Positions 1 to 40,535 of a DNA stretch of 40,535 bases are shown in pieces. Source of the DNA: a virus; the IMG/VR virus record IMGVR_UViG_3300036832_000511, positions 1-40,535 of that record; one strand, given 5' to 3'. The notes beneath the pieces are model-generated. The model was not told the DNA's origin. It did no database searches and saw only the letters and a program-made list of their open reading frames with translations. A program made the translations under genes and the position numbers. How positions within the stretch are numbered: the first letter of the stretch is position 1; every line of letters starts with the position of its first letter.

Positions 1-127
1 GTCCAGCAGATCGGTGACCCGGAGCTGCAGCTCGCGGCGCACCCGATCCTTGTCGGGGAGTTGGCTCATGCCGCCGCCTCCACGTTCCGCGTCGAGGTTC
101 GCGCGATCGACAGCAACAGGTCGCGGA
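1..127. repeat. Terminal overlap copy 1, identical to 40409-40535.
   Basis: Direct comparison of the two ends shows an exact 127-nt match. The repeat lies inside coding sequence: the primase start ATG (69..67) overlaps the stop of the 66..698 gene. Confidence 0.95.
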
Positions 128-698
128 ACTCGGGCGGGGTCGCCTCGCGGATCTGCGTCTTCGCCTTGCCGCCGACCGCAGCCATCACCCCGGTGCGGCG
201 CGCCTTCTCGTAGCCGACGCGCTCGACGTAGCCAGCCGGCAGGCGCTGCGCGCCCCGGCCCCACGGCAGCGACGGCAGCTCGACGTGCGCCGCGTAGAGC
301 CACGTCCCCTTGCGCGCCAGATGGCCGAAGTGCCCCTCGATCGAGCACGTGCAGCCGCCGAAGCTGTCCGCACGATGCCAGCCGCCGGTCAGCGGCGGCA
401 TGATCCCGTACCAGTCCCAGGCCTCCGAGTGCGCCGGGTGCTCCAGCACCCCGCCGAACGTCCGCACCGCCCAGAGCGCCACGGCGAAGCAGCCCTGGTC
501 GGCGCCCAGGTCGAACTGGTGCGGCTTGTTGGGGGTGCCGTGCCAGTACCGACCCCACCGCTGGCAGGGCGGGTGCGCCACGACGGGGTGCGGGCCGCCG
601 TAGCTGCGCGCATCGCGGGCCGCGTCCCAGACCTCGACGTCGGGCAGGCCGGCGTAGGCGCCCTCGGGATTCACGAAGAGGGCGGCCACGGTTTTCAT
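66..698 (-). CDS. Compact C5-cytosine-methyltransferase-like protein (210 aa) of uncertain function.
   Basis: This is the internal start MKTVAALF of ORF 66..1007, with ATG at 698 forming an ATGA overlap with the stop of 695..1243. Motifs seen are AHPPCQRW (like C5-MTase motif IV, PCQ), GGVLEHPAHS (like motif VI, ENV) and REATPPEF (like motif X). The protein is too short to contain a normal target-recognition domain. Confidence 0.4.
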   Translation of the reverse strand: MKTVAALFVNPEGAYAGLPDVEVWDAARDARSYGGPHPVVAHPPCQRWGRYWHGTPNKPHQFDLGADQGCFAVALWAVRTFGGVLEHPAHSEAWDWYGIMPPLTGGWHRADSFGGCTCSIEGHFGHLARKGTWLYAAHVELPSLPWGRGAQRLPAGYVERVGYEKARRTGVMAAVGGKAKTQIREATPPEFRDLLLSIARTSTRNVEAAA

Positions 699-1243
699 TC
701 CGCCGCCTCGGCTCGCGGGAACGTGATGATCCGGGCGTCGAGTTCGCCACAATTTTTTGTCGGATGAACCGAGCCAGCGGTTGCGGCGATCTCCCTTATG
801 CCTCCAATGATTGCCTCGCGCCAGCGCACCTGTTCGGCCGACTCCACCATGCCCGCCAGCTCGTAGGCGCGCGCCAGGCCGGCGCCGGCTTCCTCGACCA
901 CTTCGACCAGCTCGGCCGCCCAGGCCTGGCGCGCACGGATCTCCAGCACGACCGTGCGGCGCTCCAGCAGCGGCGATGAGGCGGCGTTCTTGCGGACCTC
1001 CTCGCACTGCGAGGTCACCGTGTCGCGGTGCATGCCGATCACCTGGGCGAGGCCCGCGTAGGTGCAGTCCGCGGTCAGCACCGCGACGTAGAGGGCGAGC
1101 TTGCGCGGCTCCCAGTAGCTCGGGTCAGCGCGCCGGGCGCCGCTCGTCGCGGCCAGCTCTTTCGGGTTCAGCCCGTAGGCGCGCGCGGTCACCTCGACGG
1201 CGGCCCGCCAGGCTGCGGAGATTGTGATCGCCGCGCGCGCCAT
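695..1243 (-). CDS. DnaA C-terminal-domain-like HTH DNA-binding protein.
   Basis: ATG at 1243. The segment RKLALYVAVLTADCTYAGLAQVIGMHRDTVTSQCEEV resembles the DnaA domain IV helix-turn-helix. It is the first gene of the leftward early operon. Confidence 0.5.
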   Translation of the reverse strand: MARAAITISAAWRAAVEVTARAYGLNPKELAATSGARRADPSYWEPRKLALYVAVLTADCTYAGLAQVIGMHRDTVTSQCEEVRKNAASSPLLERRTVVLEIRARQAWAAELVEVVEEAGAGLARAYELAGMVESAEQVRWREAIIGGIREIAATAGSVHPTKNCGELDARIITFPRAEAAE

Positions 1244-1791
1244 CGGCGCTAGCGGGGTCGATCAAGAAACACCGTGCTCGGATTGAAACTTGCGTCCGCT
1301 GCGACTCGCCCGCGCATCGCCGCCTCCCGCTAGAGGAAGCGATCAAGCAAGACCTTTCTCGCCGATTTGACAAGAGTGCGACGTGCCAAAGCTTGAGGTT
1401 TTCGGTGACTAGTTGTGCTCACACGTGGTCGTCCCAGCGTTCATTCTGTATACCCGCCACTAATCACACCCCACCGCATCCGATAACATTGCCGCACATT
1501 CGGCGTCTGTTTCACGTGGAACATCACGAATGCTTGCCTTTGTCTTGACACCATCCGAGCGCAGTCCTTCACTGCCTAGCGCATCCGGAGGGAAACCCAG
1601 CTCAAGGGAGGCCGGTAGTGCCCAGTTCCCGATCGAGCCACGCGCCATCGACGGGCCCGCTGATCAGCGAGTTTCCGAAACGAAGACGACCAGAGGCCCG
1701 CCATTTTCGGTGGGCCTTCGTCTTTACCGCCATCGTGCTGCCCGTCGCGACCTGGGCGGCGCTCGCTCTCGTTTTGCCCCGGTGATTTTCA
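1244..1791. promoter_or_regulatory. Divergent control region between the leftward replication operon and rightward xis-int. Visibly AT-richer than its flanks.
   Basis: A 548-bp non-coding gap. It contains two CACGTGG boxes (about 1424-1430 and 1514-1520), a GTGCGAC box (1376-1382) also seen at 33021-33039, and a TTGACA at 1545-1550. Confidence 0.45.
1683..1724 (+). terminator. Strong two-part stem-loop (7 + 8 bp) with a short T run; terminator-like.
   Basis: AAGACGA..GGCCCGCC attttc GGTGGGCC.TCGTCTT followed by T. No annotated gene ends here. Confidence 0.3.
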
Positions 1792-2094
1792 ATGCTCATT
1801 ACCTCCGACCAGACCGCCGCCCGCGTGGGCGTGAGCCCCGATCATTTCCGGCGCTCCTACCGCGACTGGATCGCCACCCGCGGCTTCCCGCGCCCCGCCA
1901 GCCCGAGCCGCCGGCTCAAGTGGATGAGCGAAGCGGTCGACGCCTGGATGGTCCGACAGAGCCGACCCGAAGGCATGGAGCTGGAGCCGCCCAACGATCC
2001 CGATCCGCCCGCCAGGTCGACAGCCGATCGCCAGCGCCGCGCCATGCGTGAGGTCGAGCGCATCACGCGAGGCCGAAGCTCGTCGCCAGGCTGA
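1792..2094 (+). CDS. AlpA/excisionase-family HTH protein.
   Basis: The N-terminus MLITSDQTAARVGVSPDHF...GFPRP...W...VDAWM matches the AlpA/Xis-type pattern. It sits immediately upstream of the integrase. Confidence 0.65.
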   Translation: MLITSDQTAARVGVSPDHFRRSYRDWIATRGFPRPASPSRRLKWMSEAVDAWMVRQSRPEGMELEPPNDPDPPARSTADRQRRAMREVERITRGRSSSPG

Positions 2095-2132
2095 GCTGCG
2101 ACTCGGCGCCACTTGCGGCGTCGGAAAAATCA

Positions 2133-3638
2133 ATGGATGGTAAGGCTGAGTTTGTTTCCAGCGAGGACACCAGCATGCCTGCCAAGACCAGCCGTAAGCC
2201 TGCGAAATCGCAGGCCTTCCAACCCCGCTTCTTCAAGTGGCGCGACGGTCACCCGCGCTGGGAGCCGTCGCCCAAGTTCCGCCAGCTCGGCTGGAAGGGT
2301 TACGACTTCCGCGACCTGACGAGCGGCGCGTGGCTCACCCGCGGCGCGGCCTGCGATCTGGCCGATCAGATCAACGCCGCACTCGACGGCTGGCTGCGTA
2401 AGGAGCCGGTCCCGGAGTGGATGGGGAAACTCGCCCCGCATGGCGCCCATGCCATTACCGCCCCGGCGCCTGAGTCCTTCTCGGCCGGCGCACTCTCGAT
2501 CGGCGCGCTGCTCGACGACTATCTGGACGATCCCAAGCCCTTCAGGGACGTGCTCGCCGACGCCACGCGCCGGCAGTACCGATCCTGCATGAAGGTCCTG
2601 ATCGAGACGGTCGCGGCCGGCATGATGATGACCGTCGCCGAGCTGCGCCGCCAGGATATCGCCGTGCTGCAACTCTCCGACACCCCAGGTGCCCGCTTCC
2701 ATCTGCTCGACGCCTACGACGTCATCCACGCCCGCAGCCCGTCGATGGCGTACTCGACGCTCACCATCGCCACCGGCTGGTTCAACTGGATGCGGCGCAA
2801 GCGCAGCATCCGCGATCCGAACCCCTGCCTCGATATCCCCAAGACCCCGGTGCCCGGCCGCATCGTCACGCTCGACCAGACCGAGATCGACGCCCTGGTC
2901 GAGGTTTTCGAGTGGCTGGGCGTGCCGTCGCTCGGCGACATGGTCGTGCTCGGCGTCGACCTAACCTGGGAGCAGCAGAGCCTGATCAGCCTCACGTGGG
3001 ACCAGCTCGATGACGAGTTCTACGTCGCCGGGGCGCGCGAGAAGACCGGCATCAGCGGCATCCCGCGTCTTTCCAAACGCGCCATCGCCCGCATCGGCGA
3101 GATCCGACAGCGATGGATCGACGCCGGTGGCGCGACCGCAGATCTGCACGACAAGCACGTGTTCCTCTGTGAGCTGCCCTCCCGCCGCCAGCACTGCACC
3201 GAACATGGCTCGCAGACGTGCCTCCCATGCATCGGCCGCCGCTGGAAGGCTGACACCGTTCGCGAGTATTTCGAACTGGCGCGCGAGATCGCCAGCAGCG
3301 CGCCGGGCCTGCCACGCCAGTACGCCCGGCTCGATGACGGCAGTCGCGTCGGCTACCCCGCTATCCTCGACAAGCAGTTCCGAGATCTGCGCGACACCGG
3401 CATCACCCGCTGCGCCGAGGCGCAGATGACCTTCTCCGAGATCGCCACCCGCTCGCGTCACAGCGAGGCGACGATCGCCAAGATCGTCGGTAGCCACTAC
3501 CTCGAAAAGACCCAGCGCATGGCGGACTCGGCGACCGATAAGCTCGACGCCCTCCATGACGGTGAGGGTAGCCACCAGGCGGCCAAGCTCGCAAAGATGC
3601 GTACCCGCGCTGCTAAGTTGCGGCTGGTTAGCGGCTGA
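2133..3638 (+). CDS. int: Tyrosine recombinase / phage integrase (divergent). The likely real start is ATG 2175.
   Basis: The C-terminal box is RDLRDTGITRC...ATRSRHSEATIAKIVGSHYLE (LR..T / RHS / Y pattern). ATG 2175 has a GAGGA Shine-Dalgarno 9 nt upstream, whereas 2133 has none. The gene is adjacent to Xis and to a repeat-rich attP-like region. Confidence 0.75.
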   Translation: MDGKAEFVSSEDTSMPAKTSRKPAKSQAFQPRFFKWRDGHPRWEPSPKFRQLGWKGYDFRDLTSGAWLTRGAACDLADQINAALDGWLRKEPVPEWMGKLAPHGAHAITAPAPESFSAGALSIGALLDDYLDDPKPFRDVLADATRRQYRSCMKVLIETVAAGMMMTVAELRRQDIAVLQLSDTPGARFHLLDAYDVIHARSPSMAYSTLTIATGWFNWMRRKRSIRDPNPCLDIPKTPVPGRIVTLDQTEIDALVEVFEWLGVPSLGDMVVLGVDLTWEQQSLISLTWDQLDDEFYVAGAREKTGISGIPRLSKRAIARIGEIRQRWIDAGGATADLHDKHVFLCELPSRRQHCTEHGSQTCLPCIGRRWKADTVREYFELAREIASSAPGLPRQYARLDDGSRVGYPAILDKQFRDLRDTGITRCAEAQMTFSEIATRSRHSEATIAKIVGSHYLEKTQRMADSATDKLDALHDGEGSHQAAKLAKMRTRAAKLRLVSG

Positions 3639-3710
3639 CTTAGCCAGCTTCCTCTCCTGTCGTGACGTATTTTAGGTGAGCGAAATCAGCGCATTAGAAC
3701 GCAGGGACTT

Positions 3711-3975
3711 CGTCGGAAGCGCCAGAACGCTTCCGACGAAGCTTCCGACGTCGCCCTCGAATCCATCAGTCGACGGACGTTTCCGACGGATTTCCGACGA
3801 AAGCTTCCGACGAACGCCCCTTTTGTTCACATTTTCCGACATTCGACCACATTCAAAAGCGTTTAAAAACAGACACTTACCCGGCGACCACGTTAAGAGG
3901 CGATCAACTGGGCGACATTGTTTTCATTGGGTTTTTCAGGATTTCCGACGAAAATCCGCGTCGGAAATCCGACGA
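3711..3975. promoter_or_regulatory. attP-like region with about 10 arm-type repeats of TTCCGACG around an AT-rich core.
   Basis: Forward copies lie at 3731, 3743, 3781, 3792, 3805, 3834 (degenerate) and 3943. Reverse copies lie at 3711 and 3959, and a partial copy at 3967. There is a perfect 10-bp inverted repeat ATTTCCGACG-N8-CGTCGGAAAT at 3941-3968 and an AT-rich stretch at 3841-3870. Confidence 0.6.
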
Positions 3976-3982
3976 CGCCCTC

Positions 3983-4228
3983 TCACGCCGCCTCATCAAC
4001 CCTCGCGAACAGGTCAAGCTGCCCCTCCAATTCCTTCGGCGCCGGCGGTGCGCGGCCCAGCAGCCCCGCCCTGGCGTAGGTGTGCGCGAGCGACACCTTG
4101 GCCCGCATCAGGTTCAGGTCGCTCTTGTCCCTGAACTCGATCTTGGTGGCTTCGACGATCAGCGCCAGCCAGTAGCGCGCGTGGCTGGAGTGACGCCCGG
4201 CCTGCAGCCCTGCATTCGTCTCGCTCAT
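3983..4228 (-). CDS. Hypothetical protein (81 aa), last gene of the late operon.
   Basis: Internal start MSETNAGL of ORF 3983..4348, forming an ATGA overlap with the stop of the lipoprotein gene. GC3 is high in this frame. Confidence 0.55.
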   Translation of the reverse strand: MSETNAGLQAGRHSSHARYWLALIVEATKIEFRDKSDLNLMRAKVSLAHTYARAGLLGRAPPAPKELEGQLDLFARVDEAA

Positions 4229-4410
4229 GGCTTCACCTTGTCGGTCTTCACCGGGTTGCGCGTCGACACGCCGTGCGCGCTGACGCCCATGTCGATGCTG
4301 GCCTTGAGGTGCGCGTCGTAGCTGACGCCGGCCGCCGTCGTCGCGCAACCCGCCAGCCCCAGGATCATCGTGGCGAGCAGCCCCCTAGCCGTAGCGCCAT
4401 ACTGCGCCAT
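4225..4410 (-). CDS. Small lipoprotein (61 aa); candidate o-spanin or superinfection-exclusion lipoprotein.
   Basis: Internal start MAQYGATARGLLATMILGLAGC with a lipobox L-A-G-C. GC3 is high. It overlaps the tailspike 3' end by 26 nt. Confidence 0.55.
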   Translation of the reverse strand: MAQYGATARGLLATMILGLAGCATTAAGVSYDAHLKASIDMGVSAHGVSTRNPVKTDKVKP

Positions 4411-6565
4411 CAGAGTAGACCGGCATGTTGGTGGCGCCGCCGCCGGCCGCCGCGCCTGCGAAGGCCGGCGTCCCCGATGCATCCGTGATGAACGCCCGCG
4501 AGCCGGCGCCCATCGTCACCGGCGACGGCAGCGCCGCGAACGTCCCGGTCTGCGGCTTGATCGGCACGGCCGAGACGAGCTGCGTCGGCCCGAAGGTCAT
4601 CAGCGTGACGCCGCTGTTGTACGCCACTATCCCGTTGGCGTTGATCTTCAGGGCCAGGTTGTTGCCGACGAAGATATCGTATTCGTTGGCGGATCGATTG
4701 TAGGTCAGATAGTCCTGCGCGTCGAAACCGAAGGTCGGGTTGCCCGACTGCATTTGCGCGTAGAACGCGACGTCGCCGAACTCTACTTCTTGGGCGGTCA
4801 GTGTACTGAACTTGGTCAGCCCGCCAAAGGATACGCCGATATCGACGTTCAGGTTGACCAGCACCCCGGTCAGCGAAGAAGTCATCGGCCCCGTAACGAG
4901 GCGATCGGCGAACACCAAGTTGCCGGCGCCAGAAATCGTTAACGTGTCCCAGACGTTGCCGAACAACTGCAGCAGCGAGTTGGCCGGGATATTCAAGGTG
5001 CCCGGGCAATGGATGACGTTCGAGCTGAGCGTCACCTTGGAGAACTGAACGGTCGGGTTGAGGATGAAGTTCTGCGAATAGAACTCATTGCCGTGGATCG
5101 CCCAGTCCGCCGGCTGCGTGGCGGCGTTCAAAGCAAACGCCGGCACGTTGGGGCAGTTGATCGTGCAGTCGGTGATGCACAGCCGGTTGAGGATGGCGCA
5201 GCTACTGTCCGTGTAGAACGCAGCCCCGCTGATGCCTTCCCAGTGACACTGCTCGAACTTGAACTCCAGCGCGTTGCTGTCGGTATGACTGACGCCCACC
5301 CATTCCACGCCGTGCCCTGGCGCGTTCACACCCTGATTGAACTGGCACTGGCTGAAGAACACCCCGTTCGGCCCCGCGCCCGCCGTGCCGCCGCCGGTGA
5401 TCCGCACATAAGCCGTGCAATTCAGGTCCGCGCCGCCGTTCTGGCCGAAGCGGCTTTGGCTAATGAACAGCTCCGGCCAGGTATTCACCGAGAGATGGAG
5501 GTTCGTGATCGCGGCTGTGTAGAGCTTCCGTCCGCACGAATGTATGCCGTAGGGCGGATCGGCCCGCCAGTTAAACCCGATGCCATGATTGCGCGAGCCG
5601 ATCTCATCAAGCGAAACCGCATAGCCGTCCTTCACGAAGACACCGAACGTACCAACCCCCGGTGTCCCGGCCGCCCGATCCACTGTGCATGACTTGAAGA
5701 CGGTGGACTTAAGATTGCCGCCGTCGCCCACCTGCACACAGGTCGCCACCCCCAGGTCGAACACCAGCCGCGTGCCGCCCACCAGATCGGGGAAGAACGC
5801 GTCGCCGATCAGCGCCACGCCAGACGGGATGACGATGCCGGCCGACAGCCGATAGGCCGCCGCCGCCATGCGGATCACGGTGTAGCCAGAGTGCAGCGCC
5901 GCCTGGAACGCCGGGTAACTGTCGAAGGCGAGGTTGCCGCCCTGCGCGCCCCAGTTCTCGACATAGGCTTGCGGCGCCTGCGAGGGCGGGAAGTTGGGCA
6001 GCCCCCAGAACTTTAGCCGGCCGCCGCTGTCGGTGCCCATCAGCATGTTGGGCTCGGCGCCGTAGGGCCACTCGTAGAACGCGCCGTTCTCGTCGACGCC
6101 CCAGAGCGTGCTGGGGATCAGCTCGACCAGCGGCGGGTTGACGCCCGGCGGGACGCGCAGCGTGCGCCCCTGCACGGTGTTCATTTCCTGCACCTGCCGC
6201 TCGACGTTATCCAGCGCATCCTCGCTCGACTTCGGCGAGAAGCCGACCATTTCGCCGAACGTCGAGGGCTGGCTGCGCGGCGTGCGGCGCGCCACCACGA
6301 TCTGCGCTCCCGGCAGCCACGCGCCGCCCGGGTCCAGCATGTACGCCGCCAGCGTCACGAAGCCGCCGTTGGTCAGGGTCGGGTTGTAGGCGGTCAACGT
6401 GTAGTCCGCGCCCTGGCTCAGCAGGCCGCCCCAGGTCACGCCGTCGTAGGTCAGATAGACCGCAACGTCGCTCGGCGCGTTGTAGGGCCAGACGGTGTTG
6501 AAGGGACCGAGCGTCGCGCCGGTCAGCGCATAGACCGACTCGGTGGTGACGGGCGTAACGCTCAC
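4385..6565 (-). CDS. Tailspike / tail fibre with a right-handed beta-helix (pectate-lyase-like) domain.
   Basis: GTG start at 6565. It has a tail-fibre-like N-terminal adaptor, then ENWGAQGGNLAFDSYPAFQAAL...VIPSGVALIG, typical of pectate-lyase-type tailspikes. Its position after the ejection proteins corresponds to T7 gp17. Confidence 0.7.
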   Translation of the reverse strand: MSVTPVTTESVYALTGATLGPFNTVWPYNAPSDVAVYLTYDGVTWGGLLSQGADYTLTAYNPTLTNGGFVTLAAYMLDPGGAWLPGAQIVVARRTPRSQPSTFGEMVGFSPKSSEDALDNVERQVQEMNTVQGRTLRVPPGVNPPLVELIPSTLWGVDENGAFYEWPYGAEPNMLMGTDSGGRLKFWGLPNFPPSQAPQAYVENWGAQGGNLAFDSYPAFQAALHSGYTVIRMAAAAYRLSAGIVIPSGVALIGDAFFPDLVGGTRLVFDLGVATCVQVGDGGNLKSTVFKSCTVDRAAGTPGVGTFGVFVKDGYAVSLDEIGSRNHGIGFNWRADPPYGIHSCGRKLYTAAITNLHLSVNTWPELFISQSRFGQNGGADLNCTAYVRITGGGTAGAGPNGVFFSQCQFNQGVNAPGHGVEWVGVSHTDSNALEFKFEQCHWEGISGAAFYTDSSCAILNRLCITDCTINCPNVPAFALNAATQPADWAIHGNEFYSQNFILNPTVQFSKVTLSSNVIHCPGTLNIPANSLLQLFGNVWDTLTISGAGNLVFADRLVTGPMTSSLTGVLVNLNVDIGVSFGGLTKFSTLTAQEVEFGDVAFYAQMQSGNPTFGFDAQDYLTYNRSANEYDIFVGNNLALKINANGIVAYNSGVTLMTFGPTQLVSAVPIKPQTGTFAALPSPVTMGAGSRAFITDASGTPAFAGAAAGGGATNMPVYSDGAVWRYG

Positions 6566-6569
6566 GGCG

Positions 6570-6722
6570 TCAGCCGCCGTGCAGGGCGCCCAAGGCCCAA
6601 ATGATCGCCGCGACCATGAAGCACGCGCGGGCGATGCGCTCGCCGTAGGGCACCGGCCACGTGGCGAGGAACCACAAGATGAAGCCGACGACGACGGCGA
6701 GCACGAAGAGCAGGTTCATCAT
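6570..6722 (-). CDS. Small two-TM membrane protein (50 aa), not in the supplied ORF track; holin-like candidate.
   Basis: Hand translation gives MMNLLFVLAVVVGFILWFLATWPVPYGERIARACFMVAAIIWALGALHGG. It fills the gap between 6757..9645 and the tailspike. Confidence 0.5.
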   Translation of the reverse strand: MMNLLFVLAVVVGFILWFLATWPVPYGERIARACFMVAAIIWALGALHGG

Positions 6723-6756
6723 CGCCCCAGGATGCGGCCTGGGGCGGGCAGTCGGA

Positions 6757-9645
6757 TCAGGACCCGTAGGGGCCAGGCGTGGTCGGCGCGAACCAGTAGC
6801 GCGCGCTCGCCTTTTCCTCCTGCCGCTGCTGGTAGCGGTCGAGGTAGCCGGGGTTCACAGCCTCCTGCAGGCGCCACAGCATCAGGTAGTCGATGGCGAG
6901 GCGCGTGTACCACGTGTTGATCACCGGCAGGTTCTGCCCGAGCAGCCGCACCAGCTCGCCGGGGAGCTGGCGCTTGCCGGTGTCGGGGTCGATATCGTTG
7001 CCGGTCACCGCGTGTTGGAACGCCTGCAGCACCTGCGCGCCCTGGCCTACGGTCGGCCCCATGAAGCTGTCCGCGCTGAACTCCTTGCCGTTGCGGTCCA
7101 TCTCGCCGAACAGGTAGTCGCCCAGCAGGCCGAGGCCGCCGCCCTGCGCCATCGACGCGCCCCAGATTTTCGTCCAGGCCTCGGCCATGCTCATGCCGGG
7201 GTGCATGTCCATCAGATCCCCCGGCGTCTTCGGCACCTCGCCGCGCGACAGCGCCTTGAGCTGCATCCCGAGGTAACCCATCAGCGTCATCGACAGCATC
7301 AGGTGGACGAGCGGGCCGGCGTTGCCGCGCATCGCCTCGGAGAACGCCGGCACGAAGTGGCGCCCGAACGCGCCGGTGACGAACGATTTGAACTGGAACA
7401 GCGACTGCGCGATCTCGCCCTCGGGCGTGCCCTTGCGCAGCACCGGCCCCGAGAGCCCGAGCACCGAGCCTGGCGCCCGCGCCGCCAGCGTCTGGCGCGG
7501 CCCCGGCTCGTTGAGCGCCAGGCGCATCTGGTCGTGGAAGAAGCTGCCGAGCAGCGCCTTGGTCCGGTAGACGTCGTCCTCCTTTTCGGGCTCAGCCTTC
7601 GCCAGCTCGTCCAGTGGATCGGTGGTGAAGTACTTCTGCCCGTCCTCGCCGGTGAGCGTGCGCGCCTCGCGGATCAGGTCCCACTCCTGCGGGCCCAGCT
7701 CGTATTCGCTGAGCCGCTGGCGCAGCTCGCCGGGCAGCTCCCCCCAGTCGAGGTGGTCGTGGTCAGCCAGGTAGGCTTGCGCCTGGGTGACCATCGTGTG
7801 CTCGACCTGTTCGTTGACGAGGGCGAAGCCGCTCACCCGGTGGGTCTGCACTGCCGCCTGCGCCATCAGCCCCGGCCGCGCATCGTCCGGTGAGTACGCC
7901 ACCATCATGCGGCCCTGCAGGTTGCGCAGGCCCGCGCCCAGCGACTTGGCTTTCAGGCGTGTTTCCGGATCGGCGATGTTGCGCCCGAACGATTCGGCCA
8001 TGCCGCCATAGCCCTGCAGCCACTTCGCCCCCATCCGTGACATGGTCGACGCCATGTAGCTGACGTCCGCCGGCTTGGAGAGGATCACCGAGCCGAGCTT
8101 GGTGATCAGGTTCCAGTTGCGGAGGTTCTTCATCGTCTCGGCGAAGCGCAGGCTCACCGGGATATCCGCCCGCCCCGTCACCACTTCCCACGGCGCGTTG
8201 AACGCCGAGCTTTCCAGCCGCCGCCGCTCCGTCTCGCTCTTCGCCATCGTCAGGAGTTGCTGGCGGGCGTCCTCCTTGCCGCGCTCGATGTTCGGCCCGA
8301 AGTCCTCCATCAGCGCGACGTCATGGCCGGCGCGCATCAGCGTCTTCACGACCCCGCCGAAGAACGGCGTGCGCGAGTACTTCGCGGCGTAGTCCATCTC
8401 GTCGTCGACGCTCGTCCAGTGGAACACCCGCGACTTGCTGATCTTGAGCGCCAGGTTGCCGCCCTGCGGCACGAACTCGCTGTCGGCGCCCGCCCCATGC
8501 ATCTCCTGACGCTGCGCGGTGATGCGCTGGTAGACCCGGTAGAGGAACAGCTCGCGCACGTCGTTGGGGTCGCTGAGCATCCCGATCTGGTGCAGCTCGC
8601 GCGCCTCGGCTCTGGCCGCCGCATCGCGCGCCGCGCCGTCCCACGGCGCCTCGTCCTCTTCCGGCGTCGGGTTGAAGCGGTCGTTGGGTTTCTCGGTCTG
8701 CGCCAGGTCTTCCCAGGCGACGCCGTCGAACGTGTCTGGCCGCAGCCTCTCCTTGCCGCGGTCCTTGCCGAGCAGGTAGTCGCGCCAGGGCGTGAACCCC
8801 AGCCGGTCGGCCTGGCGCTGCGCCTCGCGGATATCGAGGTTGTCGACGCGCTGGCGCCAGTCCTCGTCACTGGTCGCCAGCTCCCGCGCCCCGTCCTTCA
8901 TCCACTTCCAGATCGCCCGCTGGTTCACCCAGTAGCCGCCGCCCACCAAGATCGCGTCGTGCTCCATGCGCCCCGAGTAGCCGGGGTAGCGATCGATCAC
9001 CGCGCCCGCGTCGTTGCGCCGGTCGACCGCGTCGTCGAGCGCCGCCTTGATCGCCCGCGCCGCGTGGCTGATCGCCCGGCCGCGCTCGTCGTCGCCGGGC
9101 CCGCCGGCCTGCGAGGTGTCGCCGTTCAGCCGCGCCACCTCGCGCTTCACCGCGCGCGCAAACCCCGTCTCGGTCCGCAGGCCGACCACGCTGGCGATGC
9201 GATTGAAGAGCCCCGGCATCTGGTCGAGATCCGCCTGCAGCGCGCCCAGCATCTGGTTGCCGTACTCGAGCCCCAGCAGCGAGGTCGACGCCGACGCGCC
9301 GATCGCCCGATGCTCGGTGCCCATTAGGAAGCTCTCCCAGGTCTTCACCACGGACTTGATGCCGTCCTGGCGCGCCGAGATCCTGGCGCGCCGGATCGGG
9401 TCGGTCTTCTCGCGCAGGATCTTCTCCTTCGCCGCCGCCAGCGTCTCCTTCATCTTCTGCCGCGCCAGCCGGTCGGCCGCCATGTCGAATGCCGCGCGCG
9501 CGTCGCCGCCGCCGGCCTGGGCGGCCAGCGTGCGCGCCTCGTTCTTCAGCGGCGTGACGAGGTCCCGCTCGATCTCCTCGTCGCTGTAGGCGTCACCCGT
9601 CGCCATGCGGACGGCGAGCGTGCAGGCGCCGGGGTCTTCGGCCAT
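6757..9645 (-). CDS. Large internal virion / ejection protein (962 aa).
   Basis: Called from size and position between the other internal proteins and the tail fibre. The C-terminal part has hydrophobic segments (LVHLMLSMTLMGYLGMQL). No enzymatic motif was recognised. Confidence 0.5.
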   Translation of the reverse strand: MAEDPGACTLAVRMATGDAYSDEEIERDLVTPLKNEARTLAAQAGGGDARAAFDMAADRLARQKMKETLAAAKEKILREKTDPIRRARISARQDGIKSVVKTWESFLMGTEHRAIGASASTSLLGLEYGNQMLGALQADLDQMPGLFNRIASVVGLRTETGFARAVKREVARLNGDTSQAGGPGDDERGRAISHAARAIKAALDDAVDRRNDAGAVIDRYPGYSGRMEHDAILVGGGYWVNQRAIWKWMKDGARELATSDEDWRQRVDNLDIREAQRQADRLGFTPWRDYLLGKDRGKERLRPDTFDGVAWEDLAQTEKPNDRFNPTPEEDEAPWDGAARDAAARAEARELHQIGMLSDPNDVRELFLYRVYQRITAQRQEMHGAGADSEFVPQGGNLALKISKSRVFHWTSVDDEMDYAAKYSRTPFFGGVVKTLMRAGHDVALMEDFGPNIERGKEDARQQLLTMAKSETERRRLESSAFNAPWEVVTGRADIPVSLRFAETMKNLRNWNLITKLGSVILSKPADVSYMASTMSRMGAKWLQGYGGMAESFGRNIADPETRLKAKSLGAGLRNLQGRMMVAYSPDDARPGLMAQAAVQTHRVSGFALVNEQVEHTMVTQAQAYLADHDHLDWGELPGELRQRLSEYELGPQEWDLIREARTLTGEDGQKYFTTDPLDELAKAEPEKEDDVYRTKALLGSFFHDQMRLALNEPGPRQTLAARAPGSVLGLSGPVLRKGTPEGEIAQSLFQFKSFVTGAFGRHFVPAFSEAMRGNAGPLVHLMLSMTLMGYLGMQLKALSRGEVPKTPGDLMDMHPGMSMAEAWTKIWGASMAQGGGLGLLGDYLFGEMDRNGKEFSADSFMGPTVGQGAQVLQAFQHAVTGNDIDPDTGKRQLPGELVRLLGQNLPVINTWYTRLAIDYLMLWRLQEAVNPGYLDRYQQRQEEKASARYWFAPTTPGPYGS

Positions 9646-9646
9646 C

Positions 9647-12600
9647 TCAAAGCTCTCCCTTCAGGCAGGCGGCGGCGGCGCGCATCGCCTCGGCGATCGT
9701 CGCCGGGTCCTTCAGCTCGCCGTAGTCCGCCGCCTTGCCGGTCTTGCGCACCAGCTTGTCGAGCGAAGCCTGCAGGTCCCGCAGCTCGGGCGCCGAGGCA
9801 ATGATCTGCGCGGCGGTCTTCGGGTTCACCCCGGCGGTAGCGGCGCCGGCTCGGGCGCCACGTCCACCTTCGGCTTCGGCAGCGGGCTCCCCCCCGGGCC
9901 GCCCGGGTACGGCAGGCTCGGCGCCCCCCGGTCGGGCGACATCGGCACGTTCCCGCTCGGGTCCGCCGCCAGCGCCAGGTTGAGGTCCGCCGCCGCCTTC
10001 AGGCTCGCCGCCACCTGCTTGTGGTACGCCGCCGCCTCGGGGCTCGCCTCCTTCGACGCCTGGCTCTGCGTAGCCTGCGCCAAGCCCAGCAGCCGGCTCG
10101 CGCGCCCCTTCGGTCCCGCCAGCAGGCCGCTCGACATTGCCGCGGTCATCCCAGCCGAGGGCGTTCTTGCGGTAGAAGGACTGCCGGCTGGCGGTCCCGG
10201 CATCTGCAGTTTCTTCGTCGCCACGCCCGGCCTCCTCCTGCTTGGCGGCCCACTCGGCATAGCCGCGCAGGAACTCGCCGCCTTCCGCCGTGGTCGCGTC
10301 CGCCTCTCTGAGCGCCCGCGACACCTGCACCGCCAGCGCCCGGCGCCCCTGGTCGGCCTCCATCAGCTTCGACCTGGCCTCGGCCATTTCGGGCGTGTCG
10401 GTCCCCAGCGCCTCGCCGAGGCGCGCGCGGGCGTTCGCCAGCCGCTCGGCCGCCGCCTTGGTCAGCCGCGCCTCGACGCCCTTCACGCGCTCAAGGATCG
10501 CGTCCTCGTCGGCGCGCGCCTTCACTGCCTCGGGCAGGTTCTCCCGCGTCGGCCCGAGCTCGCGCAGCCGACCCCGCTGGAGCTCCATCTCGTCGGCCAG
10601 CCGGTCGTACTCGGCGAACGTCTCCGGGGCCGAGCGCCGCGCCAAGCCCGCGACGTCGGGCGTCGCCCACTCCGCGTAGCTGCGAAGCACACCCGCGATG
10701 CTCTCGGCCGCGCGGGGCTGGCTCATCGCCTCATTGCGGAAGAAGTTGCGGATCAGCCCCTGCTCCTCGGGCGACAGCATGCCGCCGCCGACCAGCGGCT
10801 CGCCGCTGAGCGCCGGCCCCAGGAACTCGCCGACCGACTGGCCGTTGTCGAACGCCGCCTTGGTCAGCACCGCGGCGCTGTTCAGGTGGACCGTCATGTC
10901 GAGCGCGCGCGGGACCTCGCCGCGGTCGATCGCCTGGCGCATGCGCGACCACGCCGGCGCCGCCGCGCGCATCGCCGCGCCCACGTGGCGCAGCTCGCCT
11001 GAGAGCACCGCCGCCGTCACGTCGTGATTGCCGAAGGCGTGCGCCACCAGCGCGTTCGACACGCGCCGCGCCCCATCCGCCGTCAGCCGGCCGTGCTCGT
11101 CGGTGAGCGCCTCGTCGGGCGAGAGCCGGCCCGCGACCTGGCGCTCCATCGCCCGGCGCGCCGCATCGTCATCGCCGGTGAGCGCCTCCAGCTCCTCGGG
11201 CCCCAGCCGCCGCGCGTCGGCGAGCGCCGTCTCGGCCTCGTTCATCGGCTGCGCGAACGGCGACATTTCGTCGGAGACGACGGCGCGCGAGGCGCCCGTC
11301 ATCGCATCTTCCCGCAGGCGCACCAGCACCGGCGCCTGCATGCCGTCGACCGGCAGGCCGGCGGCCTTGAGCGCCGCCACGTACCGCTCGTAGGCCGGCG
11401 AGCGGATCATCGCTGCCCGCTGCAGCAGCGCCACCGTGTCGCCGCCGCTCTCCACCACCCCGTCGTGGCCGATCACCGGCGCGCCCCTGGCGCCGTCCGC
11501 CAGGCCGCTTCCCATCAGCGATCTGGGGTCATCGATGTTGGCGCCGGTCTGCGGCGCGCGTTCGGGCGCGAGCTGCTCGGGGAAGCGCGGGTTCGCCCGG
11601 CCGGCGACGTCGTGGCTGGCGGTCAGCTCGCCGGCCTCGACCACCCCGTAGCGCACGCCGATCTCGCGGCCCTGCGAGGTCAGCGCGAAGCCGTGCGGCT
11701 GAGCGCCTTCGGGCGCCGGCCGGAACGACGGCGGCGCGCCGCCGCCCTGCTCTTCGTCCAGCCCTTCGATGCCCGGCCGCTGCAGCGCCGCGATCAGCTT
11801 CTGACCGACCGTCGTCGACTCGCCCTGGCGCACCTCGTCGACCGCGCCGACGAACGCGCCGCCGCGCGTCGCGGTGTCGGCCATGTTGACCTCGACCGGA
11901 CGCCCGACGCCGGTCGGCGATCGTGACGACGGCGCCTCGCCCTCAAATGCCCTCGCAGCGGCGAAGTCCTGGGCCTGTACGCCCGCCGCGGGGCCGGGTG
12001 GCGCCCCAGCACCATCCACCGCGCCCGCCCGCCTGGCGCCCCCTAGCGCGTCGAGGCCGACGCCCAGCGCGTTCATGCCGGTGTGCAGGCCCAGGTGCAG
12101 GATGGCGAACGCCGCGACGCTCGACAGCTCCGAGCCCATGTCGAAGTCGTCGAGATGGCCGGTGGTGTAGTCGAGCAGCAGATCCTTGCCGACGAACGGG
12201 AGCTGCGCGAACGCGGTCTTGCCGAGCGCCGGCAGCGCGCCGTTCCAGACCTTCCCCATCGTCCCCAGGCCTTCGGTGGCGTCGTAGGCCGCCGCTGCGC
12301 TCTTCTCGCCGAACGCCAGGCCGAACAGCCCCTCGCCGATGCCGCTCATCGCCAACGCGTCGTTGACCGGGTCGGTCACCATCCCCGGCAGGCTGTAGTA
12401 GAGGTCGCTCAGCATCGAGTGGTCGGTGCGCGACCAGACGAAGTCGTGCCACTGCTTCTGGCGCGCCTGCTCGTTGTCCAGCTCGGCGTCGCCCTCCTCG
12501 ACCGGCTGGTCGAACTTCAGATAGCCCGGCACCCCGTACTTCTGCGTCGCCTGGTCGGCGGTCAGGGTCTGCGGCGGGTTGACGAGGCCGAGGTTCTGCA

Positions 12601-12787
12601 TCGCCGAGCCGATCGGCGAGGTGAGCAGCGTCTGCCTCACGGGCCGCAGCGCCTGTTCCACCTGCGCCAGCGTGCCCTCGGGATTGATCCCCGCCCAGGC
12701 CTGTTCCGTCTGAGGCAGTTGCCCCTGGTCCCAGCCCGAGAAGCCGGTCTGATCCTCGGTCGGGAAAGCGTCGCCGGGGCCCGGCAT
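9647..12787 (-). CDS. Large internal virion / ejection protein (1046 aa) with a degenerate ddrB-ParB-like domain.
   Basis: Called from position. Residues about 375-495 read VRYGVVEAGELTASHD..NPRFPEQLAPERA...GAPVIGHDGVVESGGDTVALL...PVLVRL, resembling the ParB-superfamily domain of polyvalent proteins. The C-terminus is Gly/Pro/Glu-rich. Confidence 0.5.
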   Translation of the reverse strand: MPGPGDAFPTEDQTGFSGWDQGQLPQTEQAWAGINPEGTLAQVEQALRPVRQTLLTSPIGSAMQNLGLVNPPQTLTADQATQKYGVPGYLKFDQPVEEGDAELDNEQARQKQWHDFVWSRTDHSMLSDLYYSLPGMVTDPVNDALAMSGIGEGLFGLAFGEKSAAAAYDATEGLGTMGKVWNGALPALGKTAFAQLPFVGKDLLLDYTTGHLDDFDMGSELSSVAAFAILHLGLHTGMNALGVGLDALGGARRAGAVDGAGAPPGPAAGVQAQDFAAARAFEGEAPSSRSPTGVGRPVEVNMADTATRGGAFVGAVDEVRQGESTTVGQKLIAALQRPGIEGLDEEQGGGAPPSFRPAPEGAQPHGFALTSQGREIGVRYGVVEAGELTASHDVAGRANPRFPEQLAPERAPQTGANIDDPRSLMGSGLADGARGAPVIGHDGVVESGGDTVALLQRAAMIRSPAYERYVAALKAAGLPVDGMQAPVLVRLREDAMTGASRAVVSDEMSPFAQPMNEAETALADARRLGPEELEALTGDDDAARRAMERQVAGRLSPDEALTDEHGRLTADGARRVSNALVAHAFGNHDVTAAVLSGELRHVGAAMRAAAPAWSRMRQAIDRGEVPRALDMTVHLNSAAVLTKAAFDNGQSVGEFLGPALSGEPLVGGGMLSPEEQGLIRNFFRNEAMSQPRAAESIAGVLRSYAEWATPDVAGLARRSAPETFAEYDRLADEMELQRGRLRELGPTRENLPEAVKARADEDAILERVKGVEARLTKAAAERLANARARLGEALGTDTPEMAEARSKLMEADQGRRALAVQVSRALREADATTAEGGEFLRGYAEWAAKQEEAGRGDEETADAGTASRQSFYRKNALGWDDRGNVERPAGGTEGAREPAAGLGAGYAEPGVEGGEPRGGGVPQAGGGEPEGGGGPQPGAGGGPERERADVARPGGAEPAVPGRPGGEPAAEAEGGRGARAGAATAGVNPKTAAQIIASAPELRDLQASLDKLVRKTGKAADYGELKDPATIAEAMRAAAACLKGEL

Positions 12788-12788
12788 G

Positions 12789-15700
12789 TCAGCTCCCGCC
12801 GCCCTGCACCGGGCCGGCGCCTACCACGGCGGCGAGGCGCAGGCTGCTCGCGTCGTAGATCTTCTTCACGTACTCGCGCACGCCCTTGTCGGGGATTTTG
12901 TCGATCCACTGGTCGGCGGTCATCGTGCCGGCGCGTGGGTCGCCGATCCTCTGGATCAGGCCGGCGTGGTAGACGCCGTTCTTGGTGTAGCCCTCCACGT
13001 AGCCGGTCCCGGCGTTGTAGGCGGCGATCATCATCGGGATGCCCAGCATCGGGTGCGCGCCGCGCACGTAGTGGTGCCCGAGGTCGTTCAAGAGGGCGGT
13101 GCCCACCTGCAGGTTGGCGTCGTCGTGGGTGCGGAAGTACTCCATGTCGGTCGGCAGGCCGAGCCGCGGCGCGTAGTCGTGGACGACGGACGGCATGAGT
13201 TGCATCAGGCCGACCGCGCCGGCCGAGGACACCGCGCCGCCGGCCCCATGTTCCGCCTTCAGCACCGCCGGCCGCAGGATGCTCACGTAGTTGCTGGGCG
13301 GCACGTTCATCGGCGGCAGGCCGTTCGGGTAGGGACTGGGCTCGGGCCCGCCGGGCGCGCCGCCTTGCGCGCCGTACTCCGCACCGCCGAAGAGCGCGAC
13401 CGTGCGCGGGCTCGCGCCTAGCCGCTCCAGCATCTGCTGCGTCGCGCTCTCCTGTGCAGGCGTCGCCGGCTCGGCAGGTGTCGTCGCCTGGGTCGGCGCC
13501 GGCGCCGCCGCGCGCGGGGGGTGACTATCCACGAGCTTGATTCCAGGCGGCGGCGCGGGCGCCGGCGGCGGCGCCGCGGCAGCGACCGCGCCCGACACCG
13601 CGGCCGACGCCACCGGCGGCGGCGCATGGTTCACCGGATTGCCGTGCGGCGTCTGGATGGTGTGCTGCGGCGGCGTCGGGTTGGCGAAGTGGCTGCGGTT
13701 GTAGAGCCCGTCGTTGATGAGCTGCTCGCCCGAGGCGATGAACGGCCTGCCGTCGATCCCCTGCACCAGCACCGGCTGGCCGCCGGCGCCGGGGACCGTC
13801 AGCCCGTAGACGTCGTCCTCGCCCTGGTTCATCCAGGCGCCGTGCGCGCGGATGATGCCCGCGTAGGCCTCCTGGGTCTTGGCCGCCGGCAGCGTCGACT
13901 GCGGCGGCAGCATCAACCGCCCGCCCACCTGCCCGTGCTGGTCGGGGCGCAGCGCGTACTCGGTCCCCAGGCCCATGCCCATGCCAATGGCGGTGCGCCC
14001 CGACATTTGGCCGCCGATCGTCGAGAGGTAGCCCGGGTAGGCGCTGGTCGAATACTTCTGGTTCGCGAGCCCCACCGGCATCCGGTAGGTCTTCTCGAAG
14101 CTCACGCCGCCGGTCAGCGGCAGCGCCGCCTGCTTCGCCGCATCGGCGATGCTCATGTGCGGATGCTCCAACTGGATCAGCCGCGCGCTCGACCCGATCC
14201 AGTCCCTGACGCCCGGGTAGAACGTATTGTCGTTCGGCGACTGAGCGGTGGGGCGCCAGTCCTTCAGGGCGGTGTCGACCGCCAGGTCGAGCGCCTTCTT
14301 GTCGTTGCCCTCCAGCGGCTTCTGCAGCTCGCCGCGCGTCGCCGCGCCCGCGTAGTTACTGAGGCCCACCGCGTTGCCGCCGGCGTAGATCAGGGCCGCC
14401 CCGGCGCCCGGCGGCAGGCCGTGCTGCTCCAGCTCCCAGACCGCATGCGCGCGCGGATGGGCGACGGTGCCGTCCGACACGGTGATCGCCGCCGGCAGGC
14501 TCTCGATCCGCTGCGAGATGCCTTGCAGCACCTGCGCTCGGTGCGCCGGGTCGCTGTGGGTGTAGCTGCCCGCGATGGCGTCGGCCTGCGCCTTGCCGAA
14601 CAGGAGCTGGTTGTCCCACCAGTGCGTCGGGTTCTGGTCGCGCTGCGCCTGGTAGGTCGCCTGCGCGAAGCGCGCCCCCGCGTCGGCCGCACTCATCCCC
14701 TTCACGCCGGTGATCGAGCCATCCGGATCGCCGCCGTTGCTCCACGCGGTGAAGAGCGCGCCGGCCTGCGCCGACTGCGGGCTGGGCGCGTGGCCGACGC
14801 TGCCGATGCCCGGCTTGCCGACGCCCTTCTGCTGGCCCTGCACCTCGGCCGAGGGATCGCTGTTGAACTGGGCGATGCGCGCCTGCGCGGCTTTGAACGC
14901 CGCCTCCTCCGCCAGGTAGAGCGGGCTGTTGACGTCGGTCGGCGCGCGGATCTTCTCCAGTTGCGGGATGGTCTGCTTGGAGATCGGCACGCCGCCGGCC
15001 GCCATAAACACCTGCCGCGCCAGGTCGGCCTGGGCGTTGAACTCGCCGATGATCTCGGGCGAGGCGCCCGCCTGGCGAAGCTGATCCTCGGTGATGAACC
15101 CGGTTCCCTCGGCCGCGATGGCTTCGGTGTTCGCCCCGAACTGCAGCCGCAGCTTGGCGACCGCGGTCGCCCGATCCGACGCCGCCGGCCCCTTCGATGA
15201 CAGCTCGGTTTCGAGCTGCTCGCGCGCGTCGCCGAGCCAGGCGTCGTACTGGTGGCTGTCCAACGCCTCCTGTGCATGCACGAAGTCCTGGCGATCGATC
15301 ATCCCCCGGATCAGGGACGAGGCCAGATCCTTGTGCGCGACCAGCGTCGCCTTATCGGCGAGGTCCCCGGTGCCCAGCGCCCCGATCGCCTTGGTGGCGA
15401 GCCCGTCAGGCGCCGTCATCGGCCCGAAGAGGCCGGGGTTGTCGTGAATCTGACCGGCCATCTGGTCGATCGACTGCAGCGACGTCATCGCCGTGTGGGC
15501 GCCCTGGTACTGCACCTGCGAGATGCCGATCCGGCTGGCGCCGTCGCCGACCTCGCGGGCGATCGCCGCGTCGTACATCGGCTTGTAGGTCTGCTGGTCC
15601 GCCGCCGAGAGATTCGGCGCGATGTTCTCCGCCCAGTATTGGCCCGCGATCGCCTGCGAGCCGTCGAGGAAAGCCTGCCGGGCGTGCGGGTCGCCCGCGT

Positions 15701-16247
15701 TGACGGTCGACTGCTGCACCTCCAGCCCGTGGATCAACGGCAGCACGCCGGTGAGCTGCTGCACCGACGTGGCGTTCTGTTCGTCCTCGCGCCCCTTGGC
15801 GAGCGCCGACTCCGTGTAGGTGTTCTGCACCCGGTAGCCGAGCTGGGCGTGCTCATCGAGCGCCTGCTGCTCGGCGCGGTCCCACTGGATCTTCCGGCCC
15901 GGCGTCATGGTGTCGTAGCCGGCGTCCTTGCGCGCCTGCTGGGCGATCTGCGCCGCCGAGGCCCTCTGGTCGGCGATGAAGGTCGGGCTCTGGTAGTTCT
16001 GCGAGTTGACCGCCAGGTCGTGCCCCAGCTTGCCCTGCAGGTCGGTCACCGCCGGGGCGTTGGCGCGCGCATCCGCCGCCGCCTGCGCGCGCGCCTGGAA
16101 GGCCTGCTCGCGGAAGCCCACCGTCGCGGCCTGGTGCAGCTCCTCGCCCGCCCTTTGCAGCCCGAAGTCGGTCGGCGCGACCACCTGTCCCGGCGGCGGC
16201 GTGCCCTGGACCGGGGCCAGTTCTTCGTCAGGCAGTCTGGCGGGCAT
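12789..16247 (-). CDS. Internal virion protein with a C-terminal lytic transglycosylase (SLT) domain, T7 gp16-like in function.
   Basis: The C-terminal region (about 12792-13330) reads KAEHG...GAVGLMQLMP...AAYNAGTGYV, the E / GLMQ / AYNAG SLT signature. It is preceded by a Pro/Ala-rich linker. Confidence 0.75.
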   Translation of the reverse strand: MPARLPDEELAPVQGTPPPGQVVAPTDFGLQRAGEELHQAATVGFREQAFQARAQAAADARANAPAVTDLQGKLGHDLAVNSQNYQSPTFIADQRASAAQIAQQARKDAGYDTMTPGRKIQWDRAEQQALDEHAQLGYRVQNTYTESALAKGREDEQNATSVQQLTGVLPLIHGLEVQQSTVNAGDPHARQAFLDGSQAIAGQYWAENIAPNLSAADQQTYKPMYDAAIAREVGDGASRIGISQVQYQGAHTAMTSLQSIDQMAGQIHDNPGLFGPMTAPDGLATKAIGALGTGDLADKATLVAHKDLASSLIRGMIDRQDFVHAQEALDSHQYDAWLGDAREQLETELSSKGPAASDRATAVAKLRLQFGANTEAIAAEGTGFITEDQLRQAGASPEIIGEFNAQADLARQVFMAAGGVPISKQTIPQLEKIRAPTDVNSPLYLAEEAAFKAAQARIAQFNSDPSAEVQGQQKGVGKPGIGSVGHAPSPQSAQAGALFTAWSNGGDPDGSITGVKGMSAADAGARFAQATYQAQRDQNPTHWWDNQLLFGKAQADAIAGSYTHSDPAHRAQVLQGISQRIESLPAAITVSDGTVAHPRAHAVWELEQHGLPPGAGAALIYAGGNAVGLSNYAGAATRGELQKPLEGNDKKALDLAVDTALKDWRPTAQSPNDNTFYPGVRDWIGSSARLIQLEHPHMSIADAAKQAALPLTGGVSFEKTYRMPVGLANQKYSTSAYPGYLSTIGGQMSGRTAIGMGMGLGTEYALRPDQHGQVGGRLMLPPQSTLPAAKTQEAYAGIIRAHGAWMNQGEDDVYGLTVPGAGGQPVLVQGIDGRPFIASGEQLINDGLYNRSHFANPTPPQHTIQTPHGNPVNHAPPPVASAAVSGAVAAAAPPPAPAPPPGIKLVDSHPPRAAAPAPTQATTPAEPATPAQESATQQMLERLGASPRTVALFGGAEYGAQGGAPGGPEPSPYPNGLPPMNVPPSNYVSILRPAVLKAEHGAGGAVSSAGAVGLMQLMPSVVHDYAPRLGLPTDMEYFRTHDDANLQVGTALLNDLGHHYVRGAHPMLGIPMMIAAYNAGTGYVEGYTKNGVYHAGLIQRIGDPRAGTMTADQWIDKIPDKGVREYVKKIYDASSLRLAAVVGAGPVQGGGS

Positions 16248-16250
16248 GGC

Positions 16251-16874
16251 TCACCCCAGGATGCTCATCGCGGTGTACATGTCGCCGCCGCCGGCCTTGA
16301 ACTCCTGGCTCTGCAGGAGCTGCTGGCGGAAGTTCTGCTGCAGGCCGCCCGCCACCCCTTGCGCCGCGGCGCCGCCGAACCCCTGGATCAGCGAGTTGAT
16401 GGCGTTGTCCTTGTCGACGCTCGCCATGTAGCGGTCCTTGTCGACCTCCGTGGCGCCGCGGTAGGCCGCGCCCCTGGCGTTGAACATCGTGTGCTCGGCG
16501 ATCTGATTGAGGATGCCAGCGGTGGTGCCGCCCAGCCCGCCGCCCGAGGCCGCCGCCAGCGTCGCGGCCCGCCCCAACGTCTGGCCGCCCTGCGCCAGGC
16601 GCTCGGCGACCTGAACCCCCGACTCCTGCGAGGCCTGCACCGCCGCCGCCGCCGCCTGCTTGGCCTGCTGCTGGCCGCCGACGAAGCCCATGACGCCCTG
16701 GATCATCTGGCCGACCATGCCCATGCCGGTCGACGCCATCGAGAGCGGTCCCAGCATGTTCCCGGCGCCGCCAGCGGCGCTGCCGATATCCGCGCCGGTG
16801 CCGATGCCGGGCCCGATATCCGAGCCCAGCGCCGCGGTCGACGCCATCGTCATGGCAGGTTCGATGAAGCTCAT
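16251..16874 (-). CDS. Gly/Ala/Met-rich internal virion protein (T7 gp14-like by position).
   Basis: ATGA overlap with the upstream gene. Composition is low-complexity and hydrophobic. It lies directly upstream of the SLT protein. Confidence 0.45.
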   Translation of the reverse strand: MSFIEPAMTMASTAALGSDIGPGIGTGADIGSAAGGAGNMLGPLSMASTGMGMVGQMIQGVMGFVGGQQQAKQAAAAAVQASQESGVQVAERLAQGGQTLGRAATLAAASGGGLGGTTAGILNQIAEHTMFNARGAAYRGATEVDKDRYMASVDKDNAINSLIQGFGGAAAQGVAGGLQQNFRQQLLQSQEFKAGGGDMYTAMSILG

Positions 16875-17332
16875 GCCGGGCGCCTTCCGCGCGCGCGTTC
16901 GAACACCGAGTAGCCCTCCCAGGTCTTGGAGGGGCCCATCCAGGCGAACCCCAGCCGCCGCAGCACCAGCGCCGCGCCGGGGAAGTCGTCACGCCCGTAG
17001 GCCGCCAGGCGGCGGCCCCGGAAGTCGTGCTCGATGTGGCGCACCACGTCGCGCGCGCACTGCAGCGCCGCGGGCCAGTCGCGCGGCCCGAGCGGCCCCA
17101 GCACGCACCACAGGTGCCAGAGCCCGCGCGCCTCTTCGACGCCGCCGCCCATCCCGGCGACCTTGCCGGTGCCGGCGTGGATGAGCGCCCAGGTCGGGCC
17201 TGGCGGCCCGGCGCGCGTCCAGTTCCAGCCGATCGCCTCCAGCTCGCGCTGCATGTCGGGCCGGGGCGTGAACGCGCCCTCGTCGCCGCGCCGGTAGGCG
17301 CGCAGCTTCAGCACCCGCCAGCGGTCACTCAC
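16871..17332 (-). CDS. GNAT-like N-acetyltransferase; start uncertain (GTG 17332, while the ORF extends to 17413).
   Basis: The C-terminal segment RRLAAYGRDDFPGAALVLRRLGFAWMG has the typical GNAT ending (..N..A..L..LGF...G). GTG 17332 overlaps the gp12-like stop by 8 nt. Confidence 0.45.
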   Translation of the reverse strand: MSDRWRVLKLRAYRRGDEGAFTPRPDMQRELEAIGWNWTRAGPPGPTWALIHAGTGKVAGMGGGVEEARGLWHLWCVLGPLGPRDWPAALQCARDVVRHIEHDFRGRRLAAYGRDDFPGAALVLRRLGFAWMGPSKTWEGYSVFERARGRRPA

Positions 17333-19604
17333 CCGTGGCGACCTTGTCCTGGCGGATGGCGTAGAGCGTGAACGGGTAGGGCGACTGCTCGGTGATGGTG
17401 ATGCGAGGGTCATGGTCGTCGCTCTCGGCGCTCTCGTCCTGCACGATGGTCACACGCTTCGTCAGGCGTCGGGGGACGATGCCCGGTATGTCGCCGGCCA
17501 GCCGCGAGGAAATGTCCTCACCCGGCCAATTCGGATTGTCGCCGCTCACCGTGCAGAGCGTGCAGAGCACGTCGATGAGCGCCTCGGTGATCCGCTGCGC
17601 GGTCAGGAGCACGCCGCCGTAGACGTTCTTCAGATCCAGCTTCAGGCTCTTGAACGCCACCGGGTAGGTGAAGCCGATCTGCGCCGTCGACGCGGTCACC
17701 CCGTTCGGCAGCAACACCTGGCCGCCGGCCACGGTGATATCCGGATACCAAGCCCCGTCCGCCAGCACGTCCACCGCATCGCCGTTCAACAACGGCGGGA
17801 CCGGGATGGCGTTCGACGCCGCCCCGCTCCAGCTCGTCGCCACGTCCATGAAGAGCCCTTCGGGCGGATCGCTCTGGCGCAGGATCACCTTGCCCATGCC
17901 GCCCTGCGCGACGATCCACACAGCCTCATAGCCGTTCGGGCTCGGCAGCACCTGCATGTCGAGGACGCTGACCAGTCCCCCCAGCTCCGTGCTCGTCCAG
18001 CCCTTCACGCCCTGTTCGAACTGGTAGGTGAAGCAGGCGAGGCCGCCATCGCCCAGCCGGCACCAGAGGTGGTTGAGCGGCGCCTTGGTGTAGGCGAGCT
18101 GCGCGAAGCCACGGCTCGCAATGTGCTGGGCCAGCACCGAGTGATCGTCGCCGCCCGGCTCCTGATTGGTCGAGACGAGGATCTGCCGAAGCGCCTTGCC
18201 GGTGATCGTCACGTACATCAGCCCGGTCTGCACGTTGACCGGCTCGATCGGCGCGCAGCCGTAGTCGGAGAGGTCTTTGATCACGCACCCGTTCGGGCTG
18301 ATCGGCTCGTCCAGCACCGGGCCCGAGACGAGGTGTTCGCCCGTCTCCGTGCCGACCAGCAGGTAGGTCGAAGTCCGGAACCACTGGATGCGCCCGCCCT
18401 TGGTGCCGACCCGGCGCCGCACCGCGTTGCTGTCGGTGATGACGCCTAAGCCCGTGCCCGGCGTGAAGTCCTCCTGGGTCGGGTTGAAGCCGGCGGTCTG
18501 GGTGAGGTCGACCCAGTCCTGATTGCCGCTGGCGGCGCCGTCGACCAACCGCTCCTCGCGGATCTCCGGCCAGGCGCTCGGCCAGCCGTCAGCCGGCGAG
18601 TAGGCCGCGAACGCGAAGTAGCTGGTCGCCTGGTTCGTCGGCACCGGCACGGCGTGGTAGACCGTCCCGGTCATCTCGGTGTCGCTGACGTAGCTGTCGA
18701 GCGTCACGATGCCCGCCCCGTCGTGCAGGAACTCCCAGACGATGGTCCCGTCGCTCTGCGTGCCCTGCAGTTGCACCGGCGGATTGTTGCCGCTGGTTTC
18801 GGCGGTCCCCGACACGCCGGTGATCGACCGATACATGTTGCCGTTCGAGGTCGCGAAGTCGCCGACGAAGATCGGGAACTTGGGCGCCCAGGCGTAGCAG
18901 GAGAGGCTGGTGAGGTTCGCCCTGATCCGCATCTGCGAGCCGACCAGCGACGGATCGAACAGCGGCGCGCTGGAATCGATCTTCACCGTCGCGCCGACCG
19001 GGATCACCCCCGAGCCGGTGGTGTTGTTGCCGTCCATGATATCGGCCGGGCCGCCGGTGTTGGTCAGCGTGACGTACTGCGCCAGGTCGGTGTTCTCGGC
19101 GAGCCACGGGCCATTGATGAACGTCGTCGTCGTGAACGTCCAGTCGGCCGCCGTCGCCCCGAAATTGCGGCGCGCCAGGGTCTGCGGGACCATGCCGTCC
19201 ACGGTGCGGAAGTAGACCACGTCCTGCACCTGCTTCCAGCGCAGCAGCGGGAGCTGCGCCGCCGTGAACGGCGTCGTGAAGCTCAAGGGCGCCGACGTCG
19301 AGGCGTCGAGCTTCGGCGTGCCGTCGAGGTTCCAGACGCGGCAGTGGCCGACGCCGAACTCCAAGAGGCAGGCGTCCTCCCAGCTCTTGCGGAACGCCAT
19401 GATCCGCACCGCGCCCGAAGGATCGCTGACGCCGCCGGCCAGCCAGAAGCCGCACCGCTTGGCGAGCGGGCCGGCGACCTGAATGGAGAGGTTCTGCGCC
19501 CGCTCGCAGCCGCGCGCCACCTGCTGGAGATCGGTGCGGTCGTAGCAGTTGTCGTCCAGCTCGCCGCTGGTGAAGCTGTTGGAAAACCCGAAGGGCCCAG
19601 GCAT
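17325..19604 (-). CDS. Tail tubular protein B / nozzle (T7 gp12-like).
   Basis: 759 aa. The N-terminus FTSGELDDNCYDRTDLQQVARGCERAQNL matches the GELS..L.GR.DL..Y pattern of podovirus nozzle proteins. Its position after the gp11-like gene supports the call. Confidence 0.65.
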   Translation of the reverse strand: MPGPFGFSNSFTSGELDDNCYDRTDLQQVARGCERAQNLSIQVAGPLAKRCGFWLAGGVSDPSGAVRIMAFRKSWEDACLLEFGVGHCRVWNLDGTPKLDASTSAPLSFTTPFTAAQLPLLRWKQVQDVVYFRTVDGMVPQTLARRNFGATAADWTFTTTTFINGPWLAENTDLAQYVTLTNTGGPADIMDGNNTTGSGVIPVGATVKIDSSAPLFDPSLVGSQMRIRANLTSLSCYAWAPKFPIFVGDFATSNGNMYRSITGVSGTAETSGNNPPVQLQGTQSDGTIVWEFLHDGAGIVTLDSYVSDTEMTGTVYHAVPVPTNQATSYFAFAAYSPADGWPSAWPEIREERLVDGAASGNQDWVDLTQTAGFNPTQEDFTPGTGLGVITDSNAVRRRVGTKGGRIQWFRTSTYLLVGTETGEHLVSGPVLDEPISPNGCVIKDLSDYGCAPIEPVNVQTGLMYVTITGKALRQILVSTNQEPGGDDHSVLAQHIASRGFAQLAYTKAPLNHLWCRLGDGGLACFTYQFEQGVKGWTSTELGGLVSVLDMQVLPSPNGYEAVWIVAQGGMGKVILRQSDPPEGLFMDVATSWSGAASNAIPVPPLLNGDAVDVLADGAWYPDITVAGGQVLLPNGVTASTAQIGFTYPVAFKSLKLDLKNVYGGVLLTAQRITEALIDVLCTLCTVSGDNPNWPGEDISSRLAGDIPGIVPRRLTKRVTIVQDESAESDDHDPRITITEQSPYPFTLYAIRQDKVATGE

Positions 19605-19731
19605 CCCGGCAGGATGGCGCCGCCGCGCGGTGGTCGGACGAACCTCCTGGGAGCTGCCTTTTGCCGAGTGAAGTAGAGCGCCTCGACTAGTTGAAGTATT
19701 AGATAAGTCTAACTATGCGGCATTCTGACGC

Positions 19732-19760
19732 AGGACAGCATCACGCAGTTGTGCTATAAT
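19732..19760 (+). promoter_or_regulatory. Sigma70-type promoter with an extended -10 (TGcTATAAT) driving the moron.
   Basis: -10 TATAAT at 19755-19760 is preceded by TGC. A weak -35 AGGACA at 19732-19737 gives 17-nt spacing. It lies in a visibly AT-rich island. Confidence 0.6.
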
Positions 19761-19828
19761 AATGACGCCCCAGAGGGTGCAATCCTCCGAGGCGTCTGAT
19801 CTTTGACAACTGAATAAGGAACTACTGG

Positions 19829-20032
19829 ATGACTTCCAAGTCATACACCCATCGTTGGTGCGTCGTAAAGGGCGTCACGGTGATGAAGGCCTGCGCAAGC
19901 CGAGAGGCGGCGGAAGACTGGGCGCGTCGCATCTCGGACGGCGAGCAGGCCGATGTCTACGAACTGGTCGGCAACGACTGGGTCTGGCGCTGCTGTTTCC
20001 TCACCATCCTCGCCAAGCCCGAGGCGGCCTGA
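19829..20032 (+). CDS. Moron gene 1, hypothetical 67-aa Cys/Trp-rich protein.
   Basis: AAGGAA Shine-Dalgarno 8 nt upstream of the ATG. It is on the opposite strand to all surrounding virion genes. Confidence 0.6.
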   Translation: MTSKSYTHRWCVVKGVTVMKACASREAAEDWARRISDGEQADVYELVGNDWVWRCCFLTILAKPEAA

Positions 20033-20220
20033 TGCCCACGCTGAAGCTCACCTCCGACGAGGCGAAGCGGCTCAAGGCCAAGCGGGCGCGGGACAAGGCG
20101 CGCAACACCGTCCTCTACGACGTGGTGGACCGCATCAAGCCGCGCCTGAAGAAGGCCGACCCGATCGAGGCGGCGATCGTCGCCTCGATCCTGGCCGATA
20201 TCCGCAAGCTCGTCCGCTAA
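20032..20220 (+). CDS. Moron gene 2, hypothetical 62-aa basic helical protein.
   Basis: Internal start MPTLKLTSDE of ORF 19855..20220, forming a TGATG overlap with gene 1. It is followed by an intrinsic terminator. Confidence 0.55.
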   Translation: MPTLKLTSDEAKRLKAKRARDKARNTVLYDVVDRIKPRLKKADPIEAAIVASILADIRKLVR

Positions 20221-20223
20221 GCG

Positions 20224-20255
20224 AAAGCCCCCTGGTTTCGGCCGGGGGGCTTTTT
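20224..20255 (+). terminator. Rho-independent terminator of the moron.
   Basis: AAAGCCCCCTGG tttcgg CCGGGGGGC followed by TTTTT. Confidence 0.8.
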
Positions 20256-20269
20256 GCTGCGTGCCTGCG

Positions 20270-20324
20270 AAAAGAGGCCTCCCGGCGCGCCATTGGTGGA
20301 GGTTGCGAGAACGCCGGGAGGCCT
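20270..20324 (-). terminator. Rho-independent terminator ending the upstream late transcription unit.
   Basis: A perfect 13-bp stem AGGCCTCCCGGCG / CGCCGGGAGGCCT (20275-20287 / 20312-20324). On the minus strand it is followed by CUUUUC (plus-strand AAAA at 20270-20273). Confidence 0.65.
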
Positions 20325-20364
20325 TCAGTGGCCCCGCCCTGGGGGTTTCACTGGGCCGGGGGTT

Positions 20365-20550
20365 TCAACTCTTCCGCTTGCCGCCGTGGTAGTTCTTCTG
20401 GCCGGGCGCGGCGTGGGCCTTGCGCGCCAGGTTGCCGATGACGCCGCCGGGCACCCCTTTGGCCTTGAGCTGCGCCGCCCGCCCGCCGTACCCCAGCTTG
20501 TTGGACTTGCCCTTGTAGCTGCCGCTCGTCTTGATCGGGCCCTTCGCCAT
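20365..20550 (-). CDS. Small, highly basic Gly/Lys-rich protein (61 aa).
   Basis: Strong AAGGAGG Shine-Dalgarno 7 nt upstream of ATG 20550. Sequence is MAKGPIKTSGSYKGKSNKLGYGGRAAQLKAKG... Confidence 0.6.
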   Translation of the reverse strand: MAKGPIKTSGSYKGKSNKLGYGGRAAQLKAKGVPGGVIGNLARKAHAAPGQKNYHGGKRKS

Positions 20551-20562
20551 CTTAGGCCTCCT

Positions 20563-21261
20563 TCAGCGGGTGATCGCCCGGATGCGGGCGGGGATCGAGG
20601 GCGCGATGGCGGCCATGCCGGCCTCCTGCGTCGCCTCGGTCGAGAGCGCCATCTGCACCTTCGACTCGGCCGCCTGCTCCAGCTTGGCCTGGCGCTGCTG
20701 GTCCGCGGTCACCGTGTAGCAACCGAGCGCCGCCAGCTCGAAACCGATCGCCTGCAGGAGGTTGTAGGGTAGCGCCGCCCAGTTGCACTTGTTGGTGTAG
20801 CTGAGTGCGAGCTGATCCTGCAGATCCGTCCGCAGCACCTTCTGGCTGGAGCCGTCCTGGCTGTCGATCGTCGTCACCTGCCAGGCCTCGCCTTCCATCA
20901 CCGGCGGCCCCAGCTCGCTGAACGCGATCCAGTCGATATCGCCCCACCACGGCTGGATCAGCGTCGGCGTGCGGACTTCCCAGACGCGCACGCAATCCCC
21001 AGGCAGCGCGTAGTAGACCGGGAAGCGCCAGTTGTTGTCGGCGGCGATCTGCGCGTCGGTGGCGGGGTTCAGCACCGTGTAGCGCATCGCGCAGAGCCAG
21101 CCCTGGCGTTCCAGCACCCAGTCGCGGGCGTCATCGATCAGCGCGTAGAGCTTCATGGCGGCGCTCGATGCGCGCAGGCTTTGTTCGTTGAGGTCGCTGA
21201 CCGGCAGCTTGCCGAGCTGCGCCAGCGCGATGTTCATCGCCCTGGTCTTGGCGTCCGCCAT
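20563..21261 (-). CDS. Tail tubular protein A / adaptor (T7 gp11-like).
   Basis: Internal start MADAKTRAMNIALAQLGKLPVSDL...ERQGWLCAM. This parallels the remembered T7 gp11 N-terminus (ILASIGEPPVSTL...IQSRGWTFN). The start lies 1 nt after the stop of the upstream gene. Confidence 0.6.
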   Translation of the reverse strand: MADAKTRAMNIALAQLGKLPVSDLNEQSLRASSAAMKLYALIDDARDWVLERQGWLCAMRYTVLNPATDAQIAADNNWRFPVYYALPGDCVRVWEVRTPTLIQPWWGDIDWIAFSELGPPVMEGEAWQVTTIDSQDGSSQKVLRTDLQDQLALSYTNKCNWAALPYNLLQAIGFELAALGCYTVTADQQRQAKLEQAAESKVQMALSTEATQEAGMAAIAPSIPARIRAITR

Positions 21262-21262
21262 C

Positions 21263-21745
21263 TCAGTTGTTGCGCCCCATGATCTGCCAGGCCAGCGACT
21301 GACCGTTCGCCGCGCCGGCACCGGCGATGGTGCCGATCAGCTCGATGCGCCCGCCAGGATCGCTGGCGTAGCCCAGATGCTGCCACAGCGGCTGGCCGAT
21401 CCAGGGCGGCGTCCACAGCACTTCGAAGTCCTGGGTGCCCACCGCGGCGACGTTCAGGGCGTTCGCCAGCGCGTTCGGGTGGGCGGCGTCACCGATGCTC
21501 AGCGTCACCCCGGCGCCCAGCGCGGTCCACCACAGATAGCTGTTGCCGTGGTCGATGTAGGCGGCCGATTTCAGCAGCCCGAACGAGATCGTGTCGCCGA
21601 TAGCGCCGCCCTGGAAGGTCACGTAGTCGCGGACCACCACGTGATCGCTGCCGTCCACGAAGCGGTTGGAGACGGCGCCGAAGCCGGTCGCCGCGAGGTT
21701 CTGCAGCGGCTGGCCGACGAGGCTCCCGTAAAACTTGGTCGCCAT
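21263..21745 (-). CDS. Paralog B of a tandem pair of about 160-aa virion-module proteins (candidate decoration or minor capsid protein).
   Basis: Aligns along its full length with 21756..22232 (shared SLVG.P.QNL, DGSD..VRD, GAGVTL.IGDAAH, ASDPGG.IEL, AWQI.GRN). Confidence 0.5.
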   Translation of the reverse strand: MATKFYGSLVGQPLQNLAATGFGAVSNRFVDGSDHVVVRDYVTFQGGAIGDTISFGLLKSAAYIDHGNSYLWWTALGAGVTLSIGDAAHPNALANALNVAAVGTQDFEVLWTPPWIGQPLWQHLGYASDPGGRIELIGTIAGAGAANGQSLAWQIMGRNN

Positions 21746-21755
21746 GATGGGCTCC

Positions 21756-22232
21756 TCAGATATTCCGCCCGACGATCTGCCAGGCGAAGTTCATGCCGTT
21801 GGTCGGCGCGGCGCCGCCAATCGTCGCCAGCAGCTCGATGGTCCCGCCAGGGTCGCTCGCCCAATTCAGCCGCTGCCACAGCGGAAAGCCCATCTGGACC
21901 GCTTTCGCCTTCGCAAGCGGCAATTGCCCCTGCGCCGCGAGGCTCATCGCGCTGTTCAAAGCTGACGCATGGGCGGCATCGCCAATGTTGAGAGTCACGC
22001 CAGCCCCCACTGCGTCGAAGAATACGTTGCTCCCCGCATAGTCGAGGTAGGCGGTCGACTTGAACACACCCAGCGAGATCACGTCCCCGATGACGTTGTT
22101 GTTGAACTGCACGACGTCGCGGACCAAAATTTGATCGCTGCCGTCCTTGAATAGATTGGGGACCAACCCGTAGCCGCTCGCCTGCAGGTTCTGCACCGGC
22201 GCGCCGACCAGCGAGCCAATGAGCTTTGCCAT
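21756..22232 (-). CDS. Paralog A of the tandem pair, immediately downstream of the major capsid gene.
   Basis: See the paralog alignment above. It starts 38 nt after the capsid stop. Confidence 0.5.
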   Translation of the reverse strand: MAKLIGSLVGAPVQNLQASGYGLVPNLFKDGSDQILVRDVVQFNNNVIGDVISLGVFKSTAYLDYAGSNVFFDAVGAGVTLNIGDAAHASALNSAMSLAAQGQLPLAKAKAVQMGFPLWQRLNWASDPGGTIELLATIGGAAPTNGMNFAWQIVGRNI

Positions 22233-22270
22233 GTTCCGATCCTCTCGCTAAGCCCGGCGCGCCCTCCCGA

Positions 22271-23278
22271 TCAGGTGTAGGCCGTCTGGTCGACGGTCGA
22301 GCAGTCTACTTCCCACACGCCGCCGTCGTAGCGCCGCACGCAGCCGTGGTTGAACTCGTAGTAGGCGTACCAGCGGAACGACTTGTCGGCGCGCTTCACC
22401 ACCTCCTCGGGGATGATGGTGCGCCCGCGGTAGATGATCGCGTTGCGATGCCAAGCCAGGCACTTGCGCGTGTAGCCGGTCTTGGCGATCGGATTGAACT
22501 GCGCGTTCGCCGAGAGCCGGTGGAAATGGAAGCCCAGGAAGTAGCTGAGCGTGCCGGCGATGAGGCCTTTGACGTCGTTGTAGAACGACGAGGTCGCCGG
22601 CACCCCCCGCAACAGGTCGCCGAGCTGCGTCGCGGTGCAGGCGAAGTGGTAGTCGGTCGGCCGGTCGCCCGGCAGCGGCTCATCGATTTCGGAGTTGTCG
22701 AGGTTGATCTTGGTCTGGATCAACTTGCCGATGGTGAGCCCGTAGGCGCCGTCGCCGCCCTCGACCTTGGTGATATCCTCGTCTTCGTGCGCGCCGGCGA
22801 AGTTCGACGCGATGATGTTGGCGTTCGCCGGCCCGGTGGCGTAGGCGCCCGCGCTGTTCTGGTACTGGTAGGAGCCCATCACGCCGCCGATGCCGCCCGC
22901 GCCGACGATCACCGTGTCGCGGTTGCGCCCGAGCCCGGCGAGCATCGACTGCATCACCTTCGACGTCGGGTCCTCCAGTTGGCGGACCAAATCCTCATTG
23001 TCGATGAACCGGCCGTCCGCGTAGGGCAGGAAGGCCCCGAAGCGGCGGTACATGTCGACAAATCCGGAGGGGCTGTCGGGGACGCGGGTGGTGACGAGCT
23101 GCGGGTCGGAGGTGCCGACGTCGTCGGCGTTGAAGTACTGCCCGGGGGTGTCGTAGGCGAGGTCCGAGTCGACACACTCAAGGAGGCGGGACCGGGACTG
23201 CTGGGGCAGGAGGTTGAGATTGGCCCGAAAGCCGGGGACGTACAGGCTCTGCGCGGTTGCGCCGGTGGGATCGGCCAT
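22271..23278 (-). CDS. Major capsid protein.
   Basis: 335 aa. It is preceded by a 190-nt structured leader and sits downstream of the scaffold and upstream of the tail adaptor. Size and composition are typical of podovirus HK97-fold capsid proteins. Confidence 0.65.
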   Translation of the reverse strand: MADPTGATAQSLYVPGFRANLNLLPQQSRSRLLECVDSDLAYDTPGQYFNADDVGTSDPQLVTTRVPDSPSGFVDMYRRFGAFLPYADGRFIDNEDLVRQLEDPTSKVMQSMLAGLGRNRDTVIVGAGGIGGVMGSYQYQNSAGAYATGPANANIIASNFAGAHEDEDITKVEGGDGAYGLTIGKLIQTKINLDNSEIDEPLPGDRPTDYHFACTATQLGDLLRGVPATSSFYNDVKGLIAGTLSYFLGFHFHRLSANAQFNPIAKTGYTRKCLAWHRNAIIYRGRTIIPEEVVKRADKSFRWYAYYEFNHGCVRRYDGGVWEVDCSTVDQTAYT

Positions 23279-23468
23279 AGGACACCTGTCGATCGAGTTG
23301 ATTTCGATCGGCAGCGGTCCCCGGCTTCGATGACCGGACGCGAGCCTGGCTTAACGGCCCTGGCCGCCCACCCCGCTCCGGATCGGCTGAGCGAGTCCCC
23401 GGCGACGGGGTGGGGTGTCTACCAGCGAGGTCGACGGACGCGAGTCCGCCCATATGATGGATTTCAGG

Positions 23469-23702
23469 TCAAGCGGGTTCGATGGGCCCGGCGAGGCCCA
23501 GCTTGTACTTCACCGCGACGAGGTCGGGGTGGTGACCGAACAGCTTCTCGGCCATCGCCACCACCAGCGCCGCGCCGTAAGGGTTGTCACCGCCGGCCAG
23601 GAAGCCCGCCGTGTAGGCGACCGCGCCCATCATCCACAGCGGCTCGTCGATGTTGGCCGCAACCTCGCTCCAGGCGCGCGTCAGGTCACGTTGCTTCACC
23701 AC
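23469..23702 (-). CDS. Hypothetical protein (77 aa).
   Basis: GTG starts at 23702 or 23699, preceded by AAGGAG. The Shine-Dalgarno lies just after the stop (23728) of the second ParB reading frame. Confidence 0.55.
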   Translation of the reverse strand: MVKQRDLTRAWSEVAANIDEPLWMMGAVAYTAGFLAGGDNPYGAALVVAMAEKLFGHHPDLVAVKYKLGLAGPIEPA

Positions 23703-23727
23703 AGCTCCTTCGTTCCTGATTCGCCCC

Positions 23728-24598
23728 CTAACCGTTCCGTTGAAAGTCCTGTGGACGGACTAATCCGCTGGGGCCCGCCTCGGCCTCGCGCTCGGCCTGC
23801 ATCGCCTTCAGCCGCGCGAACGCCGCCTCGCGGTCGCCGACTATATCGGGCACGTCGGACCACAGCCGCCCTTCGAATCCCTCGATCATCACCGTGGCGT
23901 TGTTCACCATCCCCGGCAGATAGATGCTGCCCAGCTTCTCCTCGCGGGCGAACGCGGTCCAGCAGCGCGCCACCACCGCGAACCCCGTCTCGCCGCCCAT
24001 GAAGTGTGCGCCCCACCTCGCCGTTCCAGCGCAGGCTTTCGTTCGCCAGCGCCATCACCGCCGCGGTCTGGGTGACCGGGATTAGGCTGGTCTTGTGCGA
24101 CCGGCTCGCCACCTGAGTGACCGCCTGCTCGAATCGTAGGTGGTTCGCCACGAGCTGCACCAGCATCGCCCGCGGCGGCTGGTAGCGCAGGCTGACCCCC
24201 GCGCAGTAGTTCCACACCACCCGCGCGCTGGCCGCCAGCACGTTGTTGTGCTTGTGCCCCTGGATCGAGAGCACGTCGGCAAGCGTGCGCGCCCGCCCCG
24301 AGTCCATCGTCGCGAAGGCTTCCTGGGCGACGCCGCGCACCACCAGCATCGCCACCGCGACGTTCGCCAGGATCACCGCCGAGAGCCGGTGGCGCCCGTC
24401 GATCAGCTTGCCCTCGGCGTTGAAGATGATCGGCTGGCCGTTGGTCATCCAGCGGCCCGCCAGCATGTCCTCGGCGTGCCGATCGACCTGACGCAGGCTG
24501 ACATTGCGGTTCGCCGCCGCGTCCTGCAGCCACGCCCGCGCCTCGCCCGGCCCGATCAGCTCGACGTCGGCCTGCAGGGAGGGATGATGCCCGCTCAT
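23728..24598 (-). pseudogene. ParB/Srx-fold (DGQHR-type) protein split by a frameshift near the G4 run at 24011-24014.
   Basis: The N-terminus NRNVSLRQVDRHAEDMLAGRWMTNGQPIIFNAEGKLIDGRHRLSAV is a ParB-like nuclease-domain pattern. Downstream of about 24010 the 300-aa frame becomes RG-rich with poor GC3. The frame of ORF 23728..24000 keeps high GC3 and is open from 24054. Confidence 0.6.
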
Positions 24599-24927
24599 TG
24601 CACGCCCGCCCGCCGGCGCCGGCCCGGCACCACGCCCAGGTCATAGCCGATCACCCGAAGTGCAGATTGCATCTTGCCGAGTTGCGGGTGCGCCACCTTG
24701 CGCTCGGCCCAGTTCTCCAGGGTCTTCGGATGCGGGCCGAAGCGGTCGTAGATTTGCCCGAACGAGACACCCGACGAGCGGATCAGGCCCATCACCTCGT
24801 CGCGCAAGTCCTCGTAGCTTTCGAGCTGCGCTCTCTCTCGTTCGAACTCGCTCTTTTCACTCTGTCGCCGTCTCGACAGCTTGTCGATGCTGGCGATCAC
24901 TTCCTGAGCCGTCTTGATCTCTGCCAT
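24595..24927 (-). CDS. Xre-like HTH protein with an N-terminal coiled coil (110 aa).
   Basis: Internal start MAEIKTAQEV with a GAGAGGA Shine-Dalgarno. The C-terminus GVSFGQIYDRFGPHPKTLENWAERKVAHPQLGKMQSALRVIGYDL fits the HTH_3 pattern. It has an ATGA-type overlap with the ParB-like gene. Confidence 0.6.
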   Translation of the reverse strand: MAEIKTAQEVIASIDKLSRRRQSEKSEFERERAQLESYEDLRDEVMGLIRSSGVSFGQIYDRFGPHPKTLENWAERKVAHPQLGKMQSALRVIGYDLGVVPGRRRRAGVQ

Positions 24928-24984
24928 GCCAATCCTCTCGCCTGCGACGCCCGCGCAGGTATTCCAAGACTCGCTCCCCACGTC

Positions 24985-25016
24985 GATTAAGACGCCTCCC
25001 GCCTCTGTTGACAACA
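24985..25016 (-). promoter_or_regulatory. Candidate internal promoter with a palindromic operator upstream of the HTH gene.
   Basis: On the minus strand: TTGTCA (25014-25009), an 18-nt spacer, then TTAATC (24990-24985). The perfect palindrome TGTTG-A-CAACA at 25006-25016 overlaps the -35. It sits in a 138-bp gap inside an otherwise tightly coupled operon. Confidence 0.35.
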
Positions 25017-25065
25017 CTCAGCGCCTCAACCGCCCCGAGACTGTTGTAGAGCCGCTCGTAGAGCA

Positions 25066-25743
25066 TCACGTCGGCGCCTCGTTTGGCAGCAGCGCCACCG
25101 CCCGCAGCGTCGCGCGGGCCAAGTCCTCGATCGCGCCGTCGCCCTCCAGCTCGGCGATCTCGCGCAGCTTCGGCAGGCCGCTCTCGATCGCCTCCACGCA
25201 CTCGGCCAGCGTCGCTGCCCGGCCGTGCGCCCACCACTCGACGTGCTCGGGCGCGCCGAGCTGGAACAGGATGCCGCCGTTGCCGAGCGGCATGTCCGAG
25301 ACGTCGACCGCGCGGCTGTGGTGCAGGCTCGCCCAGAACGCGGTGACGCCGGGGTTGCGCTCGATCCTCAAGCCGGGCGCGAATCGCTCCTCGGGTAGAT
25401 CCTTTTCGTTGCGCCGCATGCGCGGGTTCGACAGGAACGGGCACGCCTGCACCGCATAGCGCGCACACTGCGGGTGCGACGGCGGCTCGGCCGACACCCG
25501 GTTGATCGCGCACATGGGCCCGATCAGCGACACCTTCAGCCGCCCCGGCTTGCCGCCGCAGACCCAGCAGCGATGTTGGTTGACCGCCGCGCGCAGCTTG
25601 CGCCAGTCGATCACCCGGAAGTCGGGCACGCCGCCCCGCCACTCGACGAACCACGGCACCGGGAAGCCGCGCACGTCGATCGGCAGCGCCTGCATCGAGG
25701 TCGGCAGCGGGATCGCGCGGATAGCCGCCGCCAGCTCGGTCAC
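25066..25743 (-). CDS. Cys-rich putative zinc-binding protein (225 aa) of unknown function.
   Basis: GTG start with a GTGA overlap. Motifs are PVPWFVEW..PDFRVID, CWVCGG, EPPSHPQCARYAVQACPFL (C..C ... H..C ... C.P). Confidence 0.5.
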   Translation of the reverse strand: MTELAAAIRAIPLPTSMQALPIDVRGFPVPWFVEWRGGVPDFRVIDWRKLRAAVNQHRCWVCGGKPGRLKVSLIGPMCAINRVSAEPPSHPQCARYAVQACPFLSNPRMRRNEKDLPEERFAPGLRIERNPGVTAFWASLHHSRAVDVSDMPLGNGGILFQLGAPEHVEWWAHGRAATLAECVEAIESGLPKLREIAELEGDGAIEDLARATLRAVALLPNEAPT

Positions 25744-25922
25744 GGCGTCGACGTCCGGATCATCGACTGGAGGAAGCTGCGCCTCTCTCCCTGCTCCAGA
25801 AGCAACCCGTCAGCCACGGTTTCGAGGATTTCGGCCGCCTCGTCGTCGCCGCCGCTCAGTCTGAGCTGCCGCGCCACCTTGCGCAGCGTCAGGATGGTGG
25901 CGATCGGGTCAGCGTCTCTCAC
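25740..25922 (-). CDS. Hypothetical protein (60 aa).
   Basis: GTG 25922 forms a GTGA overlap with the stop of 25919..26206, and its own stop overlaps the next start. GC3 is high. It is the C-terminal part of track ORF 25740..26123. Confidence 0.45.
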   Translation of the reverse strand: MRDADPIATILTLRKVARQLRLSGGDDEAAEILETVADGLLLEQGERRSFLQSMIRTSTP

Positions 25923-26206
25923 TGCACCCGCCTCTTGCCGGGCATGGCGTCGATCTCGTCGGCCGCCTCGCGCAGCGCCGCCGCCACCCAGTCCAGCTCG
26001 ACGGCGTAGGCCGTTGGCGTCTCGAATTGCGCCGCCAGCGCGCGCGCCTCGACCGGCGTCATGTGCATCGCCATCATGCCGTAGGTCAGGCCCACCCGCA
26101 GGCCGAACCCCTCCACGATGCACTTGCCGACCAGCAGCGTGTCGCCCGCGGGATCAGGCGACCACGGGATCACCCCGCTGATCCGCTCGGGCCCGCGCGG
26201 CTTCAT
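25919..26206 (-). CDS. Hypothetical protein (95 aa).
   Basis: Internal start MKPRGPERIS of ORF 25919..26809, forming an ATGA overlap with the scaffold stop. GC3 is high. Confidence 0.5.
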   Translation of the reverse strand: MKPRGPERISGVIPWSPDPAGDTLLVGKCIVEGFGLRVGLTYGMMAMHMTPVEARALAAQFETPTAYAVELDWVAAALREAADEIDAMPGKRRVQ

Positions 26207-27120
26207 CGCGCCGGCCCCGGCCGCGGATTGGCCGCCTCCAAGAGCTTGTTGCGCTCCGCGACCACCGTCTTGTGGGCCGGGTGGTGGCTGTCGAACAGCG
26301 CCGCCTGCTTGGCCTCGTCGAGGTTGAACTCGCCGAGCCTGGCGCTCGCCTGGGCCGGGGTCAGCGGCCGGTCGGCCTGCTCCGTCTCGCCCTGCTCCAT
26401 GCCGCCTGGCTCCTGCATGCGGTCGCTCATGCGGATCAGCATCTGCGTCCAGGCCGGGAAGGTGGTCAGCGTGTCGACGGTGAGCCCCGTCTCGCCCTTC
26501 GGATCGTAGCGGGCGAGGATGTTCTTCGCCTCGCGCATGCGGTCCTCGTAGGCGCCCCCGAACGCGGTCTTGAGCGCCGCCTCGCCGTCCGTCTTGCGCT
26601 GCGTGAGCGCCTCGGCCGACGCCTGCTGCTGCTCGGCGTTCATCTGCACCCACCACTCCAGCATGCCGCGCGCCTGGGCGGTCGGCAGGCCGACCTTGTG
26701 GGCCTGGGCGATGTATTTGCCCAAGAGCGCGTTGTCGGCCTCGTTGGCGCCGTCGCCGAGCTTGAACGCATAGCCCTCGGGCGTGCCGGGCAGGCCCAGC
26801 CGCGACCACACCGGCCGCATCGCCTCCTCGTTCGCCATGTCCTCGGGCAGATCGATGCGCCGGTCCTCGGGGACGCCGAACCGTTTCTCGAGGTTCACAT
26901 AGCCGCGCGCCATCTCCTCGGGCGTCGCGTAGCGGGTGACGCTGCGCTCGGCGGCCAGCGTCTTGTCGGTGAAGCCTTCCCAGAACGGCGCCGGCGGCGC
27001 GGTTCCGCCATTCGCCTGGCCGCCGCCAGGCTGGCCGCCGCCGGTCTGGCTAGGCGTCGACCCCGTCGAGGTCCCCGTCGTCGAGGACGGTTCCGAACCC
27101 GCTTGGTGCGTGTCGCTCAT
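26203..27120 (-). CDS. Scaffolding protein.
   Basis: AGGAG Shine-Dalgarno 8 nt upstream. The protein is acidic and helical with a Gly/Ser/Thr-rich N-terminus. It contains PEEMARGYVNLEKRFGVPED..IDLPED...AQAHKVGLPTAQARGML, typical of phage scaffolds. It lies between portal and capsid. Confidence 0.6.
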   Translation of the reverse strand: MSDTHQAGSEPSSTTGTSTGSTPSQTGGGQPGGGQANGGTAPPAPFWEGFTDKTLAAERSVTRYATPEEMARGYVNLEKRFGVPEDRRIDLPEDMANEEAMRPVWSRLGLPGTPEGYAFKLGDGANEADNALLGKYIAQAHKVGLPTAQARGMLEWWVQMNAEQQQASAEALTQRKTDGEAALKTAFGGAYEDRMREAKNILARYDPKGETGLTVDTLTTFPAWTQMLIRMSDRMQEPGGMEQGETEQADRPLTPAQASARLGEFNLDEAKQAALFDSHHPAHKTVVAERNKLLEAANPRPGPAR

Positions 27121-27415
27121 CGGGCAACTCCTGTGTAAGCACCGCAGCCGCCGCCAGGGCGGCTTCGTCGTAGCCCGCCTCGTTGGCGAGCCGGATGGCC
27201 GAATCCATCATGCCGGCCGAGTACCGTAGCTGCGCGTCGGAGGCGTCGTTCCCCATCGGCCGCCCGACGCCGCAGGCCCACAGGTGATGCAGCAGCACGA
27301 ACTTGCCCAGATCCGAGGCGAACACCGCCCGGTAGGCGTGCTGCACCGCCTGCTCGTCCCCGGCGCGGAGCTGCGCGGTGAGGGCTGGCGCGTCGATGGC
27401 GGGGACGTCGGTCAC
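27050..27415 (-). CDS. Hypothetical protein (121 aa).
   Basis: GTGA overlap with the upstream gene. Its 3' end overlaps the scaffold start by 71 nt in another frame. Confidence 0.45.
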   Translation of the reverse strand: MTDVPAIDAPALTAQLRAGDEQAVQHAYRAVFASDLGKFVLLHHLWACGVGRPMGNDASDAQLRYSAGMMDSAIRLANEAGYDEAALAAAAVLTQELPDERHAPSGFGTVLDDGDLDGVDA

Positions 27416-27726
27416 TGCCGACCACCGTGCGTCACGACGTGCTTCAGCTTGAACTTATCGATGAACTCGTTCAGCTCGGCCGACATCAGATCCATGCGCC
27501 GCATGTCCGCCTCGGTCGCCTCCTCGCCCTCGTCGAACATCGCCATCATGCTGCCGAACACGTGCTGCGCGCCCGCGAAGAAGGCGTTCCGCATCTCCTC
27601 CAACTGCAGCGCCGAGGCGTTCTCGGGAATCGCCATCAGCCGCAGGCTCACCCACCCCGACTCGACCAGCTTGCCCTCGTCGGCCAGCTCCCGCGTCAGC
27701 CGCTCCAGATAGGCCCGATCAACCAT
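27412..27726 (-). CDS. Hypothetical acidic protein (104 aa).
   Basis: A complete ORF, coupled to both flanking genes. Confidence 0.5.
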   Translation of the reverse strand: MVDRAYLERLTRELADEGKLVESGWVSLRLMAIPENASALQLEEMRNAFFAGAQHVFGSMMAMFDEGEEATEADMRRMDLMSAELNEFIDKFKLKHVVTHGGRQ

Positions 27727-27940
27727 CGCCTCCGTCTCCTCGCTGGTCGTCCTTCTCGTCCATCGCCTGGCCCACCAGCCATCGGAAGATGATCCCGGCC
27801 GCCGCGTAGTCCTCGGCGAAGATCGCGATCACCCCGCCTGGGCCGGGGAAGAGTTCGAACCGGCACTTGGCGAGGTCCGCCGGTCGCGGCGTGTCCTCGT
27901 AGGGGAGCCAGCCTCCGTGCGTAACCCTGCCTTCCGCCAT
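27719..27940 (-). CDS. Hypothetical protein (73 aa).
   Basis: Internal start MAEGRVTHGG of track ORF 27719..28408. GC3 is high. It fills the gap after the portal stop (27963). Confidence 0.45.
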   Translation of the reverse strand: MAEGRVTHGGWLPYEDTPRPADLAKCRFELFPGPGGVIAIFAEDYAAAGIIFRWLVGQAMDEKDDQRGDGGDG

Positions 27941-27962
27941 GTCCGCCAGCACCACGTGTGAG

Positions 27963-29789
27963 TCAGCCGGCGGCGAGCGCGGCCGCGAGAGGGTTTGTTG
28001 GCGCAAATGGTGCGCCTGCGCCTGCTGGCGGGCCCGCTTGACCGCCCGGACCGCTTCCGGGTCCACCTGGCGCTCCAGCTTGGGCCGCGGTGGCGTGGGC
28101 GTCGGCGAGGTCGCTGGCGGCGCTGGCGCCGGACTTGGCGGCGTCGCCCACCGCTTTGAGTTTCGCCGCGTTCGCCATTTGCTCTTGCTGCTGTTGTTGC
28201 TGGGCACGGAACTGAGCCACCTTTGCCTGAGAGGTCGCCGTTCCGGGGGGCGAGCCGAGGCCGCTCTGGATCGCCCGCAGCGTGTTTTCGAGATCCACCA
28301 CTTGCGCCGCGGCTGGGTCCTGACCGGCGACGAGCCCGCGCACTTGGATGAGCTGCAGCAGGGACTGCACGTTTCCACGAAGCTGGGCGATCGCCAGGGG
28401 CCCGGCATACTCCCAATCCACTAAAGCTCCCGCCACCCCGGAAGGCACTGGTCTGGGTAGCATCGCCTCTTCTTTCAATCCGTCAAGCGTGCGGTCGCCA
28501 AGCACCGTCATTGGCATCTCGCAGTTCGACACAATCGAAGCCATGCCGCGCAGCCGAATATCCCGCCTCTCCGTCACCTCCTCGGCGGTCATGTCGCCGC
28601 TTTCGCGCAGGTTCATCCAGTCCACGAAGTAACCGCGCTCGATCACTTCGGTCAGATACTTGATGTGTTCCAGCACCGGCCCCGGATCACCTGTGAGGTC
28701 GAGCTTGATGATGGCGTCCTTGGCGCTCTGGATGCCCAGGCCCGCCGGATTGTACGCATTCGGAGCACCTGGGCGCCGGTCGAGCGGCTTGGAGAACATG
28801 CGAACCGGCCAGGCCAGCGGCGGCATCGCCTTCTGCTCGACAATGTCCTCAACCGCCATCTGCAGGTGGTTGAGCACCATGCATTCGGCGAGGATGCCGA
28901 CGCCCATCCCTTCAGAGTAGGCGTTGCCGGGGAAGTTGTTGTAGCGGAACACAGCATAGGGGAAGCTGTCGAAACCACTTTCCTCGAGTATCGCCTTCTT
29001 CTCCTCGGCGATGATCACGTACTTGAACGGCTTTGCTTGGCCCACCGCGCCGGGCCGCCCGCCTATTCTGGGCTCGACCGCGGCGATGACCGGCGTCATC
29101 TCCATCTCGTCGTGCCGATCGGGGATGCGAAGCTTGTCCTCCCAGCCCTCGCACGACGCCGCCTTCGGCCACCGCTGCACCACCCGCCACACCGGCAGAA
29201 GCTGGCGGAAGTAGAGCGTATCGATCTCCCCCTCTTCGTTCTCGGCCCACCAGCACGCCTCCAGCGGGCGCGCCTGGTAGTAGGGCCCGAAGCCGCGCTT
29301 GCGGCCGGTCCACATGACCCCGCAGCCGAAGCAGACGAACTCCTGCAGGATCGAGTTCAGCGCGAGCATCAGCCGCGCGCGCGGCAGCATCATCCGGTCG
29401 AAGATCGTCCACGCGGTCGCGTTCAGGTAGTCGATCGACTCCTGATCGAGGTCGGTCGCGCGCCCCGCCTGCGCCAGCCCGCGCTTGACGTTGGGCAGCA
29501 GGTTCGGCCGGGTCGGGTCGATCAGGTAGGCGAGGACGAAGGCCGCCGCTCGCGCGTTCGCCTGCGTCGCCACCTGCGAGGTGATCCGGTGCGGTCGGAG
29601 CTGGTTCGGCCGGGTGGCGACGGTGAAGTCGCGCCGCGCCAGGATGTAGTCGCTGCAGAGCTGCCACTTGCGGTCATAGTGGGCCCGGCCGACGCGCAAG
29701 GAGTGGTAGTAGCGAATGTAGTGGTCGACGGGATTCGGCGAGGTGACGATCGCCGGCTTTTTGGGAAGGCCAGACCCGTCGTCCGCCAT
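27963..29789 (-). CDS. Portal protein.
   Basis: 608 aa, located downstream of TerL and upstream of the scaffold. The C-terminus is Gln/Ala/Gly-rich, as in many podovirus portals. Confidence 0.65.
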   Translation of the reverse strand: MADDGSGLPKKPAIVTSPNPVDHYIRYYHSLRVGRAHYDRKWQLCSDYILARRDFTVATRPNQLRPHRITSQVATQANARAAAFVLAYLIDPTRPNLLPNVKRGLAQAGRATDLDQESIDYLNATAWTIFDRMMLPRARLMLALNSILQEFVCFGCGVMWTGRKRGFGPYYQARPLEACWWAENEEGEIDTLYFRQLLPVWRVVQRWPKAASCEGWEDKLRIPDRHDEMEMTPVIAAVEPRIGGRPGAVGQAKPFKYVIIAEEKKAILEESGFDSFPYAVFRYNNFPGNAYSEGMGVGILAECMVLNHLQMAVEDIVEQKAMPPLAWPVRMFSKPLDRRPGAPNAYNPAGLGIQSAKDAIIKLDLTGDPGPVLEHIKYLTEVIERGYFVDWMNLRESGDMTAEEVTERRDIRLRGMASIVSNCEMPMTVLGDRTLDGLKEEAMLPRPVPSGVAGALVDWEYAGPLAIAQLRGNVQSLLQLIQVRGLVAGQDPAAAQVVDLENTLRAIQSGLGSPPGTATSQAKVAQFRAQQQQQQEQMANAAKLKAVGDAAKSGASAASDLADAHATAAQAGAPGGPGSGPGGQAGPPAGAGAPFAPTNPLAAALAAG

Positions 29790-29790
29790 G

Positions 29791-30045
29791 TCACCCGCTC
29801 ACGCCGGTGCGCGCCGAGAGCCCTGCGAAGATGCTGCTGCCGCCGCCAGGCGCGCCGGGCATCGTCGAGCCGCCGCTCGGCGGCAGGCCGAGCCCGCGGC
29901 CGGCGCCGGTCCCCGAAAGCGTGTCGCCCTGCGTGCCGCCCGACTGCAGGCGCCGGGTCATCTCGTCGGCCAGCCGGTTCTGCGTGTCGTAGGGGTTCGG
30001 CGGCGTCGGCGTGTCGAGCTTCGGCGGGTTGAAGAGGCCAGCCAT
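29791..30045 (-). CDS. Hypothetical Gly/Pro-rich protein (84 aa).
   Basis: A complete ORF between TerL and the portal, spaced 1 nt from the portal start. Confidence 0.45.
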   Translation of the reverse strand: MAGLFNPPKLDTPTPPNPYDTQNRLADEMTRRLQSGGTQGDTLSGTGAGRGLGLPPSGGSTMPGAPGGGSSIFAGLSARTGVSG

Positions 30046-30047
30046 CG

Positions 30048-30260
30048 TCAGGCCCTCCGTTCCAGGGGGTAAGCTTTCAGCACCGGCTTCGGCCAGGGCC
30101 GCGCGCCGTCGCGGGCGAGCGCCACCGAGAGCTGCTGCGTCCAGTAGGCCGCGTTCTGCTGCCAGACGCGCACCGCCGCCGCTGCCCGGTCGAGCTGCTG
30201 GCGCGCCTCCATGATCGAGTAGCCGTCGTCACCGTCCGTCCTGTGCGTCGCATCGCCCAT
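30048..30260 (-). CDS. Hypothetical protein (70 aa).
   Basis: A complete ORF 2 nt downstream of the TerL stop. Confidence 0.45.
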   Translation of the reverse strand: MGDATHRTDGDDGYSIMEARQQLDRAAAAVRVWQQNAAYWTQQLSVALARDGARPWPKPVLKAYPLERRA

Positions 30261-30262
30261 CG

Positions 30263-31783
30263 TCAGGCTCCTGGCAGGATCGCGCGGACCTCATCATCGC
30301 CTCCCTCGAAAGCCGGTCGGATGAGCCGCCCTTCGTGGGCGTCCATGCCGTCGATGGTGAGCGGCCCGTACTCCGCGGCCTCGCAGACGTGGCTGTGGCG
30401 GTTCTTGGCGGGGATCGGCGACACCTGCCCCGCCCGCCGCGGGTAGTGGAAGCCGCCCACCAGCCCCTCGATCAGCCCCTGGCAGGCCGGGTCGATGATG
30501 ATCATCGGCTCGCGCGGATCTCCGCTGACGCGGGCCACGAACAGCTTGTCGAGCGCCCCGCGCCGGAACTTCGGATTGTTGGTGGGCGCCGGCGTCACCT
30601 CGATCCCCGAGTACGCCTGCAGCGCCTGGGCGTCGGAGTACTCGGTCTGCGCCGAGCGCGCCGTCGCCGCCGGGTCGACGCAGATCACCGCGCCGCGCGC
30701 CTTGGCGAACCTCGGGCTCTCCGCGGCCTGGCGCAGCCGCCCGCCCAGCTCCTGCAGGCTCATCTGGCCTTCGCGCAGGAATACCTCGTCGAGGAAGCAC
30801 CACTGGCCGGTGTGGCGGCGCTGTTCGAACGTCGCGCCGGGGATCAGCGCGTTCGATCCGCAGTCGACGCTGATGACGAGATCCGCGTAGGGGTCGACCG
30901 AGATCTCCCGGGTGGCGACGTGCGTCACCTCGTCGAAGTTCGGATGCACCGGCTGGCCGTGCCGCCCGTAGCCTGGCCGGTTGTCGATCAGCCGCCGCTC
31001 GTCGTAGGCGTCGAGCTGCGCGGCCATCTCGCCGTAGTAGTCCTTCGCCAGCTTGCGGAGGTTGAACATGTTCTCGGCGTTCGGCGAGCGCCCGCCCGGC
31101 TGAATCCACAGCCGGTCAGTCGGCGGCGCCGCTTTCCCGGTCGGCATGAGCCTCTGGTAGAAGCGCCGGTAGAACGGCGTGCCGATCATCGGCGCGTTGG
31201 CGTCGCCCCAGATCCCCTTGAACGGCGACACCTCGCTCAAGTCTGGCCGGTCCTCGGGCTCGGGGTAGCGGCCGGCGCGGTTCGACGCCATCGACAGGAT
31301 CGCGTCGAGGTCGGCGTTGGTGTCGGCCTCGGGAAGCCACGCCGCGGTGAACTCGAAACCTCGGAAGAAGTCCTCAATGTCCAGGTCATTCACGGCGCGG
31401 AACAGTACTTCGACGTGGCAGCGGCTGGCTGTGCCGTCGATGTTCAGCACAGCGTCGAAGATATGATCGGCCGGGTCGCCCCGAGATCCCCGAAACTCCC
31501 CGATCGAGTTGCGGAACACCTTGAAGTAGCTGGGCATCACGGTGTCCCAGGCGCGCCGGTAGGTGGGGCACACCACGACGACGCGGGCCTTGCGGATTCC
31601 GTCGCGAGGACTAGGGTCTTGCCAGCGAGCGACACGGAGACAACGCCGGGCTGAGCCGGTGGTCTTCCCCCCACCCGTAGGCCCCACGATCATGTTCACC
31701 GGCGCGCGGCTCGTCTCGTAGGCCCGCTCGACCGGCCCCGCGAAGCTCCACGCCCTGACGTCCGTCGCGACGTACTCGTCCAC
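30263..31783 (-). CDS. terL: Terminase large subunit.
   Basis: GTG start. Walker A is IVGPTGGGKTTGSARR. The 506-aa size, acidic nuclease-like C-terminal half and position upstream of the portal support the call. Confidence 0.75.
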   Translation of the reverse strand: MDEYVATDVRAWSFAGPVERAYETSRAPVNMIVGPTGGGKTTGSARRCLRVARWQDPSPRDGIRKARVVVVCPTYRRAWDTVMPSYFKVFRNSIGEFRGSRGDPADHIFDAVLNIDGTASRCHVEVLFRAVNDLDIEDFFRGFEFTAAWLPEADTNADLDAILSMASNRAGRYPEPEDRPDLSEVSPFKGIWGDANAPMIGTPFYRRFYQRLMPTGKAAPPTDRLWIQPGGRSPNAENMFNLRKLAKDYYGEMAAQLDAYDERRLIDNRPGYGRHGQPVHPNFDEVTHVATREISVDPYADLVISVDCGSNALIPGATFEQRRHTGQWCFLDEVFLREGQMSLQELGGRLRQAAESPRFAKARGAVICVDPAATARSAQTEYSDAQALQAYSGIEVTPAPTNNPKFRRGALDKLFVARVSGDPREPMIIIDPACQGLIEGLVGGFHYPRRAGQVSPIPAKNRHSHVCEAAEYGPLTIDGMDAHEGRLIRPAFEGGDDEVRAILPGA

Positions 31784-32056
31784 ACCCGCACCCGTTTGGT
31801 TCGATGAGTGTGGGCGGCCCCGCCAAGCAGTCGGACGAGTTTCAAAAGCTCAGCTCCTGACGGAACGAGCCCGACAGTCAGGGGGCACGCGCGCGAGGGA
31901 GGGGGTGGGCGCCGGCCCGCGCGCTGGCGCGCCCGCCTAAGAGCGCGCCTAAGAGCGCGCCCGCGTAGCAGCGGCGAAGCCGCTGCCAGGCGCGCGCGCG
32001 GAGGGCCGTCCCGTTGATTGTCGATCAATGGGCCGGCGAGCTAACCGCTTGATTTG

Positions 32057-32623
32057 TCAGGGTTCTTCGTCAGCTTCCGACGCCGCGCTTCCGACGCCGA
32101 TCGGCTCGCCTTCCAAAAGACCAATGAAATCAGGGTCTTGCTCATCGCCCGGCAGCTCGCCCATCGCCATGTCGGCGACGTCGCTTTCCGGAACGATGTA
32201 GACCGTCGCCGCGGGCGCCGAGCCGGCGTCGCGCGCCATCGGCTGAACCTGATGCACGTACTTCATCAGCCCCTCGCGCTCGCGCGTCAGGATGAGCCAA
32301 GCCTCGTACGGCTCGCACCCGAGCGCCTTGCCGAGTCGCTTCGCCTTGACAGCCATCGCCAGGCTCACCGGGTCCAGCCCTAGGTCGACCAAGCCGAGAT
32401 CCCGCGCCGCGTCCGGAGCGGCTTCGATCTCACCCGGCGTCAAGAGCGCCAGGTGCGCCGATTGCTGGCCTGGCGTCATCCCGCCGAACGTCGCCGCAAC
32501 CCAACGCGCCAGGTCGGTCGACCGCTTGTTCGGTGTCCCCGGCGCGCGCCCTCCCCGACGCTCCGGAAGGGCCCGGCTAGGCGTCGGCGCGGCTGAGCCG
32601 TTCAGGTGCGGCGCATCGGTCAT
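32057..32623 (-). CDS. Putative terminase small subunit / DNA-recognition protein.
   Basis: First gene of the late operon. The basic N-terminus RRGGRAPGTPNKRS and acidic C-terminal tail fit a TerS, as does its position upstream of TerL, although it is separated from TerL by a 273-bp gap. Confidence 0.4.
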   Translation of the reverse strand: MTDAPHLNGSAAPTPSRALPERRGGRAPGTPNKRSTDLARWVAATFGGMTPGQQSAHLALLTPGEIEAAPDAARDLGLVDLGLDPVSLAMAVKAKRLGKALGCEPYEAWLILTREREGLMKYVHQVQPMARDAGSAPAATVYIVPESDVADMAMGELPGDEQDPDFIGLLEGEPIGVGSAASEADEEP

Positions 32624-32682
32624 TCGCTATTCCGGCCCTACTTTGGCGCGCCAGGTGCGACGTCGGCTAAGCCGGAAACTGC

Positions 32683-32946
32683 TAGTTCCCGCCCTAGTTC
32701 CCGTTCTCCCTCTCTATCTTATTGATTTACCTCAACTATCTATCTCGGGAACTGCGGGAACTACGGGAACTACGTGTGTCGCGCTAGGCGCGCAGCCGCC
32801 CCGCGCGCGGCGTTCACTTCGCGCGCGCGCGATCGCGAGTCGACCTAGTTCCCCTAGTGTCTCTAGTTCCCAGACCCCTAAGCCATTGATCCGGCTCGGC
32901 TTTCTCGGGAACTAGGCTTGCGCCGCTGGTAGTTCCCGTAGTTCCC
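32683..32946. repeat. Iteron-like array: ten copies of TAGTTCCC / GGGAACTA around an AT-rich core (32711-32746).
   Basis: Copies on one strand at 32683, 32695, 32846, 32864, 32930 and 32939. Copies on the other strand at 32747, 32756, 32765 and 32907. The array includes a 9-bp tandem triplet GGGAACTnC. Confidence 0.8.
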
Positions 32947-33016
32947 GCGCTCACGCGCTAGGGGCGCAACAACCCTCTCCCCAACGGGTGCGGGCGACTA
33001 ATCACAATTACGGGTA

Positions 33017-33078
33017 GGGGTGCGACATGGGGTGCGACACTGTCCTGAATTGACGCCAGTAACTGGCATCGCTAGAAG
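33017..33078 (+). promoter_or_regulatory. Promoter P1 of the rightward small-gene module, with an upstream tandem repeat.
   Basis: TTGACG (33050-33055), a 17-nt spacer, then TAGAAG (33073-33078). It is preceded by the tandem repeat GGGGTGCGACAT / GGGGTGCGACAC (33017-33040). Confidence 0.5.
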
Positions 33079-33133
33079 CTCAATCACCGCCGCGGAATGA
33101 ACCGCCGCGGAGAGCCTTAAAGGGACTAACCCG

Positions 33134-33337
33134 ATGACCATCGTGAACACGCTCGCCGACGTCGCCGCCTACGCGCTGAATCTGGCGCCGTTCGGCTTCG
33201 CCGCCGCAACCCTCGCCCGCATCGCCCGCGTCGAATGCGACGACACCGAAATGGCGTTCTTCGACGCCAGCGGCGAGCACCTGGCGAGCTTCTTCGACCG
33301 CGGCCACGCCTCCTACGCCTACGGCTACGGCGCCTAG
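33134..33337 (+). CDS. Hypothetical protein (67 aa).
   Basis: AGGGA Shine-Dalgarno-like box upstream of the ATG. GC3 is high. Confidence 0.55.
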   Translation: MTIVNTLADVAAYALNLAPFGFAAATLARIARVECDDTEMAFFDASGEHLASFFDRGHASYAYGYGA

Positions 33338-33341
33338 GCGA

Positions 33342-33400
33342 CTGACGCTCAGCGACGGGCCGGTGCGCCGGCCCGTCCACTGAGCGCCAGGCATCCCGCC
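33342..33400 (+). repeat. Intergenic hairpin element, copy A.
   Basis: CTGACGCTCAGCGACGGGCCGGtgcgCCGGCCCGTCCACTGAGCGCCAGGCATCCCGCC. The stem spans 33347-33385 and there is no U tract. Confidence 0.85.
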
Positions 33401-33424
33401 AGGCGCCGACTAGGGAACTACCCG

Positions 33425-33718
33425 ATGAAACTGATCACACTCGAAATCGCCGGCTGCGCGGCCATCGTCGTCACCTGGGACAACTTGCGCCTCCCCGATG
33501 CGGTGTTCACCAGCGCGCACGATGCCGCCGCATGGGCCGAAACTCAGGCGATGTACTTCGTCGGTGAGCCCAACCGCGGCGTCGCAATCTGCAACGGGCG
33601 CCTGATCCGTGCTCGCGACTGCTTCTCGAAGCGTCACTTCATGCTGGCGTTGCAGGACGCGCGCCGCGGCAAGCCTGTCGGCGAGCGGTTCGGCGCCGCC
33701 GATCTCGCCGCGGTCTGA
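33425..33718 (+). CDS. Hypothetical protein (97 aa).
   Basis: GGGAACTA box followed by CCCGATG. A complete ORF. Confidence 0.55.
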   Translation: MKLITLEIAGCAAIVVTWDNLRLPDAVFTSAHDAAAWAETQAMYFVGEPNRGVAICNGRLIRARDCFSKRHFMLALQDARRGKPVGERFGAADLAAV

Positions 33719-33775
33719 CGCTCAGCGACGGGCCGGTGCGCCGGCCCGTCTACTGAGCGCCAGGCATGGCGCCAA
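33715..33775 (+). repeat. Intergenic hairpin element, copy B.
   Basis: Near-identical to copy A, with one change in the bulge (TAC for CAC). Confidence 0.85.
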
Positions 33776-33799
33776 ACTGTCGCACATCGATGGCGCATG

Positions 33800-33834
33800 C
33801 TGTCGTTGACCTGGGACAGTCACTAGCCTAGAGA
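33800..33834 (+). promoter_or_regulatory. Promoter P2 with an operator-like box.
   Basis: TTGACC (33806-33811), a 17-nt spacer, then TAGAGA (33829-33834). The box CTGTCGTTGACCTGGGACAG is shared with P3. Confidence 0.5.
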
Positions 33835-33887
33835 CGACACCAACGGGTGACGGCAATTCAGCCGCGCCAGTAAAGGGAACTAACCCG

Positions 33888-34682
33888 ATGACTAGCTTCG
33901 ATCCGCGACGTTTGCTGTCGACGGACAGCGCCAAGGCCGTTAAGGCGCAAGGCCACGGATGGCTGAACGGCATTCACTACATGGCGCCTCACGCCAGCGG
34001 CGGCGCCGGCAATCTGTGCTCGCACGCTTCGACCGAGTGCATCGCGCTCTGTCTCGGCTGGTACTCGGGCCAGGCAAGCATGGTCCGCGATATCGAGCAC
34101 GACACCAACGGGGTTCGGGCCGCTCGCATCGCCAAGGCGCAAGCCTTCATGCACGACCGCAACGCCTACCTGAATCACCTGGCGCGGCGCATCGTCGCGC
34201 TAGAGCGCCAGGCGGCGCGGGACGACTTCCGGCCGTGCGTCAGGCTCAACGGGTCGACCGACGTCGCCTATGAGCGCATGAGCTTTGCGCTGGACGCGAA
34301 AACCGCCCGCATCACCGGCCGGCGCGAAGGCGAGCGCATCACGCTGCTGGCGCTCTTCGCCCATGTGCAATTCGTGGACTACACGAAGAACCCGAACCGG
34401 CTGGACAAGGCGCCGGCCAACCTGGCGCTCACGCTGAGCTTTGCCGGCGACAACGAAGCGGCGTGCGTCGCCGCGCTCAGCCGCGGTCACAACGTCGCCG
34501 TGATCTTTGCCGGCGCGTTTCCCGCCACGTGGAACGGGTTTCCCGTGATCGATGGCGATCAGCACGATTTGCGGCATCTCGATCCGCGCAACGTCGTCGT
34601 CGGGCTCTCCCCAAAGGGCGCCAAGGCGAAGGCGCACACCGGGCCGATGGTGGTCCGCGAGACGCTGGCGCTCGCCGCCTAG
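33888..34682 (+). CDS. Conserved phage protein resembling the 'gene product 88' (GP88) family; function unknown.
   Basis: Motifs are AKAVKAQGHGWLNGIHYMAPHASGG..NLCSHASTECIALCLG...VRLNGSTDVAYE...FVDYTKNPNR. The family recognition is from memory and needs HMM confirmation. Confidence 0.45.
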   Translation: MTSFDPRRLLSTDSAKAVKAQGHGWLNGIHYMAPHASGGAGNLCSHASTECIALCLGWYSGQASMVRDIEHDTNGVRAARIAKAQAFMHDRNAYLNHLARRIVALERQAARDDFRPCVRLNGSTDVAYERMSFALDAKTARITGRREGERITLLALFAHVQFVDYTKNPNRLDKAPANLALTLSFAGDNEAACVAALSRGHNVAVIFAGAFPATWNGFPVIDGDQHDLRHLDPRNVVVGLSPKGAKAKAHTGPMVVRETLALAA

Positions 34683-34687
34683 GCCGG

Positions 34688-34746
34688 CTGACGCTCAGCG
34701 ACGGGCCGGTGCGCCGGCCCGTCCACTGAGCGCCAGGCATCCCGCC
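34688..34746 (+). repeat. Intergenic hairpin element, copy C.
   Basis: Identical core to copy A. Confidence 0.85.
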
Positions 34747-34771
34747 TCGCGCCGACTGAGGGAACAACCCC

Positions 34772-34981
34772 ATGAGCAACCTCTACACGCCGAAAGCCCG
34801 CAAACACGCCGATCTTGGCGCCGGGCTCCACGCCAATCTCTCCGTGTTTGACGACGGCGCGACGCTGGAACTCTGGACAGAGGCGGCGGCGCCGTGGTCG
34901 CAAGTCGTCCCCGCGTTCCGGCTCTCCCTCACGACCGCGCATGTCGCCGCGCTGCGTAAGCTCCTGGCCCAAAAGGGCTGA
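34772..34981 (+). CDS. Hypothetical protein (69 aa).
   Basis: A complete ORF with a GAGGGAA box upstream. Confidence 0.5.
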   Translation: MSNLYTPKARKHADLGAGLHANLSVFDDGATLELWTEAAAPWSQVVPAFRLSLTTAHVAALRKLLAQKG

Positions 34982-34990
34982 CAACATGTC

Positions 34991-35042
34991 GCACTGTGTC
35001 CCGCTACCTGTCGTTGACATGGGACACTGTGCGGCCTATTTC
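34991..35042 (+). promoter_or_regulatory. Promoter P3, flanked by an 11/12 inverted repeat.
   Basis: TTGACA (35014-35019), a 17-nt spacer, then TATTTC (35037-35042). The inverted repeat GCACTGTGTCCC (34991-35002) / GGGACACTGTGC (35021-35032) brackets the -35. Confidence 0.5.
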
Positions 35043-35159
35043 TGGACAGGCAGGCCGTTGCGGACCTGGAGCCTCTCGGGGCGGCCAGACAATCCGGCGC
35101 AAGGGCGGCGAGTGCGGGGGGCGCCACGTCATCCCCCCGCTAACCCCTTCCTGGGGGAC

Positions 35160-35399
35160 ATGATCGTGACCACACACACCGACACCATCCGCGGCTATGA
35201 CGTCACCGCGGAAACCTGCACGGACCCGAACGACCCCGCCCGCGGCGAGTGGGTGGACGTCTTCGTGACGACCGCGGATGGCCGCTTCACCAACAGCCTG
35301 GCGTTGCTGGGCGACTTGGGCCGCTTCGACGACGGCCCGGCGATCTCCGGGTCCGCGGTCGACGCGATCACCCGCTGGGCGATCCGCCGCGGCTACTAG
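35160..35399 (+). CDS. Hypothetical protein (79 aa).
   Basis: Internal start MIVTTHTD of track ORF 34815..35399, with a GGGGGA box upstream. GC3 is high. Confidence 0.5.
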   Translation: MIVTTHTDTIRGYDVTAETCTDPNDPARGEWVDVFVTTADGRFTNSLALLGDLGRFDDGPAISGSAVDAITRWAIRRGY

Positions 35400-35402
35400 C
35401 CC

Positions 35403-35460
35403 GCTGACATTCAGCAGACGGACGGCATCGACCGTCCGTCATCTGAGCGCCAGTGCTCGC
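35403..35460 (+). repeat. Intergenic hairpin element, copy D (co-varying).
   Basis: CTGACATTCAGCAGACGGACGGcatcgaCCGTCCGTCATCTGAGCGCCAG. The outer flanks are conserved. The inner stem has a different sequence but still pairs. Confidence 0.75.
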
Positions 35461-35481
35461 AACAGGGAAAGGACCCCACAC

Positions 35482-35997
35482 ATGAACACCCGCCACGATC
35501 TCACCCCCGAGCAGTCCGCCGCGCTGGAGGCGTTCGCCGAGCAGCACGGCGCCTGCGAGCAGGGCGCCCGCAAGTGGCGCGAGAAGCTGGGCGACGGCTG
35601 GATGCGCGCCGCCTTCCCCGGCGCGCTGCAGCAGGTGCGCAACCAGTTCGGGCCGACCTGGCTGCACAACGACTACGCCTGGGGCTGGCGCGCCACCTGC
35701 CCGGCCTGGGAAGCGCCGGTGTGGATCAGGGACGACGCGGGCCGCTCGAAGGGCCTGGAGAACGCCGCCGACGCCATCAAGTGGAGCGGCAAGGGCTTCG
35801 CCCCGCCGCCGCTGGGCGCCTTCGTCCACTCCACGCACTGGAAGTGCGACGGCCAGGTGACCGGCTACTTCGTGCAGGCCGGCTGGTTGGGCCTGATCGT
35901 CAAGTTCCGCGTCCCGCCGGCCGACTACGTGGAGCGCGAGGGCGGCAACTTCCCCGTCCACGTGTTCGGCGCCGAGGTCACCTTCGCCGGCGGCTGA
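35482..35997 (+). CDS. Hypothetical Trp-rich protein (171 aa).
   Basis: Internal start MNTRHDLTPEQ of track ORF 35278..35997, with an AGGGAAAGGA box upstream. Confidence 0.5.
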   Translation: MNTRHDLTPEQSAALEAFAEQHGACEQGARKWREKLGDGWMRAAFPGALQQVRNQFGPTWLHNDYAWGWRATCPAWEAPVWIRDDAGRSKGLENAADAIKWSGKGFAPPPLGAFVHSTHWKCDGQVTGYFVQAGWLGLIVKFRVPPADYVEREGGNFPVHVFGAEVTFAGG

Positions 35998-36005
35998 CAT
36001 ACACC

Positions 36006-36040
36006 GACACCTGGCGGCCTTGACCGGGCCGCCAGGTGTC
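36006..36040 (+). repeat. Fifth intergenic hairpin (14-bp stem, unrelated sequence, no U tract).
   Basis: GACACCTGGCGGCC ttgacc(g) GGCCGCCAGGTGTC. Confidence 0.7.
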
Positions 36041-36070
36041 ACCTATTCAGGACACAGAAAGGAACCACAC

Positions 36071-36340
36071 ATGCCCACCATCAAGAGCCTCGGCGCCGAC
36101 GCCAGGCACCACGCACTGCTCGCCAGCCTGCCGCAGCGCGCCATCGACACGCTGGCGCGTATCGAGGACGACCGGCGCGCCGTCACCCGTGGCAAGCGCG
36201 CCACGGAGACGACGCTGCAAAGCTTCCCCTACATGTACGCCGCCGACCGCGTCATCGAAACGCACACCGGGTTCGCCCCCGAGCGCGGCGTCGACACGCT
36301 CGCCGTGCTCGCCGCCGCCTGGGAGGCGCAACCCGCATGA
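36071..36340 (+). CDS. Hypothetical protein (89 aa).
   Basis: Internal start MPTIKSLG of ORF 36020..36340, with an AAAGGAA box upstream. Confidence 0.5.
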   Translation: MPTIKSLGADARHHALLASLPQRAIDTLARIEDDRRAVTRGKRATETTLQSFPYMYAADRVIETHTGFAPERGVDTLAVLAAAWEAQPA

Positions 36341-36618
36341 GCACCGACTGGAACATCGGCAAGCCGCCGCCCAAGGTGCGCCCGCCCAACTACGCGGTCG
36401 TCGTCGTGGCGTTCGGCGAGCGCCTGTTCGGCCCGCAATGGGCGGCCGGCGTGGCGCGCCTCACCGGCGTCAACAAGCGCACGCTGAGCCGCATCTACGC
36501 GGCGGCGAAGGACGAGCGCGACTACCCCGCGGCGCGGGGCGTGCTCGCCGCGCTGGAAGCCAGCCTGGCGCCCATCCTCGCCGACCTCGGTCCGTGGGCG
36601 AAGCACGCCAGCGACTGA
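36337..36618 (+). CDS. Small putative HTH DNA-binding protein (93 aa), last gene of the rightward module.
   Basis: ATGA overlap with the previous gene. It contains the HTH-like segment AAGVARLTGVNKRTLSRIYAAA. Confidence 0.4.
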   Translation: MSTDWNIGKPPPKVRPPNYAVVVVAFGERLFGPQWAAGVARLTGVNKRTLSRIYAAAKDERDYPAARGVLAALEASLAPILADLGPWAKHASD

Positions 36619-36646
36619 CGCCCGCCCCCACAACCCAGCACGAAAG

Positions 36647-36688
36647 AACCCCCGGGCGCCGGCTAGCTCCCGGGGGTTCCGCTTTTCC
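36647..36688 (+). terminator. Rho-independent terminator of the rightward module.
   Basis: AACCCCCGGG, a 12-nt loop, then CCCGGGGGTT, followed by CCGCTTTTCC. Confidence 0.7.
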
Positions 36689-36794
36689 TGGGTCACCCGT
36701 CGCCACGTTCATCGGGGGGGCGATTGCCGGTGGCGAACATCGTAGGCGCTCAGGTCGAGCACCAGCGGGGATTGGCTGGTCCGCTGGTTCCCTT

Positions 36795-36831
36795 CGCCAG
36801 GCGCGCCTGTTCAGGGGAAACGCGCCTGGCG
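36795..36831 (-). terminator. Hairpin directly after the last gene of the leftward operon (terminator-like, no clear U tract).
   Basis: A perfect 11-bp stem CGCCAGGCGCG / CGCGCCTGGCG with a 15-nt loop, 8 nt from the TAA stop at 36839. Confidence 0.35.
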
Positions 36832-36838
36832 AAACCTC

Positions 36839-37213
36839 TTAGCGTCGACTGCCCGCCCGCTGCGCCGGCTCACCGTCGTCGTGGGCGGCCTTCTGGGCGG
36901 CCTTCTCTTCCTCGGCCACCTTACCCCCGCCGTCCTCGTCCTCGGCCGCTGGCGTCGCGCCTGGCGCCATGACGGCGCCTTCCGGCGGCGCCGGCTCCTC
37001 GGCCGCGATCGTCGTGCGCTTGCCGCCGGGGCTGGCGTCCGCCGCGTGCTCGACCGCCTTCAGCACGGCCTCGACGTCCGCGTGGATGCGGAACGACTGG
37101 CCGTCCGCCATCGCCACGCTGGTGACCGAGCCGACACGGCGCACGAAGCACACCTGCAGCGGGTTGATCGGGATCGACTCGCCGTCCCGGCGGCTGATCA
37201 TCAGGAACTGCAT
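36839..37213 (-). CDS. Hypothetical protein (124 aa) with an acidic Ala/Glu/Pro-rich tail.
   Basis: A complete ORF 3 nt after the helicase stop. The N-terminus MQFLMISRRDGESIPINPLQVCFV has a faint FlbD-like pattern, which is not relied upon. Confidence 0.45.
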   Translation of the reverse strand: MQFLMISRRDGESIPINPLQVCFVRRVGSVTSVAMADGQSFRIHADVEAVLKAVEHAADASPGGKRTTIAAEEPAPPEGAVMAPGATPAAEDEDGGGKVAEEEKAAQKAAHDDGEPAQRAGSRR

Positions 37214-37216
37214 GCC

Positions 37217-39124
37217 TCAATCCTCCTCGTCATCGACCCCGACGTCGCCGTGGGCCAGCATATCAGCAATCCGCAGCCTGATCCCTGCGGTCGCGCTGAG
37301 AAACCCCACCTTGCACTTCGCCTGCGCCTCCCAGAGCCCCGCCGGCGCCTGCCGCAGCGCGTAGGCCCACGGGCCGGGTGCGCCGGCCAGACCTGACCAA
37401 TTGGTCCCTTCGAACAGCTCGCGCACGCCAGCGTGGTTGGACGCCACGAAGAGCAGCGCGTGCTCGAAGTCCTGCGGATCGCCCTGGTGGAACACCACCT
37501 GCATGCCGACCTGGGGCAACCGCTCCCGGCAGTCCAGCAGGAACGCCGGGGTTTCCTTGAACTTCAGCAGCAACGCGCCAACCGACGTCTCCTTGCGCTG
37601 GCGGAAGACCTCGGCCTTTGGCTTGGCGTTCAGCATCTGGGTGAAGCAACGCCACCATGTGCTCTCGCGGGTGTTCAGCTCGTTGAGCTTCCGCGGATCG
37701 AGCCACCGCTTCCAGTCCTCCAGCTCGCCGAGTTCCGGCATGTCGTCGCGCAGCGCGGTGTGACAGCCCGCCATCAGCGGCGCGAACGTGTCGGCGCTGC
37801 GGTCGTTGTGGCCGGCGTCGACCAGCGCCTGGCGGCAGGTGTCTTCCAGCTCGTCCCACCTCGCCCACCAGTCCATGACTCGCTTGAGTAGCTCCCGGCC
37901 GCAGGCCTGCGCCCACTTCGGATTGATCTCGAGCCGCTCGCCGACCTTGTCGCGCTCGCGCAGCATGACCAGCGCCATCCGCGAATCGTCCTGCGCCTCG
38001 GTCGCCGGCTTGTTCACCGCTGACGCCATGAACGCCGAGCGCGCCAGGAAGTTCTGGCCGACGCCCTCCTTGCCGCCGCGGTGCATCTGGTCGCCCGAGT
38101 AGCCGATCCGCATCAGGGCCAGAATGTCGCTCTTGCGCCGCCGCTGCCCGTCGTCCGCCTCCAGTTCGTCGACCAGCACCGCGATCGAGTCCTGGCCCAG
38201 GAACTGGTAGATGCCGGCCGGCGTGGTGTCCGACGTCGCCATCAGCGCGCGATCCATGACGAGGCGCAGCAGCTCATGCAGCGTCGACTTGCCCGAGCCC
38301 TCGCCGCCATGCACGAAGAGCAGCGGCCGGCGCCGCACCGCGCCGCCGATCTTCGCCATCATCACCCAGCCCAGCGTCAGGCGCGCATCCAAGTCCGCGC
38401 GATCCCAGTTGAAGCTCTGCAGCATCTCCAGAAGCTGATCGCCGGGACTGCCGATGCCCTCGGGCTGGCGGCGCAGCGATGGGCGCCCGATCGCCGGCCG
38501 ATCCGGGTAGGCGCAGCCGTCGAGGACGAGCCCGCTGGGGTGCCACTCCGAGCCGATCAGGATGCAGTTGCCGGCGTGGTAGATCAGCTCGCCGGCCGCG
38601 CCGCGGTGCGCGCCCCGGCCCCGGATCTCCAGCTCGCCGCCCTCCAGCTTGGCGCAGGCCGCCATCAGCAGCTCGCGCAGCCAGTCGGCGTCGAAGCCGG
38701 TGACCTGGGAGGGCCTGACCACATGGCCGGCGCGGTCGCGCTTCGGCTCCGAGTTGCGCGGGCAGGCCCACTTCATCCAGTTCTCGCGGCCGGCGAAGAC
38801 GCCTTCCAGCACGCTCTTGCCGGCGCTGCCCGACTTGAACTCGCTGATCTGGCCGCTGGTGTCGATGAACCCGAACAGCACGCCGCGCTTGTAGATCGGC
38901 GTCACCGGACAGCCTGGCGGCAGGCCGCTCTTCGGGTCGGCGTAGTCCTGCCACTTGCCCGGCTCCAGCATCACGACGTCGCCCGCGTCCTTGCCCACCT
39001 GCCAGGTCAGCGGCGCGCCCGGCAGCGGATCGCGCCGGCCCGCCTGGCGCAGGAACTCGCTGCGCTCCTGCTCGAATGTCAGCGTCGTCAGCGCCGACCC
39101 GATCTCGTCGATGCGGTCAGCCAC
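37217..39124 (-). CDS. SF3-type (D5/P4-like) replicative helicase / NTPase.
   Basis: GTG start. Walker A is FVHGGEGSGKSTL, Walker B is IAVLVDELEAD, and a motif-C-like SAFMASAVN follows. It lies downstream of the primase. Confidence 0.65.
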   Translation of the reverse strand: MADRIDEIGSALTTLTFEQERSEFLRQAGRRDPLPGAPLTWQVGKDAGDVVMLEPGKWQDYADPKSGLPPGCPVTPIYKRGVLFGFIDTSGQISEFKSGSAGKSVLEGVFAGRENWMKWACPRNSEPKRDRAGHVVRPSQVTGFDADWLRELLMAACAKLEGGELEIRGRGAHRGAAGELIYHAGNCILIGSEWHPSGLVLDGCAYPDRPAIGRPSLRRQPEGIGSPGDQLLEMLQSFNWDRADLDARLTLGWVMMAKIGGAVRRRPLLFVHGGEGSGKSTLHELLRLVMDRALMATSDTTPAGIYQFLGQDSIAVLVDELEADDGQRRRKSDILALMRIGYSGDQMHRGGKEGVGQNFLARSAFMASAVNKPATEAQDDSRMALVMLRERDKVGERLEINPKWAQACGRELLKRVMDWWARWDELEDTCRQALVDAGHNDRSADTFAPLMAGCHTALRDDMPELGELEDWKRWLDPRKLNELNTRESTWWRCFTQMLNAKPKAEVFRQRKETSVGALLLKFKETPAFLLDCRERLPQVGMQVVFHQGDPQDFEHALLFVASNHAGVRELFEGTNWSGLAGAPGPWAYALRQAPAGLWEAQAKCKVGFLSATAGIRLRIADMLAHGDVGVDDEED

Positions 39125-39125
39125 G

Positions 39126-39392
39126 TCAGGTGTCCCCGCCGTGCTCGCGCCAGTGTTCGCGCACCATCTCGCGGCGCAGCCTTTCTTCGCGCAGCGCGCG
39201 GAGCTCTTGGCGGTAGAGACGAAACTCGCGCATGTCCTCGCGGTAGACCGCCAGCTCGTCGCAGATGCGGACGATGACCTCGCGCGCCTCCTCGATCGTC
39301 ACCGTATCGAGCCGCACCGGGTGCGGACTGGCGCTGGTGTAGACATGCGTCACCGGCGGGAAGCGCAGCTCGATCCCCTCGCGCAGAGCCAT
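39126..39392 (-). CDS. Hypothetical protein (88 aa).
   Basis: ATG 39392 shares one base with the primase TGA; an alternative GTG start is at 39395. The C-terminus is an Arg/Glu-rich helix. Confidence 0.5.
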   Translation of the reverse strand: MALREGIELRFPPVTHVYTSASPHPVRLDTVTIEEAREVIVRICDELAVYREDMREFRLYRQELRALREERLRREMVREHWREHGGDT

Positions 39393-40477
39393 CACGCCGC
39401 TCCCTTCAGCCAGTCGTTGAAGTCGTTGCCGACCTCGCTGCGGGCGACGTCGAGCTGCCGGCCGCGCGCCTGCCGGCGCCAGTGCGCCAGGGTCCGGTCG
39501 AACGCGGCGCGCGCCACCTCGCCCCAGTCGTTGTCCTGCAGCAGGATCACGTGGTCGGCGCAGTCAGGCCAGGCGAGCTTCGCCATGTGGTCGACCGAGC
39601 CGGCCGCCCAGGTGCGCCAGGCCGGCATCGCGGCGGCGACCGAGAGCGTCGTCTCGATGCCCTCGCCGATCGCCAGCGGGCCCGCCACGCCCTTGCGCGC
39701 CGCCTCCGGGGCCGAGAGGCCGCTGGGCCCGCGCGTCAGCCGGATCGCGCCGCCGATGGTCGGGCCTAGCATCTTCTTCGGCCGGTGGACGTCCGCCTTG
39801 CCCAGCCCGTCTGGCCGCAGCCAGGTGCGGTGGACGCCGCTCACCCCGACGTCGTCGCGCGTCATCGCCGCGACCATCGCCGGCCAGTAGGTGATCTCGC
39901 CCGTCTCGTCGTCCTTGTGCTGCAGCCGCTCGCAGTAGCGCAGGGCGGCGAGCCGGTACTTCGGCGCGCCGATGCGCTCCAGCGGGATCGAGCGCGCCTC
40001 GCGCAGGTAGACGTCGGCGAGCGTGCCGGTGATCGGCGCCAGCCCACGCCACCACGTGAAGAGCCGGTGCGAGTAGCTGCGCCGCTGCGCCTCTTCCCTC
40101 GATCGACGCTGCCGGCGCTCAGCCTCGGCGCGCTCGCGCTCGATGCGCTGCTCGGCCGCCGAGCGCACCGGCAGATCGGCCCACCCGAGCCAGTTCACCG
40201 ACCACTTCAGCGCGTCGATGAACTCGTTGAGCCGCAGCACGTAGCGGATGAGTTCGAAGACGTCGCCGCCGTCGCCGGTCTGGAAGTCGTGGAAGCCGCC
40301 GGCCTTGTCGCCCGCCACCCAGATCGCGAACGCGCCCTTGGCCCCGGGCGAGCGCGGGTTCTGGGTGTTCACCACGCTGCCGCGCACCCGCACCGCGAAG
40401 CCCAGCGCGTCCAGCAGATCGGTGACCCGGAGCTGCAGCTCGCGGCGCACCCGATCCTTGTCGGGGAGTTGGCTCAT
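39392..40477 (-). CDS. Toprim-domain DNA primase with a Cys-less zinc-ribbon-like N-terminal domain.
   Basis: The Toprim glutamate box is LAIGEGIETTLSVAA and the DxD box is ILLQDNDWGE. The N-terminus NPRSPGAKGAFAIWV..GGFHDFQTGDGGDVFELI resembles the primase zinc-binding domain but lacks the cysteines. Its start overlaps the stop of the 66..698 gene across the circular junction. Confidence 0.65.
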   Translation of the reverse strand: MSQLPDKDRVRRELQLRVTDLLDALGFAVRVRGSVVNTQNPRSPGAKGAFAIWVAGDKAGGFHDFQTGDGGDVFELIRYVLRLNEFIDALKWSVNWLGWADLPVRSAAEQRIERERAEAERRQRRSREEAQRRSYSHRLFTWWRGLAPITGTLADVYLREARSIPLERIGAPKYRLAALRYCERLQHKDDETGEITYWPAMVAAMTRDDVGVSGVHRTWLRPDGLGKADVHRPKKMLGPTIGGAIRLTRGPSGLSAPEAARKGVAGPLAIGEGIETTLSVAAAMPAWRTWAAGSVDHMAKLAWPDCADHVILLQDNDWGEVARAAFDRTLAHWRRQARGRQLDVARSEVGNDFNDWLKGAA

Positions 40478-40535
40478 GCCGCCGCCTCCACGTTCCGCGT
40501 CGAGGTTCGCGCGATCGACAGCAACAGGTCGCGGA
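40409..40535. repeat. Terminal overlap copy 2, identical to 1-127.
   Basis: Exact 127-nt match to the start of the window. Confidence 0.95.

Follow-up and report, generated by a model that had tools for sequence, protein, structure and literature searches.

A variable gene slot in the head operon of a temperate podophage

Between the putative scaffold gene and the major capsid protein (MCP) gene of the phage described here lies a 2.7-kb interval that we read, with somewhat better than even confidence, as an accessory-gene (moron-type) island in a hypervariable slot of the head operon, and as a mosaic of independently mobile units. The slot extends between the scaffold gene and the structured leader that precedes the capsid gene. 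The first unit consists of A95, B60 and C225, read through from the scaffold gene via overlapping stop and start codons, so that it would be expressed with the late genes; only C225 of these three is widespread, and in other phages it sits in early operons beside exonuclease/annealase genes and genes for small DNA-binding proteins. The second unit is the overlapping pair formed by D110 and a gene for a ParB/Srx-fold protein, sometimes followed by F77. Among the predicted biochemical activities of these proteins, D110 would be the sequence-specific DNA-binding, autoregulating partner, and the ParB-like protein may be a switch that associates with DNA, depends on NTP and influences transcription or DNA transactions; its presumed target would be phage or host DNA. 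The features concerned are as follows.

22271..23278, minus strand: MCP (major capsid protein) gene; PF19821 at 2.9e-31, phrog_3437
23279..23420, minus strand: structured capsid-gene leader, ~145 nt; downstream border of the slot
23469..23702, minus strand: F77, 77 aa; strong AAGGAG Shine-Dalgarno sequence before the start
23728..24000, minus strand: E2_90, ParB-like C-terminal fragment, 90 aa; +1 frame, own ATG, GC3 0.87
24020..24598, minus strand: ParB/Srx-fold N-part, ~193 codons; phrog_5931 at 5.7e-45, profile positions 9-191 of 282
24595..24927, minus strand: D110, 110 aa; charged helical N-terminus and Xre/Cro-like helix-turn-helix (HTH)
24928..25065, minus strand: non-coding gap, 138 nt, upstream of D110
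25066..25743, minus strand: C225, 225 aa; large unannotated Cys5-His family
25740..25922, minus strand: B60, 60 aa; GC3 0.85; ORFan
25919..26206, minus strand: A95, 95 aa; GC3 0.95; lineage-specific ORF
26203..27120, minus strand: putative scaffold gene, 305 aa; phrog_3742 at 7e-27, a family without known function; upstream border of the slot
27412..27726, minus strand: g104; GC3 0.91; small accessory gene outside the coordinates considered earlier, in the same variable portal-to-capsid region

The window, by which we mean the whole stretch of 40,535 nucleotides that was analysed (IMG/VR record IMGVR_UViG_3300036832_000511), has ends that share an exact 127-nt overlap, and the genome is therefore complete at 40,408 bp. 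The phage is a temperate podophage whose genome closes into a circle. Its late genes follow the T7-type order, as the positions of portal, terminase and tail tube confirm, and it also has genes for an integrase (phrog_1, 4.8e-13) and for a protein resembling an excisionase. Because an integrase is encoded, expression in the lysogenic state is possible. The flanks of the interval are as the first-pass annotation described them, with the MCP gene at 23278-22271 and the 305-aa protein upstream; the latter is 66-90% conserved in relatives, and the label "scaffold" is a positional one that it takes from lying between portal and capsid. That annotation also held that in T7-like modules the scaffold gene directly precedes the capsid gene, a rule too strict here, since the cultured relatives HTVC010P and Ralstonia phage RpY1 have one or two small ORFs between them.

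All of the ORFs listed earlier are present on the minus strand at the coordinates given for them, and each of them looks coding by the GC content of its third codon positions (GC3), which is 0.80-0.95 across the island ORFs where the genome as a whole has 0.69 GC. The count of six genes must nevertheless be revised, because the 300-aa "ParB" ORF is not one gene; the interval has seven coding segments, with one of its genes disrupted. Comparison of the window with its closest relative, L005, gives dN/dS values of 0.11-0.55 for all segments, both ParB pieces included, which indicates that the island segments are under purifying selection. Short ATGA or GTGA overlaps join the scaffold gene to A95 (whose ATG overlaps the scaffold stop codon as ATGA), A95 to B60 and B60 to C225 (GTGA in both cases), and D110 to the ParB-like gene (ATGA), an arrangement of translational coupling. 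Searches of curated families and defence models returned no match for any island protein, in agreement with the earlier statement that the combination matches no characterised system; the sole PADLOC match, to D110 at E=0.006, is spurious.

Six related phage lineages each carry a different gene set between scaffold and capsid, and the slot is thus hypervariable. In L005 it is as in the window, minus B60 and minus the 138-nt gap, whereas L182 has D110 and then an intact 321-aa ParB-like gene, L006/L007 has D110, a 125-aa gene, F77 and a 169-aa gene, and L001 has 68-aa, 148-aa, F77 and 164-aa genes. The slot of L233/L231 contains one small unrelated ORF between the scaffold gene and the leader and MCP gene, without C225, D110, the ParB-like gene or F77, in a phage whose MCP is 85-95% identical and whose portal, scaffold and tail genes are the same as those of the window phage. 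Five of the six lineages have C225 at some point in the portal-to-capsid region, although in L001, L006 and L182 it lies upstream of the scaffold gene instead. Since slot content differs in each lineage and L233/L231 has none of these genes, they are accessory and not morphogenetic; the slot is variable and its contents are dispensable for virion assembly, and the earlier description of non-structural accessory cargo is upheld. Conserved morphogenesis factors would be expected at the same position in all close relatives, and these genes are absent from L233/L231; variation among close relatives, together with homologues in unrelated elements, is the pattern of a moron or accessory island.

Morons and hypervariable slots in structural operons are familiar from lambda (lom and bor) and from the variable regions of HK97-like and T7-like phages. 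The island resembles them in its variable content among close relatives, in being dispensable for assembly, in sharing genes with unrelated phages and in its temperate background. It differs in having no dedicated promoter-terminator pair in evidence (a sigma-70 consensus scan, outside which alphaproteobacterial promoters fall, gave no consensus promoter or terminator on the island minus strand), in the translational coupling of its first unit to the scaffold gene, and in its cargo, which normally belongs to "early" regulatory and DNA-metabolism genes, not to lysogenic-conversion surface proteins.

A95, B60 and C225

The first two genes of the interval are local to this lineage. The only homologue of A95 is in L005 (92% identity, dN/dS 0.25), and B60, which is absent from L005, has no homologue in any locus compared. 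C225, on the other hand, is a member of a family with 2770 database matches, none of them named and none with a Pfam domain, in which residues C59, C62, C78, H90, C93 and C101 are invariant. It had been called a Cys-rich putative zinc protein; it has only six cysteines, but five of them and one histidine are invariant. An AF2 model of C225 (pLDDT 86, pTM 0.83) found no Foldseek match at E<=0.001 in PDB or BFVD.

Relatives of C225 are encoded by 517 IMG/VR loci, and prophage copies occur in many phyla, with 40-59% identity conserved across Proteobacteria, Actinobacteria, Acidobacteria, Planctomycetes and other phyla. In temperate phages the family follows YqaJ/ERF or DUF3799/RecT recombination genes. 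The gene directly upstream encodes, in 12 loci, a helix-hairpin-helix protein resembling the RNA polymerase alpha C-terminal domain (PF03118, 32 bits), the gene directly downstream encodes an AlpA-like protein in 20 loci, and a D110-type HTH gene is near C225 in ~24 of 124 loci. From the invariant residues and these neighbours, C225 probably binds metal (Cys5-His) and works on nucleic acid or on the machinery of transcription or recombination. A much bolder proposal would make it the founder of a new fold and of a new enzymatic or regulatory class that acts on a universal host target (RNA polymerase or DNA) and that forms, with a D110-type HTH protein and a divergent ParB-like NTPase, an unrecognised host-takeover or counter-defence system of soil alphaproteobacterial phages; we consider this distinctly unlikely.

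D110 and the split ParB-like gene

The 138-nt gap before D110 had been put forward as a palindromic promoter/operator, a suggestion that is not supported: its palindromes are short and imperfect (5-bp arms, or 9 nt at 89%), the sigma-70 consensus scan gave no promoter-like site on its minus strand, and in L005 the gap is deleted and the start of D110 overlaps the stop codon of C225. An AGGAT Shine-Dalgarno sequence is kept before the D110 ATG. The search for D110 relatives gave 105 cluster representatives, and D110 itself has a dN/dS of 0.11. Its assignment as an Xre-like HTH protein receives weak support, in that every match is below threshold yet all are of the Xre/Cro type. The Pfam matches are to HTH_31 in 6 of 46 members (best E 0.0076) and to HTH_3 and HTH_37 in one member each; the family profile weakly matches 2kpj (E=0.017), the prophage Lp1 Xre protein, HigA and 2ofy in PDB, and the pattern of the sequence agrees with an Xre domain of five helices.

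The 300-aa ORF (24598-23696) that had been taken for one intact ParB-like gene is a frameshift chimera, the gene being split by a 2-nt deletion. GC3 is 0.94 in its N-part and 0.51 in its last ~108 codons (24019-23696); the continuing frame is thus non-coding after ~24020, and coding shifts to the 90-aa ORF E2_90, which aligns with the C-terminus of the intact homologues P0123-P0126 (intact homologues are 300-321 aa long). The window copy has in addition a 105-nt deletion that removes 35 codons of the most conserved linker of the family. L005 carries the same 2-nt deletion, and a systematic assembly artefact shared by these two assemblies, which may come from one study, is an unlikely source of the frameshift. 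Each fragment has a dN/dS of ~0.35 between the window and L005, and the protein in the window is at best a truncated, two-piece working form.

The fold was examined with the intact homologue P0123, which is 60% identical to the window copy and whose AF2 model has a pLDDT of 91. The ten top-ranked Foldseek rows against PDB are all ParB/Srx-type chains, among them M. xanthus ParB, B. subtilis ParB, pNOB8 ParB-N, Noc, PadC and SbnI, with a best E of 4.4e-3, a probability of 1.0 and modest TM-scores of 0.3-0.45, and the ParB/Srx fold named in the first-pass annotation is borne out. The only ParB signal at the level of sequence consists of weak matches to ParB-like PHROGs (E ~0.01); PF02195 (ParBc) matches neither the window protein nor 31 family members, and the family profile returned nothing from PDB sequences. 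Invariant or near-invariant residues of the family are R31, N53-G54, D67-G68-(Q/R)-H70-R71, T97, D99, G101, R104 and D108, and by their position they may be equivalent to ParB boxes I-III. No parA adjoins the gene as it would in a ParABS system, the neighbours D110 and F77 being without a P-loop family match, and at other loci the gene lies beside genes for replication or recombination.

On mobile elements, KorB and the HTH protein KorA that partners it offer a ParB-like analogue. There are others: HerB/YfjB is an orphan ParB-CTPase-fold protein of mobile elements (PMC13370423), and ParB proteins activate the phage thymine dioxygenases known as 5mYOX enzymes (PMC13229309). The present family shares with such orphan ParB-CTPase proteins an N-terminal fold of the ParB/Srx type with a helical domain behind it, residence on a mobile element without ParA, a small partner gene and a DG(Q/R)HR motif that by position may correspond to ParB box II (GERR), and differs from them in having no dioxygenase nearby, a different C-terminal domain and, in the window, a split gene. 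Since it has no PF02195 match, it probably lies outside a Pfam-based survey of the ParB-CTPase fold (PMC12704722).

Two further systems were considered and set aside. DndB/DGQHR proteins (PF14072) belong to the same ParB/Srx superfamily and the DGQHR motif occurs in many members of our family, but dnd genes are absent, the window copy reads DGRHR, PF14072 matches one of 31 members at a sub-threshold E=0.0045 and NCBIfam gives no match. IbrA/IbrB likewise place a prophage ParB-like protein beside a partner gene, but no island protein contains a PAPS-reductase-fold domain, and C225, D110 and F77 have no Pfam match.

One system or several

A neighbourhood survey of the kind that the first-pass annotation had proposed did find C225, the HTH protein and the ParB-like protein together outside the window phage, in different backbones. 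The D110-ParB pair is adjacent in at least eight contigs (the window, L005, L085, L087, L165, L170, L171 and L182), sometimes with F77 after it, and phages of soil alphaproteobacteria repeatedly carry the three families together, as a rule in early recombination/regulatory operons. This recurrent three-way co-occurrence could reflect a functional link stronger than that expected of independent modules. At its strongest, C225, D110 and the ParB-like protein would form one undescribed DNA-targeting phage system (serving, for example, counter-defence, DNA modification or host takeover) in which D110 supplies site specificity, the ParB-like protein loads in an NTP-driven manner and C225 is the metallo-effector. 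We judge this unlikely, though several facts speak for it: all three families are present in the window, L005 and L182; the ParB-like gene adjoins C225 in L020, L031 and L079/L179; D110 is 0.3-3 kb from C225 in L006, L008, L011/L178, L018, L041, L052, L059 and L175; seven of nine D110-centred loci have a ParB-like gene or C225 nearby; and all three are unannotated genes of early "accessory" operons in temperate phages. Against it, 40 of 41 bacterial-genome loci with C225, from many phyla, have neither the ParB-like gene nor a confident D110, and in roughly 80% of viral loci C225 likewise lacks both partners; just 3 of 80 ParB-centred loci have D110 or C225; the order and spacing of the three genes vary; most examples of co-occurrence derive from related soil samples, and shared ancestry therefore inflates the association; and here the ParB-like gene is broken while C225 and D110 are still under purifying selection. 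The island is thus a mosaic of at least two units and not one obligatory system. The single six-gene accessory system proposed at first is also contradicted by A95 and B60, which are lineage-specific or ORFan.

The second unit alone might instead be a toxin-antitoxin-like or superinfection-exclusion module, with D110 as Xre-type antitoxin and autorepressor and the ParB-like protein as a ParB-fold NTPase toxin whose gene has been inactivated here. The architecture is typical of type II modules with a HigA-type Xre antitoxin, a small HTH gene that overlaps the larger gene behind it by 4 nt, and in the unrelated loci L170, L171 and L085 the pair has its own upstream non-coding region, equivalent to the gap in the window, with the perfect palindrome CAAGCG-N-CGCTTG. 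The D110 profile has its weak resemblance to HigA and to prophage Xre proteins, the larger gene is disrupted in both the window and L005, and there is a precedent in ToxB, a ParB-fold ATPase toxin without DNA binding (bioRxiv 10.64898/2026.05.05.722872). On the other side, neither PADLOC nor any toxin-antitoxin family gives a match and no known toxin family is present; unlike ToxB, the ParB-like model aligns over the ParB N-terminal and DNA-binding domains (~230 columns); both ParB fragments still evolve under constraint (the dN/dS given above); and HTH genes of this family are found before C225 as well, as would suit a regulator of general use. We hold this module to be unlikely.

It is quite improbable that the interval is decaying, non-functional cargo left by recombination with other phages. 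The frameshift and the 105-nt deletion in the ParB-like gene, the ORFan status of B60, and a further deletion in L005, which runs from the C-terminal end of C225 across the gap and removes the first nine codons of D110, would all suit such decay, but all segments keep a strong coding GC3 and a dN/dS <1 (window compared with L005), the C225 and D110 families are highly conserved, and the overlapping start and stop codons are retained. Finally, that these are lineage-specific morphogenesis or virion proteins (assembly chaperones, decoration or ejected proteins) is largely refuted and has only the slimmest chance of being correct, for although the genes form part of the late operon, with translational coupling to the scaffold gene, and include C225 between portal and capsid in most lineages and F77 before the capsid gene in four, L233/L231 has MCP, portal, scaffold and tail genes yet none of them, and C225, D110 and the ParB-like gene occur elsewhere in early recombination/regulatory operons of unrelated temperate phages and prophages.

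F77, g104 and the capsid-gene leader

F77 precedes the MCP gene in L001, L005 and L006/L007, follows the ParB-like gene in the unrelated contig L087 and is absent from L233. The gene g104, which has no family match, has homologues within a few kb of C225 in the relatives L001 and L006/L007, in the otherwise unrelated viral contigs L009, L010, L046, L051 and L069, and in a Caulobacteraceae MAG locus (L184).

In T7-like phages the capsid gene is preceded by structured 5' leaders and by hairpins at which RNase III processes the transcript. The leader found here is similar in being a conserved, stable multi-hairpin element directly upstream of the capsid start codon, and differs in having no sequence or Rfam relationship to those leaders and in belonging to a phage in which no phage RNA polymerase was identified. 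The leader has no Rfam match. It is nearly invariant across five lineages, and in the alignment of its 41 proposed pairs 97.6% of cells are paired, with compensatory changes at 5 pairs as opposed to 0-1 in slid controls.

A variable slot in the head operon

The window is an entire JGI contig with a G+C content of 69%, and since positions 1-127 and 40409-40535 are an exact 127-nt overlap of its two ends, the genome is a closed circle of 40,408 bp. The late genes follow T7-type order, almost all of them on the minus strand, and the MCP gene is followed by two paralogous genes of about 160 codons, tail tube A and B, and internal and tail proteins. Because it encodes an integrase and an excisionase-like gene, this podophage of T7 architecture is temperate. 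Its closest cultured capsids, those of HTVC010P-type pelagiphages and Ralstonia phages, are 24-30% identical, and a nucleotide search found no cultured phage with DNA relatedness to the region. No Rfam families or tRNAs were found in the window. The features needed here are as follows.

Features of the window (the number in an ORF name is its length in amino acids)
1792-2094, plus strand: excisionase-like gene
2133-3638, plus strand: integrase (phrog_1, 4.8e-13)
31783-30263, minus strand: large terminase
29789-27963, minus strand: portal
27120-26203, minus strand: 305-aa protein (phrog_3742, a family without known function), assigned as scaffold by its position
26206-25919, minus strand: A95
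25922-25740, minus strand: B60
25743-25066, minus strand: C225
24927-24595, minus strand: D110, Xre-like HTH protein
24598-23696, minus strand: "300-aa ParB" ORF
23702-23469, minus strand: F77
23420-23279, minus strand: structured leader of about 145 nt, non-coding, between the F77 stop and the capsid ATG
23278-22271, minus strand: MCP (PF19821, phrog_3437)

The first-pass annotation had proposed that the genes from A95 to F77 form one undescribed six-gene accessory system, interposed where T7-like phages have scaffold followed directly by capsid. That premise is slightly too strict, as HTVC010P and RpY1 have one or two small ORFs between the two genes. Every ORF it listed was found, and a GC3 excess of 0.80-0.95 supports them as genes, except that the "300-aa ParB" ORF loses its coding signal partway. 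ATGA or GTGA stop/start overlaps join scaffold to A95, A95 to B60, B60 to C225 and D110 to the ParB-like gene, and A95, B60 and C225 would owe their expression to read-through from the scaffold gene and translational coupling to it. Of the two small ORFs, B60 is an ORFan and A95 is confined to its lineage. The start codon of D110 is the ATG at 24927; a 140-aa version with an extended start was ruled out, since both the conserved AGGAT Shine-Dalgarno sequence preceding that ATG and the starts of homologues favor the shorter form. The palindromic operator proposed for the 138-nt gap before D110 is not supported, as the gap contains only weak inverted repeats and is deleted in the closest relative, L005 (L numbers denote other contigs or loci, from IMG/VR or bacterial genomes).

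Comparison with other members of the window phage's own lineage indicates that this slot is hypervariable.

Gene content between portal and capsid in relatives of the window phage
L233/L231 (MCP 85-95% identical): portal, g104, g121, scaffold, one unrelated ORF of about 98 aa, leader, MCP
L001: 68-aa ORF, 148-aa ORF, F77, 164-aa ORF
L006/L007: D110, 125-aa ORF, F77, 169-aa ORF
L182: D110, then an intact 321-aa ParB-like gene
L005: like the window, without B60 and without the 138-nt gap

C225, D110, the ParB-like gene and F77 are all absent from this region of L233/L231, and the island genes are, on this comparison, dispensable for morphogenesis. The accessory role first suggested for them thus proves largely right, since they are not constant at this position across relatives. 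In L001, L006 and L182, C225 is found before the scaffold gene, in the interval from portal to g104, so it has moved within the head module. The g104 gene itself (27412-27726, in the portal/scaffold interval of the window) is found within a few kb of C225 in L001, L006, L009, L010, L046, L051, L069 and L184. This proximity recurs in viral contigs that are otherwise not related, as well as in a Caulobacteraceae MAG, and the variable accessory region therefore reaches beyond the A95-F77 interval. The conserved flanks of the slot are now defined.

C225 belongs to a widespread unannotated family

At least 2770 database clusters match C225, none of them named or carrying a Pfam domain, and relatives are encoded at 517 IMG/VR loci. 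Cultured phages gave only four distant matches, all in Rhizobium phages and in uninformative contexts. Prophage copies, 39-59% identical to the window protein, occur in Alpha- and Betaproteobacteria, Actinobacteria, Acidobacteria, Planctomycetes, Verrucomicrobia, Gemmatimonadetes, Chlorobiota/Ignavibacteriae and Armatimonadetes. Residues C59, C62, C78, H90, C93 and C101 are invariant in the family, as are E86, P87 and an N-P-G motif. The AF2 model of C225 is confident (pLDDT 86, pTM 0.83), and Foldseek searches with it of the PDB and BFVD found no neighbor (best E about 1, TM-scores ≤0.2). Among PDB sequences its profile matched nothing but histone H2B, a spurious helical match, and C225 matched no Pfam, PHROG, NCBIfam or PADLOC model. 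A TET/JBP-type dioxygenase with a ParB partner was considered and rejected, as C225 lacks a DSBH fold, an HxD motif and any structural match; an HNH or NinG-type nuclease was likewise rejected for lack of family and fold matches.

In temperate phages and prophages C225 lies in early operons, after YqaJ/ERF or DUF3799/RecT, or alternatively beside a DUF87 ATPase and a methylase. Directly upstream of it in 12 loci is a protein of about 95 aa that resembles the RNA polymerase alpha C-terminal domain and has a helix-hairpin-helix motif (PF03118), the gene for which overlaps C225 in prophages, and directly downstream in 20 loci is an AlpA-like HTH protein (loci with such neighbors include L003, L027, L028, L032, L045, L047, L185-L187, L190, L193 and L224). 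These neighbors hint at a transcription-related role. From its family residues, structure and genomic context, we infer that C225 depends on metal and that its target is nucleic acid or the transcription/recombination apparatus.

A recurrent pair of HTH and ParB-like genes

The D110 family is small (105 cluster representatives), and our first alignment of it was too diverse to use in the locus scan. In its members a charged, helical N-terminal part is followed by a C-terminal pattern of the kind seen in Xre/Cro HTH domains; every match is below threshold, though the matches agree with one another (PDB 2kpj, prophage Lp1 Xre, HigA and 2ofy; Pfam HTH_31, HTH_3 and HTH_37). The ParB-like family (phrog_5931) is found at no fewer than 548 IMG/VR loci and has at least 351 database matches, none annotated. 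It has no PF02195 match, and has thus probably been missed by Pfam-based surveys of the ParB/Srx fold; searches of its profiles against PDB sequences were empty. Beyond phrog_5931 and weak ParB PHROG matches, nothing was found for the island proteins in Pfam, PHROGs, NCBIfam or PADLOC. The AF2 model of an intact homologue, P0123, has a pLDDT of 91, and its first ten ranked Foldseek matches are to ParB, pNOB8 ParB-N, Noc, PadC and SbnI, in alignments of about 230 columns that span the N-terminal and helical domains. With these matches and those of D110, the original fold guesses, Xre-like HTH and ParB/Srx, were largely right.

In the window, L005, L085, L087, L165, L170, L171 and L182, the ParB-like gene directly follows D110 and in most cases overlaps it. 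Three contigs not related to the window phage have, ahead of the pair, about 170 nt of non-coding sequence with a perfect CAAGCG-N-CGCTTG palindrome (L170, about 4880-4900; L171, about 3900-3920; L085, about 2880-2900). The palindrome is a candidate operator for the D110-type HTH protein, and the layout in these contigs fits an autoregulated bicistronic unit. More distant ParB-like members have genes of replication and recombination as neighbors (DnaB, a PD-(D/E)XK exonuclease and a second, canonical ParB-like gene).

The copy of the ParB-like gene in the window is disrupted. Coding signal in the "300-aa ParB" frame is lost from about 24020 downstream (GC3 0.51) and shifts to a 90-aa ORF at 24000-23728 (GC3 0.87), and in intact homologues of 300-321 aa (P0123-P0126, L031, L079, L182) both parts are in a single frame. 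Compared with the intact L165/P0123 gene, a 2-nt deletion immediately ahead of the ATG of the 90-aa ORF is common to the window and L005, and the window alone lacks a further 105 nt (35 codons), which encode a conserved G-E-G-L-x-K-G-D-x-R-L-x-L-R linker that includes the invariant G206 and R219. A programmed frameshift was considered and rejected, since these two deletions make mutation the simpler reading. The 24598-23696 ORF (database protein P0121) is thus a frameshift chimera, unsuitable as a family representative in annotation, and the window gene is not expected to give a canonical ParB-like protein. Between the window and L005, dN/dS is about 0.35 for both pieces; the C-terminal 90-aa piece is still under purifying selection, and the two may yet be made as two polypeptides. 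In L087/L177 (IMGVR_UViG_3300047160_025601), the D110 and ParB-like genes are both split across frames, at sites that differ from the window's; this contig may hold assembly indels and was used as supporting evidence only.

One system or several

A gene-neighborhood survey of the kind first proposed was positive in that the three families recur together, but it revealed no obligatory set. C225, D110 and the ParB-like gene are all present in the window, L005 and L182; the ParB-like gene adjoins C225 in L020, L031 and L079/L179; and D110 is near C225 in some ten close cases, with more divergent ones besides. In a count over 124 C225 loci, about 24 had a D110-type HTH protein nearby. Seven of nine D110-centered loci have the ParB-like gene or C225 nearby. 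A three-component C225/D110/ParB-like system, one main rival reading, would account for such loci. C225 is without both partners, however, in 40 of 41 bacterial-genome loci and in most viral loci, either D110 or C225 is present in only 3 of 80 ParB-centered loci, and gene order and spacing among the three vary. Many of the co-occurring contigs, moreover, come from related soil metagenomes. Since the partners are mostly absent, the arrangement varies, the contigs are related and A95 and B60 are lineage-restricted, we interpret the island as a mosaic of units that move independently of one another and have a niche in common, namely early accessory operons in temperate phages of soil alphaproteobacteria, and that were captured into the head operon in this podophage lineage. 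The single six-gene system is not supported by these observations. Genes normally in early operons can, on the mosaic reading, be captured in a phage head operon by a slot prone to recombination. What is new is not the island itself, then, but the unannotated families, above all C225, whose fold is unmatched, and the conserved HTH/ParB-like pair.

Within that pair, D110 would bind DNA sequence-specifically and regulate or target its downstream partner, and the intact ParB-like protein would be a DNA-associated switch, dependent on NTP, with effects on transcription or DNA transactions; in the window this protein is truncated and split. Orphan ParB-like proteins of mobile elements that act as such switches include HerB (PMC13370423) and, likewise, the ParB activators of thymine dioxygenases (PMC13229309), with further examples in a fold survey (PMC12704722). 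Confidence in these biochemical steps is low. The other main rival would make D110 and its ParB-like partner a toxin-antitoxin-like pair comparable to ToxB (bioRxiv 10.64898/2026.05.05.722872). The three sizeable and wholly unannotated families (C225, the ParB/Srx-fold protein and its Xre-like partner) are good targets for phage-host conflict experiments.

The capsid-gene leader

The downstream boundary of the variable slot is the leader. Across five lineages with only about 80-85% identity in their structural proteins, the leader sequence hardly changes, and a five-helix model has 97.6% of cells paired. Compensatory changes occur in five of its pairs, compared with 0-1 in slid controls, and one pair is seen as G-C, C-G and U-A; the fold energy z is -2.4. 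The leader had no match in Rfam, a covariance-model search of 91 sources returned only the five training copies, and an exact-pattern scan returned the same contigs. We consider it a candidate regulatory or stabilizing RNA, and possibly a new motif of the capsid gene. Just 3' of the capsid gene, the paralogues of about 160 aa vary in copy number and spacing, with two in the window (21263-22232), three in L001 (10203-11649) and two set about 1.7 kb apart in L233 (6370-9009); this site looks like another variable spot of the late operon.

Follow-up and report, generated by a model that had tools for sequence, protein, structure and literature searches.

Organization of the early module

The window analysed here is the whole stretch of viral DNA, 40,535 nt in length. 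Its source is an uncultivated, temperate, podovirus-like phage of the Caulobacter type with a high-GC alphaproteobacterial host, and relatives of the phage include prophage-like regions in Caulobacteraceae genomes. The features of the module are as follows.

33020..33078, + strand: putative promoter P1, read from the sequence, with two GTGCGACA boxes (33020-33027 and 33032-33039), TTGACG (33050-33055), a 15-nt spacer and GCTAGAAG (33071-33078)
33134..33337, + strand: g1, 67-aa ORFan (ORF list)
33342..33390, + strand: E1, two-tier hairpin (covariance model R1, 73.3 bits)
33425..33718, + strand: g2, 97-aa ORFan (ORF list)
33715..33763, + strand: E2 (R1, 70.3 bits; one mismatch to E1)
33778..33834, + strand: putative promoter P2, with a TGTCGCAC box (33778-33785), TTGACC (33806-33811), a 15-nt spacer and CCTAGAGA (33827-33834)
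33888..34682, + strand: g3, 264 aa, GP88 family (PF17338, phrog_1617)
34688..34736, + strand: E3 (R1, 73.0 bits; core identical to E1)
34772..34981, + strand: g4, 69 aa, family D (ORF list, module comparison)
34987..35042, + strand: putative promoter P3, with a TGTCGCAC box (34987-34994), TTGACA (35014-35019), a 15-nt spacer and CCTATTTC (35035-35042)
35046..35159, + strand: structured leader 3' of P3, conserved in relatives
35160..35399, + strand: g5, 79-aa ORFan (ORF list; Pfam, PHROG and NCBIfam searches)
35404..35453, + strand: E4 (R1, 73.1 bits; commonest subtype of the family)
35482..35997, + strand: g6, 171 aa (ORF list)
36006..36049, + strand: hairpin 5 with promoter P4 (-33.5 kcal/mol, z = -7.0)
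36071-36340, + strand: g7, 89 aa (ORF list)
36337-36618, + strand: g8, 93 aa, family A, overlapping g7 by ATGA
36646..36688, + strand: module terminator, a hairpin (36646-36679) followed by the U tract CGCUUUUCC

The elements lie within operons that four internal promoters would drive. The layout is P1-g1-E1-g2-E2; P2-g3-E3-g4; P3-leader-g5-E4-g6-hairpin 5/P4-g7-g8-terminator. The Caulobacter sigma-73 consensus is TTGACGS-N10-14-GCTANAWC, and P1, P2 and P3 were assigned as putative promoters by comparison with it. The layout of P1 is also found 5' of the module in the related contigs L171 and L172. The product of g1 has no match in Pfam, PHROG or NCBIfam, and homologues of g3 are present in L171, L172 and L173. 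The family D gene has an E element before it in L166 and L171 too, and family A provides the last or nearly last gene in all eight modules compared. By eye, the C-terminal ~100 aa of g6 resemble a gene of L001 with an E copy on either side. Terminal hairpins similar to the one found here close the module in L166, L167, L171 and L172.

Hairpins at the gene junctions

A hairpin is present at five of the seven gene junctions; the exceptions are g4/g5, where a promoter and the structured leader lie, and g7/g8, where the genes overlap. An earlier note on this DNA had described these hairpins as very stable, and this was confirmed by folding energies of -32 to -46 kcal/mol, with z-scores of -3.5 to -7.0 relative to shuffled sequence (-3.5 to -4.5 for E1-E4). 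The lower stem of E1 is CUGACGCUCAG/CUGAGCGCCAG with an A.C mismatch; above it, a 10-bp upper stem is capped by a UGCG loop. The 53-nt core CTGACGCTCAGCGACGGGCCGGTGCGCCGGCCCGTCCACTGAGCGCCAGGCAT occurs at 33342-33394, 33715-33767 and 34688-34740 with 0, 1 and 0 mismatches, where none is expected by chance. The three copies are near-identical as the note stated, with an identical core of 53 nt rather than 59 nt. The 73-nt linkers of E1 and E3, which extend to the ATG at 33425 and at 34772, have 96% identity over their full length although they lie between unrelated genes. A gapped pattern of the outer flanks matched exactly four sites in the window (chance expectation none), the fourth being 35404-35453. 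The upper stem of this copy, E4, is GACGGACGG/CCGUCCGUC, its tail is GUGCUCGC, followed by AGGGAAAGGACCCC before the ATG at 35482, and its closest relatives are copies in L171, L172c and L002. The inner stem of E4 had been regarded as an unrelated replacement that still pairs; the pairing holds, but the stem is not unrelated and shares GACGG...CCGUC with the other copies. The three near-identical elements had also been described as beginning at the stop codon. This is correct for E2, where the stop TGA of g2 (33716-33718) forms the first three bases of the conserved TGAC, but for no other copy: at E1, E3 and E4 the gene ends in TAG, the first base of which lies 8-9 nt 5' of the element TGA. 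Three of the four E copies are internal to operons, and E2 closes the first transcription unit, directly 5' of P2.

The hairpin at the fifth junction is indeed different, but its stem has 15 bp (36006-36020 with 36026-36040) and not 14. P4 consists of TTGACC (36020-36025) at the loop of hairpin 5 and CCTATTCA (36042-36049) 16 nt later. Hairpins of this design, with TTGAC at the loop but another stem sequence, were found in L164, L165, L166, L167 and L173. Because its loop holds the -35 box TTGACC, hairpin 5 belongs to a separate conserved, promoter-bearing class and is not a variant of the same element.

The element in related phages

About 25 E copies were found in 12 contigs of related uncultivated phages, with the fold conserved. 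Each of them separates small early genes and lies on the sense strand. The linker starts with TGA, usually the stop codon of the ORF 5' of it; in 15 of 21 copies this TGA is the real stop of the preceding gene and closes a long open frame of high GC3. The lower stem has 11 positions with an invariant A.C mismatch, the internal loop is 1-2 nt by 2 nt, and the upper stem of ~10 bp varies freely in sequence. The helix, of 3 + 7 + 10 = 20 bp with an internal loop, resembles an RNase III site in its geometry. A short tail comes next, in most cases with a standard ribosome-binding region some 22-35 nt ahead of the following start codon.

Alignment A1 contains 20 E copies from nine contigs. In it, 95.8% of cells pair, and only 34-45% do so once the partner is slid by 1-3 columns. 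Compensatory changes on both sides are present in 13 of the 20 pairs. None of 500 shuffles reached any of the pairing measures, a control that overstates the significance because the aligned sequences are kin. An independent RNAalifold run predicted essentially this fold, and 14 of its pairs covary. The conserved lower stem has compensatory changes too, UCAG/CUGA being exchanged for UCGG/CCGA, UCUG/CAGA or UCAA/UUGA. Paired columns contain 19 G.U versus 5 A.C pairs, and reverse-strand scores are 25-45 bits below those of the sense strand with model R1. Judged from the alignments, these comparisons show that the sense strand folds and that selection maintains the fold. The fold is retained in relatives through compensatory mutations, and E is therefore a real structured element. 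The earlier argument for selection on structure now rests on these 20 copies and no longer on one swapped stem. Template switching in quasi-palindromes can mimic compensatory changes without selection, and the near-identity of copies within a genome could reflect recent duplication instead of function.

A host repeat of the REP/MITE type, selfish and devoid of phage function, or a palindrome perfected by template-switch mutation, would also be multicopy, GC-rich, imperfectly palindromic and intergenic, with near-identical copies in one genome. This origin is very improbable. A metagenome scan for the common subtype returned a single real contig, a phage, and viral scans matched related phages only. 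The element has no match in Rfam or in GenBank phages or plasmids, and model R1 found no copies elsewhere in the window or in two loci from Caulobacter hibisci and Brevundimonas assemblies. The generic host REP repeat that the earlier note had considered left no sign among the matches listed in the genome scan. All copies point the same way and are tied to a stop codon and a ribosome-binding region, and the conserved mismatches are never corrected. Other linkers occupy the same slots in relatives: L167 has 24-25-bp hairpins starting at TAG, and others have hairpins of only 5-8 bp. The two-turn helix is not universal, because these relatives carry longer or shorter hairpins.

Possible function of the linkers

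We consider the chances about even that E1-E4 are phage-specific intercistronic RNA stem-loop linkers that form or stabilise mRNA ends and also serve as a recombination joint for ORFans. The interrupted helix of ~20 bp in the polycistronic early mRNA would define an RNA 3' end. By analogy with the T7 early-region sites, this end would most likely arise when host RNase III cuts the internal loop; as a weaker alternative, transcription would terminate in part, or 3' exonucleases would be blocked. A protective 3' hairpin would stay on the upstream cistron, and a standard, context-independent ribosome-binding region would open the downstream one. Escherichia coli RNase III substrates typically have two helical turns, and internal loops confine cleavage to one strand, leaving a protective 3' hairpin (PMC1540722). 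In T7, R1.1 forms a 60-nt hairpin between early-region cistrons; it contains an internal loop and is cleaved by an alphaproteobacterial RNase III (PMC6121014).

Alternatively, the hairpins might be factor-independent or factor-assisted attenuators. A partial stop would give an excess of the first gene of each unit, P2-P4 would restart transcription, and the cassettes would be insulated like the promoter-early stem-loops (PeSLs) of T4-like phages (PMC2839356, PMC4122927). The hairpins are GC-rich and very stable, each unit runs promoter, gene, E, gene, and E2 lies directly before P2. Hairpin 5 overlapping P4 would be a composite terminator-promoter, and such PeSLs have been shown to terminate (PMC2839356). 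However, neither hairpin 5 nor any copy of E is followed by a U tract, whereas the terminators of the module and its relatives have one, so E is no canonical intrinsic terminator; the earlier note had made the same distinction, and both halves of it hold. No hairpin lies between g4 and P3, and simple termination does not explain the internal loop, the invariant 3' strand and the 20-bp length. We regard attenuation as unlikely.

The early note's suggestion of a recombination hotspot for small cassettes is supported. When L164 is compared with L004 and with L166, homology stops exactly where the E linker ends on its 3' side, and the ORFans beyond it differ. This is a hyperplastic region in which the backbone families C, B, E, D and A are conserved and the ORFans in between are different. 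The stop-to-start linker is conserved between unrelated ORFans, and for this reason it can act as a joint for ORFan swaps. Recombination at the DNA level might even be the primary function, the linkers offering homology for ORFan exchange and the hairpin being incidental or an aid to recombination. The whole duplication of the E1/E3 linker fits such a role, and recombination and mini-circles at PeSLs provide a precedent (PMC2839356, PMC4122927). But the upper stem differs between phages, which lowers homology where it would be needed, while pairing is kept regardless. The excess of G.U over A.C pairs and the strictly sense orientation indicate a single-stranded, transcribed form. Recombination is compatible with the RNA linker and competes with it only as the primary function, in which capacity we find it quite unlikely.

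RNase III needs no invariant sequence. The 3' strand GAGCGCCA, the A.C mismatch and C15 are each invariant in 20 of 20 copies, and this points to a possible additional sequence-specific partner, beyond the linker model. A dedicated factor reading the 3' strand and the mismatch could be an RNA-binding protein of phage or host origin (translational operator, antiterminator) or else RNase P via GCCA, which is RCCA-like. These positions are fixed though the 5' partner at column 9 varies, copies within a genome are often near-identical, and the 3' strand and tail could instead pair as a small hairpin (GAGCG-CCAG-UGCUC, with CGCUC variants). However, Pfam, PHROG and NCBIfam searches found no RNA-binding or antiterminator domain in the module proteins, and the upper stem of E4 is unlike those of E1-E3 in the same genome. 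RNase P would require an unpaired CCA and the 9-49 pair, which is broken in 7 of 20 copies. Antitermination of the nut/put type, proposed in the earlier note, is not supported, as the elements are found after genes, with several in one operon, and not in promoter-proximal positions. Such a factor as the explanation of E1-E4 appears improbable. Taken as a whole, the interpretation in the earlier note is partly supported.

Comparison with known systems

The T7 RNase III sites and T4 PeSLs are, by analogy, probably the closest counterparts of the E linkers. Like the linkers, the T7 early sites such as R1.1 are intercistronic hairpins of ~50-60 nt in a polycistronic early transcript (PMC6121014, PMC1540722), with about two helical turns, an internal loop and a number of similar copies in each genome; an upstream mRNA ending in a protective hairpin would likewise be the expected product. 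They differ in their internal loop (4 by 5 nt versus 1-2 by 2 nt in E), and the E helix is far GC-richer, with one invariant strand and a stop codon inside the stem. The two show no homology, and cleavage is known for T7 only.

PeSLs share with the linkers the conserved stop-to-start cassette, in which a GC-rich stem-loop is combined with a standard Shine-Dalgarno region, the clustering in an ORFan-rich hyperplastic region and indel or replacement breakpoints inside cassettes. Hairpin 5/P4 matches the subclass with a stem-loop over the -35 box. Unlike PeSLs, E1-E4 have no promoter, and their helix is a 20-bp two-tier structure with conserved mismatches, whereas the PeSL stem is short polyG/polyC. 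The present phage is temperate and podovirus-like with a high-GC alphaproteobacterial host, there is no sequence similarity, and terminator activity and mini-circles are known for PeSLs only.

The SAS/ESAS of Cluster K mycobacteriophages are conserved asymmetric motifs just 5' of gene starts (PMC3203893, PMC12699233). They occur in temperate phages, in one orientation and only in the non-structural genome half; inverted repeats with a variable spacer precede the motif in about half of cases, and GGGATAGGAGCCC resembles GGGAAAGGACCCC of the E linkers. The authors saw little support for an mRNA hairpin made by the inverted repeats of ESAS (PMC3203893, PMC12699233). In contrast, E pairing is kept through many compensatory changes, and the E upper stem varies freely whereas ESAS half-sites have a conserved sequence. 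The hosts are unrelated, and so are the sequences.

Integron attC sites are also imperfect hairpins 3' of small promoterless genes in one orientation. Their stem base is conserved with unpaired bases and the apical part is variable, the stop codon is sometimes within the site, and copies are homogeneous per array. However, E lacks the RYYYAAC/GTTRRRY core, the arrays have 1-4 sites only, and the phage has no integron integrase: its sole integrase, 30 kb away, matched no NCBIfam model at E <= 0.01, including the integron-integrase model if present in the release.

The leader 3' of P3 (~115 nt) also occurs in L001 and L171, where it lies 5' of unrelated genes. From three sequences only, RNAalifold predicts for it a fold of 33 pairs, 5 of them with double changes.

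Structure and conservation of the E element

Small genes in the rightward module are linked by a two-tier hairpin, the E element. It is present in four copies, E1 to E4, together with a further hairpin at a fifth junction.

33342-33390, + strand, E1
33715-33763, + strand, E2
34688-34736, + strand, E3
35404-35453, + strand, E4
36006-36040, + strand, hairpin 5

A 53-nt core is matched by three window copies with 0, 1 and 0 mismatches, where none is expected by chance, and the fourth copy (35404-35453) was added by a gapped pattern of the outer flanks. The earlier note described near-identical 59-nt elements that start at the stop codon. Three near-identical copies are indeed present, but the identical core is 53 nt, and the TGA of the element is the stop codon of the gene in E2 and not in the other window copies. 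E1 and E3 have the entire 73-nt linker in common (96% identity). Among 21 copies, 15 have a TGA that ends a long open frame (GC3 0.86-0.98) and is therefore a true stop codon. A readthrough or SECIS-like role of the TGA and hairpin was rejected, because by eye the frame after the TGA meets the next ATG in frame only in one related contig, L001, and a separate TAG lies upstream in three window copies.

The lower stem pairs CUG-A-CGYUCAG with CUGAGCG-C-CAG over 11 positions with one A.C mismatch. It is followed by an internal loop (C plus 0-1 nt on the 5' side, 2 nt on the 3' side), an upper stem of 10 bp and an apical loop of 4-7 nt. The helix geometry of 3 + 7 + 10 bp with a 1-2 by 2 nt loop is found in every copy. 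In E4 and most relatives the tail reads GUGCUC(A/G)C, then GGGAAAGGACCCC, then ATG, and in E1 and E3 it reads GGCAUCCCGCC...AGGGAAC(U)A...AUG. The ribosome-binding region downstream is conserved, and where a gene directly follows the element its start lies 22-35 nt past the stem. The hairpins are very stable (-32 to -46 kcal/mol), with z-scores of -3.5 to -4.5 for E1 to E4 and -7.0 for hairpin 5. The stem of the latter, previously put at 14 bp, has 15 pairs and encloses TTGACC.

Twenty copies, which are related sequences with several near-duplicates, were aligned with MAFFT. Standard pairs occupy 95.8% of the cells of this alignment, and 34-45% when the 3' partner is slid by 1-3 columns. Changes on both sides occur in 13 of the 20 pairs (45 cells), and none of 500 shuffles reached any of five covariation measures in these related sequences. 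RNAalifold, not given the fold, predicts essentially the same structure. The copies contain at least nine distinct upper stems, all of which pair, and the lower stem, though conserved, also compensates (A-U to G-C, A-U to U-A and G-C to A-U). The claim that selection acts on structure is borne out by this covariation and by the recovery of the fold. Paired columns hold 19 G.U against 5 A.C combinations, which indicates that the coding strand is the folding strand. Template switching in quasi-palindromes can mimic compensation, but this explanation is disfavoured because the mismatches are never corrected. Our data show that the sense-strand fold is under selection, and that the element is intercistronic and locked to the stop and start signals. 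On comparative grounds there is good support for the E element as a candidate new structured RNA motif.

Three features are invariant in all 20 copies: the A.C mismatch (the A of TGA opposite C51), C15, and the 3' strand GAGCGCCA, which stays constant even where column 9, its 5' partner, varies. This fixed strand and the fixed mismatch point to a specific partner. That a dedicated, sequence-specific partner reads the E element is improbable as the main explanation. Scans of the module proteins against Pfam, PHROG and NCBIfam found no RNA-binding, nuclease or antiterminator domains.

Distribution among phages and hosts

The phage is temperate and podovirus-like, and the GC content of the window is about 68%. 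Its main landmarks are as follows.

2133-3638, + strand, integrase, matching generic phrog_1 only
terminase, portal, capsid and tail genes, - strand
33134-36618, + strand, eight small genes (g1 to g8), the sole long + strand block of the window, convergent with the primase gene
37217-39124, - strand, primase-like gene (635 aa)

Homologues of the primase-like protein were found in metagenomic contigs of 40-42 kb and in genomes of Caulobacter, Phenylobacterium, Brevundimonas and Asticcacaulis, so the host probably belongs to the Caulobacterales.

In IMG/VR, pattern scans located the E element in four contigs (L001-L004), and contigs reached through the primase homologues (L164, L165, L166, L171, L172 and L173) carry it in an equivalent convergent small-gene module. 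The earlier note had suggested searching relatives with a covariance model. Such a model, built from the 20 copies, recovers the element in the modules of related phages. Every real copy scores at least 59.7 bits, long variants score 31-64 bits, and loci chosen only by flanking-word matches reach at most 38 bits. Neither the window nor 225 kb of related loci yielded further copies with it. A profile-based search gave 16 more distant relatives, one of them with a weak, probable copy (L198 10062-10127), and a search for close relatives by the primase protein alone returned nothing. The element is not in the more distant relatives L168, L169 and L170, the last two from Caulobacter hibisci and Brevundimonas assemblies. 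The closest primase relative, L167 (59% identity), is also without it. In the same slots L167 has another hairpin family of 24-25 bp in two or three tiers (4913-6627, - strand), in which the TAG stop codon forms the first stem bases (UAGGCGCC...GGCGCCUA).

The module had no megablast match among GenBank phages, and single linkers compared by blastn with GenBank phages and PLSDB plasmids gave chance hits only. Rfam over the whole window gave no hit at gathering thresholds and, at the E-value threshold, only sub-threshold hairpin look-alikes, mostly miRNA precursors. To our knowledge, no description of the E element has been published. In these searches the element is confined to this group of phages.

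A REP or BIME sequence would be present in many copies across the host chromosome and in both orientations, and the E copies are all in sense orientation. Of 21 stretches that a completed metagenome scan gave for the commonest subtype, the one real match was a phage contig (L179) that is the same contig as L004. Viral scans found only related phages, and the second of them nothing real beyond L001-L004. A scan of reference genomes with the outer-flank pattern gave at least 120 loci; each of the matches listed was a single chance match within a coding sequence, of the type Leu-Thr-x-Ser ... Leu-Ser-Ala. Because the metagenome, viral, GenBank phage and PLSDB scans yielded no other copies and the genome matches listed were all due to chance, the E element is unlikely to be a host REP. 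A selfish repeat is a very improbable explanation.

Putative transcription units and the role of the fold

Four sites fit a Caulobacter-type promoter, with TTGACN, a spacer of 15-16 nt and (G/C)CTA(G/T)(A/T). We take them to be promoters on the basis of the Caulobacter sigma-73 consensus.

33050, + strand, start of P1
33806, + strand, start of P2
35014, + strand, start of P3
36020, + strand, start of P4

Their positions give a layout of three units: P1-g1-E1-g2-E2; P2-g3-E3-g4; and P3-leader-g5-E4-g6-hairpin 5/P4-g7-g8-terminator. Three of the four E copies are operon-internal. The nut and put antitermination sites are promoter-proximal, with about one per early operon; nut consists of boxA and a 15-nt boxB hairpin, and put of two stem-loops. 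The E copies instead follow genes, up to twice per unit and 290-670 nt from the promoters, and have one 48-50-nt two-tier hairpin. The suggestion of nut- or put-like sites is thus not upheld.

The view that the hairpins are not intrinsic terminators agrees with their tails, GGCAUCCC or GUGCUCGC with no U tract, compared with CGCUUUUCC after the hairpin at the module end (36646-36679). An E. coli-type terminator scan, uninformative for high-GC sequence, flags no E copy. Partial termination at the E hairpins ranks next after processing as an explanation and is rather unlikely.

RNase III substrates of the T7 early type have about two helical turns (about 20-22 bp), often with an internal loop, and such loops restrict cleavage to one strand, leaving a protective 3' hairpin (PMC1540722). 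In T7, such sites separate the early genes, and the T7 site is a substrate of an alphaproteobacterial RNase III (PMC6121014). The E helix, with 20 bp and an internal loop, fits this geometry. We infer that the fold acts in mRNA. Given this geometry and the T7 precedent, we favour, with moderate confidence, a role in processing and stabilisation through a putative RNase III site, which would also insulate the downstream ribosome-binding region. Two other readings were considered. A tRNA-like reading of the GCCA motif is unsupported, since ARAGORN found no tRNA or tmRNA, and a sigma-54 or other promoter in the E tail was rejected because, by eye, the spacings do not fit.

If the E element serves as a signal for processing and insulation, this would account for the expression of newly acquired ORFans independently of their neighbours, and the element would be a small natural insulator for use in engineered Caulobacter and other alphaproteobacteria. 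It comes from an uncultivated temperate phage group, and prophage-like regions of Caulobacteraceae genomes are among the relatives of this group.

Recombination and comparison with other phage linkers

When the proteins of eight modules were clustered, families C, B (GP88), E, D and A kept the same order, interspersed with unrelated ORFans, and E elements or promoter hairpins occupied the junctions. In blastn comparisons of L164 with L004 and with L166, homology ends at the 3' edge of the E linker and different ORFans lie beyond it. The next shared block starts just upstream of family A, at the position of the promoter hairpin. The proposal of recombination hotspots that shuffle small cassettes is supported by this pattern, in which sequence comparison places mosaic breakpoints at the E linker edges. 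A similar pattern has been reported for the promoter-early stem-loops (PeSLs) of T4-like phages (PMC2839356, PMC4122927).

In kind, the E element resembles such known phage intergenic stem-loop cassettes. E elements, like PeSLs, fill the stop-to-start space by ORFans in a hyperplastic region. Recombination between PeSL copies leads to insertions, deletions and replacements, to which the ends of homology at the E linker would correspond. PeSLs carry a sigma-70-type early promoter, whereas E1 to E4 have no TTGAC or -10-like pair. An E. coli-type promoter scan, uninformative for high-GC sequence, found none in E1 to E4, and the Caulobacter-type fit within the module is confined to hairpin 5 (36006-36049) and P1 to P3. 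The SAS/ESAS repeats of Cluster K mycobacteriophages have a 13-bp GGGATAGGAGCCC a few nt from the start codon and 17-bp imperfect inverted repeats upstream, without compensatory pairing (PMC3203893). The start-proximal motif here, GGGAAAGGACCCC in the ribosome-binding region, is similar to but not identical with GGGATAGGAGCCC, and the inverted repeats covary strongly, contrary to that description. A standard linker between accessory genes, as in the T4 PeSLs and as suspected for ESAS, thus recurs in an unrelated high-GC phage lineage, and in this lineage its RNA fold is clearly under selection.

A primarily recombinational role is quite unlikely, and as a secondary effect recombination is compatible with the favoured processing model. 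It is very improbable that the folded sense strand is an attC-like site used by another recombinase or by the replication-recombination machinery. The early module would then be an integron-like phage cassette array, in which ORFan-plus-linker units would be excised and inserted, with the invariant 3' strand and the A.C mismatch as recognition features. An integron attC itself was rejected. It needs an RYYYAAC...GTTRRRY core and a neighbouring intI; the E ends are CUGAC...GCGCCAG, and the integrase matches no NCBIfam model.

Other features of the module and genome

Boxes of the form GTGCGACA/TGTCGCAC precede P1 (two copies, 33020-33039), P2 (33778-33785) and P3 (34987-34994). They lie 11-21 nt upstream of the -35 box, and also occur upstream of the module in L164, L165, L166, L167, L171 and L172. 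The box is probably the operator of a regulator common to these phages. The octamer GGGAACTA occurs 11 times (0.19 expected), at 32683-32946, 33413-33420 and 33875-33882. Nine copies form arrays in both orientations between a leftward gene (32057-32623) and P1, which are like iterons or operator arrays, and the remaining two constitute the ribosome-binding regions of g2 and g3. At the corresponding position the relatives carry repeats of their own: GGCAACCG in L164 and L166, and GGAACCGC in L165.

A leader of about 115 nt (35046-35159) lies 3' of P3. It is conserved and structured, and its sequence recurs in L001 and L171 ahead of unrelated genes. RNAalifold gives 33 pairs, 5 with double changes, from three sequences only, and the leader has no Rfam match. 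Possible readings are a mobile promoter-plus-leader cassette and a cis-regulatory RNA.

A second linker class consists of a 12-15-bp hairpin with the -35 box TTGAC in its loop and a -10-like box 15-18 nt later.

36006-36049, window, second-class linker (hairpin 5 type)
4037-4135, L164, second-class linker
11017-11120, L166, second-class linker
4639-4729, L167, second-class linker
7733-7828, L165, second-class linker
13230-13318, L173, second-class linker

Stem sequences differ among the phages and pairing is kept. By analogy, the design is that of a putative composite terminator-promoter, and it is alike to the PeSL subclass with a stem-loop over the -35 box. Another recurrent intergenic motif, CGCGCTCGACGCGCGCCA(A/G)(A/T)GGGCCC...GGGCCC(A/G)AAGGCG, is found in two phages and is probably a further structured-linker class.

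10039-10149 and 11049-11234, L171, motif sites
about 5270-5375, - strand, L002, motif site

The last gene, g8 (36337-36618), belongs to family A, which lies at or near the module end in all eight modules compared. By eye it has a helix-turn-helix-like stretch, LTGVNKRTLSRIY; no database family matches.

An exact direct repeat of 127 bp is present at the window ends (1-127 = 40409-40535). From its length alone, the simplest reading is an overlap that a k = 127 assembler left in a complete circular assembly, not a biological terminal repeat, in which case the genome would be 40,408 bp. In the structural-gene region, two direct-repeat pairs of 140 and 171 nt (21262-22211), about 490 nt apart and with 71-72% identity, suggest an internal domain duplication.
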